From Candidatus Multivoradales bacterium (GTDB lineage Bacteria > Acidobacteriota > Thermoanaerobaculia > Multivoradales > JAHEKO01): a DNA stretch of 64,000 bases. Under the pieces are notes generated by a model. It saw only the letters and a list, made by a program, of their open reading frames with translations. It did no database searches and was not told the origin of the DNA. A program made the translations under genes and the position numbers. Positions 1 through 64,000 of this stretch are shown here, piece after piece. The first letter of the stretch is position 1. Every line of letters starts with the position of its first letter. The stretch lies in NCBI GenBank assembly GCA_965248055.1, contig CBDFIJ010000004.1, positions 3,264,001 through 3,328,000 of the forward strand. The letters are read 5' to 3'.

Positions 1-1
1 G

Positions 2-208
2 CAGAAATTCCGTGGCCAGTTGGGCATGGCTGACAATCTTCGGATATTCCAAGTTCATCTCAGCGATGGCACTAGCGCTTCAACCAAAACCGCGAGCAAG
101 ACCCATGGTGGGTTCGACAACGACGTCGTCACCATGAATCACGCGCTGCGCTCGATTCTCGGGAAAGACCCAGTGCGCGAGTTCACCAACAATGATCTTA
201 AGTACTGA
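2..208 (+). CDS. C-terminal end of a hypothetical protein (possibly alpha/beta-hydrolase-like), truncated by the window edge
   Basis: Frame open from base 2 to TGA at 208; contains THGGFDNDxxTMN. Confidence 0.45.
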   Translation, partial: QKFRGQLGMADNLRIFQVHLSDGTSASTKTASKTHGGFDNDVVTMNHALRSILGKDPVREFTNNDLKY

Positions 209-287
209 AGGTGACCAATGCTCCTGCTGCCCTTGTTGACCACGCACGGCAACCACAAACCAACTGGCGAAAGATAGGGGCGCACAA

Positions 288-1418
288 ATGTCGAACATAG
301 ATTTCAGCATCGTCGATTCGGTCGGTGGTCTATTGGACAAGCATAAGGACCGGCTAGGTCCGTTTCACCAGCCGCTTTCCATTCTCTTAGGGGCGGTAAT
401 TTTCATGCTTATCTTTGCAGCTCTGATTGGCATGCCGCTGCTCCTGGATACTAGCTTTCGTAATATCGCATTGGTGCAGTTCACCCTTGTCGCTGTCTAT
501 TTCATGCTATTGGTGACCATTAAGCAGAGCGTGTCCGACCGCTTTGTATTCTGTTTAGTGCTGTTTGTCGTGGCAGCAGCCGGCCCAGTCTTGATTACCA
601 ACGAGAGCTTCCTCAATGTCATTCGTGAAGACAATGGGAGCGCGGCACCACTGGTCGTCAAGCTTCTCAAGGATCTTCCCAAGCAAGAGGTATTTCTATA
701 CGCGTTCTTACGTGGGCTTGGAAACGTGCTGTGGAGTATTCCTTTGTTGTTTATGTTCTACACCTTTTATCCCTTATACGAGAAGGTGGGCAAAGATCGA
801 ATCCGGGTGCAAGCTAGAAATGCCGCAGCGATTGCCCTATTTCTGCAGGCTGCTGCTGCGGTCATGGTGCCGTGGTTGGGTGGCGCGGCAAAGGGCTTTG
901 CAGAGTTATCGCCTGGGTTGGGCAACCTTGGGGGCAAGATCCAGCAATACCAAACGGCGTATTTGGTTTTCTTCGGGCTGTATCTCGCCGTTGGTTTCCT
1001 GACTGTACTGGCTGCCAGGTTTGGCTTCGGCGGCGATGATCGGCGCTGGCTAGCGATCGTGGCGGCAGGATTGGTAATTTGTCAGACGTTGTATGTGATA
1101 TCGAGTTACAACGGACAGCAGGTCAACCGGCGATTTCCCGGTGCGGTGACGACGGCTAACGCCGTAGATATTTATCGTTTGGAGTCCGAGGCAAAAGTGA
1201 TTGTATTTACCAACTCTCGGCTGCGCAAGATTAGCTCAAAGACATTCAACTCATATGTCACGTATGCGGTGTGCGAAGGGTGTGATGGGGAGTTTTCCTT
1301 CAAGGTCATGGATCAAGACGTTTTTTATGAGAGGTTTATGTCTGTCGATGAGGATGCGATCTCGGATCCCGAGTTCTTCTTTTGCCCATCGGACGCGCCC
1401 AAGTGTTCCTCCATGTGA
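288..1418 (+). CDS. hypothetical multi-pass membrane protein
   Basis: 376-aa ORF with many hydrophobic segments; more AT-rich than the downstream genes. Confidence 0.6.
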   Translation: MSNIDFSIVDSVGGLLDKHKDRLGPFHQPLSILLGAVIFMLIFAALIGMPLLLDTSFRNIALVQFTLVAVYFMLLVTIKQSVSDRFVFCLVLFVVAAAGPVLITNESFLNVIREDNGSAAPLVVKLLKDLPKQEVFLYAFLRGLGNVLWSIPLLFMFYTFYPLYEKVGKDRIRVQARNAAAIALFLQAAAAVMVPWLGGAAKGFAELSPGLGNLGGKIQQYQTAYLVFFGLYLAVGFLTVLAARFGFGGDDRRWLAIVAAGLVICQTLYVISSYNGQQVNRRFPGAVTTANAVDIYRLESEAKVIVFTNSRLRKISSKTFNSYVTYAVCEGCDGEFSFKVMDQDVFYERFMSVDEDAISDPEFFFCPSDAPKCSSM

Positions 1419-1578
1419 GTTCGGCCGAGCAAAGTGGACCCTCGGACCCGTCGAAAAACTATCGCCCAGTCGATTTCGTCTTTCTGATCATTTTCCCTCT
1501 AGGCGGTCTAATGAAGAGGCAGTGGTGTCTCCGTTTGTTTTGGTTCGCGCGGGAGGGCGGGCGCGTAGAATTGCCCAA

Positions 1579-2742
1579 ATGAGTGCTCCGTTGCATGTCT
1601 TAGCCCTTGAACCCTACTACGGGGGCAGCCATCGTGCGTTCCTAGATGGATGGAGTCAGCGTTCACAGCATCAATTCACGTTATTGACGCTGCCGCCGCA
1701 TAAATGGAAATGGCGAATGCGTCAGTCTGCGCCGTTGTTCTCGGCTGAGGTCTCTCAGCGCCACGATCAAGGAGAGAGTTGGGATGTGGTTTGGGCCAGT
1801 GACATGGTTTCGCTGGCGGAGTTTCGTGGCTTGGCGCCTCGGCCGGTGGCAAATCTGCCGACCGTGCTCTACTTCCACGAGAATCAGTTGACCTATCCGG
1901 TGCGGTTCGAGAAGGAGCGGGACTGGCATTTTGGTCTCACCAATTTGGTTTCGGCGTTGGCCGCCGACGAGATTTGGTTCAACTCAGATTTTCATCGCAA
2001 TGATTTGATCGCGGCGATTCTCGATTTTGTTTCCAAGATGCCCGACTTTGAACCGGTCTCTTGGGCATCCCAGATTGAGGTCAAATCACAGGTCCAGCCG
2101 CCCGGCGTTGAGGTGGAGACCGAGCCGCAGCAATCTTCGGGACCGTTGCGCATCGCCTGGGCCGCGCGCTGGGAACACGACAAAGGACCGGAGCTACTGT
2201 TCGCCGCGTTGGATCGTTTGATGGATGACGGTGTCGAGTTTGAAATTGCGGTGATGGGCGAGACCTTTCGCGAAAGCCCGGCGATTTTCGAGCAAGCCCG
2301 CGAACGTCTGGGCTCGCGGGTTACTGCTTGGGGTTTTCAGGCTGAGCGGGCTGACTACCAGCGAAGGCTGGCAGCCTCGGATGTCTTTGTTTCTACCGCA
2401 GAGCATGAGTTTTTTGGCATTGCCGCGGTGGAAGCGGCGCTGCTGGGGGGGCTGCCTGTATTGCCAAGCGCGCTCAGCTACCCTGAGGTGTTTGCCGACC
2501 AGGCGGCCGATCAGAAGGCATCTCGGAAGACCGGAGAAGGAGTGGTTTTTCACGACAACACCAGCCAAGGGATCGCTGAGGCACTACAGCGGCTGGCGGA
2601 CAAAAAACGCGCAGCGGGCACTCTCGTGACTGGGGCAAAGACCACCGCCGCAAAGACCCTGGCCAGGTACACCTGGCAACAGAGAGCCCCAGAGATGGAT
2701 CGCAGATTGGCCGACATGGTCTGCCCCACAAGGCGATGCTAG
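1579..2742 (+). CDS. DUF3524/GT-B glycosyltransferase (GTDC1/QTMAN-like)
   Basis: LEPYYGGSH, KWKWRMR, YFHENQLTYP, RWEHDKGP and EFFGIAAVEA motifs. Confidence 0.85.
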   Translation: MSAPLHVLALEPYYGGSHRAFLDGWSQRSQHQFTLLTLPPHKWKWRMRQSAPLFSAEVSQRHDQGESWDVVWASDMVSLAEFRGLAPRPVANLPTVLYFHENQLTYPVRFEKERDWHFGLTNLVSALAADEIWFNSDFHRNDLIAAILDFVSKMPDFEPVSWASQIEVKSQVQPPGVEVETEPQQSSGPLRIAWAARWEHDKGPELLFAALDRLMDDGVEFEIAVMGETFRESPAIFEQARERLGSRVTAWGFQAERADYQRRLAASDVFVSTAEHEFFGIAAVEAALLGGLPVLPSALSYPEVFADQAADQKASRKTGEGVVFHDNTSQGIAEALQRLADKKRAAGTLVTGAKTTAAKTLARYTWQQRAPEMDRRLADMVCPTRRC

Positions 2743-2855
2743 AGTCCGCATCGCACCAACCCGACTCCAACGCCGGGTGGTCCACCAAGCATTACCAGCA
2801 TCAACTTTCTCAAGCGATAGTCCGGATTGACAAATTCCATATCGCAAGGATTTCT

Positions 2856-3713
2856 ATGACCACCGAAAACAGCTCTTCCGATCGATTGATCAAGATCGCC
2901 CACAGTCCAGACTCTGATGACGCGTTCATGTTCTACGCCTTGACCCAAGATGTCCTGGACACCAGTGGGTTGCGGATTGAGCACGTACTCGCGGATATCG
3001 AGTCGCTGAACCAGGCGGCTCGGGAAGGCACTTACGAGATCAGTGCTATTTCGATCCACGGATACGCATACCTTGCCGATCAATACGACCTGATGCCTTC
3101 AGGTGCCAGTTTCGGCGACGGCTATGGTCCGGTAGTGGTGACTCAGCAGGCGACGACCCGCGAGCAATTGGCAGGAAAACGCGTCGCTATTCCTGGCGAT
3201 TGGACCACCGCTCACTTGGCACTGCGCCTGTGGCAACCGGAAGTGGAGACCGTGGTGGTGCCGTTTGACCAGATCATGGATCGAGTGACCGACGGATCGG
3301 TCGACGCCGGGGTGGTGATTCACGAAGGTCAGCTGACCTATGGTGATGAAGGGCTGCAACTGGTCGAAGACTTGGGTGCATGGTGGGGGCGGGAACAGGG
3401 TGGACCGTTGCCGCTGGGAGCAAACGGAATTCGTCGCGATCTCGACCCGGACCTCAAACAACGGCTGTGTACTTTGCTGCGCCAAAGCATTGACTACGCG
3501 TTGGAGAATCGAGCGGAAGGTCTAGAGTACGCCAGCCGCTACGCTCGGGGGATCGAAGACGATCCGGTGCGTTCCGATCGATTTGTCGGCATGTACGTTA
3601 ACCATTGGACTCAGGACTATGGCCCAGAGGGCCGTCGTGCGGTGCAGTTGTTGTTGGATCGCGCCGCCGACGCTGGGTTGATTCCGCAGCGGATTGAAGC
3701 GACGTTTCTCTAG
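2856..3713 (+). CDS. mqnD: 1,4-dihydroxy-6-naphthoate synthase (MqnA/MqnD family, futalosine pathway)
   Basis: HSPDSDDAFMFYAL, VIHEGQLTY, PLPLG and FVGMYVN motifs. Confidence 0.85.
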   Translation: MTTENSSSDRLIKIAHSPDSDDAFMFYALTQDVLDTSGLRIEHVLADIESLNQAAREGTYEISAISIHGYAYLADQYDLMPSGASFGDGYGPVVVTQQATTREQLAGKRVAIPGDWTTAHLALRLWQPEVETVVVPFDQIMDRVTDGSVDAGVVIHEGQLTYGDEGLQLVEDLGAWWGREQGGPLPLGANGIRRDLDPDLKQRLCTLLRQSIDYALENRAEGLEYASRYARGIEDDPVRSDRFVGMYVNHWTQDYGPEGRRAVQLLLDRAADAGLIPQRIEATFL

Positions 3714-3804
3714 TCGGTAGCGACAGCTTGTGTCTGGTGCCCTGTTATCGGCGCCCGCTGGGCCCATCTCAAGGGGCACAGCTTGATCGTACTGTGGCGT
3801 CGAT

Positions 3805-4200
3805 TCAGGAATGGCCGGGAAGCACAAACCGGTGTGGCAGCAATTCACTCAACGAATATTCGACGCTGTTCCCAGCTAGGTTGATCAAGCGAATTTCAAG
3901 TTCATCGGCGAACTCGGCCAGAACCTGACGACAGGCACCGCAAGGTGGCGCTGGGGGACTGACGTCGGTGATCACCACAATCCTACGCATCGACAGATGA
4001 CCTGCGCTGACCGCGGCTTGAATCGCTGATCGCTCGGCGCACACTGTGAGTGGAAAGCTGCGGTTCTCGACGTTGGCGCCAGAGAACACCTCACCGGACG
4101 CCGTCTCGACTGCCGCGCCGACTGGAAATTGACTGTAAGGACAGTGGGCGTTTTGCCGAGCTTGGGTGGCTGCCAATTCGAGTTGTTGCCAATTCGCCAT
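3805..4200 (-). CDS. cdd: cytidine deaminase
   Basis: PYSQFPVGAA, GANVEN, CAERSA and PCGACRQ zinc motifs. Confidence 0.93.
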   Translation of the reverse strand: MANWQQLELAATQARQNAHCPYSQFPVGAAVETASGEVFSGANVENRSFPLTVCAERSAIQAAVSAGHLSMRRIVVITDVSPPAPPCGACRQVLAEFADELEIRLINLAGNSVEYSLSELLPHRFVLPGHS

Positions 4201-4315
4201 CAGGTATGCTCCGAAACCGCCAGCAATCTAACACGGCTGTGATATTTTGCCGGTTCACCGCGAGTGGGCAGTCGGGATTACGACTGGCTTTTGCGTGGAA
4301 TCTAAGGAGGATAAG

Positions 4316-5566
4316 TTGTCGAGTTCCGTTCCCAATCCGACCCCACCGAGCGACGGTCAAGAGATCGAGTGGTACGACCAGATTCTGAAGGTACCCGATC
4401 GCCCGATCATTCCGTTTATCGAGGGAGACGGGATTGGCCCCGATATTTGGCGCGCCACCCAAAGGGTCGTCGACGCTGCGGTGGAGAAGAGCTATGGCGG
4501 TGCCAAGTCGATCGCCTGGATGGAGATCCTCGCCGGCGCCAAGGCGAAAGAAATGACCGATGAATGGCTTCCCGCGGTAACTGTGGACGCTATCCGCCAC
4601 TACCGAGCGGCGATCAAGGGCCCATTGACCACCCCAGTTGGTGGTGGCATTCGCAGCCTTAACGTCAGCCTGCGTCAGACCCTGGATCTCTATGCCTGCG
4701 TGCGGCCGGTGCGCTATATCCCTGGGGTTCCGTCCCCGGTTCGAGAACCCAAGAAAGTGGACATGGTGATCTTTCGCGAGAACACCGAGGACGTCTACGC
4801 GGGAATCGAGTGGGAGGAGGGTTCTCGCGGCGCTGAAGAAGTGATCGAGTTCTTGCGCAACAAGCTGGGCAAACGCGTACGGGCCGACAGCGGCATCGGC
4901 ATCAAGCCGATTTCCAAAACCGGCTCACAGCGTTTGGTGCGCAAAGCGATTCAACACGCCCTTGACCAGAGCCGCGACAGCGTTACGCTGATGCACAAGG
5001 GCAACATCATGAAGTTCACAGAGGGAGCATTCAAGCAGTGGGGTTACGATTTGGCCGCTAGCGAATATGCCGACCAGACGGTGAGTGAAACAGAACTGTG
5101 GGAAAACCACGAAGGAGTACAGCCCGAAGGCAAAGTGCTGATCAAGGACCGGATCGCCGACGCCATGTTCCAGCAGATTTTGCTCCGTCCTTCGGAGTAC
5201 CAGGTGATCGCCACTACCAATCTCAATGGTGACTATCTGTCCGACGCTTTGGCCGCCCAGGTCGGTGGATTGGGTATGGCCCCGGGGAGCAATGAAGGTG
5301 ACGGTCTGGCACTGTTTGAGGCCACGCACGGCACCGCGCCGAAGTACGCCGGTCAAGACAAAGTCAATCCTGGGTCGCTGATCCTTTCCGCGGTGATGAT
5401 GTTGCGCTGGCTGGGTTGGCATGAGCCTGCGGTTTCGGTCGAGGCGGCGTTGGAGCGCACCGTAGGCGAGAAGCGCGTCACCTACGACCTTGAGCGACAG
5501 ATGAAAGGTGCCACCTTGCTCAAGACCTCGGAATTTGCCGATGCCATCATCGGCAATCTAAGCTAG
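4316..5566 (+). CDS. icd: NADP-dependent isocitrate dehydrogenase
   Basis: [27 protein letters not shown] and [12 protein letters not shown]; AAGGAGG RBS before TTG at 4316. Confidence 0.95.
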
Positions 5567-5683
5567 CGCGACGTAGCCGATACTACGTCTCGATTTTGAT
5601 CAGCGTCTCGATTTCGAGCGGGGAGGAAACTCCACCAACTTCTGACCGTATATCCGGTAGTTGCTCGGGCAACGGAGGAATCA

Positions 5684-8104
5684 ATGAAAAAGTTACATTG
5701 GGCTACTTGGCTGGCCGTGGGGATCGTCGGTCTGGTGGCGTTGGTTGGCTTGTATCCCAGGCTGTTTCCGCTGGCTCCCACCGATTGGACCATCTCTCGA
5801 CCCGAAGCGATCAATATCGCCCTGGAGCGGTTCTATGACCTGGGAGAGCCGGTCGAGGATCCCTATGTTGTGGTTCAACTCGCCGGTTCCAGCGCTTTCG
5901 AGTGGTATGCGCTAGAGACCGCCACCCCGGAACATCTGGCCGAGTGGCGCCGGAGTCGTCCGGCTCAGGACGTGACCTTTTGGCGCGTCCGCGTCTACGC
6001 CCCGCAATCCAAGCCCGGAGAGTGGACCTATCAAGCGGCGATTGGTCTCGATGGGCGAGTCTTGGAACTTGCTCACCAATTGGATGAAGACAATGAGGCC
6101 GATGAGGACGGCTCGATCGATCTGGCGACCGCAGAAGCACTGGGCGAAGAGTTCTTACTACGCCAAGGCTTTGATTTGACCAAGCTTGGAGTACCGATCG
6201 AACGGTTGCAGACCGTTGTTAACCGGTTAGAAAGAACCCTGCGCTACGAGTCGCTTGAGTCCACCAACGGGGAAGCGTCTCCGTATGGAGTGGAAGTCAC
6301 CCTGGCGGACGAACGTGTCCTCGGAGTTCGAACTTGGTTTGATAACCCTCTGCAAGACGAATTTGCCGCAAGGGTGCAACCCGCGGTACTTCTGGGCAAC
6401 GCGAAGTTCTTGTTTACCATCTTGTCTTTGGTGCTGGTCGCGCCGCTGTTCATTCGTCGCTACCACCTGGGTGAGATTGGTGTCGGCCGCGGGCTGCGAA
6501 TTATGCTGGTTCTGGGAGGGATGCTGTTCACCCTGGCCCTGATGACGCTGGGTGCCTCCTCTGAAGGAACAAGCTTCGGCAACGTCCTCAGCCGGCGGTG
6601 GACAACGTGGCTGGTCGCCTTGCAGTTCATGATCATTTTCTACCTACCCATCGCAGTGGCGACATTTCTAAGTTGGGGAGTCGGCGAATCGATTTGCCGT
6701 GAGCGTTGGGGTCACAAACTGGCGGCGTTCGATTCGATGATGAAAGGGATGTGGGCCAATCGGACGGTGGCATCATCTATGTTTCGTGGAACCATGGCCG
6801 GACTGGGTCTGATTGGGCTGCTCTTCTTGGGTCAGCTCGGCGTGGTTGCGGTCGGGGGCAAAACACTTTTCAATTTCAATATGGGTCCGTTTTATGAAGG
6901 ATCCTTCTTTCCTGGGATCGCGATAGTTCTGCTGATTGTTGGATTTGCATTACAAATGGAACTGTATGGCCGACTATTGGCGGTAGCCATTCTGAGTAGA
7001 CCTCTGGGCAAAGTGTTTGGTGCTGTGGCTGCGGCTCTATTCGCCACGGTCTTTTTCTTTTCCAGCGGCGTCGGAGTGGTGCCGTTGCTGCCGTCGCTTG
7101 CACTCGCGTTTGTTATTCAGTTGGCGTTGGTGTGCCTGTTTCTACGCTTCGATTTGCTCACCAGCCTCCTGGCCTCGGTGGTGAGCGGTCTGGTGTTGTC
7201 GGCTTACCCATGGCTGCTTGCCGAAGATGTCTGGGTCCAGGTGCAGGGCGTGATCCCTGCACTCCTGGCCTTTGTACCGATGCTCGCGACCGTACGTTAC
7301 TTGGGAAGTGAGCGCCGGTTTGAGTATCGCTACGACGACATTCCACCGCATGTTCGGCGCATTGCCGATCGTGAGCGCCAACGGGTGGAACTCGACACAG
7401 CGCGCAATATTCAGGCCTCGATTCTTCCCCAGCTTCCTCCCCGCTTAAACGGCGTGGATCTCTCGCACGCTTACATACCAGCAACCGAGGTCGGTGGCGA
7501 CTTCTACGACGTTTTGGCGCTTGAGGATGGTCGTTTGGCGATGGCGGTGGGCGACGTCGCCGGGCACGGGGTTTCCTCCGGTTTGGTGATGTCGATGGCC
7601 AAGTCCGCGCTGGCGGTGCAGGTCACCTTTGACCCTCGAGTGCGCTCGGTCTTCGGCACCCTCAATCGCATGGTTTATCAAAGCGCTCGCAAACGTATGT
7701 TGACCACCTTGGTCTACGCGGTGATGGATCCCCAGACCGGGGAAACCGAGTACGCATCCGCCGGCCATCTATTTCCCTACCGCATCAAAGGCAACGGCGA
7801 CGTGATTGCACTTGAGTCAGTGGCTTATCCACTCGGAGTGAGAGAGGTGATTGATGTCACCGTTCGCTCCGAAAAGCTCGATCCCGGCGACATCCTGTTT
7901 CTTTACAGCGACGGAGTGGTTGAAGGCCGAGCCGAAGGCAGCGATGATCTATTTGGCTTTGAGCGTTTACAGGAGAGCCTCAAGAGGCACGCTGGCGGCG
8001 GCGTTGACGCCTTGCGCAATGGCGTTTTGGAGGACTTGCGTGAGTTCACCAAGAACGGTCCTCAGGAAGATGACGTCACCATCTTGGTGGCTAAAGTCGC
8101 CTAG
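5684..8104 (+). CDS. membrane-bound PP2C/SpoIIE (RsbU-like) Ser phosphatase
   Basis: Many TM helices; C-terminal VGGDFYD, GDVAGHG, SAGH, YSDGVVE and DDVT motifs. Confidence 0.88.
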   Translation: MKKLHWATWLAVGIVGLVALVGLYPRLFPLAPTDWTISRPEAINIALERFYDLGEPVEDPYVVVQLAGSSAFEWYALETATPEHLAEWRRSRPAQDVTFWRVRVYAPQSKPGEWTYQAAIGLDGRVLELAHQLDEDNEADEDGSIDLATAEALGEEFLLRQGFDLTKLGVPIERLQTVVNRLERTLRYESLESTNGEASPYGVEVTLADERVLGVRTWFDNPLQDEFAARVQPAVLLGNAKFLFTILSLVLVAPLFIRRYHLGEIGVGRGLRIMLVLGGMLFTLALMTLGASSEGTSFGNVLSRRWTTWLVALQFMIIFYLPIAVATFLSWGVGESICRERWGHKLAAFDSMMKGMWANRTVASSMFRGTMAGLGLIGLLFLGQLGVVAVGGKTLFNFNMGPFYEGSFFPGIAIVLLIVGFALQMELYGRLLAVAILSRPLGKVFGAVAAALFATVFFFSSGVGVVPLLPSLALAFVIQLALVCLFLRFDLLTSLLASVVSGLVLSAYPWLLAEDVWVQVQGVIPALLAFVPMLATVRYLGSERRFEYRYDDIPPHVRRIADRERQRVELDTARNIQASILPQLPPRLNGVDLSHAYIPATEVGGDFYDVLALEDGRLAMAVGDVAGHGVSSGLVMSMAKSALAVQVTFDPRVRSVFGTLNRMVYQSARKRMLTTLVYAVMDPQTGETEYASAGHLFPYRIKGNGDVIALESVAYPLGVREVIDVTVRSEKLDPGDILFLYSDGVVEGRAEGSDDLFGFERLQESLKRHAGGGVDALRNGVLEDLREFTKNGPQEDDVTILVAKVA

Positions 8105-8172
8105 CCAGAGCTACGCTATCCCGGGTGAGCTAGCGAGCGAAAGGAGACGAGAGATCTGAGAGGTGACGACTG

Positions 8173-8196
8173 GTAGGGGAGGGGCTTCCGCCTTTC
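8173..8196 (+). repeat. degenerate GTAG-type REP-like element
   Basis: gtaggggagggg start matches the REPs at 14868 and at 15503/16732. Confidence 0.4.
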
Positions 8197-8264
8197 GCTG
8201 CCTCCGTCCTCTCGGGTGACGTGGCCCTCTCTGGCTGCTACAGTCGATCTGAAAAGGATAAGCC

Positions 8265-10139
8265 GTGAGGCAAAGCGATAGTCACATGCGTGGGAACCCT
8301 TCGGGAATCGCGGGCGCGTACTGCGGGTTTGCGCTACTTGTACTGATTGCCGCTTGCCCTGATGGCCTTGCAGCGAGCAATCCTGTTCCTAATATCCCCC
8401 CTGCTGACCCCTGGGGTGATTGGGCAAAGGTCCGGCAATCGCTGAAGCTAGAGCAGGTCCACCTGCCGTCTGTACCTCTGCGTTGGCGCTTTGGTGAGAA
8501 AAGTCGAAAGTTCGACATGCGAGCGGGCGTGGTTTACACCCTGAGCACAGAGCAAAAGCTGACCGCGATCGACGGCAGTAGCGGCGAGGTGATCTGGCAG
8601 CGCGAGGGGATTGTTGATTTCGTTGTAGCCGATGGTGCAATTGTCGCCCACTTATTGGCTTCCAACGCAGCTCCGACGTTCCAACGTCGCAATGATGCTC
8701 GCGCCAAGATTGCGTTCCTGGACTTCGCGGATGGTCGTGAATTTGAAGTGGTAGAGCTGCGACGGGGCCCTCGCAGGCTCGTTTTCCTGTCCGGATCGCC
8801 ACTGGCCATTGTCTTGGCGCCACACCGAGGTGACTGCGGGCCTCCGATCCTGGTGTTGATGGACTCCAGCTCCGGCGTGGTCACGAAGCGCCGCCGGCTC
8901 CGGCTGGACCGCCTCCGCGACACTGTGACCTTGGGCGGGCTCTTTGTGGCAAACGGAGGAAGAGATCAGCCCACCACCGCATTTTCCCTTTCGAATGCGA
9001 AAACCCAATGGACATCCGGCAAAGTTTGGGCGCATGGAGTGACGCCATTTCTCCAGCACGATCAACTGATCCTGACGCAGGACTATGGGCATGCTGGGGT
9101 ACCCACGGTGGCAATCAGTGTCGCGACTGGTGCTCATACGGAGTTACCACCTATTGAAGCGGCGAAGAAATACTCTGGTTTCAGAGTTCTGCGTAGTGGC
9201 CTGGGCCTTGCAGTCGGTGGCGAGAATTCGCAAATCCGCTTGGTTCGGTTCGACTCGAGTGCTGGGACAACTTTTTGGGATACGACTATCCCCTTGTATC
9301 CGGCGGGAGTGTTGTTAGATGGTAACGACCTCCACCTCTTCAGAGGCCGGCTGCTGGCGAGCCTGGACTGGTCTACTGGCCGCCATCGGAGACTGCGCTG
9401 GGGATATGGACATGACTTCCCAAGTATCGATGTTGATGCCCCCCAGGATTGCCGTTTGGTTGGCGAATCTCTTGCCGTGTGCCGCGTCGCGGAGACCTTG
9501 GCGGCTGTAGAACTAACGGCTGCATCTCCGCCAGTTTTTGCGCTTCAGTCCGCGGCCGATCTCTTGCGTGGAGCAGCTCGCAGTTTGGAAAATACTAGGC
9601 GGGATCTCATGCTGCGCTGGAAAGATGATGAGTACCTTGCGGCTGGATTAGTCAGGCGCCTAGAGCTGGATAGCCGAACCAAAGAAGAATTCCGTTATGC
9701 GGTGGATTCTTTGCATCAGCTTTCGTTGGAGGCGCCCATCTCCGCGCTCGTGAAGTGGCGCCTAGCCGAGAGCATACTCCCAAGCGAAGTGCCTGGAGTC
9801 GGTCCTTTGCCGATCAGGACCGCCATCGCAAGAAAGGCGAGAATCGAGGGGTTCGTCATTCTCACTGCGGACGTGGATCCGGAAAGCGGCGAACCCGTAG
9901 ATATTGTCGTAGCAAAGACCCTACCCCTGGGGCTGGACAACATGGCACGCAACGCTTTTCTAAAGTGGCGCTTTGAGCCAACGCGCGAGTTGAATCGGGT
10001 GTTTGCTGCGTTCTACTTCGGCCGCGATGATCCTGAAGAAGCTGCAGGTGTGGCTCTACTTGGGTGCGGTACGGAGATTAGTAGGGAGTATTGCAACAAA
10101 GTACATGAGTTCTTTGCTGGTACCGGGAGCTCGCGTTGA
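8265..10139 (+). CDS. exported PQQ/BamB-like beta-propeller protein with a TonB C-terminal-like domain
   Basis: Signal peptide; AIDGSSGEVIW-type repeats; ARKARIEGFVIL...LPLGLD...KWRFEP. Confidence 0.6.
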   Translation: MRQSDSHMRGNPSGIAGAYCGFALLVLIAACPDGLAASNPVPNIPPADPWGDWAKVRQSLKLEQVHLPSVPLRWRFGEKSRKFDMRAGVVYTLSTEQKLTAIDGSSGEVIWQREGIVDFVVADGAIVAHLLASNAAPTFQRRNDARAKIAFLDFADGREFEVVELRRGPRRLVFLSGSPLAIVLAPHRGDCGPPILVLMDSSSGVVTKRRRLRLDRLRDTVTLGGLFVANGGRDQPTTAFSLSNAKTQWTSGKVWAHGVTPFLQHDQLILTQDYGHAGVPTVAISVATGAHTELPPIEAAKKYSGFRVLRSGLGLAVGGENSQIRLVRFDSSAGTTFWDTTIPLYPAGVLLDGNDLHLFRGRLLASLDWSTGRHRRLRWGYGHDFPSIDVDAPQDCRLVGESLAVCRVAETLAAVELTAASPPVFALQSAADLLRGAARSLENTRRDLMLRWKDDEYLAAGLVRRLELDSRTKEEFRYAVDSLHQLSLEAPISALVKWRLAESILPSEVPGVGPLPIRTAIARKARIEGFVILTADVDPESGEPVDIVVAKTLPLGLDNMARNAFLKWRFEPTRELNRVFAAFYFGRDDPEEAAGVALLGCGTEISREYCNKVHEFFAGTGSSR

Positions 10140-10300
10140 TAACGCCGCGCGACCGTAGTCAAGAAGATCCCGTCACCTCTTAAGCCCTTTATACCCTCTC
10201 AGCCGCTTGATAAGCTGACGTTGCCGGAAGCAGCCATGCTCGCACGCTTGCGGCGTTTCATATCAGCAGCCCGATTCGAGTTCGGGATCAGGAGAACAAG

Positions 10301-11482
10301 TTGAAGATTCACGAATACCAAGCGAAATCCATCCTGCGCCAATTTGGGGTCGAAACACCCCGTGGCGAGGTGGCTGAGAGCGCTGATCGAGCCGCTGAGA
10401 TCTGTCAAGAGCTAGGCGGGCGTTGTGTCATCAAGGCGCAGATTCACGCCGGTGGCCGGGGCAAGGGCGGAGGCGTCAAGCTAGCCGCCAACCCGGAAGA
10501 AGCGAAGACCATTGCCGGAGAAATCCTGGGGATGCAGTTGGTGACCCACCAGACTGGACCCGGAGGCCAATTGGTGCGTCAGGTGCTGGTTGAAGAGGCC
10601 CTGGAAATCGCCCAAGAACTGTACGTCGCCGTGACCTTGGACCGGGCCAGCGGCAAGCCGGTGGTCATGGCCTCGTCCGCCGGCGGCATGGATATCGAAG
10701 AAGTTGCTGCTGAAACCCCCGAGGCGATCACCCGCGAACCGATCGACCCTCACTTGGGTCTGCAACCTTTTCAAGCTCGCGGCATTGCCAACTTTCTCGG
10801 GCTCAAAGGCAAGACCGCTCGTCAGGCTGCCAAATTGATCAGTTCCCTGGTGCGCGCGTATCTTGAGACCGACTCTTCGCTGGCCGAGATCAACCCTCTA
10901 CTGGTGACTGGCGATGGCGACGTGATGGCGCTGGACGCCAAGATCAACTTCGACGACAACGCACTGTTTCGCCATCCCGATATCAAAAAGATGCGCGATC
11001 TGAACGAAGAAGATCCGTTGGAGGTCGAAGCCTCGAAGTTCGGCCTCAACTACATCAAGCTGGATGGCGAAATTGGTTGCATGGTCAACGGTGCTGGGCT
11101 GGCGATGGCGACCATGGACATCATCAACCTTTACGGTGCCGAGCCCGCCAACTTCCTGGATGTAGGTGGTTCGGCGAGCCAAGAGGCGGTTGAGAATGCC
11201 TTTCGTATTCTGGTTTCCGACCCCAACGTTAAGGCAGTGTTGATTAACATCTTTGGTGGTATCGCGCGTACCGATCGCATCGCTGCTGGAGTGGTCGCAG
11301 CGCTGAAGAGTCTGGGAGACGTCGACATGCCGGTCGTGGTTCGCCTAGAGGGCACCAACGTCGAGCAGGGCCGGGCGATTCTGCATGCTGCGGACTACGA
11401 CTTCATCGTTGCCGCTCACATGGCTGACGCGGCAGAGAAAGTGGTGGCGGGCTCCAAGGCGCGAAACCGCGAAGGAGCCTAA
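10301..11482 (+). CDS. sucC: succinyl-CoA synthetase beta subunit
   Basis: [22 protein letters not shown] and [13 protein letters not shown]. Confidence 0.97.
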
Positions 11483-11485
11483 GAA

Positions 11486-12355
11486 ATGGCTATTTGGTTG
11501 AATCAAGACACCCGCCTGTTGGTGCAGGGAATCACCGGCAAGGAAGGGGAATTCCATGCCTTGGGATGCCGCGATTATGGCACCCAGGTGGTTGGCGGGG
11601 TCACCCCCGGCAAGGGCGGTCAGGACGTCCAGGGCATCCCGGTTTACGACACCGTGGCCGAGGCCCGGGAGCAGACCGGTTGCAACGCCACCATGATTTT
11701 TGTTCCACCTCCGTTTGCCGCTGACGCGGTGATGGAAGCGGCTGCTGCTGGCGTTGAGTTGGTGGTGTGCATCACTGAGGGCATTCCGGTTGCCGACATG
11801 CTCAAGGTCAAGGCTTTCCTGCGCGACCATCCGACCCGTTTGGTCGGTCCCAACTGCCCGGGCGTGATCAGTCCTGGTTTGGGCAAGATCGGCATCATGC
11901 CGGGACACATTCACAAGCAAGGATCGATCGGCGTCGTCAGTCGTTCTGGCACCTTGACATACGAGGCGGTTTGGCAGTTGACCAACGAGAGTCTTGGTCA
12001 GTCCACCTGTGTTGGCATTGGCGGAGATCCGGTGCAAGGAACCAACTTCATCGACGTGCTCGCAGCCTTTGCCGACGACCCCGACACCGAAGGGGTGGTG
12101 ATGATTGGTGAGATTGGCGGCAGCGCTGAAGAACAAGCAGCGGCCTGGGTGGCGGAAAATTATCACCGCCCGGTGGTCGGTTTTGTCGCCGGTCGGACCG
12201 CACCTCCAGGGCGACGCATGGGCCACGCGGGAGCGATTGTCTCCGGCGGTTCGGGAACTGCATCAGCCAAAATGGAAGCTATGCAACAAGCTGGCATTCA
12301 CGTGGTCGAATCACCCGCCGATCTTGGCTCGAGAATGCGGTCGCTGCTGGGATAG
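11486..12355 (+). CDS. sucD: succinyl-CoA synthetase alpha subunit
   Basis: [23 protein letters not shown] and RMGHAGA. Confidence 0.97.
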
Positions 12356-12422
12356 ACCAACACAATTTATGCTGAGGACAATAGTCGAAAGACAATAGCT
12401 ACAACTCGAGGAGAGCAAGAAC

Positions 12423-12848
12423 GTGGATACCACCCTGACGATCATCAAACCCGACGCGGTTGCCGCTGGCAATGCTGGCAACATCCTGGCCCATCTGGAG
12501 CGTGGCGGGTTTCATATTTTGGCGGTCAAGCGCCTGACCCTGAGCAAAGCCCAAGCAGAGGGTTTCTACACAGTGCATAGCGCGCGACCGTTTTTCGATA
12601 GCTTGGTCGAGTTCATGACCAGTGGCCCGGTGATTCCTGCGGTGCTGACCGCTCCCGACGCCGTTCCTAAGCTGCGCCAAGCGATGGGTGCGACCAACCC
12701 TGACGACGCGGACGAGGGCACCATCCGTAAGCTCTACGCCAGCTCAATTGAAAAGAACGCTATTCATGGCAGCGATTCGGCGGAGAACGCAGAGATTGAG
12801 AAGCAATTTTTCTTCTCTCGCGCCGAACTGATCGCAGCGGGGGCATAG
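12423..12848 (+). CDS. ndk: nucleoside diphosphate kinase
   Basis: IIKPDAV, FMTSGP, GTIR and NAIHGSDS. Confidence 0.97.
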   Translation: MDTTLTIIKPDAVAAGNAGNILAHLERGGFHILAVKRLTLSKAQAEGFYTVHSARPFFDSLVEFMTSGPVIPAVLTAPDAVPKLRQAMGATNPDDADEGTIRKLYASSIEKNAIHGSDSAENAEIEKQFFFSRAELIAAGA

Positions 12849-12856
12849 CTATTTCA

Positions 12857-14377
12857 GTGCCCTCTCGCTCGCGGACTGGTGGTCGCAGTGGAGGTTCCCA
12901 ATCCGGGGACGGAAGATCCGGAAAAGCGAAGCCTGGAGTGCGGCGACCACACCATTCGCAACCCAACAAGCCGCAGGTTCCTAGTGGGGCAGTCGCCGAG
13001 ACCGTGATGGCGCACCACGCGCATCCGATTACCAGCCGCGACATTCAATCGAACGCCCTGCGCATCCTCCATCGGCTACGCAGTCATGGCTACAAGGCTT
13101 ACGTGGTTGGCGGTGCAGTCCGCGATCTGTTGATTGGCGGCAAGCCCAAAGATTTTGACGTTGGCACCGACGCCACTCCCGGCCAAATTCGTCGCCTATT
13201 TCGCAACTCGCGCATCATCGGGCGACGCTTCAAACTGGTTCACGTCTACTTCAGCGACGGGATTATCGAGGTCTCCACGTTTCGTGGAGTCCCCAATCCC
13301 AAGCATCAAGATGATGACGGCCCGATTACCAATGACAACAGCTACGGTACTCCGGCTGAAGACGCTGTACGCCGCGATTTCACCGTCAATGCCCTGTTTT
13401 ACGACTACGCCAGCGGTGAGGTCATCGATCACGTTAACGGGTTGGCAGACATCGAACGGCAATTGATCCGTTCCATCGGTCCGGCGGTAGAGCGATTTCG
13501 CGAGGACCCGGTGCGCATGCTGCGTGCCTGTGAATTTGCCGCTCGGCTTGGCTTCAGCCTCGACGAAGAAGTTCAGGACGCCATTCAGAGCGAGCGACTG
13601 TGGTTGGAACACGCCGCCCCCGCCCGTCTGACCGAAGAGCTGCTGCAACTGCTGGGTTGTGGCTCCTTCAGCGTTGCATTGCAGTGGATGACCGACCTTG
13701 ACCTAGCTTCGATCTACCTGCCAGGTCTGCGCTTCAGCGCGGCCACGCCTCAGAGCCGGAAAGCGGGGGAGTTCTATCAAGAGCTGGATCGCCGGGTGCA
13801 GGAAAAGGATCGTCCCTCGGACGCAGCATTGCTGGGCGCCCTGCTTCTGCCGGTGGTCGAGGCCGACCTGCGGGCGTGGGAACGAAAGCATCCAAATCAG
13901 CACGGCGGGCAGCAAGCCAATGAGAAAGCCAGTAGGAGAGCCAGTAAGACGGCCAGTGAGAAACGGCCTCCTCAGAAAGACGGTGATAATCGACCGCAGG
14001 GCGCCCCCAGCGAACCCACCGTCGCCCCGCCAGCTGTCGTTCGCCAGACCGTCATCCACCGCCTCAACCTGTTATCGGCCGGCTTCGAGTTCTCCAACGC
14101 GCGCACCCACGACACCGTCTCCGCCTTGGTCGGATTTGGCCGCATGCGTCGTCCCGATCTACCATTCGCCCAGCGCCTCCAACTGGGCCGCAAACCGTAC
14201 TTTCCCGACGCCCTAGAACTGTGGGAACTCTACGCCGCAGTCTCTGGCATCGATCGGAAAGAAATTGACCAATGGCACCGTGCCGCCGGAGAATCCCGTA
14301 GTCGTCGGCCTCCCAAGCGGCCCCAACGCGATGGCATGCCGCGTCGCCGTCGTGGTCGTCCCGCACAGCGTCGTTAG
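12857..14377 (+). CDS. pcnB: poly(A) polymerase
   Basis: VGGAVRDLL, DFDVGT, IIGRRFKLVHV, RRDFTVNAL and EDPVRMLRA; Arg-rich tail. Confidence 0.9.
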   Translation: MPSRSRTGGRSGGSQSGDGRSGKAKPGVRRPHHSQPNKPQVPSGAVAETVMAHHAHPITSRDIQSNALRILHRLRSHGYKAYVVGGAVRDLLIGGKPKDFDVGTDATPGQIRRLFRNSRIIGRRFKLVHVYFSDGIIEVSTFRGVPNPKHQDDDGPITNDNSYGTPAEDAVRRDFTVNALFYDYASGEVIDHVNGLADIERQLIRSIGPAVERFREDPVRMLRACEFAARLGFSLDEEVQDAIQSERLWLEHAAPARLTEELLQLLGCGSFSVALQWMTDLDLASIYLPGLRFSAATPQSRKAGEFYQELDRRVQEKDRPSDAALLGALLLPVVEADLRAWERKHPNQHGGQQANEKASRRASKTASEKRPPQKDGDNRPQGAPSEPTVAPPAVVRQTVIHRLNLLSAGFEFSNARTHDTVSALVGFGRMRRPDLPFAQRLQLGRKPYFPDALELWELYAAVSGIDRKEIDQWHRAAGESRSRRPPKRPQRDGMPRRRRGRPAQRR

Positions 14378-14531
14378 CCGCATCATCCCCGAAGAGTTTC
14401 AAAGCACGGATGTCATCCCCGTAGGGGGAGCACGGGCGGGGACCTTTCCCAGTCACCACCAGATCCCGGCCCCGCACCCTCCCCCCGCCGGGACGACGAG
14501 CGGATCCCGGCCCCCCTCCCAGCCTCGCGCC

Positions 14532-14643
14532 GGGATGACGTGGACTGTTGTATCCGCCTGGGATGACGTGGACTGGCGTATCCGCCTGGGATGACGTGGA
14601 CTGGCGTATCCGCCTGGGATGACGTGGACTGTTGTATCCGCTT
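14532..14643 (+). repeat. 4 x 28-bp tandem repeat GGGATGACGTGGACTG(TT/GC)GTATCCGCCT
   Basis: Four head-to-tail copies read directly, with no spacers. Confidence 0.92.
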
Positions 14644-14762
14644 ACCGTTTAGCCGTCTCCCTGGGAGGGTTAACCCCTTCGTCATCCCCGTAGGGCAGGA
14701 CAACCGCCATCCGTCCGCTTCGAGGGCATTGTCCAGAAAATCAGCGCCCGCCTTCCATCTTT

Positions 14763-14846
14763 GTCATCCCGAGTGTAGTCGAGGGATCTCGATGTTCGGC
14801 TAATTGAGATCCTTGGACTCGGGCTGTGCCCTCGCTCAGGATGACA
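14763..14846. repeat. inverted pair of GTCATCC...GGATCTC repeats
   Basis: gtcatcccgagtgtagtcgagggatctc followed by an inverted copy gagatcc...caggatgac. Confidence 0.7.
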
Positions 14847-14867
14847 ATCCGTGCGGCGAAATCCTCC

Positions 14868-14892
14868 GTAGGAGAGGGGTTTAGCCCCTCCC
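14868..14892 (+). repeat. GTAG-type REP element
   Basis: GTAG followed by the palindrome gagggg-ttta(g)-cccctc. Confidence 0.7.
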
Positions 14893-15001
14893 TTCTTCTA
14901 GTCCAGCCCCACACCAAGACACCCAACCTACCCAGTAGACTTCGGGGTGGCGTCGGAATCAGTTTATTCAAGGTTGTGCGAGATTGGCATAGAGTTAGTT
15001 C

Positions 15002-15463
15002 ATGTCTTTACCCTGGAGTCTTGAAGGGGAGATCGAGATTGAGAAGGTAGGTAGTCCAGCCCTTGTGGCGCAGCGTCTCGTCGAAGCCCTGCGGAGCGAG
15101 AAAGCGGCTCATGTTGAGCTGGACGGACAGAACATCAACTTCATGGCGGGCGCATTCAGATTTGTTTCAAGTTGGAACATTCTTGTCCCGTTCAGGACTG
15201 GCTCAATTACGGTTGCAGGAAATGAAGCTCGTATCGTTCTTCGCTACAAGGGCTCGTTTCGCGAGATGCTAATAGTGTGTTCTTTGATGGCTTCGGTTGT
15301 CCTGTTTTTCTCTGTGATCTCCGCCGTGCAACATGAAGGATCGGTTCTTGAAGCGCTGTTCCTTGGCGTTGTTGCGTGGCTGTGGTTGTACGGTGGAAAC
15401 GCGGCCATCGCCGCATTTTGTTGGCCCAGGTGGCTTGCTAGGACTGCCCGCGGAGAGCACTAA
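15002..15463 (+). CDS. hypothetical membrane protein
   Basis: 153-aa ORF with two C-terminal TM helices; lies between two REPs. Confidence 0.6.
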   Translation: MSLPWSLEGEIEIEKVGSPALVAQRLVEALRSEKAAHVELDGQNINFMAGAFRFVSSWNILVPFRTGSITVAGNEARIVLRYKGSFREMLIVCSLMASVVLFFSVISAVQHEGSVLEALFLGVVAWLWLYGGNAAIAAFCWPRWLARTARGEH

Positions 15464-15521
15464 GGTGACGTTCCACAGAGCAAGGTGATGCTTCTTCGCT
15501 TCGTAGATTCTCTGTTCGGGG

Positions 15522-16526
15522 TCAATGGTTAATAACGACATTTGGGAAGAGCTTTGTAGCGTCAAAGTCAGTGGCGTGTGTCCAGATTCCATGAATGGCG
15601 TGGAGTAGTTTTCTCATGATGGCGACAATCGCTTGCATGGGTTTTAGTCCTCGTTGTTGGAGACTGAGATAGAAACTTCGACAGTGAGGATTGGCCCTCG
15701 CAGCCGAGAGAGCGGGCATGTAGAGAGCCTGTCTAAGGCGTGAGTTTCCGGTCTTGGAGATTCTTCGTGGTTTGTTGACAGAGGAGCCGGATTCGACCGG
15801 TTTCGGATCGAGTCCGGCATGAGCGACCCATTGCCTAGGGGTGAGCTCTTTGGGCAGCACTGCGAGTTCGGCAAGAATCCGAGATGCGCTCTTGGGTCCG
15901 ATTCCCGGGATACTCAGCAGGAATTGATAACGTATCTTGAGTTTGGTCTGGTTGTTGATGAGTTTGAGTGCCTGTTTGTCGAGCCGATCGATTTCCCGAT
16001 TCAGTACAACGATTTGGCGATTAAGACTTTGGCTTACAGCTGCCGGAATCGTTCTAGAGGCAGATGCAGCATGGAGTCGGTTCTTCTCCTCTGTTCGTTG
16101 TTGAGTCAATGCCAGGATGCGGCGGGTGATGGACCTTAGGGCCAGTTCTTGGTCACCAGGTGGCTGGAACTCTTCAAACGGCATGCGTTGAGCAAACTGA
16201 CAAAGCATTTCCGCGTCGATGCGGTCGGTCTTGGCTCTTTTCATCAAAGCTTCAGCGAAACGGCGAGCAGCACGAGGGTTGGCAACCATGACCTCAACAC
16301 CTGTGGTTTTGCACAGAGTGAAGGTCAGATCTTGACCGTACACTCCGGTGGCTTCCAGGACCGCTTGAACGGGCCGTTCTTGTCTCTTGAGCCAAGCGGC
16401 CAGCTGGCGAATACCGGACGCAGTATTTGCAAACTGTCGCCTCTCAAGCTTGCCTGAGGCAAGCTTGAGACATAGCTCAAAGGACTTGGCGCTGACTTCG
16501 ATTCCGCAGGGCAGTGGCTTCTTCAT
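15522..16526 (-). CDS. IS110 family transposase/bridge recombinase
   Basis: GIEVS, LEATG, KTDRIDA, SIPGIG, ESGSS and RKLL motifs. Confidence 0.93.
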   Translation of the reverse strand: MKKPLPCGIEVSAKSFELCLKLASGKLERRQFANTASGIRQLAAWLKRQERPVQAVLEATGVYGQDLTFTLCKTTGVEVMVANPRAARRFAEALMKRAKTDRIDAEMLCQFAQRMPFEEFQPPGDQELALRSITRRILALTQQRTEEKNRLHAASASRTIPAAVSQSLNRQIVVLNREIDRLDKQALKLINNQTKLKIRYQFLLSIPGIGPKSASRILAELAVLPKELTPRQWVAHAGLDPKPVESGSSVNKPRRISKTGNSRLRQALYMPALSAARANPHCRSFYLSLQQRGLKPMQAIVAIMRKLLHAIHGIWTHATDFDATKLFPNVVINH

Positions 16527-16579
16527 CGTTTTCTCCTTTCGGTTACACTGTCCCTTCGGCTCCCTGACCTTGGGTAACT

Positions 16580-16712
16580 CTCGCACCGACCTTGTGAATG
16601 CAGGCTCTAGGGCCTCAGATTCTCTCCGGCGTTCGAGAGGTAAGGCAGGGAGCTGATCTACGTACAGGCTCAGGGCCTAAGGGGCGGGACAGCTTCCCTG
16701 CCGAAGAGACTC
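16580..16712 (-). ncRNA. putative bridge RNA (target-binding loop plus donor-binding loop); ends approximate
   Basis: GGCAGGGA/TCCCTGCC stem; guide segments match the element's own end 9/9 and the flanking REP 8/9 plus 5/5. Confidence 0.8.
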
Positions 16713-16865
16713 ATCTCCACAAACATACAAGGGGAGGGGTTTACCCCCTCCCGTCTTGGGATTCAGGCACACGCCAAAATGCTCCACCTACCCTGGTGAA
16801 ACATCACCTCCAACTGCGATAAGCTGAACCGGCCCGAAAGGGGCCCCGAGACGGGCGAAAGACCT

Positions 16866-17543
16866 ATGCGATCACCACTCAGTTTCTTCCAATCAGCAGT
16901 CGGCAAGAAGACCGTCATGGCGGTTACCGGCATCATGTTGTTCGGCTTTGTGCTCGGCCATATGGTGGGCAATCTCAAGCTCTACTTGGGCGCGGAAAGC
17001 CTCAACCACTACGCGGAATTCCTGCGTGAATTTGGCTATCCGCTGTTGCCGCACATGGCCTTTCTGTGGATTGCCCGTATTGGATTGTTGGCCGCGGTAG
17101 GACTGCACATTTGGTCCGCCTGGGCGGTGACCCGAATGAGCCGCGCCGCACGACCTCACAAATACCTGAAGCGCGAATCGGTGGCCGCGACCTATGCCTC
17201 GCGCACTATGCGCTGGGGTGGGGTGATCCTGATTCTTTTCATCATCTACCACCTGCTGCACTTGACGGTGGGCAACGTCCACCCGGATTTCGTCCACGGC
17301 GAGGTCTACCGCAATCTGATTACCAGCTTGAGCGTTCCTTGGGTGGCGGGCTTCTACATCTTGGCCAATATCTTCCTCGGCATGCACCTATACCACGGCC
17401 TGTGGAGCATGTTTCAGACTCTCGGCTGGTCCGTCGACAAGAACAATGACTGGCGCCGTAAATTTGCCGGTGCTTTCGCCCTACTGGTCACTCTTGGCAA
17501 CCTTTCATTTCCCATCGCGATTCTCACCGGACTGGTTTCATAA
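16866..17543 (+). CDS. sdhC: succinate dehydrogenase cytochrome b558 subunit
   Basis: [23 protein letters not shown] and [14 protein letters not shown]. Confidence 0.92.
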
Positions 17544-19471
17544 TGGCTTTCAACGGCACACTCGACCCGCAGGTACCCGACTATCCGATAGAGGAGATGT
17601 GGCGCCGCACTCGCTTTGACCTCAAGCTGGTCAACCCCGCCAACAAACGCAAGTTCAACATCATCGTCGTCGGCTCTGGCTTGGCCGGCGCTGCCGCCTC
17701 GGCGACCTTGGCGGAACTCGGCTATAACGTGCAGTGCTTCTGCTACCAAGACTCGCCACGCCGGGCTCATTCGATCGCCGCCCAAGGCGGCATCAATGCC
17801 TCCAAGAACTATCAAAACGATGGCGACTCGGTATGGCGGCTGTTCTACGACACCGTCAAAGGCGGTGACTTCCGCTCCCGCGAGGCCAACGTCTATCGCT
17901 TGGCTGAAGTCTCCGGCAACATCATTGACCAAGCGGTGGCCCAAGGCGTCCCCTTCGCTCGTGAATATGGCGGCGCGCTTGATAACCGCTCCTTCGGCGG
18001 CGCCCAGGTGTCGCGCACCTTCTACGCCCGCGGCCAAACCGGGCAACAACTGTTGCTCGGCGCCTATCAAGCTCTGGCACGGCAGATCGGCTTGGGCAAA
18101 GTCGAGATGCACACCCGCACCGAGATGCTCGACGTTATTACTCATGAAGGCCAAGCCTGCGGCATCGTCACCCGCGACATGGTGGGCGGCGAGATCCGTT
18201 CTTGGACCGCCGACGCGGTGGTGCTGGCCACCGGTGGCTACGCCAACGTTTTCTATCTCTCGACCAACGCCAAGGGCTGCAACGTCACCGCGGCTTGGCG
18301 CGCGCACCGTCGCGGCGCCCTGTTTGCCAACCCTTGTTATACCCAGATTCATCCCACCTGCATTCCCCAGGCGGGCGACTACCAGTCCAAGCTCACCTTG
18401 ATGAGTGAATCTTTAAGAAACGACGGTCGCATTTGGGTACCCAAGAACAAGGACGAAGACCGCAAACCAGTCGATATTCCGGAAGACCAGCGCGACTACT
18501 TCCTCGAACGCCGCTATCCGGCCTTCGGCAACCTGGTGCCCCGCGACGTCGCCTCCCGCGCCGCCAAGACCATCTGCGATGAAGGTCACGGTGTCGGCGC
18601 CAGTGGCCGCGGCGTCTACTTGGACTTTGCCGATGCCACCAACCGGCTCGGGCGCGACGCCATCGAAGATCGTTACGGCAACCTGTTTGACATGTACCAC
18701 GACATCACCGGTGAGGACCCGTACAGCTCGCCGATGCGCATCTACCCGGCACCGCACTACACCATGGGCGGCCTGTGGGTGGACTACAACCTGATGACCA
18801 CCGTGCCCGGCCTCTACGCCATCGGCGAATGCAACTTCTCAGATCACGGTGCCAATCGTCTGGGGGCTTCAGCACTGATGCAGGGGCTGGCCGACGGCTA
18901 CTTCGTACTGCCCAACACCATCGGCAACTATCTCTCTGAGCGCATGGGCGAAGAAGTGATCTCAACCGACCACGACGCCTGCAAGGCGGTCGAGGCCGAC
19001 GTCCGTGAACGCACCGAGCGCTTGCTCTCGGTCAACGGCAGCCGCTCGGTGGATTCCTTCCACCGCGAGCTGGGCAAGATCTGCTGGGACTTGATCGGCA
19101 TGTCCCGTGACAGTGAAGGCCTCAGAGAAGCCTTGGAAAAGATCCCCACTCTGCGCGAGGAGTACTGGCAAAACGTCAAAGTGCTGGGCAACAACCAGTC
19201 GTTCAACCAGGCCCTAGAAAATGCTGGACGCGTCGCCGACTTCTTTGAACTTGCCGAACTCATGGCACGCGACGCCTTAGACCGCGACGAATCCTGTGGC
19301 GCCCACCTGCGGTTGGAACACCAGACCCCCGGAGGCGAGGCTGAGCGCAACGACCAGGACTACTCCTACTCAGCCGCCTGGGAATACACCGGCCCCGGCA
19401 ACGAACCCAACCTGCACAAAGAACAGCTCGAATTCGAGAACGTACATCTGGCTAGCAGGAGCTACAAGTGA
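17543..19471 (+). CDS. sdhA: succinate dehydrogenase/fumarate reductase flavoprotein
   Basis: [21 protein letters not shown] and [11 protein letters not shown]. Confidence 0.96.
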
Positions 19472-19493
19472 CTGTCGCTTGGGTCAAGCGACA

Positions 19494-19788
19494 GTCATCC
19501 CGAGCGGAGGCCCGAAGGGCCGTAGTCGAGGGATCTAGACTTTGCCCATCCACCGATAACCCCGTTGTCACCCAGAGCGGAGCCGCGAAGCGGCGCAGTC
19601 GAAGGATCTCGGTATTGCTCAACCTCATCATTTTGAGCGAGTCACCCCCTCCGTTATTCTCGCATAGGCGTGCCAGTAGAGCCTGCCCCGGCGGGGGGGG
19701 GGGTGTGAGTAGAGCCGGGGTTATCCTGAGCTCGCGCCCCTTTTGTCATCCCGAGCGTAGGTCCGTAGGACCGCAGTCGAGGGATCTC
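19494..19788 (+). repeat. three GTCAYCC-GAGCG-[hairpin]-AGTCGARGGATCT repeats in the sdhA-sdhB spacer
   Basis: Copies at 19494-19536, 19567-19610 and 19745-19788. Confidence 0.8.
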
Positions 19789-19829
19789 AAAAGACCGATG
19801 CACCCCAGACCAGCCTTCATGAGAACCCC

Positions 19830-20558
19830 ATGCGCCTAACCCTCGAAATCTGGAGACAACAAAACGCTGACGCCCAGGGCGGCATCGTCCAGTACCAACT
19901 CAACGACGTCTCATCCGACATGTCGTTTCTGGAAATGCTGGACGTCCTAAACGAGCAACTCACCGAACGCGGCGAAGACCCGGTCGCCTTTGACCACGAC
20001 TGCCGCGAAGGCATCTGCGGCATGTGCGGCGTGATGATCAACGGCCAGGCCCACGGCCCGCTGCCCGAAATGACCACCTGCCAACTACATATGCGCCATT
20101 TCTCCGACGGCGACACCATCCGCATCGAGCCCTGGCGCTCCGCCGCCTTCCCGGTCGTGCGCGATCTAGTGGTCGATCGCGGTCCCTTTGATCGGATCAT
20201 CGAATCCGGCGGCTACATCTCCATCGGCACCGGTGCTGCCCCCGACGCCAACTTGATCCCGGTCCCCAAAGACATCGCCGACCAAGCCATGGACGCCGCC
20301 GAATGCATCGGCTGCGGCGCCTGCGTCGCCCAGTGCCCCAATGGCGCCGCCCAGCTCTTCACTGCTGCCAAGGTCTCCCATCTCGGCCTGCTACCCCAAG
20401 GCCAGCCCGAACGCTCTCGCCGAGTGCAGAGCATGGTCGAAACTATGGAGGAGTACTTCGGCTCGTGCTCGAATTACGGGGAGTGCGAGGCAGTGTGTCC
20501 GAAGGGGATTTCGCTGGAGTTTATTGCCAGGATGAATCGGGATTGGGTGCGGGGGTAG
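19830..20558 (+). CDS. sdhB: succinate dehydrogenase/fumarate reductase iron-sulfur subunit
   Basis: [21 protein letters not shown] and [12 protein letters not shown]. Confidence 0.96.
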
Positions 20559-20755
20559 GTCGGAACCTGACTCGGAAGCGTGGAATGTCGGGCTACTTCC
20601 GAGCACCGCAAATCAGTCAGAAATACTTCCCCTCCGCTTGATAGCAGTATTCAACTGCGCCATACCTCGACGCGCTGCCTGTCGCGATCAGGCACCCACC
20701 TGTTTCGATGCGATACGATTGAAGCATCCGGGGACGGTGTTAAGAGGCTTTTCCA

Positions 20756-21070
20756 ATGTCACATGCCAAGACCAAGCAGGATGTCCTGCAACGACTTCGC
20801 GCGAATACACCGCGCATTCGTGCGTTGGGCGTGCTGCGCATCGGGCTTTTTGGTTCCTTCACGCGCGATCAACAGAATGAAGGAAGCGACGTCGACCTGA
20901 TCGTGGAATTCGAGCCGGAGCGCAAGAGTTTCGACTCGTTTATTCAACTTTCGTTTTTCCTGGAAGAGCTTCTTGGTAGACGGGTCGACCTCGTGACCAC
21001 TCAAGCGCTTAGCCCCTACATTGGTCCCCATATTCTTGCCGAGGCGGTCTATGCTGACCTCGCCGCTTGA
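20756..21070 (+). CDS. MNT minimal nucleotidyltransferase antitoxin (MntA-like)
   Basis: LFGSFTRD...SDVDLIVEF (GSx10DxD) and LGRRVDLVT. Confidence 0.9.
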
Positions 21071-21422
21071 CTACCTACGCCATATCCGTGATGAGGCGAG
21101 TTATCTGCTGGATCGCTCCGGTAGCATGGGTAAGGAAGAGTTCTTGCGCGACGAGACGGTGAAACGCGCTTTCGTTCGGAGCATCGAAGTCATTGGCGAG
21201 GCCGCCAAGAAAGTTCCGGCAGAACTGAGAGAGCGGCACACCCAGATCGACTGGCGCGCCATGTCCGGCATGCGGGACCGTCTAATTCACGGCTATTTCG
21301 GTGTCGACTACGAGATCGTCTGGGACGTAGTGGCGAACAAGGTGCCGGAGCTTCATGAGTACATCAACACCATCCTGGAGGAAGGCTCGGACCTGCCGTC
21401 GGGGGAGGAGCGAGCGCCCTGA
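21051..21422 (+). CDS. HEPN/DUF86 ribonuclease toxin (HepT-like)
   Basis: EVIGEAAK and [14 protein letters not shown] (Rx4HxY); overlaps the MNT gene. Confidence 0.9.
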
Positions 21423-21425
21423 GAT

Positions 21426-21550
21426 TGGTCGAGACCATAGAGGAGTACTTCGGCTCCTGCACAAACTACGGCGAGTGCGACGCGGTGTGTCCGAAGGGGA
21501 TTGCTTTGGAGTTTATTGCCAGGATGAATCGGGATTGGGTGCGGGGGTAG
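21426..21550 (+). repeat. second copy of the sdhB 3' end (125 bp)
   Basis: Ungapped match to 20434-20558 with about 13 mismatches (hand count). Confidence 0.95.
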
Positions 21551-21558
21551 GGGGTTAG

Positions 21559-21798
21559 GTGTCTCCCACCGTTCGGCGCATCGGACCGTACCGTTTCTTT
21601 TTCTACAGCAACGAAGGCACCGAGCCTTCACATATCCATGTTCAGCGCGATCATCGCGTGGCTAAGTTTCGGCTAGATCCGGTGCGATTGGCGCGTACCG
21701 GGCACTTTCCAGATCACGAAATTCGTGAGGCCGAGGCGTTAGTGCGAGATAATGAAGCCGAACTATTGGAGGCATGGCATGAGTTCTTCGGTCGTTGA
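21559..21798 (+). CDS. DUF4160 family protein (putative TA component)
   Basis: PTVRRIGPYRFFFYSNE..EPSHIHV...AKF...LLEAWHEFFG. Confidence 0.85.
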   Translation: MSPTVRRIGPYRFFFYSNEGTEPSHIHVQRDHRVAKFRLDPVRLARTGHFPDHEIREAEALVRDNEAELLEAWHEFFGR

Positions 21799-22033
21799 GA
21801 AAATTGCCCTGGCGAGCAGGGTAGAAGTTACCGCAACCGATTTGCGGGTGAACTTGGTCGATGGGCGGCAGATTGTGGTGCCCCTCTCGTGGTTCCCACG
21901 ATTGGAGCAGGCGACGCCGGAAGCCAGGAAGAACTGGGAGTTGCTTGGCGGTGGCGAGGGAATTCACTGGCCGGATGCTGATGAGGATTTGAGTGTGGCA
22001 GGGTTGTTGGGTGGGTCGGTGGTTGCTGGATGA
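21779..22033 (+). CDS. DUF2442 family protein (putative TA component)
   Basis: LVDGRQIVVPLSWFPRL...GIHWPDADEDLSV. Confidence 0.88.
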   Translation: MSSSVVEKIALASRVEVTATDLRVNLVDGRQIVVPLSWFPRLEQATPEARKNWELLGGGEGIHWPDADEDLSVAGLLGGSVVAG

Positions 22034-22043
22034 GCCTAGCGAT

Positions 22044-22206
22044 CCAAGGCCAACCTGAACGCACTCGCCGGGTGCAAAACATGGTCGACACCATGGAGGA
22101 GTACTTCGGCTCCTGCTCGAACTACGGTGAGTGTGAGGCGGTGTGTCCGAAGGGGATTTCGCTGGAGTCTATTGCCCGGATGAATCGGGATTGGGTGCGG
22201 GGGTAG
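22044..22206 (+). repeat. third copy of the sdhB 3' end (163 bp)
   Basis: Ungapped match to 20396-20558 with about 15 mismatches (hand count). Confidence 0.95.
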
Positions 22207-22212
22207 GGGTAG

Positions 22213-22899
22213 ATGGCGGTCGCGTTCGACCGTGAGTTGGCGAGGCCAGTGTATGAAGATCTTGCCCACCTGCAAGAGAATTGGAACCAGCAGGCTACTG
22301 ACGCAGTTCTGCGTCGCGAGAGTACAGTTCTGCGGCGCTTGCTTGTTGACGGGCATTTGTCTCGCGTCGCGAGTAGCATCGGCATCAAGTATCGCCTCCA
22401 AGTAGGCTGTCTTTGTGAGTTCTATACAACGGAGCGGTTAAAGGGCTATGAATATTGGATGGCCCCTTATGTAAAGTACAAGGGCGCGGCAGTTCAAATG
22501 GCGTCTATACGGAACCGGGCGGTAACTGAAAATGAGCTCAAAATCGAGCATGAGGCTCGAAAGGCGTTGGCTGATAAGTCGAAGGCGATCAGCGTACCGA
22601 AGTACCTGCAGTTGCCAGCCATGGTTGTTGAGGGAATCATAGTTAGGCATCAAGGTGTAATTCAGTTTGTATGCAACAAGCTGGGCGGGGCACACTACGA
22701 TCGGAGTCGTAAGAGGCAACGAGATCAACAATTTGTTCTTCTGGACAAGGTTCGGTCCGGCGATTTTCAGGTGCTGGGAAAGGATGCAGTGTACTTACAG
22801 TTGTTAGGTGTCGGCCAGGCAATCGCTACGAATCAAATCACTTATCGGGTGATGTCCCGGCTGAGGAGTATGGGAATCGAACAACCTAGCAAGGATTGA
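22213..22899 (+). CDS. hypothetical protein (lower GC; NKLGGAHYD motif)
   Basis: 228-aa ORF starting 6 nt after the third sdhB-end copy. Confidence 0.75.
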   Translation: MAVAFDRELARPVYEDLAHLQENWNQQATDAVLRRESTVLRRLLVDGHLSRVASSIGIKYRLQVGCLCEFYTTERLKGYEYWMAPYVKYKGAAVQMASIRNRAVTENELKIEHEARKALADKSKAISVPKYLQLPAMVVEGIIVRHQGVIQFVCNKLGGAHYDRSRKRQRDQQFVLLDKVRSGDFQVLGKDAVYLQLLGVGQAIATNQITYRVMSRLRSMGIEQPSKD

Positions 22900-23019
22900 C
22901 TATATCGAGTAGATGTCAGCCGAAATTAGGTGCCACCCGAATAAATGAGATTTGAACGGTTGTACAAAGCATCGTGAAACTCGGACCTCTGGGAATAGGT
23001 GCCACTTATTAGGCGGCGT

Positions 23020-23395
23020 TATGTCAAGGGGTACATCTTTTCTTTCCGGGTGGGGGGCGTCCCGGTATTGAGTGATCAAAGAAAGGCAGCGCTAGTTTTT
23101 TGGGTCTCATTAAGTAGGAGTCGATGACGCTCCAGCCACTCATCAGGATCTAGGTAGTCGAGTTATCAGTCCTCGGTACCCCAGGCAGTATCGTGCCCCA
23201 GAAACCCGTTGGTCTCGATTCCGTTTCCATGAGAAGGGATTCAGTCGCATGGTTTTCGAGCTAGTAGCTCGATCCAGCCCCTGGTTGGTTGACGGAGTCG
23301 TGCGCCACCGGTGCAAGTAAGAGAGATCGAGGCCGCTTCCACTCAGATGATTGGTTATTAACACAGCATCTTTCTGGTTGGCGGCCTCGATCTCA
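23020..23395 (-). ncRNA. putative seek/bridge RNA region with multiple loops
   Basis: About 380 nt of non-coding sequence 3' of the transposase; perfect 14-bp stem at 23323-23336/23381-23394 and further stems. Confidence 0.55.
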
Positions 23396-24412
23396 TTAGC
23401 CAAACAGCCTTTCGGGCTGGTAAGGCGCTTGATCCCTCATCATGAAGTAAGCAGCGCGTGCGAGCTTGTGGGCAAGAGCCCTGGTGGCGAGAAGGGAGCC
23501 GGATCGAGATCGTTTCTTGTCATGCCATTTGCGTGCTTTGGGCTGCCAACGGACGGCAAAGTGTGCGGCTTCGTGAAATGCCCAGGACAGGTAGGGGTTG
23601 CCGTTCTTGCGCAGTCCATGTCCTTTGATCCGTTGATTGGAGTTTCTCTCGGCTTTGACCAGTCGGCAGTAGGAGACGTAGTTACCCACTTTGGGGAAGC
23701 GATTGATATCTCCGGTCTCATATTGGATGGTCGCAGCAAGAGTCGCTCCGATGCCAGGGATGGAGGTGAGCAAGCGGTAGCTGTCTTCCAGAACTGCCTG
23801 CTCGCTAATGGTCTTTTCGATTATCTCGATTTGTTCATCGAAGGCCTCGATCATCGCCAGCGAAGCGATCATCGAGAGTTGGTCATTTGGATCGTCGATC
23901 CAGTTGCTGATGTCTTTGACGGTGACCTTGTTCAAGGCGTTGGCAGACAGTCGCTTGGCTGTGGTGCGTTCAAGGACATTGCGCAGGCTGAGTTTATTGG
24001 CCGAGCGCTGGCGAACCAGCTGAGTGCGTCGACGCAGAAGATCCCGTACCGCTCGTTTTTCCGGTGGGTAGATCCACCCCGTGGGCAAGATCCCGAGTCT
24101 CAGCATGTGGGCCAGCCACCGGGCGTCGGTTTTGTCGTCGGTATGCTTGAGACCTTGATACTGCTGGGCTGCCAGAGTGTTGACCAAATGCACCTTGTAG
24201 CCCGAGTCCTTAAGACCATCGACCAGCCAATACCAGTTGAAGGTCGATTCAACCGCAATGCCCTCCATCTTTCCAGCATAAGGTTCCAGGCCCGAGCGGA
24301 TGGATTCAAGGTCGTTGCGGTAACGCTTTGCCTTAACCATTTGGTCAGACTCGTCAATAACCGCCAAATAGCTGTTGTTTGCGTGAAGGTCGATCCCGGC
24401 GTACAGTCCCAT
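23396..24412 (-). CDS. IS110 family transposase
   Basis: GIDLH, VESTFNWYWL, TDDKTDA, SIPGIG, GNPYL and HKLARA. Confidence 0.93.
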   Translation of the reverse strand: MGLYAGIDLHANNSYLAVIDESDQMVKAKRYRNDLESIRSGLEPYAGKMEGIAVESTFNWYWLVDGLKDSGYKVHLVNTLAAQQYQGLKHTDDKTDARWLAHMLRLGILPTGWIYPPEKRAVRDLLRRRTQLVRQRSANKLSLRNVLERTTAKRLSANALNKVTVKDISNWIDDPNDQLSMIASLAMIEAFDEQIEIIEKTISEQAVLEDSYRLLTSIPGIGATLAATIQYETGDINRFPKVGNYVSYCRLVKAERNSNQRIKGHGLRKNGNPYLSWAFHEAAHFAVRWQPKARKWHDKKRSRSGSLLATRALAHKLARAAYFMMRDQAPYQPERLFG

Positions 24413-24430
24413 TGGGTGCTCCTTTGTGGT

Positions 24431-25794
24431 GGATGTGTCCCGAATCTTGTGGAAATTGGTATTTGGCGTAGCGTCTCCCGCGGTCAGGTTTAGTTGATTC
24501 TAGTCCTACGCGGCTGCTTGACGGTCAAGCATCCGGTACAAGTCTTGGTAGCCGTTGATGCGGTGCATCCTGATCTGACCGAAAGCGACGAGTCCCCAGA
24601 GCAAGGTAACACCCGCTGCCTCAGTCGAGAATGAGCCTTGGGTCTTGGTACGGCGCCGAAACTCACGGTTGAGATTCTCCAGCGCGTTGGTGGTCCTTGT
24701 GGATCGCCACAATGATCTCGGTAAATCGTCGAAAGTGATCAGTTCCATCCCAGCCTCTTGGAAGCTCCTGGCTACTGCGGGCACCAGCTTGGACCACTTG
24801 GTAACAAAGATTGAATAACTCTCTCGGGCCTCCAGGGCATCTTGGGCTCGCAGCACTTGATCCCAGTCTCGCTTGAGCTCACCATGAGCATGCTTAGGGC
24901 AATGCTTCTTCAGGTTTTCCCACTTGTGCTGGATACAACGCTGGACTTTGGCCTCTGGCCAAGCCCTGACTCCTACCGCCAAACCCTTGTGGCCGTCTGA
25001 GACCAGGAGATGCGGTGCTTTCAAGCCCCTGCGTTTAAGATCTTCAATCAACCACTTCCAGTGACTGCCTGCCTCACTGGCTGCTAACCGTAGAGCTACC
25101 AGGACTTTGGTGCCATCTTCTCTTACCCCCAGAGCAGCCAACACCGGAGCTGACACCACGCGCCGAGCAAGCCGCACTTTCAAGTGAAAGCCATCAAGAA
25201 ACAAGATCGGGTAGCTTTCCTCAGACAGGCCTCGCTCACTCCAACGGGCAAAGTGCTCCTTCAAACGCGATACCACCCGAGACACAGCGCTCTTGGATAG
25301 ATGCTCCCTGCCCAGCAGTGGAGTCAAGGCCTTCTTGATCCGACGGCTGTTGGCCCCTGCTAGGTAGCAGCCGAGAATCGCTTCATCCACCTCTCGGGTG
25401 CGCCGCTGGTAGCGCTCAACAAGATGGCTTTGAAACTCCTCAGTGGATCCATCTTGGCCTACTACCCGACCACGAGGAATTCGCAGTTGCCGGGATCCGT
25501 ATCGGGTCGTGATCGTCCGCTCTTGTTTGCCGTTGCGATAGCCCGAGCGCTCACCTGAACGCTCGTACGCAACACAACCCAATGCGTCAGCAAGCTCTCC
25601 TTCTAGAACTATTTCGATTGCTTCCCGGATACGGTGCTGAAGCTTTGACTGGATATCTTGCTGGAAACGAGATGATTCCGGTCTCTGATTGGTACTCTTG
25701 TCCATGGCGTAGCCTCCTTTCGCCTACTCGGCGATGGGTTTTGACTACCGGAGGTTACGCCTTTCTCAATTTCCACAACAATCGGGACGGATCC
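24431..25794 (-). mobile_element. IS256-family element with 28-bp imperfect IRs and 8-bp TSD TTTGTGGT
   Basis: IRs ggatgtgtcccgaatcttgtggaaattg / caatttccacaacaatcgggacggatcc; TSD at 24423-24430 and 25795-25802. Confidence 0.92.
24506..25705 (-). CDS. IS256 family transposase
   Basis: GYRNG, LFLDG, VSDGHKG, QRCIQH and RTTNALENLNREFRRR. Confidence 0.93.
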   Translation of the reverse strand: MDKSTNQRPESSRFQQDIQSKLQHRIREAIEIVLEGELADALGCVAYERSGERSGYRNGKQERTITTRYGSRQLRIPRGRVVGQDGSTEEFQSHLVERYQRRTREVDEAILGCYLAGANSRRIKKALTPLLGREHLSKSAVSRVVSRLKEHFARWSERGLSEESYPILFLDGFHLKVRLARRVVSAPVLAALGVREDGTKVLVALRLAASEAGSHWKWLIEDLKRRGLKAPHLLVSDGHKGLAVGVRAWPEAKVQRCIQHKWENLKKHCPKHAHGELKRDWDQVLRAQDALEARESYSIFVTKWSKLVPAVARSFQEAGMELITFDDLPRSLWRSTRTTNALENLNREFRRRTKTQGSFSTEAAGVTLLWGLVAFGQIRMHRINGYQDLYRMLDRQAAA

Positions 25795-25934
25795 TTTGTG
25801 GTTGGCAGTGGATACTTCGGTAAGCCAAAGCTTGTCACTGCGGAGGAGCACCTATCTGAGGACTCCCCTTTCTGCCAACATGAGTGAGACACTTCCCCGT
25901 TCAACAATTAATGTAGGGCGGACGGAGGTAAATC

Positions 25935-26420
25935 ATGTTGAAGATAGATACAAATCGAAGTCTGGTTGGTTCGAGGGAGAGATCCTCGGCCTTACCGGAG
26001 GGGATCGAGGAGCGTAGCGACGAGAGCCCGGTAGGTGAGGCCGTCGCGCTCGACCCGGAGACCCTGGAGAAGCCCTATCGACGGCGTTTTAGCGCCGCGT
26101 ACAAGCTTGGCATTCTGGAGCAGGTTGATGCCTGCACCGCAGCGGGTGAAGTAGGAAGGTTGCTGCGTCGCGAAGGGCTTTACTCCTCACATTTGGCAAG
26201 CTGGCGCAAAGCGCGGCGCGAAGGCTCCCTGGCTGGACTTTCCAAGCGTCGCGGGCGCAAGGCAAAGCCGGTCAATCCCCTGGCCAAGAAAGTCCAGCAG
26301 CTTGAGCGAGAGAATGCGCGCCTTAGCGGTGAGCTTGAGAAAGCTCACTTGATTCTATATGTCCAGGGAAAAGTTGCCGGGCTGCTGGGATTGAGCTTCG
26401 ACGACGGGAAAAGTTCCTGA
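25935..26420 (+). CDS. IS3 family transposase OrfA
   Basis: RRRFSAAYKL..LLRREGLYSSHL..W HTH followed by a coiled coil. Confidence 0.88.
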   Translation: MLKIDTNRSLVGSRERSSALPEGIEERSDESPVGEAVALDPETLEKPYRRRFSAAYKLGILEQVDACTAAGEVGRLLRREGLYSSHLASWRKARREGSLAGLSKRRGRKAKPVNPLAKKVQQLERENARLSGELEKAHLILYVQGKVAGLLGLSFDDGKSS

Positions 26421-27424
26421 TGGCCGCAGTAGAGCTATCGAGCACGGTCGGTGTGAAGCCGGCGTGGCAAGCTCTCGGGGTTGCACGGGCCACTTACTAC
26501 CGTCGCCAGAAGCCATCCAATGGGCGAAAGCAGCCCCGACCAACTCCCGCCCGAGCGCTATCGAGCTATGAACGCGACCGAGTACGCGGACTTCTATGCT
26601 CGCCACGATTCGTCGATCGAGCCCCCGCTGAGGTGGTTGCCACCTTGCTCGATGAAGGCACTTATCATTGCTCTGAACGCACGATGTATCGCATTCTGGC
26701 TGCCGACAAAGCAACCAAGGAGCGACGCAACCAATTGCGCCGTCCACGCTATGCCAAGCCGGAGCTGGTGGCGACAGAGCCCAATCAAGTTTGGTCCTGG
26801 GATATCACTAAACTCAAAGGCCCAAAGACTTGGACTTGGTATTACCTCTACGTCTTACTCGATATCTTCAGCCGCTATGTGGTGGGCTGGATGGTGGCAT
26901 CAAGAGAAAGCAGTGCCCTGGCCAAGCGATTGATTCAAGATAGTTGTATCAAGCAGGGCACTGCCCCAGGAGAGCTCATCCTGCATAGTGACCGAGGGTC
27001 ACCAATGACCGCCAAAGGCACTGCCCAGCTCCTGGCTCAGCTCGGCGTCACTCGATCACTTTCCCGACCCAAGGTCCCGGACGACAATCCCTTTTCAGAA
27101 GCCCAGTTTAAGACCCTGAAATACCATCCGGGATTCCCCAGTCGTTTCGGCTCCATCGAAGACGCGCTCAGCTTTTGCCGACCTTTCTTTACTTGGTACA
27201 ACACCGAGCATCGCCACAGCGGGCTCTCGATGATGACCCCGGAAGATGTCCACTACGGACGCACTGTGCAGGTCCTCGACCACAGAACCAGTGTTCTGGC
27301 TGATGTTTTTCTCAATAAACCCGAGCGCTTCGTACGCGGCTGCCCGAAGCCAAAACCATTACCCGACGCTGTCTGGATCAACCCACCAGATCGGGATCGA
27401 TCATCGCTTGGCGATGCTCACTAA
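26420..27424 (+). CDS. IS3 family transposase OrfB (DDE)
   Basis: WSWDIT, DIFSR, HSDRG and DNPFSEAQFKTLK. Confidence 0.92.
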   Translation: MAAVELSSTVGVKPAWQALGVARATYYRRQKPSNGRKQPRPTPARALSSYERDRVRGLLCSPRFVDRAPAEVVATLLDEGTYHCSERTMYRILAADKATKERRNQLRRPRYAKPELVATEPNQVWSWDITKLKGPKTWTWYYLYVLLDIFSRYVVGWMVASRESSALAKRLIQDSCIKQGTAPGELILHSDRGSPMTAKGTAQLLAQLGVTRSLSRPKVPDDNPFSEAQFKTLKYHPGFPSRFGSIEDALSFCRPFFTWYNTEHRHSGLSMMTPEDVHYGRTVQVLDHRTSVLADVFLNKPERFVRGCPKPKPLPDAVWINPPDRDRSSLGDAH

Positions 27425-27464
27425 TTAAAGATGACGTGTGTCTCATTATCGTTGGCAGGTTCCG

Positions 27465-27767
27465 CTATCGCCTTCTGCCGCTCGTTTTTCCGCTGGTACA
27501 ACACCCAGCACCGTCACGCCGGCATCGCCATGCTGACACCCGAAGATGTCCACTACGGCAAGGCCGACCACAAGCTCAAGATCCGTCAACTGGCCCTTGA
27601 CCAAGCTTGGCGAAACAACCCACAGCGATTTGTCCGTGGAAGACCGACCGTTCAGCTATTACCGAGGGCCGTCTGGATCAACCCACCCAAACATCAGCGC
27701 ACCAAGGAGGTTGTCCCGATTCACTAATTAATTCTGCCAACTGTCTCAAAGTTGTTGACAGGTTCCG
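27465..27767 (+). pseudogene. 3' remnant and right IR of a second, related IS3 element
   Basis: FCRSFFRWYNTQHRHAGIAMLTPEDVHYG...AVWINPP; ends tgtctcaaagttgttgacaggttccg. Confidence 0.85.
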
Positions 27768-28839
27768 CTTTTGGACGCTGACTTGGGCCCGTCTGATCTT
27801 TGGATCGTCGTCACGAAGCCATCGGTGAGGGTGAACTCGGGTTCGGGCAGGCCCGCGGCAACGCATTTCCGGATCATGTCGCGAGTGCCGGTGCCCATGC
27901 GCTCGATGTATTTGGTGAGGTAGAGCGGTTCGGCGAGCAGCGGGTTACCGGGAATGGAACTGTGAGGCTGGCGCAGCTTGTCTAGGGTGAGCGCTGCGGG
28001 GAGAGTGCCGGGATTCCAGACCTCCAGCCGGTCTGTGAAGAGCATGACCTGGACGCTGCCATTGCTGTTGTAGTCGCGGTGGGCGACGGCGTTGACAATG
28101 GCTTCGGCGACCACATCACGCGGAATTTCGTATTCGACGGGCGCCTGCGGTCCTTGCACCCGGGTGCCGACGCTGAGGTTGATCTTGGACATCACGAAGT
28201 CGATAGCCTGATCCACCAGCTCGAAGGCAGTGCCCTTGTAGACCTGGTGGGAGGGAATGGGCTTGGCGGAAGGGGAAAGTTGCGCGCCTTGCGGGCGCGG
28301 GGCACGAAGCGGGCGATGTGCTCTGGATCGAGGTCGTCGAGGGAGGCCTTGCGAGCCGCGCGGGCGTCCCAAGGGGCACGGTTGAGACTACCGGTTTCCT
28401 CAAGGTAGTCGACGAGACTGGCATAGACGTCGGGCAGCAGGTCCGTGGATTGCTGGAAGCGTCGGCGCACGAGTTGGTTGCCAACTTCACGAACCAGCGT
28501 CTGCATTTCCGGGTGCTTGTTTTCGTCACTAGCGCCTTTGACGAAGATCAGTCGGGTCTTGCCGAGGTCGGTGGCATGGTTGAACTCTCGGTGGGTAGGC
28601 GAGAGCCCGTCCGGGTTCTCCCATCCATACTCATCGCCGAACAGGCCGAGGTAAACATCGCACTTTGCGACTTGATCGAGGTAGACCTCGTCTGGCTGAC
28701 GGTCTGAAGCCGGAACATCGCGCTCAAACAAGAATGCCTCGAAGAAACGTCGTAGCAACGGATCGTTGGAGAGATACTCTGCCAGTGCTTTCCGCTCTTC
28801 GGCGAACTCCTTCTGCACACTGCTGATGAAGATCTTCAT
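27768..28839 (-). pseudogene. DUF4062 plus RecG-like/HATPase-type C-terminal protein; internally deleted, frameshifted and IS-truncated
   Basis: MKIFISSVQKEF N-terminus; EAIVNAVAHRDY...NPG...IERMGTG in another frame; break near 28265. Confidence 0.75.
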
Positions 28840-30400
28840 GCGGTGATACCGATCTTTTCCAGAATCTTCCGCAGGTCCTTGTCGGTCTTCTGGGCCTCGC
28901 CCTCAATCGCATTCAGTTCCGCGACGATCTCCACAATCGGCCGATAGGTCTCGGCGTCGGCTGTGTGGATGTAGCGGCTGGGGGATATGTTGTAGTCGGT
29001 TTTTTTCAGCTTTGCATGATCGACGATGCGGCTGAGTTTTTCTTCTTCCTTCCAGTTGGCGAGGACATCGGCGATGCGGTCGATCCCCTCGGGCGGGAGG
29101 AAGTTCTTGGGGTCTCCCTTTTTGAAGACCTGACTGGCGTTGACGAGCAGGACCTTACCTGCCCGAGTCTTGGGCTTGTCCCGGTTGAGAAAGAGGACGA
29201 TGCCCGGGGCGGGAGTGTTGTAGAACAGGTTCTCGGGCAGGTAGAGGACGCTCTCGATGAGGTCGTGGTCGACGAACCACTGGCGGACGGTTTTTCCTTG
29301 TCGGTATTCGCATTACCCGAACCGCGGGAGGCGGCGCCGGTGTCGAGCACCACGGCGGCGCGGCCCTCGGGCTTGAGGCTGGCGTGTATGTGTTGCACCC
29401 ATCCCCAGTCGGCCGAGGATTTACCAGGGAAGCCGGCCCCGGCGGGGAAGCGGTCTAGTTCGTCAGCGTCGTAGTCTTTCTCAGAGTACTCCTTCTGGTT
29501 CCACATCGGGTTGGCGACTACGCGGTCGAAGGTGCGCAGTTTGCCGCGCCTGCGGAACTTGGGATTCTTGAAGGTGTCGCCGATCTCGATCTGACCCTCC
29601 ATGTCGTGGATGATCATGTTCATGTTGGCCATGGCCCAGGTTTCGGGGATGTATTCTTGCCCGTAGAGTTTGAGCGGGGCGAAAGTACGCTTCTTCTGGC
29701 CCTTGGTCTTCGATTCCATGGCGATCTCGCACTTGATAAGCAGACCGCCGGAACCGCAGCATGGGTCGTAGATATCCATGCCGGGCTCGGGAGCCAGCAC
29801 CTTAGCCATGATCTCGCCGACTTCGGGTGGGGTATAGAACTCGCCGGCGCTCCTGCCGCTGCCTTCAGCAAATTTGCGGATCAAGTATTCGTAGCTCTTG
29901 CCGATGATGTCGGCTTCCACGTCGTCGAGTCCCAGGCGCTTGGTGCTGATGGCCTCGATGAGGTTGGAGAGGCGGTCGTCGTCGAGATCACGCTGGCCGT
30001 GGGTAGTGGCGTTGAAGTCAACGCGGTCGATGATGCCCTGCAGCAGCGGGTTTTGCTTGGCAATCGCCCGCATGTGGCTGGTGACGCCTTCGCCGATCTT
30101 GTCTGAGAGCTTACGGATGACCGACCAAACGGGCTGCTCAGGGTCCTTCGGTACCAGTGGCAGATAAAAGCGGACCAGCTTGTGGTCGGCTTTGGCGAGT
30201 AGGAAGGCCTTGTCGCGCGAACCGACCTCGGCGGCGATGCGGTTTATCTCGTCGTCAAAAACGTCGCACAGGCGCTTGGTGAAGACAAGCGGCAGGATGT
30301 AGTCCTTGTACTTGGGCGCGTCCTTAGCCCCGCGGATAGAGCAGGCGGCATCCCAGATCCAGGATTCGAGGGATTTGACCTTGTCGCTGCTCTTGCCCAT
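28836..30400 (-). pseudogene. hsdM: type I restriction-modification M subunit with a 1-nt frameshift near 29293
   Basis: GEFYTP, YDPCCGSGG, ANPMW; continues ESVLYLPENLFYNT...YNISPSRY in another frame. Confidence 0.85.
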
Positions 30401-30470
30401 TTCTTTGTTCGCGCTCAGTTGGCCAATTATCTACGCTTTGGCAGTTTGAGATGTGAAGTGGTGCGTCTGC

Positions 30471-31298
30471 TTAGGCTACCGGAGGAGCGTCAGCTTCTTC
30501 CAGCGCCTTGCCGAATCTGGGTCTCCACCAGAGTTCGATCGGTCCCAGCAGGACATACGCCGAGCCAATCACGAACAGGGTGACGGAGGGTTTGGCGAGA
30601 ATGGCGACGAAGCAGATTGCTGCGAAGGTGAGGAAGCGATTGCTGGATTGGAGCGAGATCTCTTTTCCGGTGCGATAGGGGATGCCGCTGACCATCAGCA
30701 GGGCCAGGGTGACCAGGCCGAGACCGATGACATAGGCGGGTACGTTGGTTTCGATTCCCGACTCTTGCAGGGTGCCAGCAAACCAAGCGGTGGTGGCAAC
30801 CATTCCGGCTGCGGCTGGGCTGGGGAGTCCTTGAAAGCGATTCTTGTAGCGACCGGCGGAGACGTTGAAGCGCGCCAAGCGCAGGCCGGCGCAGACCACG
30901 TAGGCAAACGCCACCACCCAGCCGCTCCAGCCCAAGTCGCTCAGCCTGCCGAAGTGAAAGGTAAGCAAGGCAGGGGCAACGCCGAAGGACACGGTGTCGG
31001 CGACTGAGTCGTACTCCGCTCCGAAGCGGGTTGCGACTCCCTGGGCCCGCGCCACTCGGCCATCCAGCAGGTCACAAGCCATAGCGAGCCAAATCGCGAT
31101 CACCGCCTGATCGAGGTCGCCCTGGGCTGAACGCACGACGGCAAAGAATCCCGCCGCCAGATTGGTGGTGGTTAATATGTGGGGGATCAGCGTCGCTGGG
31201 TTACGTCGTGGGTGTTCGGATCGATCATGAGGCGTTGCGGGTTTGATATCAGCTCGCTTGGTGCCCTCAGTACCAGCCCGGTGCGAAATCAAAGTCAT
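30471..31298 (-). CDS. pssA: CDP-diacylglycerol--serine O-phosphatidyltransferase
   Basis: DLLDGRVAR..FGAEYDSVADTVSFGVAP, RLARFN and FQGLPSP; follows psd. Confidence 0.9.
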   Translation of the reverse strand: MTLISHRAGTEGTKRADIKPATPHDRSEHPRRNPATLIPHILTTTNLAAGFFAVVRSAQGDLDQAVIAIWLAMACDLLDGRVARAQGVATRFGAEYDSVADTVSFGVAPALLTFHFGRLSDLGWSGWVVAFAYVVCAGLRLARFNVSAGRYKNRFQGLPSPAAAGMVATTAWFAGTLQESGIETNVPAYVIGLGLVTLALLMVSGIPYRTGKEISLQSSNRFLTFAAICFVAILAKPSVTLFVIGSAYVLLGPIELWWRPRFGKALEEADAPPVA

Positions 31299-31996
31299 GA
31301 ATCTTGCGCAGGCATTTTCGCCAAAATTGTGCTGCCACCGCGTACCCGTCGTCCTGGGGTGACCAGCGGCTCGGCTTCAGTCGGCAACACCACGTCGGTT
31401 CGCGAGCCAAAGCGAATCAGGCCGTAGCGTTGGCCGCGCTCTAGCCACTCTCCTACCTGGGGATGGCAGACGATGCGCCGGGCGATCAGTCCGGTAATCT
31501 GCACCACCTGAAAGCGCACTCCAGTGTCGGTGGTCAAAGTCATCGCGCAGCGCACATTGTCGGTCAGCGCTCGACGATCGAACGCTGGACGTTTGCGAGT
31601 ACCGGCTCTCTGGATCGATTCCACCCGACCGCTCAAGGGCACGCGGTTGACGTGGACATTGAAGACCGAAAGGAAGATACCGATGCGCAGCCCCGGGGTA
31701 CCGTTTTCGTCAACCGTCTCGCTGACCTCGATGATGCGGCCATCGGCTGGGGCGATCACGTCTTTTGGGTCGCCCGGAATGGTTCGCTGCGGGTTGCGAA
31801 AAAAGGCTAGAAAGAAGACCGCCAATCCACCGATTATTAGGGCAGGCCAGGTCCATCCAGCCCAGGCAGCCAGTGTGGCCAGCAAAGCGGCCGCGGCTGC
31901 CGGAATCCAGGCGTCCGGCACGATTCGCGCGGTCGGCCGTTCGCGAAAATGAGGGTTGCCAGGAGAGGCCGGCCGTGAGTCAAGGGTTTGCGACAT
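31295..31996 (-). CDS. psd: phosphatidylserine decarboxylase
   Basis: FFRNP, APADG, IFLSVFNVHVNR and IRFGSR. Confidence 0.92.
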   Translation of the reverse strand: MSQTLDSRPASPGNPHFRERPTARIVPDAWIPAAAAALLATLAAWAGWTWPALIIGGLAVFFLAFFRNPQRTIPGDPKDVIAPADGRIIEVSETVDENGTPGLRIGIFLSVFNVHVNRVPLSGRVESIQRAGTRKRPAFDRRALTDNVRCAMTLTTDTGVRFQVVQITGLIARRIVCHPQVGEWLERGQRYGLIRFGSRTDVVLPTEAEPLVTPGRRVRGGSTILAKMPAQDS

Positions 31997-32273
31997 GGTC
32001 GGAATTCTTGGGCGGAGTCAGTTGGGGATTCGAGTGGGTGTTGGACGTACAGCAGCATCATACCGATCTTGGATGGATCGGAAGAGACGATCGATTCGAT
32101 ATTGGCCCGGTGAGGTTGCTTTGCCTGGACTGCCGGTTTGAGGTTGTCAGCTGGTCGAGGTACCATCATCAGTAGCCGACCTGTTGGTGCTCCGGCTTTC
32201 AACACGACCGTTCCTCACTATAGGACCGTATCCATTGGCAGTGCCTAGGTTGGCAACGCTGGAGGTATTTTGT

Positions 32274-33221
32274 ATGACTCAGTTTGCGACTGAATGGACT
32301 TGGCTTGACGGCGAATTTCGGCGCTCGGAAGAAGCGGTGACGCCGATCCTCTCGCATACCCTGCACTATGGGTTGGGAGTGTTTGAAGGGACTCGCTGCT
32401 ATCAACAAGCGGATGGTTCTTCGGCTGTGTTTCGCTTGGATGACCATCTTGTGAGACTGGCCCAGTCAGCTCACATCATGCAGTTGCCCTTGGCATTCTC
32501 AGTGGACGAACTGCGCCAAGCGACGCTGGAGTTGGTGCACAAGAATCAGCACCAGAAGTGCTACATCCGCCATCTACTGTTTATTGGTGGCGATCGGATG
32601 GGTCTATATCCAGGAGAGGATCCGCAGACTCGGCTTTCGATTCACACCTGGGATTGGGGTGCTTACCTCGGGCAGGAAGGACTCGATCACGGCATTCGCT
32701 GCCGGGTTTCGAGTTTTGTCAGGCCGTTCCCGAATTCCTTCATGACCAAGTCCAAGACGGTTGGTAACTATGTCAACTCGATCCTTGCCAAGCGCGAAGC
32801 GGTTGACCTGGGATACGACGAGGCTTTGATGCTGGATACCGGTGGCAATGTTGCCGAGGGCAGTGGCGAAAATCTATTCATGGTGCGCCGTGGGCAGGTG
32901 TTCACGCCGCCTCTGCGCACCGTGTTGGATGGCATAACCCGGAATACCGTGATCGCCATGTTAGCCGATGACGGGGTGGATGTTCGGGAAGCGGACATCA
33001 CCCGCGATGAGTTGTACACCGCGGAAGAGGTTCTGCTGACCGGGACCGCTGCCGAGATCACCCCAGTGCGGGAAGTCGATGATCGGAGGATCGGCTCTGG
33101 AGAGCCCGGGCCGATTACCAAGCGGCTGCAGGAACGATTTTTTGGCATGGTGGCCGGTGACCTGCCGGGCCGACGGGACTGGTTGGCTCCGGTCGCGAGC
33201 ACCGATCGCGTGACCGCGTAA
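32274..33221 (+). CDS. ilvE: branched-chain amino acid aminotransferase
   Basis: LHYGLGVFEG, EGSGENLF, LDGITR and TGTAAEITP. Confidence 0.93.
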   Translation: MTQFATEWTWLDGEFRRSEEAVTPILSHTLHYGLGVFEGTRCYQQADGSSAVFRLDDHLVRLAQSAHIMQLPLAFSVDELRQATLELVHKNQHQKCYIRHLLFIGGDRMGLYPGEDPQTRLSIHTWDWGAYLGQEGLDHGIRCRVSSFVRPFPNSFMTKSKTVGNYVNSILAKREAVDLGYDEALMLDTGGNVAEGSGENLFMVRRGQVFTPPLRTVLDGITRNTVIAMLADDGVDVREADITRDELYTAEEVLLTGTAAEITPVREVDDRRIGSGEPGPITKRLQERFFGMVAGDLPGRRDWLAPVASTDRVTA

Positions 33222-33222
33222 T

Positions 33223-33251
33223 TTGTGACCAGATAGGTTGTGACCAGATAG
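33223..33251 (+). repeat. 14-bp direct repeat TTGTGACCAGATAG x2
   Basis: Copies at 33223-33236 and 33238-33251. Confidence 0.7.
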
Positions 33252-33398
33252 CCCTCGGTCGGCAGACCTTGGTGGTTGAGGTGCTGTTCTCTCAAACTAG
33301 GCGAATACCGCTGGCTGAAACATTTCCCGCTGCACGCCGTCATAAAGCTCATGAACCCGGAGGCCCAACCAAGGGCAGCCATCTGAAGGAGCAAACCC

Positions 33399-33950
33399 AT
33401 GAATCCCAATCGAAAGAGTTTTCTTGCCGTAGCAGTTCTACTGGCGTTGTTGGTGCCAGCCGTTGGGGTCGCCGCCGATGGCGACCGATGGATCCACATT
33501 CGAGTCCAGGACGCTAGCGACACCAATGTCGCGGTCAATCTTCCGTTGTCGGTGCTCGGGCCAGCGATGTCGGTGATTCCAGAAGACGTGCGCCATCTGA
33601 AGATCGAAGGTACCGATTTCTCGATGAAGGACATTCGGGCGATGTGGTCTGAGTTACGCAACCATCCCAATCAGGAGTTGGTCAAGGTCGACGAGCCGGA
33701 TCAGAAAGTGACCGTTTCGTTGGCCGGTGACTACTTGCGGGTGGACGCCATTGGTGACGAGAATGTCCAGGTGAGAATTCCTACCGCAGTCGTCGATGCG
33801 CTGTTTTCTGGCGATGGCGATGAGTTGGCGATCGGTAAGGCTCTGGAAGTCCTGTCGACGTCTGGAGAGCAGGAGCTGGTTACGGTTACCGGAAAGGATG
33901 AGAACGTGCGCATTTGGGTTGACAGCTCGGCTGGCGGCGGAGTTTCTTAA
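33399..33950 (+). CDS. exported hypothetical protein
   Basis: Signal peptide; AAGGAG RBS. Confidence 0.75.
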   Translation: MNPNRKSFLAVAVLLALLVPAVGVAADGDRWIHIRVQDASDTNVAVNLPLSVLGPAMSVIPEDVRHLKIEGTDFSMKDIRAMWSELRNHPNQELVKVDEPDQKVTVSLAGDYLRVDAIGDENVQVRIPTAVVDALFSGDGDELAIGKALEVLSTSGEQELVTVTGKDENVRIWVDSSAGGGVS

Positions 33951-34399
33951 TGAAGTTTCTCACCAGACCACTGATCGCCGTGGTGGCGATCACCGCTGGA
34001 GCGATCTTCCTTTCAGCCGCGATCGTCGCCGCCTCGGTACTGGTGGCACCCCCGGTCGGCGTTTCGGTCCACATTAAGCAGGAGGGGATCAAGTTTTGGG
34101 TTCCAGTTCCTTCGTTGTGGTTGGAGACGGGAGCAGCCCTGGTGCCTTTCGACGATCTGGGGCTTGACGATATGCCCGAAGAAGCTCGCCAGGCGATTCG
34201 CGCCGCTTCCGGGATGATGGATGAACTGGGGCGCATCGACGACGCGCAGCTGGTTGAGGTTGAGACCGGCGAAGAGACGGTCAAGATCAGCAAGCGTGGC
34301 AAGTTGCTGCACGTTGAAGTGCGGTCAGCCGACGCCGATGTCGATATCGATGTTCCGATCTCCACTTTGGAGGCTTTACTGCAACGGGTTGCTACTTGA
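33950..34399 (+). CDS. hypothetical membrane-anchored protein, apparently related to the upstream gene
   Basis: TAATG coupling; similar LVEV..ETVKI / V.I.VP segments. Confidence 0.7.
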   Translation: MKFLTRPLIAVVAITAGAIFLSAAIVAASVLVAPPVGVSVHIKQEGIKFWVPVPSLWLETGAALVPFDDLGLDDMPEEARQAIRAASGMMDELGRIDDAQLVEVETGEETVKISKRGKLLHVEVRSADADVDIDVPISTLEALLQRVAT

Positions 34400-34487
34400 A
34401 GACGTGCTGACGGTTAGCTAGCTGGTCTGCGATTAGCAGCTCAGTGGCTTGACCGGGCAGGGAATGACTGATCAACGACTTGACCGA

Positions 34488-35678
34488 TCAGAGCTCCTGG
34501 GGCGCTCGCGCCTCAGGATTTTCTCGTTTTAGGAGCCACAGCCAAGCGATGGTGGCAAGGGCGATTGCGATCTCCAGTCCACCCCCAACCACAAAGGTCG
34601 CCGCGTAGCCGCGCCAGGCCAGGGCCCAACTGCCAACCAACGGCCCGGTGGCGAAGCCCAGCGACCCGGCCAAGTTGAACAATCCCATCGCCGCCCCGCG
34701 AGTCTCGGTGGTGCTGTAGCGACCCACCAGGGTGATCGATGGCGGGAACATCACCGCCGCCAAGGCGCCCAGCAGGGCCATGACGATCCAAAGGTTGTTG
34801 AGGCTGGTGAAGCCGATGGTAACGAACAGGCAACCGTAGATCAGCGAGCCAACCACCAGAGGAACGAAGGGCCCAACCCGCTCCACCAGACGACTCGCCA
34901 ACGGTTGGAGTAGGGCGAAGGGTAGGAGAAAGGCTCCTAGAAACCGGCCACGAATCGCCGGGTCGTCGATCCCGAGTTGCGCCAGGTAGAGTGGAAATAC
35001 CACCAAGAAAAACCCCACCGCAAATCGATCGACGAAGTGAAACGCCAGCGGAATGCCGAGGCGCGGTTCGCGGCTCCACGAGCGGATAAAGCCAGCAAAT
35101 CGCGGCGGGCTATCCTGCCTGCGGATACGGGCCAGGCCCAGGCTGGCGACGGCAATTAAGGCGAACAGTCCACTGGCCAAGATCAAAGGGGCGCGCGGAC
35201 CGTACCAGCGCGTTATGTAGCCGCCCATTGGCGCTCCCAGGGAAACACCGAAGATCAAAGCAGCGCCCACCCAGCCCATGGCCCGAGCTCGGTTCCCGTC
35301 GCGGGTGCGATCGACCGCGTAGGCCATCAACAGAGACCAACCCATCACCGAGGCGGCACCCTGGATGAAGCGCAGTACGAACAGAATCTCGATCTGATCG
35401 ACCTGGGACATTGCTGCGTAGAGCAGCGCCGAAATACCAAAGCCCAAGGCGATCCAAGGGCGTCGGCGTCCAGTTCGGTCGCTCAAAATGCCCCACAGCG
35501 GCGCGAAGATAATGTAGGCGAAGGTCTCGATCGAGAAAAACAGGGTGGCGTCGTGGACGGTGCCCCCCAAGTCTTCGACGATGAACTCTTTCAATCCGGC
35601 AACCACCAGGGTCAGGTTGAACATCGCAACTGCGAGGCAAGACGCGACGCCCAGCGTCGCCCACTTAGAACTTCGCAT
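34488..35678 (-). CDS. MFS transporter
   Basis: GILSDRTGRR motif A; about 12 TM helices. Confidence 0.9.
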   Translation of the reverse strand: MRSSKWATLGVASCLAVAMFNLTLVVAGLKEFIVEDLGGTVHDATLFFSIETFAYIIFAPLWGILSDRTGRRRPWIALGFGISALLYAAMSQVDQIEILFVLRFIQGAASVMGWSLLMAYAVDRTRDGNRARAMGWVGAALIFGVSLGAPMGGYITRWYGPRAPLILASGLFALIAVASLGLARIRRQDSPPRFAGFIRSWSREPRLGIPLAFHFVDRFAVGFFLVVFPLYLAQLGIDDPAIRGRFLGAFLLPFALLQPLASRLVERVGPFVPLVVGSLIYGCLFVTIGFTSLNNLWIVMALLGALAAVMFPPSITLVGRYSTTETRGAAMGLFNLAGSLGFATGPLVGSWALAWRGYAATFVVGGGLEIAIALATIAWLWLLKRENPEARAPQEL

Positions 35679-35681
35679 TGA

Positions 35682-38000
35682 TCAACTGTTACTTTGTGAG
35701 GTGGCGATTGCCGGTAGCAAGCCGGCGGGAATTCCCCAGGCGTCCACCAGGCTCTGCGCTAACGGGCGCAATTGTGCCGACAAGGTTTCGTGCTGGCGTT
35801 GTAGCGCTTTGGCCTTCGACGATCCGAGTAGAGAGTGTTCCTGAAACCAAGCTCGATCATTCGCCAGAAAGTGAACTCCGAGCAAGGTCGAGAGCAGGTT
35901 GAGGGCAGTGGCTGAGCTGGCCTCAAGTGGCTGGTCGAGGGCCCCGTGCAGTGCTTGCAAGATGCGCCGTTCGACGTGCGCCTTCGCCGCAGCGATCAGA
36001 TGCACCTGGCAAGCCAGAAATGCATCGTTCAAGCTCTCGCCGGCCTTGATCCGCCGTCGCAGTCGAGTCGCCACCGTGGAGAGAACGTGATCTTCGCGGT
36101 ATCTCAAGGCGAAGGCATGGAATCCCGGATTCCGGAGATGCTCTGGATCGGTGTTGCGCACCACCACTGGATTGAGTTCGGCAACTCGTTCGGCGGCGCG
36201 CTCGACCAAGAAGCGTGCGAGCCCGATCGAGTTGAGATCGGAGAACTGCTTGCGGTACCCGGTGAGCATCGACTTGGCGACCAACTGCATCAAGACCGTG
36301 TTGTCACCCTCGAAAGTAGTGAAGACGTCGCTGTCCGCTTTGAGGTCGGCAAAACGATTGATTGCTAGGTAGCCCTGACCGCCGCAGCTTTCGCGGCATA
36401 TTTGCACAGCATCTGTGGCATGCCAGGTGGCATAAACTTTAAGCCCAGCGGCGTCGGACTCCAGCTCTCTTCGTTGGGGTTCTTCTACCGAGACGAAGTC
36501 ATCGGCCAAGCGCCGCAGTGCGAAGTGCAGACCGAAGGTCTTGGCGAGCAACGGCATCAAGCGCAGTTGATGGCTGGGATAGTCGAGGATCGGTACTTCT
36601 GGACCCTCAGCGGAACCGAACTGGCGTCGTCGGTTGCCATAGCCGATGGCGATCGCCAGAGAGGTCTTGGCCACCGACATCGAAGCCAGCGCAACCGAAA
36701 CTCTTCCACCGACCAGGGCGCCCAAAGTGGTGAAGAACCGTTTGTTGTCGCTGGGGATTGAGCTCTGGTAAACACCCGAGTCATCGACCCCTCCGAATCG
36801 ATTGAGAAGCGCGTCGCGTTCAATCCAGACCTGGTCGAACGACAAGCGACCGTTGTCGACCCCGTTGAGGCCTAGCTTGGAGTCGCAGTCCGAGATCGAC
36901 ACACCGGGCTTTGCAGACCCATCGGCAGAGCGAATGGCGACCAGAAACGCATGGACGCCAAAGTTGTTCTCGCCGACGTGCAGTTGTGCGAAGACCACCG
37001 CCAGGCGGGCGTCGCGTGCGGCGTTGCCGATGTAGTCCTTGCGCGCCTGCGGGTGGGGAGTGTGGATGACGAAGCCGTCGTGTTGCGGGTCAAAGGTGGC
37101 GGTGGTCTCCAAACCTTGGACATTGGACCCATGCCCGGTCTCGGTCATGGCGAAGCAGCCGGGTAGCTTCATGGTGGTTGCGTCGGCCAAGTATTTCTGG
37201 TGCTGTTGGTCGTTGCCCAATTGCTGGATGGCGCCGGCAAACAGTCCGAACTGGACGCCGAATTTGACCAGCACGCTGAGGTCACCAAACGCCAGGGTCT
37301 CAAACGCGGTGACGAAGGAGCCAGCGGAATCTGCTCCGCCCAATGCCGACGGGGCACTTAAAGCGCCATAACCGCGCTCTCCCAGGGCCGAGACCTGCGC
37401 CGTGACCCAAGCGCGATATTGCTCTCGACGGAGGTCGTTGGGTGGCGTCGATTCTGAATCCAGCAGATGGTCGAAGATCTGCCTTCGGATGTTGGGGAAC
37501 GGGCGCTGCAGTCGGTCTGCTAGATCGGACAAATCTTCCGCTGTCGAGGGTTCTTGCTCGTGGGCAGCAGACGGCGGCTCCAGCCCCAGTAGCAGCGCAG
37601 AGATCTCTGGCCCACCAAGTCCCAGTTCGTCGGTCAACTGAGACAGAGCCTCAATCTCTTCAGGATCTAGCTGCAGGCTAGGGTGGTCGACGGTAGCGAT
37701 CCGAATCCCCAGATCAATCAGCGACAGGCGATGCACCTTGGGCAGATCTAGCGCTCGCTTGCGGATCGCAAATAGCAGTTGATGAAGATCGGTGGGGCCG
37801 GGGGGCTGGCTCGGGTCGAGCCAGGATTCGATCGCCAGTTGGCATTGCCCATCCAGCAAAGACAGGCGCGAAACTCGGGCTCGAATCAGCTCCAGTTCGT
37901 CGGCGCTCAAGTCGCCATCGGCCCAGGCGACATAGAGCAAGGGAAGAATCGACAGCAGCGCGGGGTGCTGGTAGCAACTGAGTAGTTTTGGTTGGTTCAC
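35682..38000 (-). CDS. acyl-CoA oxidase/dehydrogenase with an N-terminal TerB-like extension
   Basis: GCFAMTETGHGSNV, KLGLNGVDNG, CRESCGGQGY and TFEGDN; GTG overlaps the upstream stop. Confidence 0.85.
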   Translation of the reverse strand: MNQPKLLSCYQHPALLSILPLLYVAWADGDLSADELELIRARVSRLSLLDGQCQLAIESWLDPSQPPGPTDLHQLLFAIRKRALDLPKVHRLSLIDLGIRIATVDHPSLQLDPEEIEALSQLTDELGLGGPEISALLLGLEPPSAAHEQEPSTAEDLSDLADRLQRPFPNIRRQIFDHLLDSESTPPNDLRREQYRAWVTAQVSALGERGYGALSAPSALGGADSAGSFVTAFETLAFGDLSVLVKFGVQFGLFAGAIQQLGNDQQHQKYLADATTMKLPGCFAMTETGHGSNVQGLETTATFDPQHDGFVIHTPHPQARKDYIGNAARDARLAVVFAQLHVGENNFGVHAFLVAIRSADGSAKPGVSISDCDSKLGLNGVDNGRLSFDQVWIERDALLNRFGGVDDSGVYQSSIPSDNKRFFTTLGALVGGRVSVALASMSVAKTSLAIAIGYGNRRRQFGSAEGPEVPILDYPSHQLRLMPLLAKTFGLHFALRRLADDFVSVEEPQRRELESDAAGLKVYATWHATDAVQICRESCGGQGYLAINRFADLKADSDVFTTFEGDNTVLMQLVAKSMLTGYRKQFSDLNSIGLARFLVERAAERVAELNPVVVRNTDPEHLRNPGFHAFALRYREDHVLSTVATRLRRRIKAGESLNDAFLACQVHLIAAAKAHVERRILQALHGALDQPLEASSATALNLLSTLLGVHFLANDRAWFQEHSLLGSSKAKALQRQHETLSAQLRPLAQSLVDAWGIPAGLLPAIATSQSNS

Positions 38001-38956
38001 GAGTCCAAGATGTCCCGACGGCGAAGGTACTGGTCGATCATCACTGCGGCGATGTTTCCGGTTCCCAGGGCCACCGCGACCTGCTGGGTTTGTGGGCGCA
38101 AATCTCCGGCGAGCCAAACCCCAGGTACGTTGGTGTCTCCGCGCTGCGACTTGGGCTGGGCGTGGTGTCCGGTCGCGGCGATCTCGACCCCCAACTGTTG
38201 TGCCAACTCGGTGCGCCCTTGTGCCAGAGAGGAGACGAAAAATTTCTCGGCCTCGATCAGCGACCCATCGGCCAATCGAAGGCCTTGCAACTCGGTGCGC
38301 TCGCCGATCAGTTCGACGATCTCCCCTGGCACCACCTCGATGGCCTTTTCTTTCAGTTGTGCCGCTCGCTTCTCGCTTAACTCGGTGTCATCCGTCAAGA
38401 GTAGGCGCAGTTTAGATGCGTAGCGAGATAGCCCAAGCGCCATTCCGGCGCCCCCGGCGGCGCTTGCGGTGGCAATCACCACGGTATCTTTGCCGTCGAT
38501 TTCTGGGGCTTCGCAATCAGGGCAGTAGTAGAGATTACCCTTGCCTGCGTATTTGAAGCAGGGACGAAAGTCCCCGTCAACGGTTGGATGGTAGCGAGCC
38601 ACACCGGTGGCTAAGAGGACTGTGGCGGTTTGCAAGACTTCGCCGTCTTCAAGCTGGAGACGAAAATCACCGAGTTTTCCCTCGGCTTGAACCACGTTGG
38701 CGCGGCGCTGTTGAGCCCCCAACTCAAGCGCTTGCGCCAATAACTGTTTTTGCATGTCGATGCCGCGGGTTGCAGGGATGCCCGGAACGTTAAACAATTT
38801 CTCCAAAGTGAAGAATAGAGGTCCGCTGCGCCGATCGACGACCAAGACTCTTCGGTTGTGCCATGCAAGATGGGTGGCCGCGCTTAGCCCTGCTGGGCCA
38901 CCGCCGACCACGACACATTCCCACTGCATGTTGGACTCTTGAGGCATCGATGCCAA
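37997..38956 (-). CDS. thioredoxin reductase-like NAD(P)/FAD oxidoreductase
   Basis: GGGPAG, LLATG, CPDC and TNVPGVWLAGD. Confidence 0.85.
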   Translation of the reverse strand: MASMPQESNMQWECVVVGGGPAGLSAATHLAWHNRRVLVVDRRSGPLFFTLEKLFNVPGIPATRGIDMQKQLLAQALELGAQQRRANVVQAEGKLGDFRLQLEDGEVLQTATVLLATGVARYHPTVDGDFRPCFKYAGKGNLYYCPDCEAPEIDGKDTVVIATASAAGGAGMALGLSRYASKLRLLLTDDTELSEKRAAQLKEKAIEVVPGEIVELIGERTELQGLRLADGSLIEAEKFFVSSLAQGRTELAQQLGVEIAATGHHAQPKSQRGDTNVPGVWLAGDLRPQTQQVAVALGTGNIAAVMIDQYLRRRDILDS

Positions 38957-39943
38957 CTAGAAGCGCAACAGTGCGGAAGCCCAGTGAAATCCGGCGCCGA
39001 AAGCGGTGAGCAGGACAACGTCGCCTTGCTCGATGCGTCCTTGGTCACGGGCTTGTGCCAGCCCGATCGCCACCGAGGCTGAGCCGGTATTGCCGAGTTT
39101 GTCGACGTTGATGAAGACCCGTTCAGGTTCCAGCCTCAGCTTCTTGCCGACCGCGTTGATGATGCGCAGATTCGCCTGGTGCGGGATGACCAAGGCTACG
39201 TCGTCCAAGGTTAATCCTGCCTGCTCCAAGACTTGCCGGGAGACATCGGCCATATGGTGAACCGCTTCGCGAAAGACTTCTTTGCCCTTCATGACGAAGT
39301 TGACATGGGCGCCTGCCTGGGCTGATTCAAGGTTGAACGGCAACCGAGTGCCTCCTGCTTCCAGCATCAGGATGCTGGCCTTGGAGCCGTCGGTGCCAGC
39401 TGCCACCGCCACCAATTCGGCCAGGGGTCGCCCGGGTCCGATCAGGGCGGCTCCGGCACCGTCGCCAAACAAAACACAGGTATTGCGGTCCTTCCAGTTC
39501 ATCAACCGGGTGATCAGTTCCACGCCGACCACCAAGACCCTCCGGTCTCCATCGAGTGACCGAGAGCGTGCAATATCCAAACCTTGGACAAACCCGGCGC
39601 AGCCACTGCCTCCCAGGTCGTAGCAGGGGATCGAACGCAGGCCCAATCGGTGTTGCAGAAACGAAGCGGTATCGGGCGTGTAGACCTCTGGTGTGTCTGA
39701 GGCAACGATCAGCTCGTCGATGTCCTCAGGGCCGACCCCGGCATTGCCGAGAGCGGCTAGTGCGGCGTGCTCTGCGAGATCAACGGTGGTTTGATCTTCG
39801 GCGGCGAATCGCCGTTCCTTGATTCCGGTTCTTTCGACAATCCACTGGTCGCTGGTGTCCACGTACTCAGCCCAGTCATGGTTGGTCATCACCCGCTCGG
39901 GCGTGTAGGCTCCGATTCCGAGGATTCCGATTGTATTGGTCAT
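38957..39943 (-). CDS. fabH: 3-oxoacyl-ACP synthase III
   Basis: RTGIKERR, GCAGF, PHQANLRI and GNTGSAS. Confidence 0.92.
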   Translation of the reverse strand: MTNTIGILGIGAYTPERVMTNHDWAEYVDTSDQWIVERTGIKERRFAAEDQTTVDLAEHAALAALGNAGVGPEDIDELIVASDTPEVYTPDTASFLQHRLGLRSIPCYDLGGSGCAGFVQGLDIARSRSLDGDRRVLVVGVELITRLMNWKDRNTCVLFGDGAGAALIGPGRPLAELVAVAAGTDGSKASILMLEAGGTRLPFNLESAQAGAHVNFVMKGKEVFREAVHHMADVSRQVLEQAGLTLDDVALVIPHQANLRIINAVGKKLRLEPERVFINVDKLGNTGSASVAIGLAQARDQGRIEQGDVVLLTAFGAGFHWASALLRF

Positions 39944-40034
39944 TGGTGTCCTCCCACAAGACAAGACAGGCATGATACCGCGCTCGACCAAGATGCGGAT
40001 CTGCTTGCAACCACGTACAAGGAGAGTTCATTCC

Positions 40035-40754
40035 ATGTTGCAAAGTGTCGCTACAATTTCCGTTCTTTCATTTTCACTCTTGGCAGTAGCCGCATGCGCA
40101 GAAACGCAGAGCGCGGCCGCCGAGCCGACGGTGCCTACCGGGGATGCAGAAGTGACTGCGTACTCGATCGGCTACGGCATCGGTCGCCAGATTCATGATC
40201 AAGGGATTGTTCTGCCCGAGGATCAGTTGGTCGCAGGATTGCGCGCCGGCATGGCCGCCGCCGATCTTCCCCTCCCCAAAGCCAACATGACGGCGGCTCG
40301 CCAACGCTACGAACAGTCTGAACAGCAGCGTTTGACCGCATTGCAGGGGACCAAGGCGGTGGACGAGAGGGCCAAGGGTGAAGCTTTTCTAACGAAAAAC
40401 GCTACCAAAGAAGGGGTCATCACCTTGGCTCCCGGATTGCAGTATGAGGTGCTGGTTGCAGGAGACGGCCCGATTCCGACCACAACCGACAAAGTCACCG
40501 TGCATTATCGAGGCACCTTGCTCGACGGCACCGAGTTCGACAGCTCTTATGCACGCAACGAACCCGTCACCTTCCTGCTCAACCAGGTGGTTCCCGGTTG
40601 GACCCAGTCGCTTTCGAAGATGCCGGTTGGCTCCAAGTGGAAGCTCTACCTGGGCGCGGATATGGGCTACGGCGACAACCCCCGTCCTGGAGGTGCCATT
40701 CCTCCTGGAGCGACCTTGGTCTTCGAGGTCGAGCTCCTGGGGATTGCCAACTAA
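40035..40754 (+). CDS. FKBP-type peptidyl-prolyl isomerase (FkpA/FklB-like)
   Basis: VHYRGTLLDGTEFDSS and IPPGATLVFEVELL. Confidence 0.92.
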   Translation: MLQSVATISVLSFSLLAVAACAETQSAAAEPTVPTGDAEVTAYSIGYGIGRQIHDQGIVLPEDQLVAGLRAGMAAADLPLPKANMTAARQRYEQSEQQRLTALQGTKAVDERAKGEAFLTKNATKEGVITLAPGLQYEVLVAGDGPIPTTTDKVTVHYRGTLLDGTEFDSSYARNEPVTFLLNQVVPGWTQSLSKMPVGSKWKLYLGADMGYGDNPRPGGAIPPGATLVFEVELLGIAN

Positions 40755-40785
40755 GCTTCGATCGATCATCGGAATCAGTGGATGG

Positions 40786-41091
40786 TTGACCCGAGCAGGG
40801 TTTTTGGCTCTGGTGGTGGTCACTCCATGGATGCTCACGGCCCCGGTGCACGCCGGGGTCGACGAGCTCGGTTGCAACGACGTACGGATCTACTCCGCTC
40901 CGTTCGAGGTCCTCGTCGGCCATTCGGTGATCGATATTCAGTTAGCCGATCGGCTAGAGCAACTGGGGCTTGCCAGGGTTCGTCAACGCCCCACCGAGCC
41001 GGGACAATTTGTCTGGGGCTATGAAGTCTTTAGGGTCTTCACCGCGCAAGAGGCCATCCAGGCCAGCGAATCTGCACCTACGCCGAAGTGA
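40786..41091 (+). pseudogene. N-terminal fragment resembling PBP1b (UB2H-like)
   Basis: RIYSAP...DRLEQLG..RV..RPTEPGQF followed by an early stop. Confidence 0.4.
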
Positions 41092-41139
41092 TGGCGAAAT
41101 CTTAGGTCGTAAGAAGAACCGCCTGCATCATCGGGTGAG

Positions 41140-41818
41140 GTGGTTTTTCAGGTGCCCGCGCAGCTTCTGGCCGAGGATTTCACCGAGAGCACCAACTCGG
41201 TGGACCGTGGGGTTTGGCAAATCGAAATCGGAATCACCTGGGAGGAGGATAACGTCCTGGTGTTTCCCGAGGCGCTGGCGCGGTTAGGGATATCGGAACG
41301 GGTCGAACTAGGTTTTGGCTTGTCCAGTTACGTCGACACCAAGGGAGCGTCTGGACTGTCGGACGCGTCTTTTGGCGTCAAGTTGGAGCTGGGCTCGGTC
41401 GCTGGGGGAGAGATGGCGGTGATTACAGAGGTTTCGATTCCGCCGGGCAGACGATGAGCTCACTAGCGACGAAGTGGATCCAAGCGTAATTGTGATTACG
41501 AGCGCGAGGTCAACACGATCTGGTCTTTGGGCACCCAAGTGGAGCTGTCTTCGTTGTCTCAGGCTAGAGGTGACGAGACTGGCCACAACGAGCCAATCGT
41601 CAGCCCGACCTTGGTCGTAGGCCGGGACTTAGCCGAATCTTGGGGTACCTTTTCAAACTCGCAGCCGACATTGTGGAACATGGTTCGAGCCCTGTCTTGT
41701 TTCACACTGGCTGACCAAAGCAGCGGGTCCAGATCGCCACGGGGATATCCATATCGCCTTCGGACTTAACGATGTGGCCGCAGATGTCGAGGTTGGGCTG
41801 GCTTTAGCTGGCGTTTCT
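41140..41818 (+). pseudogene. frameshifted outer-membrane 'transporter' (MetA/phenol-pathway barrel-like)
   Basis: DFTEST..V..G..QIEIG...LARLGISERVEL; continues in broken frames. Confidence 0.5.
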
Positions 41819-42640
41819 AATCGCCATCCTGCGGTCAAAAGCCGCCAGGCTGGCTTCGTCTTGGGGGCGATTATTACGGCTTGCCCATTCGATGAATTTG
41901 ACCAGAAACGGCCTTGCTTGAAGGAGCTCGCGCCGGAGTAGTTCGGCGATCACCGGAGCATGGTCGGAAAAACCGCTGGAGTGATAGTAGCTCAGGGTCG
42001 TTTGGAGATCGTAGGCGACCGCGCGTCGATGCACCGTGATCGTGGTTTCGCTGACCTCGAAGATGGCGTACTGGGCCCGAGGATCACGGTTGAACGGCAG
42101 TCCCACCGCACCGACGTTGACCACCCGACCGCCGGAAAAAGTGCGATCCAAAGGGCGATGAGTGTGGGCACAAACCAAGACTTGTGCCTCGGTCTCGGTC
42201 GCGTGCTGTTGGAGTACTGAATCCGGAGTCCAAGGGCCGAGTCCGTCGCTAACCCCTTTGGGGCTACCATGGACCACCAGCAGTTGTTCCGGTTTCTGTT
42301 CGGCTCGTAGCGAGAACGGAAGGTCCTGCAAAAAGTCGCTGACTTCGTTGCTGAGTTCCTCCGCCATCCAATCGGCAGCGTCGCCCATCGCGGTGTTGGA
42401 GAGATTAAGAGGTCGAGTCTGATTGCGGCAAAGCAGCAACAGCTCTTCATGATTGCCGGTCAAACTGCGCCAGCCGATCTCGATGATCTGGCGCGCAACT
42501 CGTTCCCCCCCGGGACCGCGCCCCACCAAGTCGCCTGCGACCAGCACTTCGTCGGGGGCTTGCGCGGCGAGGTCGGCGATCACTGCATCGAGGGCTGCGA
42601 GATTGCCATGGATATCGGAGAGAACCGCAATTCGGGTCAG
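41804..42640 (-). CDS. metallophosphoesterase
   Basis: SDIHGN, GDLVGRG, GNHE, VHGSP and HTH; apparent CTG start. Confidence 0.88.
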   Translation of the reverse strand: MTRIAVLSDIHGNLAALDAVIADLAAQAPDEVLVAGDLVGRGPGGERVARQIIEIGWRSLTGNHEELLLLCRNQTRPLNLSNTAMGDAADWMAEELSNEVSDFLQDLPFSLRAEQKPEQLLVVHGSPKGVSDGLGPWTPDSVLQQHATETEAQVLVCAHTHRPLDRTFSGGRVVNVGAVGLPFNRDPRAQYAIFEVSETTITVHRRAVAYDLQTTLSYYHSSGFSDHAPVIAELLRRELLQARPFLVKFIEWASRNNRPQDEASLAAFDRRMAIRNAS

Positions 42641-42649
42641 AGTAACTCC

Positions 42650-43330
42650 CTAAACCCACTCGCAGATAGCGTCGAAAGACTTGCGGCCGATTGCTGGTAC
42701 CTGGGCATCGGCGGACGGTCGACCGGTGACCACGATCAAGAACGGTTTTTCATTCTCTGGTCGTCCCAGCGCTTCGCGCAGAAATGACATCGGGCTTGGG
42801 GTGTGGGTGAGGGTCGCCAGTCCAGCGTTGTGCAACGCTGCGATCAAGAATCCAGTGGCGATCCCCACCGACTCTTTGACGTAGTAGTGGCGAACTTTCT
42901 TGTCCTGCTCGCCTCCATCACCTTGGTATCCGTGGATCAGAGCGAAGACCACGATCAGGTAGGGGGCCTCTTCGATGAAAGGTTTGTCGGCGTCTGTTCC
43001 CAGCGGCTCGAGAGCTCTCAACCACTCTTTGCCAGCCCGTCGTTGGTAGAACTCCAGCTCGGTTGATTCAATGACTTCGCGTAGCTGCTTTTTCAATTTG
43101 GCTGAGGAAACCACGACAAATCGCCAGGGTTGTTGGTTCGCTCCACTGGGAGCACTGGCGGCGGCGCGGACACACTCTTCGATGACTTCGCGCGGGACAC
43201 TCTCGCTTGAATAGTCACGGATGGTTCGCCGTTTGGTGATCTGGTGGCGAAACGAGCGAGCACGATCAATGGCTTGCTTATCGGATAAGGAGGGCCCGCA
43301 GTCGTATGGTTCTGTAGGGTAGTCGCTCAT
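42650..43330 (-). CDS. iodotyrosine deiodinase-like nitroreductase
   Basis: RRTIRDYS, APSGANQQPW, EFY...W..ALEPLGT..KPFIEEAP and TLTHTPSP. Confidence 0.85.
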   Translation of the reverse strand: MSDYPTEPYDCGPSLSDKQAIDRARSFRHQITKRRTIRDYSSESVPREVIEECVRAAASAPSGANQQPWRFVVVSSAKLKKQLREVIESTELEFYQRRAGKEWLRALEPLGTDADKPFIEEAPYLIVVFALIHGYQGDGGEQDKKVRHYYVKESVGIATGFLIAALHNAGLATLTHTPSPMSFLREALGRPENEKPFLIVVTGRPSADAQVPAIGRKSFDAICEWV

Positions 43331-43483
43331 TACTCAGGATCCTATCCTGAGCGCGACAGGTCTCGATTAAACGTCCTCGCTGGATGACAGGATGCCGAGT
43401 CGGCGAGCATCTGGCGCTGGAAACCTGGGTTGTCAGCAAGCGGTGCAGCGAATCACTGGAATGTTCCGATCAATCGGCGTAGG

Positions 43484-43500
43484 TTGGCACGCCGATTGCC
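43484..43500 (+). promoter_or_regulatory. sigma-54 (-24/-12) promoter
   Basis: TTGGCAC-GCCGA-TTGC matches the consensus, 46 nt upstream of the barrel gene. Confidence 0.7.
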
Positions 43501-43546
43501 CAAAGAAGTCCTAGGACCCGAATGGTTCTGAAAGGAAATAACGATC

Positions 43547-44263
43547 ATGACTCGAAAAGCAACTTACCTAATCGCTGCAATGGGAATTGTCTCACTGGTG
43601 AGCGCATCACCGGCTGCGTTCGCCGGTGGCTTTGGCCACTATGGGGGGCAAAACTCGATTCGTATTCACGGTGGCTCTTTCGAGCCGGACGGCGCTTCCG
43701 CCTATTGGGTGGATAAAGAGATTGATTTTTTTGGCAGTGCTGAGGATTTCGATGATTTCTTGTTTGCCGTCGACTGGGTCCACTACGTTTCCTCTCGCAT
43801 CGCCATCGTCGGCTCGTTGAGTGGCTACGAGGGCAGTTCACTGCAGAGCTATCGCGACTTTATCACCGGCGATGGTGGCGACATCTTTCATCAGGCAACT
43901 CTGGACATGGGCTCGGCAGAAGTAGGGGTCCTGGTCCACCTGCTCAGCGGTGACGCGGTGGTATTGCCTTACGTCGGAGTGGGTGTCGGTCTTTACGACT
44001 GGAGTTTGAGTGAAGATGGGGACTTCCTCGACTTTGGCTTCGATCCTCCGGCGTTGTTCAACGATCTATTTATCGAAGAGGGCGAAGCTATTGGCACTTT
44101 TTTTCTGGTCGGCGTTGAAGTGCCGATTGGTTCCTCGTGGTCGGTGTTTGGCGAAGCGAAGTGGTCTGACGTAGACGACGAGTTGACCGGGGATTTTGCC
44201 GGCCTTGGACCTTTGGATCTGTCCGGTCAGTCGGTGACAGCTGGCGTTGCCTTTAACTTCTAG
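43547..44263 (+). CDS. outer membrane beta-barrel protein
   Basis: Signal peptide, PYVGVGVG and C-terminal AFNF. Confidence 0.8.
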   Translation: MTRKATYLIAAMGIVSLVSASPAAFAGGFGHYGGQNSIRIHGGSFEPDGASAYWVDKEIDFFGSAEDFDDFLFAVDWVHYVSSRIAIVGSLSGYEGSSLQSYRDFITGDGGDIFHQATLDMGSAEVGVLVHLLSGDAVVLPYVGVGVGLYDWSLSEDGDFLDFGFDPPALFNDLFIEEGEAIGTFFLVGVEVPIGSSWSVFGEAKWSDVDDELTGDFAGLGPLDLSGQSVTAGVAFNF

Positions 44264-44339
44264 GCTTCGGCTAACTTTGGCGAACCCCTTGGTTCCTCAG
44301 ATTCTGCAGTTGTCGGCGAAGTTCTAAAATCCGAGCGTT

Positions 44340-44705
44340 GTGCGCTACCGTACAACGGTCGTGCGCAGATACCGCATCCACACCAACCGCTGCGACAGGA
44401 TCCAACGCAAGATTGTCCGGGGTTGTTTCGCACTCCTAGCTGGCTTGATTCTGACCGGTTGTCTGGACGGAAAAGCGAGCGGATTAGCTGCACGCCAAGA
44501 TCTGAATCAACAGGGCGATTCTGAAATTGACAACCTAGATAGCGGCAGTTCGAGTGCAGCCAGTGCGAACACCGGTAGTACTGGTCGCGGTAGTCAAGAT
44601 GTTGAGTTGATTCCATTTGGTCTGTTGGGCCCGATCATCGGCAGTCAGGATGTGTTTGAGACAGCCTGTGATCTTTCAGAGGAGTCTTTTGAGCGCTGTC
44701 TCTGA
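44340..44705 (+). CDS. hypothetical lipoprotein (start uncertain)
   Basis: LLAGLILTGC lipobox. Confidence 0.45.
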   Translation: MRYRTTVVRRYRIHTNRCDRIQRKIVRGCFALLAGLILTGCLDGKASGLAARQDLNQQGDSEIDNLDSGSSSAASANTGSTGRGSQDVELIPFGLLGPIIGSQDVFETACDLSEESFERCL

Positions 44706-44743
44706 CCGTGCTTAGCTAAGATAACCACTAACAAGGATTGAAG

Positions 44744-45286
44744 ATGAGAACGACAGCAATCGAAACGACAAAATCCACCCGGGCGAAGGGCAACGCCTTC
44801 AACGTTCTGGCGATCACCCTCCTGGCAGTGGGACTACTGAGTTCTTCTGTTTTCGCCGAAGGCAAGTGTGGCGACGCCGATGAATGTCTACAGGCGATTC
44901 GGGAATCAATCGCCAAGCGTGGTTGGTTGGGTATTGAGTACGACACCAATGAGGAAAATGGGCTTCCTGAAATCCACCGCGTCTTGGCTGAGAGCCCCGC
45001 GGAAAAAGGTGGACTCCAAACGGGGGATTTTCTGCTGACGATTAACGGGGCTTCCTACCAAAAGGGCCGCGAGGAAGTTTACGCTGAGGTGAAGAAGTCC
45101 TTGGTACCCGGCAACGAAATCTCATTTGAAGTGCGCCGAGACGACGAGCTGGTCGAAGTGACAGTGGTCGCTGGTGAGATGCCGCCAGCGATGGCTGCTC
45201 AACTGGTCGGACGGCACATGATGGAGTACCACAAGAATGACGCTGAAAGTGAATCTGACACGGCGGATGACAGCGACAAGCGTTAA
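44744..45286 (+). CDS. exported PDZ-domain protein
   Basis: GWLGI...SPAEKGGLQTGDFLLTING. Confidence 0.85.
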   Translation: MRTTAIETTKSTRAKGNAFNVLAITLLAVGLLSSSVFAEGKCGDADECLQAIRESIAKRGWLGIEYDTNEENGLPEIHRVLAESPAEKGGLQTGDFLLTINGASYQKGREEVYAEVKKSLVPGNEISFEVRRDDELVEVTVVAGEMPPAMAAQLVGRHMMEYHKNDAESESDTADDSDKR

Positions 45287-45336
45287 CAGGCCCAAGGACA
45301 CTCAGCCGATTCAGAGAACAGGCGCGCTGACTTTGG

Positions 45337-46794
45337 TTAGCGCGCCTTTGCCAAATAGATCAAACAATCTTTTTCTCCTATCAGCCGATCGGGATCCGGG
45401 TTCAGGGTGTCTTGCCCCTGGTGATCTCGAACCCCGAGTGCCAGCCAGCGGCTTTGTCGCTGGGTTTCGCCCGCCGCTTGGACGAAACTCTGGCCTTGAT
45501 ATTGGCCTGGCTGCCCGACAAATAGGCTTTGCCCTCCTGCTGAAGCGACGGTCGATAAGATGCTCGCGGTTCCTGGCATTACGACCGCGTGGCTAAGCAT
45601 CGAGAAACCCAGATGCGTGGTCTCGATCACTTCGTCGACCCCAGCGGAGTAGGCATGGTCGATATTTTCTTCGTCCAAGATCTCAGCCACCACGTAGAGA
45701 GGATCCCGGCGCTTCGCGGCGATCGAGTTGCGTGACATCCACGAGCGAATGGTGAACGCGGTGAGGATGGTCTGAGCGTCGGCCGCCTGCGGCATATCAC
45801 TACGTGAACCGATCAAGATCGCCGCTCTAGCGTAGGCGACTCGGGCCTTTTCCAACTCGCTCTCTTTGGTCGGATCGCCGTTGACCCAAACCACTTCCGG
45901 TGGCAGATCGTTGGGGCGCTCGCCGGGGGCGAACAAGACCAGGGCACTTTCGTCGGCGTCGACCTCCTGTCTGATCGCCTCCAGAAGCATTTCCATGCCC
46001 AGTTCATAGCCACAGACGACGATGTGGTTGATGTGTCCGCTCATGCGAAACTGCTCCTTTCGGATGGTTAAGACGCTTTGTACCAGGGATTGACCGACGA
46101 CGCCGGCAAATAGCGCCAAGCTGAGCATGCCGCTGATCATCAGCGCAGCACCGATCATGCGACCGAGGGTGGTGACCGGTGTGATGTCACCGAATCCGAC
46201 GGTGGTCAGAGTCACCAATGCCCACCACACTCCGTCCGCAGGCCCAGTCAGTCCGGCGTTGATGTCGCTCTCGACCAGATAAAAGCTCAGTCCACCGATA
46301 AGCACCGCAGTCAGGACAAAACTGAGCGCTAGCAGATAGAGCAGGGCATTGTCACGAAACGCCTGACTGATCGAACGCATCGGACTGGCGTAGCGAAATG
46401 GAGTCCTTGCCAAGCGCAGTAGACGCAGTGCGCGCAGGCCGCGTAGGGCAGGTAACAACGCGGAAACTGTGAGCAGGTCGATGAGAATCGATGGGCGCAA
46501 CAAAAATGTTAGTCGGCCCAACAGGTGGTGGCGGATCGTTGAGGCGGGAGTCGGTGACTCCAGGTCGAGCCGGGGCGGGCGAAAGGAAGCAACTCTGGCG
46601 ATGAGTTCAACGGTGAATGCCCACAAGATCACCCGGTCTAGAGTGACCAGCCAGGGCGCTAATCCTTCTCGGCCACGCCAAATTTCAGTGACGAAAATCA
46701 ACACTGAGATCGCGATCAATCCGGCGACCAGGCTGTGCAGAACCCGGAACTCGCGTGTGGACGGGCGGTGGAAGGCTCTAACTAACCAGGACAT
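45337..46794 (-). CDS. voltage-gated-type potassium channel with RCK domain
   Basis: S4-like LRGLRALRLLR, TTVGFGD filter and HIVVCG. Confidence 0.9.
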   Translation of the reverse strand: MSWLVRAFHRPSTREFRVLHSLVAGLIAISVLIFVTEIWRGREGLAPWLVTLDRVILWAFTVELIARVASFRPPRLDLESPTPASTIRHHLLGRLTFLLRPSILIDLLTVSALLPALRGLRALRLLRLARTPFRYASPMRSISQAFRDNALLYLLALSFVLTAVLIGGLSFYLVESDINAGLTGPADGVWWALVTLTTVGFGDITPVTTLGRMIGAALMISGMLSLALFAGVVGQSLVQSVLTIRKEQFRMSGHINHIVVCGYELGMEMLLEAIRQEVDADESALVLFAPGERPNDLPPEVVWVNGDPTKESELEKARVAYARAAILIGSRSDMPQAADAQTILTAFTIRSWMSRNSIAAKRRDPLYVVAEILDEENIDHAYSAGVDEVIETTHLGFSMLSHAVVMPGTASILSTVASAGGQSLFVGQPGQYQGQSFVQAAGETQRQSRWLALGVRDHQGQDTLNPDPDRLIGEKDCLIYLAKAR

Positions 46795-46896
46795 GGAAGA
46801 TGATCATTGAGGGGTTGCATCGCGCTGTTAGACTCTAGCAGTCGATCGCCGCCATGCATTTTCTTACTCCCCTCCGTACCGAAAGAAACGATTCGA

Positions 46897-48063
46897 GTGT
46901 CTATCGGCCGTACTAATTTCACTTGGGTTGATGACCCCCGTTCGCTGGCGTCGCTGGCGACCGCCCTGGCTGAGGCAGAAGAAATCACCTTCGACACCGA
47001 GTCCAATTCGGGATTCCGCTACGAGGAGAAATTGTGTCTGTTGCAGCTCAATGTAGCGGGTCAACTGTGGATGGTGGACCCATTGGCTTTCGATCGCGGC
47101 GATTGGATCGATTCCCTGCGGTCGCCGCTTGAGGATCCACAGGTGCGGATCTGGATTCATGGTGGCGAATTCGACGTTTCGAGTATGAAGCGGGATTTCG
47201 GCATCCGACTGCGAGGTCTTTGGGATACCCAACAAGCGGCCACCTTCCTAGGACACGAGAAAACCGGATATGGCAGCTTGGTGGAGACCATCTGCGGGGT
47301 TTCGTTGCCCAAGGCGTTTACCCGCTACGACTGGGGCACGCGGCCGCTTCCCAGTGGCCCGCGGGACTATGCTCTGGACGACGTTCGCTATCTTCCCAAG
47401 GTTGCTCATGCGCTAATGAGAGAAGTGGAAGTTCACGACTTGAGCGAAGAAGTTGGGATTGCCGGCCGTGCCGTGGAGGATGCCGAGTGGCCCGACTTGT
47501 CTCCAACCAACGCATTGTGGCGGGTCAAAGGGGTCGGTAAATTACCGGTTATCGGCCAGCGTCGAGTCCTAATGTTGCTCAAGTGGCGTGAGGAGATCGC
47601 CAGACAGCGCGACCAGCCCCCCGGCAGGATTCTTAGCGGCTATGCGCTCTTGTCGCTGGCGGAGAATCCTCCTCGCAAGTCTTCGGTTCTGCGCTATGCG
47701 CGAGTGCCGCGACCGGTTCGCGATCGCTATGGAGATCAATTGGTGGGTCTGCTAAAACGAACCGAGGAGTTACCACAGATACCCCAGAGGACGATTACGC
47801 CTCGGCAGACCCCTCAGGAGAAGGCTCGATCCAAGAGCATCCGCAATTGGAAACGATCCGAGTCCAAGCGCCGGGGAATCCCGCAACAGGCGGTATTGCC
47901 TACCCGAGCGGCTGAATTCTTGGTCTACAACGGCGCGGACGATCTCACCCAGGTGCCACAGCTCGGGGCCAAGAGAATCCGCCTCTACGGTTCCAAGTTG
48001 CGACAACTGTGCGCCAGTCCCAGCACCAGCACCAGTCCCAGCACTAGTCCCGAGTCTGAGTAG
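46897..48063 (+). CDS. rnd: ribonuclease D (DEDDy exonuclease plus HRDC)
   Basis: FDTE, LCLLQ, DTQ, DWGTRPL and YALDDV. Confidence 0.85.
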   Translation: MSIGRTNFTWVDDPRSLASLATALAEAEEITFDTESNSGFRYEEKLCLLQLNVAGQLWMVDPLAFDRGDWIDSLRSPLEDPQVRIWIHGGEFDVSSMKRDFGIRLRGLWDTQQAATFLGHEKTGYGSLVETICGVSLPKAFTRYDWGTRPLPSGPRDYALDDVRYLPKVAHALMREVEVHDLSEEVGIAGRAVEDAEWPDLSPTNALWRVKGVGKLPVIGQRRVLMLLKWREEIARQRDQPPGRILSGYALLSLAENPPRKSSVLRYARVPRPVRDRYGDQLVGLLKRTEELPQIPQRTITPRQTPQEKARSKSIRNWKRSESKRRGIPQQAVLPTRAAEFLVYNGADDLTQVPQLGAKRIRLYGSKLRQLCASPSTSTSPSTSPESE

Positions 48064-48105
48064 TCGGGCTGTTTATTGTTATTAAATGCTGGTACGCCTG
48101 TTGTT

Positions 48106-48453
48106 TTACTGGACGGCGCGTAGATTCTCTAAAGCTTCTTCTTCGCTATGAAAGACCGGGATCAACGGCAGTAGATTGCCCAGGTCCATAATTCTGCGCA
48201 GCGGCGCTTCAACCTGGATCAAGGCAAAGTCACGCTCCAGACTGAGAGACAACTTGTAAGCGGCGACCAGCTCACCAATGCCCGAGCTGTCAATCTTGGA
48301 AACCGCGGAAAGGTCCAAGAGCAAGAGTTCCCAGCCGTCGGCGTAGACTTCTTCCACCACCTCACGCACGACTTGGTCGCCAGTACCGACCACCAATTGG
48401 CCCCGTATCTGAACAACCACCCCGTCTTGCCTTTTATGTACGTCGATTTGCAT
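48106..48453 (-). CDS. STAS anti-sigma-factor antagonist
   Basis: LDLSAVSKIDSSGIGELV. Confidence 0.88.
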   Translation of the reverse strand: MQIDVHKRQDGVVVQIRGQLVVGTGDQVVREVVEEVYADGWELLLLDLSAVSKIDSSGIGELVAAYKLSLSLERDFALIQVEAPLRRIMDLGNLLPLIPVFHSEEEALENLRAVQ

Positions 48454-48488
48454 TCGCGTCCTCCGCGCTGATCATAACGGGTTGTGTC

Positions 48489-49706
48489 TCACGCGTCGCT
48501 AGCAAGCATCTCAGGCGTCTTTCGCTCGACAGCTTGGCGCAGGCAATAGGGAACTGCGGCCAGCATCAAGGCGATTCTTTGCACCTCGGTGTCAGCCCAG
48601 TAGTCTTCAAACAGGGCTGCGACTAGGAAAGCCACAACCCCAAACAAACATGCGGCATACAGGTCTCGGTGATCTCGGTCGCCGTGCAACAGCCCCCGCC
48701 ACGCCAGGCGTATCGCCAGTAGAAACAGGGCCAGCACTGCCAGGGTGGCAGGGATTCCCTGTTCGGCAGCTAGCGAGGCATAGCTGTTGTGCAGGTGAGC
48801 CACGCGCTGTTGAGGCGCTGTCGGGTGAGCGTAGAAACTGTACAGATGGTCGATGGTCCCGGGGCCATGCCCGAGTAACGGGCGTTCGCGAATCATCACC
48901 GCCCCTGCGTCCAGCATGCACAGGCGGTCGTAGGTAGAAATGTCTTCCAAATCGCCGATGCTCCACATGCGTGCCGCAACGTGTACCGGCACGATCGCCA
49001 CGGCCAGAAGAGCTACCGGTAGCAGCCAGAACAACCACTTCCCGCGATGTAGAAATGCTGCCAGCGTGACCACAGCGAGTACCGCAATCCAAGAGTTGCG
49101 AGTGAGCGTGTAGAGCAGGGCAGTGCTGAGCATCACCAAGCCTATCCATGCCCACGAGTGGCTCCAGCCGCGACGGTATAGCAACCAGGCGAGCAAGATT
49201 GCAAGAGCCAACGCCATCACCCCAGCAAAGGTCATATAGATAGAGAACGCTCCACGAATACGGGTTTCCAGCCCTCCTGCTCCTTGGATGACCTCGAATA
49301 GACCTTGCCCGGCGTGCATCACCGCGACCCCGACCAATCCGTAGATCGTCAGCCTGAGTGCGCTGGCACGACGCAGTACCACCACCGCTAACAACGGCGG
49401 TGTCAGGTTGAGCAAATCTCCGATCCCTCCTAAGGTTTGTCGCGCGATCGAAGAAGCGAGGATCGATCCGATCAACAGCACCCAGTAGACAACGATCGGA
49501 ATCCAAAGACCTTGGGCGTTGCGCAAGCGATCGCGATGACGTTTCCAGGGAGCAGTCGCCAGCCCGAGAATCAGCAATCCGTTGGACAGACCGATCGCTG
49601 AGATGGTCCAAAGTTGACCAATGGCAAACACCTTGGCCCATTCGAACGGTTCGAGGATCTTGCGGAAGGGTTGAAGGATGCGGTGCATCGGAGAGAAGGG
49701 CATCAA
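48489..49706 (-). CDS. O-antigen ligase family protein
   Basis: TLTR, PLLGHGPG and HLHNSY..AAEQG. Confidence 0.85.
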   Translation of the reverse strand: MMPFSPMHRILQPFRKILEPFEWAKVFAIGQLWTISAIGLSNGLLILGLATAPWKRHRDRLRNAQGLWIPIVVYWVLLIGSILASSIARQTLGGIGDLLNLTPPLLAVVVLRRASALRLTIYGLVGVAVMHAGQGLFEVIQGAGGLETRIRGAFSIYMTFAGVMALALAILLAWLLYRRGWSHSWAWIGLVMLSTALLYTLTRNSWIAVLAVVTLAAFLHRGKWLFWLLPVALLAVAIVPVHVAARMWSIGDLEDISTYDRLCMLDAGAVMIRERPLLGHGPGTIDHLYSFYAHPTAPQQRVAHLHNSYASLAAEQGIPATLAVLALFLLAIRLAWRGLLHGDRDHRDLYAACLFGVVAFLVAALFEDYWADTEVQRIALMLAAVPYCLRQAVERKTPEMLASDA

Positions 49707-49816
49707 ATGAAGCGCAATCTACAACAGATTGGGAAGGAACCCGACGTTGTCGCCCGGCGGGGCAGGAAATGTGACTCAGGCTCGGTTGCGTCGGCAAGTC
49801 TTCGTATACTTAGCGG

Positions 49817-51468
49817 ATGCGCAGTCTTCGCTCAACTTCTTGTATCCCTTTCTTGGTCGCCATTTCCGTGTTGAGCGCCGCTGGCTGCAGTCCAGGCAAA
49901 GAACCGATCCCCTTTTCCGCTGCCGACGGGGTGATCGTGATTACCCTCGACACCTTGCGCGCCGACCGATTGGGCACCTATGGCTACGATCGTCCGACCT
50001 CTCCTGAGTTGGACGCGTTTGCCGCAGAGTCGGTGGTCTTTGACTCGGCCTTTGCCCAGTACCCGTCGACTATGGTTTCCCATCTGTCAGCTTTTACCGG
50101 CCTCTATCCGCGAGAACACGGAGTAATACAAAGAAAGCTCAGCCTGTCTCCTACGCTGCCGACGGTTGCTGAGGTCTTCAAGAAGGCTGGCTTTAGCACT
50201 GCCGCGTTTACCGAAAACGGGATGATCAGCCCCGCCTCGGGGCTGGGGCGTGGTTTTGATCAGTTCATCTACCAACACATCGGACCCCCCAACGGTCCCG
50301 ATCAAGTCTTTGATATGGGCCTGCAGTTTCTCTCTGAACAATCGGACCCGTCCCGGGTGTTCTTGTGGCTACACACCTACGCGGTGCATACGCCCTACCA
50401 ACCGACGGCGGGAAACCGAGAGTTGTTCCTGGACGGGGTCGCGCCGCCGACGGTGCCAGTCACCGGTGAGTTCTTAAGCCTAGTGAACCGGGATCAAGAG
50501 CAAATCGAAGACGCTGATGTTGCCGCCTTCAGTCGACTTTATGATGGTCAATTGCGTGACGTGGACACTGCCTTTGGTAGGTTCCTACAGCAGTTAAAGG
50601 AAAGTGGTTGGTTGGACCGATTGGCGATCGTGGTCTTCGCCGATCATGGCGAGGAATTTCGCGAACACGGAATGCTGGTGCATGAGCAGGTGTATCCGGA
50701 GTTGACCCGCATCCCACTGATGATTCGCCACCCAAGTTTGCCCGCGCAGCGCGTCGAGAGCACGGTCGAGACCATCGACATGGCTCCGACTCTCGCTGGT
50801 TTGGCAGGGCTTGATTGGCAACCGGTGGGTTCTGGGCGCAGCTTGCTGCCCGGCTTGCTCGGCAAGAGTGAGGAGTCGACGCCCCAAGTGGCCTACGCAG
50901 AAATGGAAACCGGCTTACATCAGCGGACCGTAGTGCAGAGCATTGGCTCTGATCTTTGGCAACTGATTGAACATCGGTTTCCGGCTGGTCCTGACGGGGT
51001 GTGGTTTTCGACCATCGGCGAGTTCGATGTCCAAGGCACCGAGCTGGACTTGAACTTGTACTCGTATCGCAAACGCCGTTCACTAAAAATCTGGCTCGAT
51101 GGGGAGCTGTTTACCGAACTACAGATTGCTCCAGACTGGAGTCAACTAACCGTACCTTTGCCAAAGGGATGTTTTTTGTGTCGCGTGCGCCTTGAGGCGA
51201 AGGATTGCGCCACCCCTGAGGAAACCACCACTCGAATGACCGGCGCTGTCTGGCGACCAAAGTGGGTGGTGATGAGCGGTTTCGTTATGAGCTGTTCAAC
51301 CTGAGCCGCGACCCTGGTGCAGTGAAAGACGTTTCCCAAAAACAAGAACAGATCGTTCGGCGCCTGATCAAAGAACTCCGCGCGATCCCGACCGAACCGT
51401 TGGGAGCCACCGGGGACGCCGGTCGCATCGAAAACGAGGATACTCTACGCACTCTGGGTTACACCTAA
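49817..51468 (+). CDS. sulfatase-like lipoprotein with an apparent 1-nt frameshift near 51228
   Basis: LDTLRADRL, FTGLYP and ADHGEEF; tail ELFNLSRDP...LRTLGY in another frame. Confidence 0.8.
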
Positions 51469-51537
51469 GTTCGTGCTTTCGGCTTTCTTTTTTCTTCACC
51501 AATTTTCAAACAATCCTACTTCTATAATTGAGGCCCC

Positions 51538-52734
51538 ATGTATTCTGGACCGATCACTCAACACCCACCCGAAACGACCGACCAGTCGTTCGCTGAACTG
51601 GGTTTACCGGAGATTCTGCTCAAACGACTGACGGCAATTGGCTTCGAACATCCAACGCCGATTCAGCGAGAGATGATTCCTGCTGCACTCGAAGGCCGAG
51701 ATGTGGTTGGCCTGGCGCAGACCGGATCCGGGAAAACTGCCGCCTTTATCTTGCCCACCATGGCCCGCAATCTGTCTCAGCGAGGGCAAACGGTGGTGCT
51801 GTCTCCGACCCGCGAGATCGCTCAACAAACCCAGTCTTTTGTCGCCGCACTTGAAGTTCCCGGAGTGAGCTCGGTTTGCGTCATCGGTGGAGTCAAGATG
51901 GGGCCGCAGTTTGACGCCTTTGCGCGTGACCCCGATTTGGTGATCGCCACCCCTGGACGCCTGTTGGACCATCTGGAACGCGGTTCGGCAAAGCTGCACC
52001 GCACCACCGCCTTGGTTTTAGACGAAGCGGACCACATGCTCGATCTGGGGTTCTTGCCCCAAGTGCAGCGGGTGATCAACGCACTGCCCCAAGATCGTCA
52101 GACGCTTTTGTTCTCGGCGACCATGCCGCCGCCGATCGAGCGACTGGCCTCCCGCTATCTACACGATCCGGTGCGCATTGACATCTTGCCCAGCGGGCGT
52201 GCCGCCGAGGGTCTTGAGCATCATCTCTACATGGTGGAGGAGAAGGACAAGAAGCCTTGTGTATTGTCGATTCTGCATCGATCGTCAGTTAGTACTTTGG
52301 TATTTTGCCGTCGCAAAGTCGATGCCGATTGGCTGTGTAAAGTACTGCAGGACGACGGCCTTCCGGTCGAGCGCATTCATTCCGATTTGAGCCAAGCACA
52401 GCGCCGACGGGCTCTGGACGAATTCCGAGAGGGCAAGCACCGGATTTTGGTGGCCACCGATGTGGCTGCCAGAGGTTTGGATATTCCCGTCATTGGGCAC
52501 GTTGTCAATTTTGATTTGCCAGACTCGGTGGAGGACTACATCCACCGCTCCGGTCGTACCGCTCGGGGTGCCAACGAGGGATTGGTTTCCAGTATTGGTA
52601 CTTGGCGCAATCGGTCGACGATCACCGAAATCGAATCGACCCTTGGGGAATCGATCACCCGGCGAACTGCTGAGGGACTCAAACCCTACATTGAGATCAC
52701 TTCGCGCAAACGGACCTCACCGTTGAGGCGCTAG
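51538..52734 (+). CDS. DEAD-box RNA helicase (RhlE-like)
   Basis: AQTGSGKT, PTRE, DEAD, SAT, ARGLD and HRSGRTAR. Confidence 0.95.
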   Translation: MYSGPITQHPPETTDQSFAELGLPEILLKRLTAIGFEHPTPIQREMIPAALEGRDVVGLAQTGSGKTAAFILPTMARNLSQRGQTVVLSPTREIAQQTQSFVAALEVPGVSSVCVIGGVKMGPQFDAFARDPDLVIATPGRLLDHLERGSAKLHRTTALVLDEADHMLDLGFLPQVQRVINALPQDRQTLLFSATMPPPIERLASRYLHDPVRIDILPSGRAAEGLEHHLYMVEEKDKKPCVLSILHRSSVSTLVFCRRKVDADWLCKVLQDDGLPVERIHSDLSQAQRRRALDEFREGKHRILVATDVAARGLDIPVIGHVVNFDLPDSVEDYIHRSGRTARGANEGLVSSIGTWRNRSTITEIESTLGESITRRTAEGLKPYIEITSRKRTSPLRR

Positions 52735-52747
52735 AGGGCGCAATCCT

Positions 52748-54901
52748 ATGTCCGAGGATCTCATCGATCTGCCTTTGGGAGACGACGAAGACGACTTCGA
52801 TCCGTCCTTTCCCAGCGAAGACCCCCTACACCGGCCGGTTGAGCACTCGCAGCGCCCGGCCAAGAAACAAGATCGCCATCGGGGCGGTTCGAGACGGCAT
52901 TCTCGCAGACCCGCTGCGCGTCGGCGAAAGCCGATTTGGCTCTTGCTGCTGGTTCCTTTTCTCGTGCTTGCCGCCTGGTTGTACTGGCGTCCGTCTCGGC
53001 TGGAGGTTTTTCCAGAGCAACTGGCGACACTGAAAGTTGCAGTGGGCACCACCAGCGAACCAGCAGAAATTGAAATCATCAACGCGGGTCGCCGAGAGGT
53101 TGTGCTCGAAGACATTCGGGTGGCTGATAGCGAGGTCTTTTCGATCGGTGAACGGGATTGTGGTGAGACCGTGTTGGCGGGCGAAAGCTGCCATGTTCAG
53201 GTTGTGTTTTCGCCTACCGCAATGGGATCAGCTGCTGCCCGGGTAGAGATCGTCGGCAGTCAACGGGGCGGGGTCACCGAGGTCGAGATTCCAGGAGAGG
53301 GACTGGGAGCGCGCATGGTGGCAGACAAGTCACGGATCGACTTTGGCAGCACCTCGGTCGACGGCAGGAGCGCGGTACAGCTTGTGGAAGTCAGCAATCG
53401 TGGCACCTTGGCTGGCTCACTGGGGCGGGTCTCGATTGGCGGAGACAGTGACTTCCGGTTGACCGACAACGGTTGCCGGGATGCCTTAGAGCCGGGCGAA
53501 CGCTGTCGCTTGCAACTGGTGTTCTCCCCTCGTCGGATGGGAGCCCGCGACGCCCGATTGACGGCAGAGGGCAAGGTGGCAGAACCGATGTCGGCGATCG
53601 AGTTGGTTGGTCAAGGGATCGGCCCAGGATTTGAGATCGATCCGGCCTCGTTGGACTTTGGCGAATGGAAAGTGGGCTCGACTTCGACCGCCATGGGGAT
53701 CCGGTGGTTGAATCGTGGCGACGTCGAATGGACATTATCGACTCCGGTGCTGGACGGGAGCGGCTTTTCGTTGGTCTCAGATACCTGCACGCGGTCACCG
53801 ATCCCGGCTGGCGGCTCCTGCGGGGCCCGGGTGACATTTGCCCCCCAGGGCGCGGGAGCAGTGAAAGCGGCACTGCATCTCGTGCATCGCGGCGGCGAGC
53901 GGTTTCCGGCAGCGCAGTTGACCGGTGTTGGCACTGCCGCCAATCTTGAATTTGATTTGCGCAAGGTGGGTTTTGCGGCGACTCCTGTGGGGCGCACCTC
54001 GCCACCCAGGACAGTGCGATTGACCAATAGTGGTTCAGCGACGGCGTCGATTCGCTCGGTGCGGCTTGACGGTGGGACTGCGTCGTCGTTTCGCTTGCAA
54101 TCGGACTGCGGTTCAGAACTCTCTCCGGGAGCGACCTGCGTACTGCGGTTGCAGATGGAGCCCAAGAGTTCGGGATCGGTCTCTTCCTCGTTAAAGGTCG
54201 AGTCCGATGCTCCGAAATCTCCGACAGTGGTCGCCCTGGAAGGCAATGGAGCTGCCGCCAAGTTGGTGCTTTCCAGGGACCGGATTGATTTCTCCACCGT
54301 TCCCCAAGGGGAGTCCCAGGACTTACAGATTGCGATTCAAAACGCAGGTTCGGCGCCGCTCGATCTGCCCAAAGTGACGATTGAAGGAAGTGGATTCGGC
54401 GTGCGTGGCGATGATTGTTCCAGTCGGATGATTGTCTCCGGGGCGGACTGTGAAATCGTGGTTCGTTTTCAGCCGAAGAACCCGGGAGCGCACGTTGGAG
54501 CCTTGGTCGTTCACTCCGCTGTCGGCGAGCGACGGATTCCTCTTTCCGGGCTGGCTGGGGCGCCGCCGGTACCGCGTGCCTCGGTGGATCGCTCCAGTAT
54601 TGATTTTGAGACTACTGGCGCTGGCAGCAGGAGTCCGGCGGAGACGTTAACTCTGATTTCCCACGGTCCAGGGCGACTGGAGATTTGGGAAATCGTCATC
54701 GATGGTGAGGGTAGTGGCGCCTTTCGCCTAGTGCCCGCGACCTGCCAGAACGTCCCCCATTTGTTTGCTGGAAGTCGCTGTACCGTGGGTATTCGATTCC
54801 AACCGTCGACTACCGGTGAGCACAGTGGAACTGTGACCATTCGCACCAACGCTGAGCCCGCGAGAATCCGTATCGCACTACGCGGTCAAAGTCCGTTCTA
54901 G
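52748..54901 (+). CDS. membrane-anchored protein with about six tandem ASH/choice-of-anchor D Ig-like domains
   Basis: Repeats of DFG...NxG...F...C...C.+.+.F.P. Confidence 0.8.
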   Translation: MSEDLIDLPLGDDEDDFDPSFPSEDPLHRPVEHSQRPAKKQDRHRGGSRRHSRRPAARRRKPIWLLLLVPFLVLAAWLYWRPSRLEVFPEQLATLKVAVGTTSEPAEIEIINAGRREVVLEDIRVADSEVFSIGERDCGETVLAGESCHVQVVFSPTAMGSAAARVEIVGSQRGGVTEVEIPGEGLGARMVADKSRIDFGSTSVDGRSAVQLVEVSNRGTLAGSLGRVSIGGDSDFRLTDNGCRDALEPGERCRLQLVFSPRRMGARDARLTAEGKVAEPMSAIELVGQGIGPGFEIDPASLDFGEWKVGSTSTAMGIRWLNRGDVEWTLSTPVLDGSGFSLVSDTCTRSPIPAGGSCGARVTFAPQGAGAVKAALHLVHRGGERFPAAQLTGVGTAANLEFDLRKVGFAATPVGRTSPPRTVRLTNSGSATASIRSVRLDGGTASSFRLQSDCGSELSPGATCVLRLQMEPKSSGSVSSSLKVESDAPKSPTVVALEGNGAAAKLVLSRDRIDFSTVPQGESQDLQIAIQNAGSAPLDLPKVTIEGSGFGVRGDDCSSRMIVSGADCEIVVRFQPKNPGAHVGALVVHSAVGERRIPLSGLAGAPPVPRASVDRSSIDFETTGAGSRSPAETLTLISHGPGRLEIWEIVIDGEGSGAFRLVPATCQNVPHLFAGSRCTVGIRFQPSTTGEHSGTVTIRTNAEPARIRIALRGQSPF

Positions 54902-54916
54902 GAGGTTCCTAACTCC

Positions 54917-55687
54917 ATGACCGAAACGACGATCCAGTTGCAGGTCGGCGGCCAATCGGTGTCCGGGGTGCTTGAAGGGCCGGCCGATACATCAACGCCG
55001 ATCGTTGTCCATCTACACGGTTTTGGCTCCCACGCGTTTGGTACCAAAGGAACGTTTTTCAGCCGAAAGTTTATCGAGCGAGGTGTTCCGTTTTGCCGCT
55101 TTGACCTGCGCGGGCATGGCGAGTCTGGAGGAGACCTCAGAGACGCGACCGTGGGGCGCAACCTGGATGACTTGACGGTGGTGATGGGTGAACTACGTCG
55201 ACGCGGTTGGCAGGAATTCATTCTCGCCGGGTCGTCGTATGGCGCCTTGACTCAACTGGTCTACGCCAGCCAACATCCGCAGGGAATTCGCGCCTGTATT
55301 GGAATCGCTCCAGCCATCGGATTAGCTGCCTCCATTCGTCGGCGAGAAGGGGCGGAGCGTTTGGCGCTGTGGAAGGCGTTGGGTTCGGCGCCGCTCGCGG
55401 GCGAGTCTGGATCCTTGGCCCGGAGCTTTTTTGAAGATGCCGAGCTCTGGCAGTCGCGGCAATTGGCGCAAGACCTCGCTTGTCCGTGCCTGCTGTTTCA
55501 CGGAATGCAGGATGCCGAAATCGACTGGCCTGGAGTGCAACAGTTCGCTGCATTGGCTAGTGATGTCGAGTTGCACGGCTTCGTTGATGGAGACCACCTA
55601 CTGCAGGAACGCTTGGATCACACTTGGAGTGAAATCGACCTATTTCTGTGTCGAACGTTGGATCGCTTCTTGATCAACGATGAGTGA
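54917..55687 (+). CDS. alpha/beta hydrolase
   Basis: HGFGS, DLRGHGES, GSSYG, HGMQD and DGDH. Confidence 0.88.
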   Translation: MTETTIQLQVGGQSVSGVLEGPADTSTPIVVHLHGFGSHAFGTKGTFFSRKFIERGVPFCRFDLRGHGESGGDLRDATVGRNLDDLTVVMGELRRRGWQEFILAGSSYGALTQLVYASQHPQGIRACIGIAPAIGLAASIRRREGAERLALWKALGSAPLAGESGSLARSFFEDAELWQSRQLAQDLACPCLLFHGMQDAEIDWPGVQQFAALASDVELHGFVDGDHLLQERLDHTWSEIDLFLCRTLDRFLINDE

Positions 55688-55695
55688 GTAGGAGT

Positions 55696-55720
55696 TGGCG
55701 TCAACCAGAGTGACGCCGAC
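55696..55720. terminator. possible hairpin between convergent genes
   Basis: ggcgtca..tgacgcc inverted repeat. Confidence 0.3.
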
Positions 55721-55802
55721 TCAGCCAGCGACACCGTCTAGTCGAAACGAGCCGACAGCAGCAATTGGTTGGCGGGCAGCAGAATTGGCCGGCGGGTACT
55801 AA

Positions 55803-57080
55803 CTACAGGTCGGTGTAGAGCGCTCGCACCTCGGTGTCGACGTCTGATTCACCTTCGCTGCGGGCAATGATCGCCGCGCCGCAGGAATCGGAAAACACAT
55901 TGACCGCGGTTCGATACATGTCCAAAGGTCGGTCAATCGCCAACATAGCGCCCACCATCAGTTCGACTTCCGGACCCCGCAGACCGACCGCCTCCAGAAC
56001 GATGAAGATCACCACCAGACCAGCTGAAGGAATCGCCGCGGCACCGATGGACGCCAAGAGTGCAGTAAACACCACTGTCAACTGGCCGACGAACCCCAGT
56101 TCGTAGCCCATGGCTTGGGCGATGAAGAGCACTCCGGCGCACTCGTAGAGCGCAGTCCCATCCATGTTGACGGTGGCCCCCATCGGCAGCACAAAGGAGG
56201 AAATGCGGTTCGACACACCGACCTGTTTTTCTACTGCGTTGATGGTCACCGGCAAGGTGGCACTCGACGAACTGGTGGAGAAGGCGACCAATAATGGACT
56301 GCGCATATTGCGTACGTGAATCATCGGCTTGATCCGGCCCCAGAACTTGAGCAGCAAGGGCAAGCTGATGAATAGATGAAAGGTCAAAGCGATGGCGATG
56401 GTCAGCATGTACAGCCCGAGCGCACGAAAGGATTCGAATCCGGTGCGCGCGACCACTGATGTCACCATGGCAAAGACGCCAATCGGCAATAGGGCGATGA
56501 TCCCCTGAGTCAAACGCATCATCGCCGCGAACGCCGCGTCAAAGAAACCGGTCATCCGAGATCGATGTGGCTCCGCCAACCCGGCGATCGCGGCGCCGAG
56601 CAGGATGCTGAAAAAGATCACCGCCAAGATATTGGGCTGCGAGGCGGCAGCAAAGATATTGCGCGGCACGATGTCGAGCAGGACCTCGCTGGCAGAACTT
56701 GGGGTAGAGAGCTCCGGCAGTTCTTGGCGCACCGCACCGACGATATTGGCGCCGACTCCGGGTTTGATGATGTTGACCACCACTAGGCCCGCTGAGATCG
56801 CCATCAGACTACTGACGACGTAGTACCCCATGGTCTTGGAAAACAGTCGACCCAGAGCTCGTCCACTGCCCACTGAGGCAACTCCGGAAGTGATCGAGGT
56901 GAAAATCAACGGCACGATCACCATGCGCAGTAAGCGCATAAAAATCTCGCGGATCCAGTCGATGCGCGAAGCCAAGGGCTCGCCGAATAGCAACCCGGCA
57001 ACAATCCCGAGAACCATGGCAACTGCTACTTGCCAGTAGAGTCGGCGGTACCAAGGACCTGAGGTAAGTACTTCTGACAT
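55803..57080 (-). CDS. dicarboxylate/amino acid:cation symporter
   Basis: AFSTSSSSATLP, GATVNMDG and DMYRTAVN. Confidence 0.93.
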   Translation of the reverse strand: MSEVLTSGPWYRRLYWQVAVAMVLGIVAGLLFGEPLASRIDWIREIFMRLLRMVIVPLIFTSITSGVASVGSGRALGRLFSKTMGYYVVSSLMAISAGLVVVNIIKPGVGANIVGAVRQELPELSTPSSASEVLLDIVPRNIFAAASQPNILAVIFFSILLGAAIAGLAEPHRSRMTGFFDAAFAAMMRLTQGIIALLPIGVFAMVTSVVARTGFESFRALGLYMLTIAIALTFHLFISLPLLLKFWGRIKPMIHVRNMRSPLLVAFSTSSSSATLPVTINAVEKQVGVSNRISSFVLPMGATVNMDGTALYECAGVLFIAQAMGYELGFVGQLTVVFTALLASIGAAAIPSAGLVVIFIVLEAVGLRGPEVELMVGAMLAIDRPLDMYRTAVNVFSDSCGAAIIARSEGESDVDTEVRALYTDL

Positions 57081-57273
57081 CCGCCGAGACTAGGGGAGAG
57101 GGACCGGATCTTGCAAATGGAAGCGATCGTGGAGTGGTGAGAGCCGACCCAGCCGGTTTAGTTGGGACAATAACTTCTTTGGCCTGTGCTCAGCCGCGAA
57201 CCGCCTTCAGGAGAACAAGATTGTGACCATGCGACGCCCGAATCGACCGTGCTACGCTGCCTTTGTGGCAGCC

Positions 57274-59187
57274 ATGAATCAGTTGAGGTTCGCTTTCTTG
57301 AGTGCGATTTTGACGCTCAGCTTGTTCGGGGTTGAGTCTGCTCTGGGGCAGCCATCCGTCTCAGCCGCGACCGGGGATCCTTTTGAACTATTTGCACTTG
57401 CCCGCGAAGTTTCCGCGACCGGCGAGCTACAAGAGGCCAACGCACTGTGGCTGCAAGGGTTGGAATTGTTTCCCTCCGAACCCTATGCACGCCTCGAATA
57501 CGCGGAACAATTGCGCCGCTGGAGGCGTATCGAGGAGGCCGCGGAGCAATACCAAGTGGCCTCTGAATTGGCTCCCGAGAACCCAGACATTCTGTGGGCA
57601 GCGGGGTTGTTCTTTCGCCGACACACAGACTCCACCGCCAACGCTCTGGACCGAAGTGAGGCATTGTTGAGTCGACTGCTGGAGATCAATCCTGACGATC
57701 ATCGAGCGTGGGTGGAGCTTGGAGTGGTGTACCTGAGTCGTCGCCAGTATGCACCGGCGGCTGACTCCTTTCGCCAAGCGCGGGAAATAGCACCGTTTAA
57801 CTTGGCGGCCTCGGGCTACCTAGCCGAAGCCTTGATGCGCTCGGAAAATCCTGGAGAGGCCGAAGAGGTTCTCCGCGACCTACTCGAAAAGGATCCTTTT
57901 CAGCTTCGCGCTCGGATCGCCTTGACCAAGATGTTTTCGGATCGTGGGGAGGTATTCGAGGCGGTGGAATTGTTGCGCCAAGCTCCGGTCGAGCAGGCCA
58001 ATGACCCGGGTCTAAGTCGCCGACTAGCGATTCTACTGGTCGAGGCCGATCAGCATGAGAAAGCCCGGAGTCTACTGTCGTCGTTGTTAGCGACCTCGCC
58101 CGGTGATCAAGAACTGCGGCGGCTGGCGGTGCGATTGGAGTCCGCGGTGGGGCGTTACGATCAAGCCGCAGACCTATTGCGAAGCTATGTCGCCACTTCT
58201 CCCGAGGACTTGCCTGCGACATTGGAGCTCGCCGAATATCTGCAGATCTTGGGCCTGCACGAAGAGGCCACCGAAGTTCTGGGTCGCAGCCGCGATGCCC
58301 TTGCCGATGGAACCGAGGGACGTCGCCGAGCGACCCTGCTGAGGCTCGATCTGCTGGGTCGGTCCGGGCAGTGGAGCACAGTGGTCGAAGAGACAGCTCC
58401 GTTGGTCGAAAACCCCCAGGGGCCCGACTGGACGGTGTTTCCGTTGTACGCCGAGGCGCTGTTTCATACCAAAGGACTCAAAGCCTCGCGGCGTGCGTTG
58501 AATCGCCTTGCCGAGGCTGACTCCGACGTCGAACCCGCGGTACGGGCCAAAGAGGGTGAGTTGCTGCTGCTGGCGGGGGAAGAGGACCAGGCCCGCCAGG
58601 TGCTGGCCGAACTGGCGGCTCGAGAAGGAGTGCTCGGTCCCTCTTTGGTGGCTAGGGTGTGGTCGATTCGCGATCGACCGGAAGAAGCGGTTGAGTTCGC
58701 TGCCGAGGCGGTTCGCCGTGCTCCGGACAGACTTGAGACCCGCTACCAATGGGCGGTGGCGTTGGACACAGCCGATCGCTGGCTGGAGGCGGAGCGCGAG
58801 TTATTGACGATTCTGAAACAGGAGCCGGTCCACGGCCCGGCACTTAACTTTCTCGGCTACTCCTGGGCCGAGCAGGGCATCAACCTGGAGCAAGCCCTGG
58901 AGTTGACCCTTCGCGCTGTCGAGACCAGCCCGGACAACGGCGCGTACCTTGATTCCTTGGGCTGGGCGTACTTTGGCTTGCAGCGCTTTCAAGAGGCTCG
59001 GCCTTATTTGGAAAAAGCGGCGGCGTTGATCCCCAATGACGCTGTGATCTTGGAACACTTGGGCGATCTATACCGGGCGATTGGTGAGAACGAGAAAGCC
59101 CGCACCTTCTATCAATGGGCGGTCAAAACTGGCGATGGGGGAGATGAATTGACCGGCAAGCTTGGGAACCTTCCGGAGGATGGCTAG
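57274..59187 (+). CDS. exported TPR protein (PA4667/BamD-like neighbourhood type)
   Basis: TPR repeats; ALNFLGY, YLDSLGW and EHLGD. Confidence 0.88.
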   Translation: MNQLRFAFLSAILTLSLFGVESALGQPSVSAATGDPFELFALAREVSATGELQEANALWLQGLELFPSEPYARLEYAEQLRRWRRIEEAAEQYQVASELAPENPDILWAAGLFFRRHTDSTANALDRSEALLSRLLEINPDDHRAWVELGVVYLSRRQYAPAADSFRQAREIAPFNLAASGYLAEALMRSENPGEAEEVLRDLLEKDPFQLRARIALTKMFSDRGEVFEAVELLRQAPVEQANDPGLSRRLAILLVEADQHEKARSLLSSLLATSPGDQELRRLAVRLESAVGRYDQAADLLRSYVATSPEDLPATLELAEYLQILGLHEEATEVLGRSRDALADGTEGRRRATLLRLDLLGRSGQWSTVVEETAPLVENPQGPDWTVFPLYAEALFHTKGLKASRRALNRLAEADSDVEPAVRAKEGELLLLAGEEDQARQVLAELAAREGVLGPSLVARVWSIRDRPEEAVEFAAEAVRRAPDRLETRYQWAVALDTADRWLEAERELLTILKQEPVHGPALNFLGYSWAEQGINLEQALELTLRAVETSPDNGAYLDSLGWAYFGLQRFQEARPYLEKAAALIPNDAVILEHLGDLYRAIGENEKARTFYQWAVKTGDGGDELTGKLGNLPEDG

Positions 59188-59797
59188 GGTTCGCCGTCTC
59201 CGGTCGCTGGCACTGGGTCAGCGAGTGCTTCGCAGTGCGGCCTGGACCCTGCTGGTGCTATCTCTGGCCGCCTGTGCTCACCGACAATCGATAGAGCCGG
59301 TGCTCGGGGCCACCCACACCTTGGCGGAGCCCAAAGCTCCGATCCGCTGTCTGTTTCAAGTGGAGTTTCAGCAGCAACAAAAAAGTGGACGTTTTCGCAT
59401 GGTTCTCTGGGAAGACGCGGTTGGTTTTCGAGTTGTTGCTTCCGACCCCATCGGTCGCGGTCTTTGGATCTACGATCAATCGACTGATCGCGGCGTGTGG
59501 ATCGACAAAAAGGGCAAGTCTCGTTGCGACCTTGACGGCAGCGCGGCGATTCAGGTCGAGGACTTTGGGGCGGTTGAAATCAGCGCCATTCCGGACTTGT
59601 TGCTCGGCCGCCCAGCCTCAGTGCCGGAAGGGATGGTGGTTGAGATCGGTGAGCAGGAATCCTGGCTTCAGCGATCCGGGGTTCGCATTGGCTGGCGTCG
59701 CAGCCACTGTGAGCAATCTGAGGAGGTACGCCCGAGCCTAGACCGCTACCGGGATTGGCCGCAGGTTTGCGCACACCGAGCGGGAATTGGAAAATAG
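59180..59797 (+). CDS. LolB-like lipoprotein
   Basis: LAAC lipobox; position directly after the TPR gene. Confidence 0.5.
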   Translation: MARVRRLRSLALGQRVLRSAAWTLLVLSLAACAHRQSIEPVLGATHTLAEPKAPIRCLFQVEFQQQQKSGRFRMVLWEDAVGFRVVASDPIGRGLWIYDQSTDRGVWIDKKGKSRCDLDGSAAIQVEDFGAVEISAIPDLLLGRPASVPEGMVVEIGEQESWLQRSGVRIGWRRSHCEQSEEVRPSLDRYRDWPQVCAHRAGIGK

Positions 59798-59891
59798 CCG
59801 TCGATGGTCTGGGGCTGGTAGCATCCCGCAGCTTGTCAGGGAGCGCTCGGTGGCGCACCCTTAGAGACGACCGAAACCAAGGAGGGTTGAG

Positions 59892-60524
59892 ATGCAAATT
59901 ACCGATGTACGGGTATTTCCTGTGCGCGACGAAAAGCTCAGAGCTTTCGTGTCGGTGGTCTTCGAAGGCTGCTTCATGGTCAATGACATCAAGGTGATCA
60001 ACGGTCGCGATGGCTACTTCATCAGCATGCCCAGCCGGCGCAAGAAAAACGGCGACTTCAAAGACATTGCCCATCCGCTCAACTCCGAAACGCGGAGAAT
60101 GCTGGAAGAGCGAATTCTGGATGAATACGAGCAAGTGGTCGCCCTGGATCAGCCTGCGGTGCGTCGCTACGAAGAGCAGTCGCCTAGCGGCAACAATCGA
60201 CCACCAGCTCGGAAATTCCCCGCTCCAAGCCAAGCTCCAGCCCCAGATCGAACTACAGTTCCGGCACCGGTTTCAGCAGCGGCAACAGAGATTCAAGCTG
60301 CCACCGAGAGGCCTATGCCTACCCCAGAGAGCACAGTAGAATCGTCGCAGCCCCAACCTCAGGCAACGTCTGGCAATGCCGATGCGGTTGAGGCAGTAGA
60401 GGATCGTGACGAGGACCACGACCTTGGTCCGGGTGGAGGAGATTTCGACAGCAGTAGCCAGTCCGAACCTAAGGATCTCGACGAAGTGGTAGAAAACCAC
60501 CTGTCCGATTCTTTTTGGTCCTAG
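59892..60524 (+). CDS. spoVG: SpoVG with a long low-complexity C-terminal extension
   Basis: MQITDVRV, DIKVI, MPSR and DIAHP. Confidence 0.9.
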   Translation: MQITDVRVFPVRDEKLRAFVSVVFEGCFMVNDIKVINGRDGYFISMPSRRKKNGDFKDIAHPLNSETRRMLEERILDEYEQVVALDQPAVRRYEEQSPSGNNRPPARKFPAPSQAPAPDRTTVPAPVSAAATEIQAATERPMPTPESTVESSQPQPQATSGNADAVEAVEDRDEDHDLGPGGGDFDSSSQSEPKDLDEVVENHLSDSFWS

Positions 60525-60557
60525 TTGATCCAGTTCAGGCGTTTTCAGCAACGATAT

Positions 60558-60633
60558 TGGGGCGTGGCCAAGTGGTTAAGGCACCGGACTTTGAATCCGG
60601 CATTCGCAGGTTCGAACCCTGCCGCCCCAGCCA
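60558..60633 (+). tRNA. tRNA-Gln(TTG)
   Basis: Cloverleaf with anticodon arm ccgga-cttTGaa-tccgg (TTG), GGTTCGAA T-loop and encoded CCA. Confidence 0.95.
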
Positions 60634-60861
60634 ACCTTTCTGGTTGTAAAACAACAACTTAACGAAAGTCACTCAAGCTAGAACAGGCAGTCCATCTGGG
60701 CTCTATCCGCAATCAATCTTCGATGTTTCTTTCTTGAGTTCCGACTTATCACGCCGAGGGCTCAGGCCTCAGTTCTCTAGAGTTCGACGCTAAACCCGGC
60801 TCGCTACGCCTTCGTATCAGCGGGAGCAGCCCGACTACACCGATCAACCGACGGAGAAACG

Positions 60862-61404
60862 ATGACAGATCTCATTCAAGCCAGCCAGCCCATCGACACC
60901 AGCTTGTTCGTTAACGGCGAGACAACAACGCACTTCACGGTCGAAGCAGTCATCAACGCTCCGGTGGAGTTGGTCTACCGCGCCTGGACAGACGGAGACG
61001 CTTTCAAAGCCGCCTATGGTCCCGAACGCGAGGAACTCCGTGCCGACATCGACCTCACCATCGGTGGTCGTTACGAGTGGCTGTGGGATGGCGTCATCGG
61101 CAGCAACGGCTGTCAGGTTTTGAGTTTCATCCCCGGTCGCATGGTCAGCTTCAGCTGGAACGCTCCACCGACCGAGCCCGAAAGTCGTACCCTACGCACT
61201 TGGGTCGTCGTCGAATTCTCACCCACCGAAGACAGGCCCATCGGAGACAGTGCCACCGAAGACGGCGGCACCCACATTCGCCTCACCCACCTTGGCATCG
61301 GCGAAGCAGAACACTGGCAAGAAACCCGTGCCTACTTCCAAGACATGGCCTGGCCCCATGTTTTGCAACAATTTCGCCAGAACCTGGCGAGTGAGAGCGA
61401 CTAA
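60862..61404 (+). CDS. SRPBCC/AHSA1-like protein
   Basis: INAPVELVYRAWT, GGRY and THIRLTH. Confidence 0.85.
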   Translation: MTDLIQASQPIDTSLFVNGETTTHFTVEAVINAPVELVYRAWTDGDAFKAAYGPEREELRADIDLTIGGRYEWLWDGVIGSNGCQVLSFIPGRMVSFSWNAPPTEPESRTLRTWVVVEFSPTEDRPIGDSATEDGGTHIRLTHLGIGEAEHWQETRAYFQDMAWPHVLQQFRQNLASESD

Positions 61405-61701
61405 TTACTTCTATTGGGAAAAAGCGTGCGTGGCACGACACAAGTCCCGTTGAACTGGCGCCGCGCCACTCAGCGAAAGGAGCGGGAGTACGTCTATGAC
61501 TCGTACTCCCGCGAGCGCGTTCGTGTCGTTAGTCCAGCCGAACAAATAGTTCCTGAGCAAGAAACAAACCGCACTCCCTAGTAACAACGGTAAACAGAGG
61601 CCAAGTCTGCCACCCGGGGGTTGGGAGCAGATCACACTGCTCGTCCTTACGGATAGCTTCGCTGCTATCCCCGCCAACAGTAAGCCCACTATTTGGCTGG
61701 A

Positions 61702-62050
61702 CGGAACCTGCCAACGATAATGAGACACACGTCATCTTTAATTAGTGAGCATCGCCAAGCGATGATCGATCCCGATCTGGTGGGTTGATCCAGACAGCGT
61801 CGGGTAATGGTTTTGGCTTCGGGCAGCCGCGTACGAAGCGCTCGGGTTTATTGAGAAAAACATCAGCCAGAACACTGGTTCTGTGGTCGAGGACAACTGC
61901 GCCGTCTCCCCTCCGGCTCCCTCGTCGCTACGCTCCTCGGTCGCCTTCGGCGAGACGGGCAATATGGGCTGATTCTGAAACATACTGAAACCTCCTTCCG
62001 CCCTCTAATTATCAGGGGGCCAAGTGTCTCAGCTACGTTGGCAGATAGGG
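61702..62050 (-). mobile_element. 349-bp non-autonomous IS3 derivative (MITE-like)
   Basis: 61702-61894 is the exact reverse complement of 27272-27464; the other end has a matching IR and an orfA-like EERSDE start. Confidence 0.88.
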
Positions 62051-62253
62051 ACCGAAACTCAAGTAGCGTGTACCCTCCCATGCTTGTCGCCCACCCATGG
62101 CTTCCAGAACTTGTTCAGCGACCGCAAGCGCTCGTGGGTTGGTTTGGGCTTGGGTTGCGAACGGAACGGGCAAACAAAGACGAGAAGAAGACAACTTAGG
62201 CGAAGGTTGTTGATGGTCATGGTGTCACTTAGGTCGGTTGATCGCGGTGAGAC

Positions 62254-62706
62254 TCAACGGGGTGCGTTCAGTTTCAACAAAATATCGGCGAACGCTCGTT
62301 GTTCCCAGGGTGCGAGTTGATTCAGGAAGTGACTCTTCAGTGCCTTGCGGTAGCGGGGCAGTGTTTTCTTAAGAATGGCTCGGCCTGACTGGGTAATCGA
62401 GACAAATGCGCCACGACCGTCGTCACGGCAATCATCCCGTTGTACTAGCTCGGCGGCAGCCATCCGATCGATTAATCTTGTCAGTCCGCTCTTAGACAAC
62501 ATTACTAAGTCAGCGAGGTCCGTGGGCCGCAGTTTGCCGCCTGCCTGTTTGAGCTGATGGAGCACATCGAACCAAACGTGGGGCAGTTCGCAGTCGCTGA
62601 GGTCCGATTCAACCGAGCCGAGGATGCGCCCCCGGGTGTTGAGAAACAACATCCACAAACTGAGCGGATCTTGGGCGGGAAGGTCACCGGTTTGATTCTT
62701 GGGCAT
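62254..62706 (-). CDS. MarR family regulator
   Basis: LSKSGLTRLIDRM...DGRG...IT..G. Confidence 0.9.
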   Translation of the reverse strand: MPKNQTGDLPAQDPLSLWMLFLNTRGRILGSVESDLSDCELPHVWFDVLHQLKQAGGKLRPTDLADLVMLSKSGLTRLIDRMAAAELVQRDDCRDDGRGAFVSITQSGRAILKKTLPRYRKALKSHFLNQLAPWEQRAFADILLKLNAPR

Positions 62707-62872
62707 GGTGTTCTCGGTATTCTTCGAAGTGGGAATATTTGGCTTTCTTGCTGGGTTTCGATTGTTGCATGCGCAACGACATTGAGCAAGGCCATGCAGC
62801 ACAACAGCGCAACCATCGGTCAGAACAATCATCGACTGGCGTTGCACGCAGAAACAACGGAGACGGTCCATC

Positions 62873-63703
62873 ATGAATAGCCAACAACCGAGCACCCAAC
62901 CAAGAACCCAATCAAGGAGTCGGCCGAGCCAATCAGCGATTCGCCACCTGCCGGTCAGTCAGCAAGTGATGGGTGCTTTTGATGGCGGTCGGATCACAGA
63001 AAATAAACCAATCGGTTTTCCTCAAGAGTTTCCCAAAATCAAGGCAATCGGACCGCTGCTTTACTGGGCCTGGGCCAAGTCTCGTGAAGGCGGGATGATC
63101 GGCCTCCACCCTCATCGGGGATTCGAGATCATGAGCTATTGCTTGGCGGGCAGCATGGTGCATCGTGACTCGACGGGGAACCAGAGCACGGTTTCGGAGG
63201 GCGGAATTCAAGTGATGCAGACCGGTTCTGGGGTCTCTCACGAAGAGGGTCTTTCGGAGAATGGGGAGTTCTTTCAGATTTGGTTTCATCCTGACCTAGA
63301 GCAAACCCTGCGGGAGCCTGCGCAGTACCATGAATTTTCTGATGCCGATTTCTCGGTGGATGATTTGGGTGGGGGAGTGGAGATCAAGAGAGTACTCGGC
63401 CCGCAAGGAGTCATGCAGTTGAAGGCCGACGCGGTGGTCGAAGAGGTGCGCCTGAGTGCTGGTTCCCAGTGGACACCGGACCGGCCGGCCGGATGGGCGG
63501 TGGCTGCGGTCGCGATCAGTGGCTCAGCGACTTGGACCAGTTCCGATTGGGCCGGTATCGAGGAGCAGGTTACCGTTGAGCCCGGAGACCTGAGTGTGGT
63601 CGAGCCGGATGGCGCTGCAGTGACCCTAGTCGCGGGCAATGAAGACACGCGGATCTTGGCTATTCAAGTGCCCCGTGAGGTGGGTTATCGGCTCCATGGT
63701 TGA
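62873..63703 (+). CDS. pirin family protein
   Basis: HPHRGFEIMSY, HRDSTGN, MQTGSGVSHEE and FQIW. Confidence 0.9.
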   Translation: MNSQQPSTQPRTQSRSRPSQSAIRHLPVSQQVMGAFDGGRITENKPIGFPQEFPKIKAIGPLLYWAWAKSREGGMIGLHPHRGFEIMSYCLAGSMVHRDSTGNQSTVSEGGIQVMQTGSGVSHEEGLSENGEFFQIWFHPDLEQTLREPAQYHEFSDADFSVDDLGGGVEIKRVLGPQGVMQLKADAVVEEVRLSAGSQWTPDRPAGWAVAAVAISGSATWTSSDWAGIEEQVTVEPGDLSVVEPDGAAVTLVAGNEDTRILAIQVPREVGYRLHG

Positions 63704-63729
63704 GTCAAAAGGAGCTAAGGAGAACCGGT

Positions 63730-64000
63730 ATGAGTGAGACGGATGTGAGGTCGGATGCCACGAGAGCAGGAAGCGGTGGCGATCGGTTGGAGACTACACA
63801 CCACGAGGCAGACAACTACGGCCACTACCAACTCTTGGCTGACGCCACGCGGATCGGTGAGATGACCTATCTGCGTACCGCTCAGGACCGAATCTTGGTG
63901 AACCACACATTTGTCGACCCCTCTCGTCGGGGACAAGGCTTGGCGCGTCGCTTGGTGGATCGTGTGGTGGCGGACATGCGTGAAACGGAAGGCAAGATTT
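63730..64000 (+). CDS. GNAT N-acetyltransferase (YjdJ-like), truncated by the window edge
   Basis: IGEMTY...NHTFVDPSRRGQGLARRLV. Confidence 0.85.
   Translation, partial: MSETDVRSDATRAGSGGDRLETTHHEADNYGHYQLLADATRIGEMTYLRTAQDRILVNHTFVDPSRRGQGLARRLVDRVVADMRETEGKI

Follow-up and report, generated by a model that had tools for sequence, protein, structure and literature searches.

How did the 3′ end of one core respiratory gene come to stand three times in a row, each time leading into different genes? We addressed this question for sdhB in a 64,000-nt window of the genome under study (G000), with a second species of the same genus (G001) for comparison. The gene is intact and the last of sdhCAB, and its product shares 95% amino acid identity with that of the only copy in G001. 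A genome-wide BLASTN search with sdhB confirmed the three direct, gap-free tails that the original prediction had reported as ~90% identical with a shared end (Table 1). Copy 2 matches the in-gene tail over 126 nt (89.7%, E 3e-42), copy 3 matches it over 164 nt (90.9%, E 4e-60), and copies 2 and 3 are 90.5% identical, all without gaps; the final 29 nt up to the TAG and one G after it are the same in all three. Copy 2 begins 3 nt past the HEPN stop codon, has an open frame from a TTG at 21425 and retains every Cys codon. Copy 3 lies within an open frame of 58 codons, which starts at an ATG (22030) overlapping with the stop of DUF2442, and both left junctions lie at most 3–10 nt from a cargo stop codon. 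The two units, of 992 and 656 nt, contain toxin–antitoxin (TA)-type genes only and no integrase or transposase. The same BLASTN search returned a decayed fourth sdhB piece 95 kb away (C4:3188800–3189030) and no tail copy at the far end of the variable region. The motif AGGTGCCACCCGAATA, which marks the older variable region, also occurs four times behind sdhB in G001 (one variant, one shorter). A neighbouring pile-up of insertion sequences, whose IS110 has a long non-coding end, lies outside the tail-bounded units.

Table 1. Features of the sdhB locus, in window positions.
Feature	Position	Strand	Basis or remark
sdhB, Fe-S subunit of succinate dehydrogenase/fumarate reductase, 242 aa	19830..20558	+	Pfam Fer2_3, Fer4_8
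In-gene tail (copy 1), holds last Cys cluster	20396..20559	+	BLASTN
Unit 1 spacer, 197-nt	20560..20755	+	
MNT antitoxin-like nucleotidyltransferase	20756..21070	+	Pfam PF01909 (NTP_transf_2), E 7e-13; PADLOC PDC-S09
HEPN (HepT-like) toxin	21051..21422	+	Pfam PF01934, E 3e-28
Displaced tail copy 2, 125 nt to stop	21426..21551	+	BLASTN
DUF4160 gene	21559..21798	+	Pfam PF13711, E 8e-18
DUF2442 gene, likely start 21779	21779..22033	+	Pfam PF10387, E 7e-22
Displaced tail copy 3, 163 nt to stop	22044..22207	+	BLASTN
228-aa protein gene	22213..22899	+	Rare, patchily spread family; GC 0.52
Short polar motif AGGTGCCACCCGAATA	22928..22943	+	Marks older variable region behind sdhB
IS pile-up	22995..27424	.	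IS110 23396–24412, IS256 24506–25705, IS3 25935–27424

Pfam searches bore out that each tail is followed by different cargo: MNT–HEPN, DUF4160–DUF2442 and the 228-aa gene. GS..DxD and R-x4-H-x-Y are the motifs of MNT and HEPN proteins, respectively; the former is present in the MNT translation and the latter in the toxin (RDRLIHGY), and the two adjacent genes thereby conform to a HepT/MntA toxin–antitoxin pair. The toxin is the sole copy in the genome, and neither it nor the DUF2442 gene was found in G001. A simple scan of the unit 1 spacer gave no sigma-70-like promoter or terminator; the promoter scan, with 2 sites against 1.6 expected, is uninformative. DUF4160 starts 8 nt after the copy 2 stop, and the longest DUF2442 frame runs from 21752; DUF2442 is described as the partner of DUF4160 in a TA-type pair (PMC12065111).

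The 228-aa gene, which starts 6 nt after the copy 3 stop, had been taken for an orphan. It has no Pfam family, but 20 relatives at E ≤ 0.001 speak against that label, and the family shares an invariant NKLGGxHxD, N155..H161, R34 and R41. The top four VIA-align rows for its structural model are HEPN-type chains with low Z (4.3–5.3; rmsd 3.3–4.4, 93–112 residues aligned), and one relative (P0002) matches CARF_HEPN (E 2e-4), so that the predicted fold appears weakly HEPN-like. Foldseek gave no match at E ≤ 0.001, and the ESM Atlas gave only unnamed viral clusters with a recognition score below the reliable range. Among the loci of its relatives, 4 of 32 have flanking repeats, none recognisable as a gene tail; attC-like matches at two of these loci (L132 and L134) were unconvincing.

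Could the array be an assembly artefact that joins alleles from several strains end to end? At the identical core the short-read contigs break off, which leaves the unit order unproven, and the four runs come from one sample that may be the source of the assembly. However, mismatch-free contigs bridge HEPN to copy 2 (20530–21536) in all four runs and DUF2442 to copy 3 (21524–22207) in at least three of four among those listed. Unit depth was 69.9, 69.7 and 71.5 in X2 (flanks 60–69) and 29.8, 30.1 and 28.5 in X4 (flanks 27–31), not one third, and the spare copies, unlike alleles, are 5′-truncated and abut cargo stops. We consider an artefact highly improbable.

The divergence of the copies is more telling of their past. 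Against the in-gene tail, pS and pN are 0.35 and 0.042 for copy 2 (p 3e-4) and 0.32 and 0.032 for copy 3 (p 3e-5), a pN/pS of 0.10–0.12, which means that the differences are mainly synonymous. This depth nearly matches that between the in-gene tails of G000 and G001 (pS 0.40). Because the differences are mostly synonymous and about as deep as those between species, the spare copies appear to derive from foreign alleles in which they were working tails, rather than from in-place duplication followed by decay. Had the gene end been duplicated locally in tandem long ago, and the duplicates later been split by unrelated insertions, the copies would have decayed neutrally, with pN near pS; the low ratios, the open frames and the retention of all Cys codons argue otherwise, as does the single tail in G001. 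Short local duplications do occur in this genome (the rph tail, 185 nt apart), and the spare tails found in two relatives (G241 and L061) look neutrally decayed, with mainly amino-acid-changing differences and no foreign-allele signal, which counts against the donor-allele reading. For copies 2 and 3, local duplication seems largely refuted by pN/pS, and we rate it very unlikely as an account of the locus.

The first 97 nt of copy 3 hold 13 mismatches to the in-gene tail, the last 66 nt hold 2 (Fisher p 0.03). Such a gradient would fit a crossover near the 3′ end; it may instead reflect conservation, because the same trend is weakly present between G000 and G001 (11/97 versus 4/66, p 0.29). 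The 5′ starts of the copies, 125 and 163 nt from the stop, share no boundary motif. Attempts to identify the original copy by its likeness to G001 failed at all seven copies tested.

The original prediction proposed a search for this architecture behind other core genes; in this genome at least 15 further genes, unrelated to one another, bear such a scar, with 5′ starts that vary and tail repeats of 63–502 nt. We examined 18 copies, from 16 host genes picked by hand from unrelated families, which start 65–500 nt ahead of the stop; pN/pS was below 0.3 in 14 of the 18 and p below 0.05 in 12 of the 18, whereas pN/pS was 0.59–1.19 in the other four G000 copies, which counts against a donor origin. 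An unbiased scan (2433 genes less 229 with paralogs) gave same-strand tail copies downstream of 23 genes, upstream of 1 and on the opposite strand for 2. Five host genes have an ortholog in the covered half of G001, and each of these orthologs has one tail only. The many scarred genes and variable 5′ starts therefore point to sequence-independent homologous recombination, not to a dedicated integron-like system; with repeats that are not hairpins, the predicted role of sdhB as a dedicated attachment site is not supported.

In G001, sdhB has one tail with other cargo behind it. This site is of the empty type and not a strict empty allele, as it belongs to another species and its downstream DNA differs. 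Content behind sdhB thus differs between the two species, but tandem spare tails proved rare, occurring in a single genome among 231 others of the order and at a single locus among 54 from metagenomes, and in none of 44 other genomes of the family. No direct tail copy was present at the DNA level in the loci of 20 relatives, and an exact 20-nt tail pattern had no match in metagenome contigs. Relatives other than G001, G241 and L061 were screened for spare tails only. Three apparent second matches were set aside: a 5′-cut gene at a contig end (G020), contig-edge halves (G119) and matches on two contigs of which the one checked was full-length (G084). Four viral-collection loci had one sdhB match each. 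The rarity of spare tails, together with contig joints among which none of those listed shows excision or reshuffling, does not favour the notion of an expandable array.

Is a site-specific recombinase involved? As originally noted, the locus has neither integrase nor attC: a Pfam scan of 18 ORFs around it gave no integrase, and no attC-like hairpin lies in 19401–24500. Rfam gave no match at E ≤ 1 in 14000–30000. A recombinase acting in trans had been suggested, and the genome does encode seven tyrosine recombinases, one of them an integron integrase, and three large serine recombinases; the nearest such gene lies ~81 kb off, provided that the contig is circular, and otherwise more than 690 kb. 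The integron integrase (IntI, over cut-off) is at C4:1492852, more than 1.5 Mb from the array, with cassettes of its own. This enzyme complement would suit a tandem accretion resembling that of cis-mobilisable elements (CIMEs), in which the sdhB 3′ end was once the target of an element with its own integrase, or in which a recombinase acts in trans; the att sites of the units, with the identical 30 nt as core, would have outlasted their integrase. The last 29–30 nt shared by all copies would agree with this, and decayed elements have been described as accumulating at the 3′ ends of genes (PMC5704250). We nevertheless regard it as improbable: homology extends 125–163 nt upstream of the stop with differing starts, the variable region holds no integrase relic and its far end no tail copy, no integrase was noticed behind sdhB in G001, G241 or L061, and 16 unrelated targets would require many enzymes. 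The tails also fold no better than shuffled sequences (z −1.8 to +0.6) and show no hairpin att-like structure.

We therefore turn to homologous recombination itself, and consider two successive additive integrations of DNA from related species, by the ordinary pathway, the probable origin of the locus. The donor DNA would consist of the 3′ part of sdhB and whatever cargo lay behind it. This piece would be trimmed and closed into a circle, by end joining or by excision between tails already duplicated in the donor, and a single RecA crossover between the circle and the resident tail would yield an intact hybrid sdhB with new cargo right behind its stop codon, while a tail copy of variable 5′ length and the older cargo would be displaced downstream. 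On this scheme the 228-aa gene or its region would have come first, then DUF4160–DUF2442, then MNT–HEPN; TA cargo may be retained because its loss through recombination between the repeats would be toxic. The synonymous-biased divergence, variable 5′ starts and empty-type site in G001 fit the single-crossover entry with regeneration of an intact gene that was originally predicted, and recA, comEC and ku are present in the genome. sdhB would make a good landing pad for two reasons. Its conservation across species is far above that of typical genes: it shares 88.5% identity with G001, whereas 98 sampled orthologs have a median of 73% and all lie below 88.5%. An insertion at the end of the last gene, moreover, leaves the operon unharmed.

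A comparable event is reported in PMC3240628, where linear DNA with a lacZ end was trimmed, recircularised and integrated into Escherichia coli by a recA-dependent single crossover, leaving duplications of 109–950 bp. Its rarity there, 4e-9 per recipient, counts against additive recombination here, as does mutS, which is present and should hinder crossovers at ~10% divergence. This organism yielded no sign of a circle, an empty allele or an intermediate, and no excision or skip joint occurs at the tails among the joints listed from short-read contigs, which drop rare forms and cannot show rare circles. The left junctions, 3–10 nt from cargo stops, are tighter than random trimming predicts, and additive recombination accounts neither for them nor for an extreme G-rich codon shift in the sdhB end.

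This shift sets the in-gene tail apart: it has the strongest C drop and G rise at third codon positions among 2105 genes. Its G-runs read GGG-att-GGG-tgc-GGGGG-ta-GGGG in G000 and are kept as GGG-ATT-GGG-TGAGA-GGG-TA-GGG in G001. The idea that the cassettes brought in this tail was rejected, G001 having the same tail without spare copies. A strict G4 regular expression did not match the in-gene copy, and the other scarred genes mostly lack such G-rich ends. One reading, in our view doubtful, is that the sdhB end evolved in this genus into a capture site, an integrase-free, cross-species cassette system within the codons of a core gene. If so, the G-runs at synonymous sites, in principle capable of forming a G-quadruplex, could start RecA recombination, much as the pilE G4 starts recombination in Neisseria; they could also serve as a ribosome-binding site for promoterless cargo 6–8 nt past the stop, and the spare tails, through their open frames, would provide translational coupling from unit to unit.

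The skew may also be the mutational footprint of repeated nicking at a hot spot marked by REP sequences and RAYTs. A REP-associated HUH nuclease or another nick behind sdhB would break the DNA, and repair from foreign or sister DNA would copy part of the tail and bring in cargo. A REP does lie 12 nt past the sdhB stop in G001, three REP copies (family D4) lie between sdhA and sdhB in the window, and the C drop in G001 is larger in 47 REP-followed genes than in 978 others (0.129 versus 0.052, p 2e-4). In G000, the repeats of the TPR and mazG loci continue into REPs, and one cassette contains a Y1 transposase (RAYT-like) gene. However, no REP follows any of the three G000 tails or lies at the left junctions, many scarred genes have neither a REP nor a skewed tail, and in-place target duplication would not yield synonymous-biased divergence. 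Break-driven insertion of this kind seems unlikely, though less so than the other alternatives, and may explain only where events start, not their resolution.

The origin of integrase-less inserts with long flanking repeats has been a question since the restriction-modification reports. This locus is a clean discriminator: the synonymous differences mark its repeats as distinct functional alleles, so they arrived with donor DNA and are not duplicates of the target made during insertion. Should this hold generally, gene ends of high conservation would serve as landing pads on which TA and defence genes cross between species, and new defence cargo, the 228-aa family being an example, could be found simply by looking for spare tails. 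Whether some core genes evolved into landing pads is a question on which the G-rich tail bears.

Insertion with long target duplication was reportedly first described by Nobusato et al. in 2000. Its repeats measure 24–423 bp, some imperfect (83/96), and as here small integrase-less cargo lies between direct repeats of variable length, which often span a start or stop codon, keep the targeted gene whole and correspond to an empty site in a related genome (Furuta, Abe, Kobayashi 2010, PMC2853133). The sdhB repeats exceed 30 bp, the insert is below 20 kb without integrase or transposase, and a relative has one copy. That class, however, comprises single insertions of restriction-modification genes read as target copying, with a possible role of DNA breaks; here the cargo is TA-type (MNT–HEPN, DUF4160–DUF2442), the units are stacked and the copies have a history as distinct functional alleles. 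Displacement of rhs C-termini, for which an incoming circle with a gene fragment and downstream genes was proposed (Jackson et al. 2009, PMC2935791), uses, as our scheme would have it for sdhB, a conserved fragment of variable length and a single crossover that displaces the old end downstream, so that an array grows. Displaced fragments of varying length lie behind an intact gene in both cases. In rhs, though, a toxic protein tip is swapped together with its immunity gene, whereas the C-terminus encoded by the sdhB copies is conserved and the same in all, and what the host, a core respiratory gene, gains is unrelated cargo downstream of it.

Integrons and CALINs resemble the locus in their compact, same-strand, largely promoterless TA cargo, with the newest unit presumably nearest the anchor; they differ in their attC hairpins and attI, both lacking here. 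Accretion of CIMEs and related IMEs also stacks integrase-less, gene-end-bounded units at the 3′ end of a housekeeping gene, but depends on site-specific integration at att cores that are short and fixed (PMC5704250), and neither an integrase nor a fixed boundary was found at the locus. Gene-transfer hot spots that lack mobile elements (Oliveira et al. 2017, PMC5635113) share a variable region beside a core gene and, as proposed here, are fed by homologous recombination at the flank; in that model, unlike here, a double crossover replaces content and leaves no duplicate. The E. coli recircularisation system (PMC3240628) likewise leaves variable gene-end duplications around foreign DNA without a site-specific enzyme. 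It is recA-dependent and relies on a laboratory plasmid with identical homology, whereas at sdhB natural donors would be ~10% diverged and one site is reused. Integrase-free gene arrival by such recombination is a known, but little-studied, route.

sdhCAB ends at position 20558 of the window, and the tail of sdhB recurs twice behind it in this 3.4-Mb, 98% complete genome, of which the window covers 3264001-3328000 on contig C4. BLAST-level matches show the tail repeats and the cargo between them, noted in the original prediction, to be a real feature. Homology of all copies stops one base past TAG, the final 29 nt are the same in all three, and both spare copies keep open frames and every Cys codon. 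An MNT–HEPN pair and a DUF4160–DUF2442 pair separate the tails, and a 228-aa gene lies downstream of copy 3, followed by IS110, IS256, IS3 and a broken type I restriction–modification module. The junctions are tight: 3 nt from the HEPN stop to copy 2, 10 nt from the DUF2442 stop to copy 3, and 8 nt and 6 nt from the stops of copies 2 and 3 to the next genes. Our guess is that deletions trimmed them afterwards.

Contigs from four runs on a single sample, which may be the assembly's source sample and is hence not independent, span the units without mismatch. They join HEPN to copy 2 as well as DUF2442 to copy 3, and their depth equals that of the flanks. These contigs end at the identical core of the tails, so they do not prove unit order. 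Among the joints listed, none skipped or circularized a unit.

DUF4160/DUF2442 is termed a TA pair in the accessible part of PMC12065111. Relatives of the 228-aa gene number 20, at 25–39% identity, with 32 loci in many phyla, and an NKLGGxHxD motif is invariant in the family. The gene's confident protein model (pLDDT 89) resembles HEPN chains only weakly (best Z 5.3), and the protein is possibly a divergent HEPN nuclease.

Features at and around the sdhB array and at related loci (unprefixed positions, window; C4, the window's contig in the genome under study, G000; C1, a contig of G001, a genome of the same genus; L, fetched loci)
Feature	Position	Details
Copy 2, last 125 nt of sdhB	21426-21550	89.7% over 126 nt, E 3e-42, gapless
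Copy 3, last 163 nt of sdhB	22044-22206	90.9% over 164 nt, E 4e-60, gapless
Fourth sdhB piece	C4:3188800-3189030	decayed; 5' part fused to tail, internal deletion
Four-gene block plus fourth piece	C4:3186100-3189060 (L001:6100-9060)	block ends in QatC/QueC-like gene
Stray sdhB tail, G290 (same order)	L165:4371-4517	away from gene; immediately precedes unannotated two-gene module
Three REP-like hairpins and 14-G run between sdhA/sdhB; 28-nt tandem repeat behind pcnB	19494-19787, 14532-14669, 19691-19704	
hsdM with shifted C-terminal frame, two copies	29006-30400; C4:541663-543057	equal length, last 55 residues identical; split DUF4062/RecG-C gene upstream
Relatives of 228-aa gene, three other organisms	L151:3821-4914, L132:2809-6727, L134	flanked by non-coding repeats, 95-185 nt
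TPR gene locus	C4:86166-94411 (L258)	second stacked array: two spare tails continuing into REP; cargo Fic, metallo-beta-lactamase-fold, AAA-ATPase genes
432-aa cargo	C4:2633420-2634718	between porin-like gene and its spare tail
Relative of 432-aa cargo	G001:C1:1562247-1563564	86% identical, other place, no flanking repeats
Mirror cases, 5' gene parts copied upstream	C4:1173019-1175654; C4:1686898-1687725	204 nt at 90%; 129 nt at 91%
Integron integrase (over NCBIfam cut-off)	C4:1489500-1493769	attC-like cassettes upstream, IS pieces interrupting
IS110 long non-coding end	22995-23400	starts inside second copy of AGGTGCYACCCG; 98.5% copy in integron region (C4:1490854-1491253), shorter copies elsewhere
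AGGTGCYACCCG, window	22928-22943, about 22997-23004	
AGGTGCYACCCG, elsewhere	L032:10082, 11680, 12316, 13663; C4:411067, 1384372, 1385745, 1388830, 1394958	
Rhs-like locus	C4:1380400-1408000	orphan fragments interspersed with several Y1-transposase-like (RAYT-like) genes

Copy 3 is separated from the in-gene tail by 11 synonymous differences and 4 non-synonymous ones (pN/pS 0.10, p = 3e-5); for copy 2 the counts are 9 and 4 (pN/pS 0.12, p = 3e-4). In-place decay of a duplicate would give pN close to pS, unlike what the copies display; this codon-level pattern indicates that most of their divergence was gained as functional sdhB ends of other lineages. Their pS of 0.32–0.35 is near the 0.40 between G000 and G001. 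The latter has one sdhB only (95% amino acid identity), followed by REP and other small genes, and HepT and DUF2442 had no matches in G001. Between the two genomes sdhB is 88.5% identical, against a median of 73% and no value as high as 88.5% among 98 sampled orthologs (400 genes of G000 tried against about half of G001). It is thus far more conserved than the sampled orthologs and one of the few genes with which distant donors could still pair. The divergence pattern adds new and useful evidence for the repeats being foreign alleles.

The same scar, a spare tail downstream of its gene with cargo between, occurs elsewhere in the genome. In a scan of 2433 genes, leaving out 229 that have paralogs, 23 genes had tail copies downstream in the same orientation, against 1 with a copy upstream and 2 with copies on the opposite strand. 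Copies of gene heads lay upstream of 14 genes and downstream of 6, many being REPs, IS or paralogs. Sixteen scarred hosts, chosen by hand, include genes for an aldo-keto reductase, Rieske oxygenase, amidohydrolase, TonB receptor, HsdM, aldehyde dehydrogenase, AIM24, TerC, RNase PH, MazG and a TPR protein (two spare tails). Their 18 spare copies start 65–500 nt ahead of the stop and finish near it, with pN/pS below 0.3 in 14 and 0.59–1.19 in 4. Their cargo varies: Fic, metallo-beta-lactamase fold, UvrD, ApbE, sulfatase and unknowns all occur, so defence does not account for all of it. Five of the 16 hosts have an ortholog in 1.63 Mb of G001 (about half the genome), each with a single tail there; the scan of its contig C1 (1166 genes) gave 5 downstream and 2 upstream matches.

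These many unrelated scarred genes also bear on the proposal that sdhB anchors a dedicated integron-like system, which is not supported: no integrase was found in the region and no attC-like site within the array. The tails fold no better than shuffled sequences. Genome-wide there are 7 tyrosine recombinase matches, one an integron integrase over cut-off, along with 3 large serine recombinases; if the contig is circular, the closest recombinase lies ~81 kb from the array, counted across the contig ends. The presence of recA, comEC, ku and mutS shows capacity only. Separately, a polar motif, AGGTGCYACCCG, occurs 7 times in G000 and 12 times in G001, against 1–2 for the control. It favours variable regions, with four copies behind sdhB of G001; others mark where four Rhs-like orphan fragments have their fixed start, and one immediately precedes a stray DUF2442 3' fragment. 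The motif may be the end of an unrecognized mobile repeat.

A protein-level tail search, which short or decayed tails would escape, matched the sdhB tail in 231 genomes besides G000 in the order survey (300 genomes), twice in 5, G241 and G290 among them; of the metagenome loci, 80 in all, 54 extended 1 kb or more downstream, and a spare tail was present in one of these (L061). This tail (134 nt at 83%) encloses a PepSY/FMN-binding/porin trio, and a tandem spare tail in G241, of the same order (98 nt at 92%), encloses a lectin-domain gene; both appear decayed, without synonymous bias. In G290, a stray tail precedes an unrelated module. The stop of the fourth piece in G000 lies 3 nt from where a block of four genes, one of them QatC-like, ends, and the entire insert is absent from the corresponding place in G001. 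This shows that the travelling DNA can comprise a long sdhB stretch and the cargo behind it, without a fixed boundary, and that off-target landing is possible.

Along the sdhB tail, third-position C falls from 0.64 to 0.20 and G rises from 0.18 to 0.58, the largest fall and rise among 2105 G000 genes. The shift again ranks first among 1025 genes in G001, so the G-rich tail is older than the array. Both spare copies have, at their stops, a G4Hunter-type score higher than that of any of the 2433 gene ends; the in-gene end ranks within the top 7, and that of G001 would fall within the top 24. In G001, the shift is linked to REP-like repeats after the stop (47 versus 978 genes, p = 2e-4), in a test biased towards the link because the motifs were picked after viewing the top list. 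Given this association, the plain reading of the G-rich tail is a mutational footprint of REP activity, although it might also help to initiate recombination or translation. Many genes on C1 of G001 are C-rich in the body and G/T-rich in the last 30 codons, a strand-biased footprint at gene ends, often with REP-like or AGTGAC-type repeats behind them.

The simplest account of the array is additive single-crossover integration, whereby a circle of donor sdhB tail and donor cargo would enter through one homologous crossover, and copies would end near the stop, since homology runs out there. Its predictions are all seen: the copies have 5' starts that vary, finish close to the stop and diverge as alleles do, and the targets are many and unrelated. 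Crossover entry into the sdhB tail, as originally predicted, is probably right, given the variable 5' starts and allelic divergence. The accessible portions of PMC5704250 and PMC5635113 offer a site-specific and a double-crossover alternative, respectively. For additive single-crossover integration, the part of PMC3240628 available to us describes recircularized, trimmed DNA with a lacZ end integrating in E. coli, at ~4e-9 per recipient, by recA-dependent single crossover, which left 56 of 60 clones with duplications of 109–950 bp. A literature search, with subscription papers mostly outside it, returned no report of sdhB as an integration site or of stacked spare tails at core genes. An identical two-step model has been proposed for rhs arrays (PMC2935791, in the portion available), and known integrase-less inserts are, in the accessible text of PMC2853133, surrounded by 24–423 bp repeats, often across the stop codon. 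The sdhB locus is a stacked, core-gene instance of this known, poorly explained kind of insertion.
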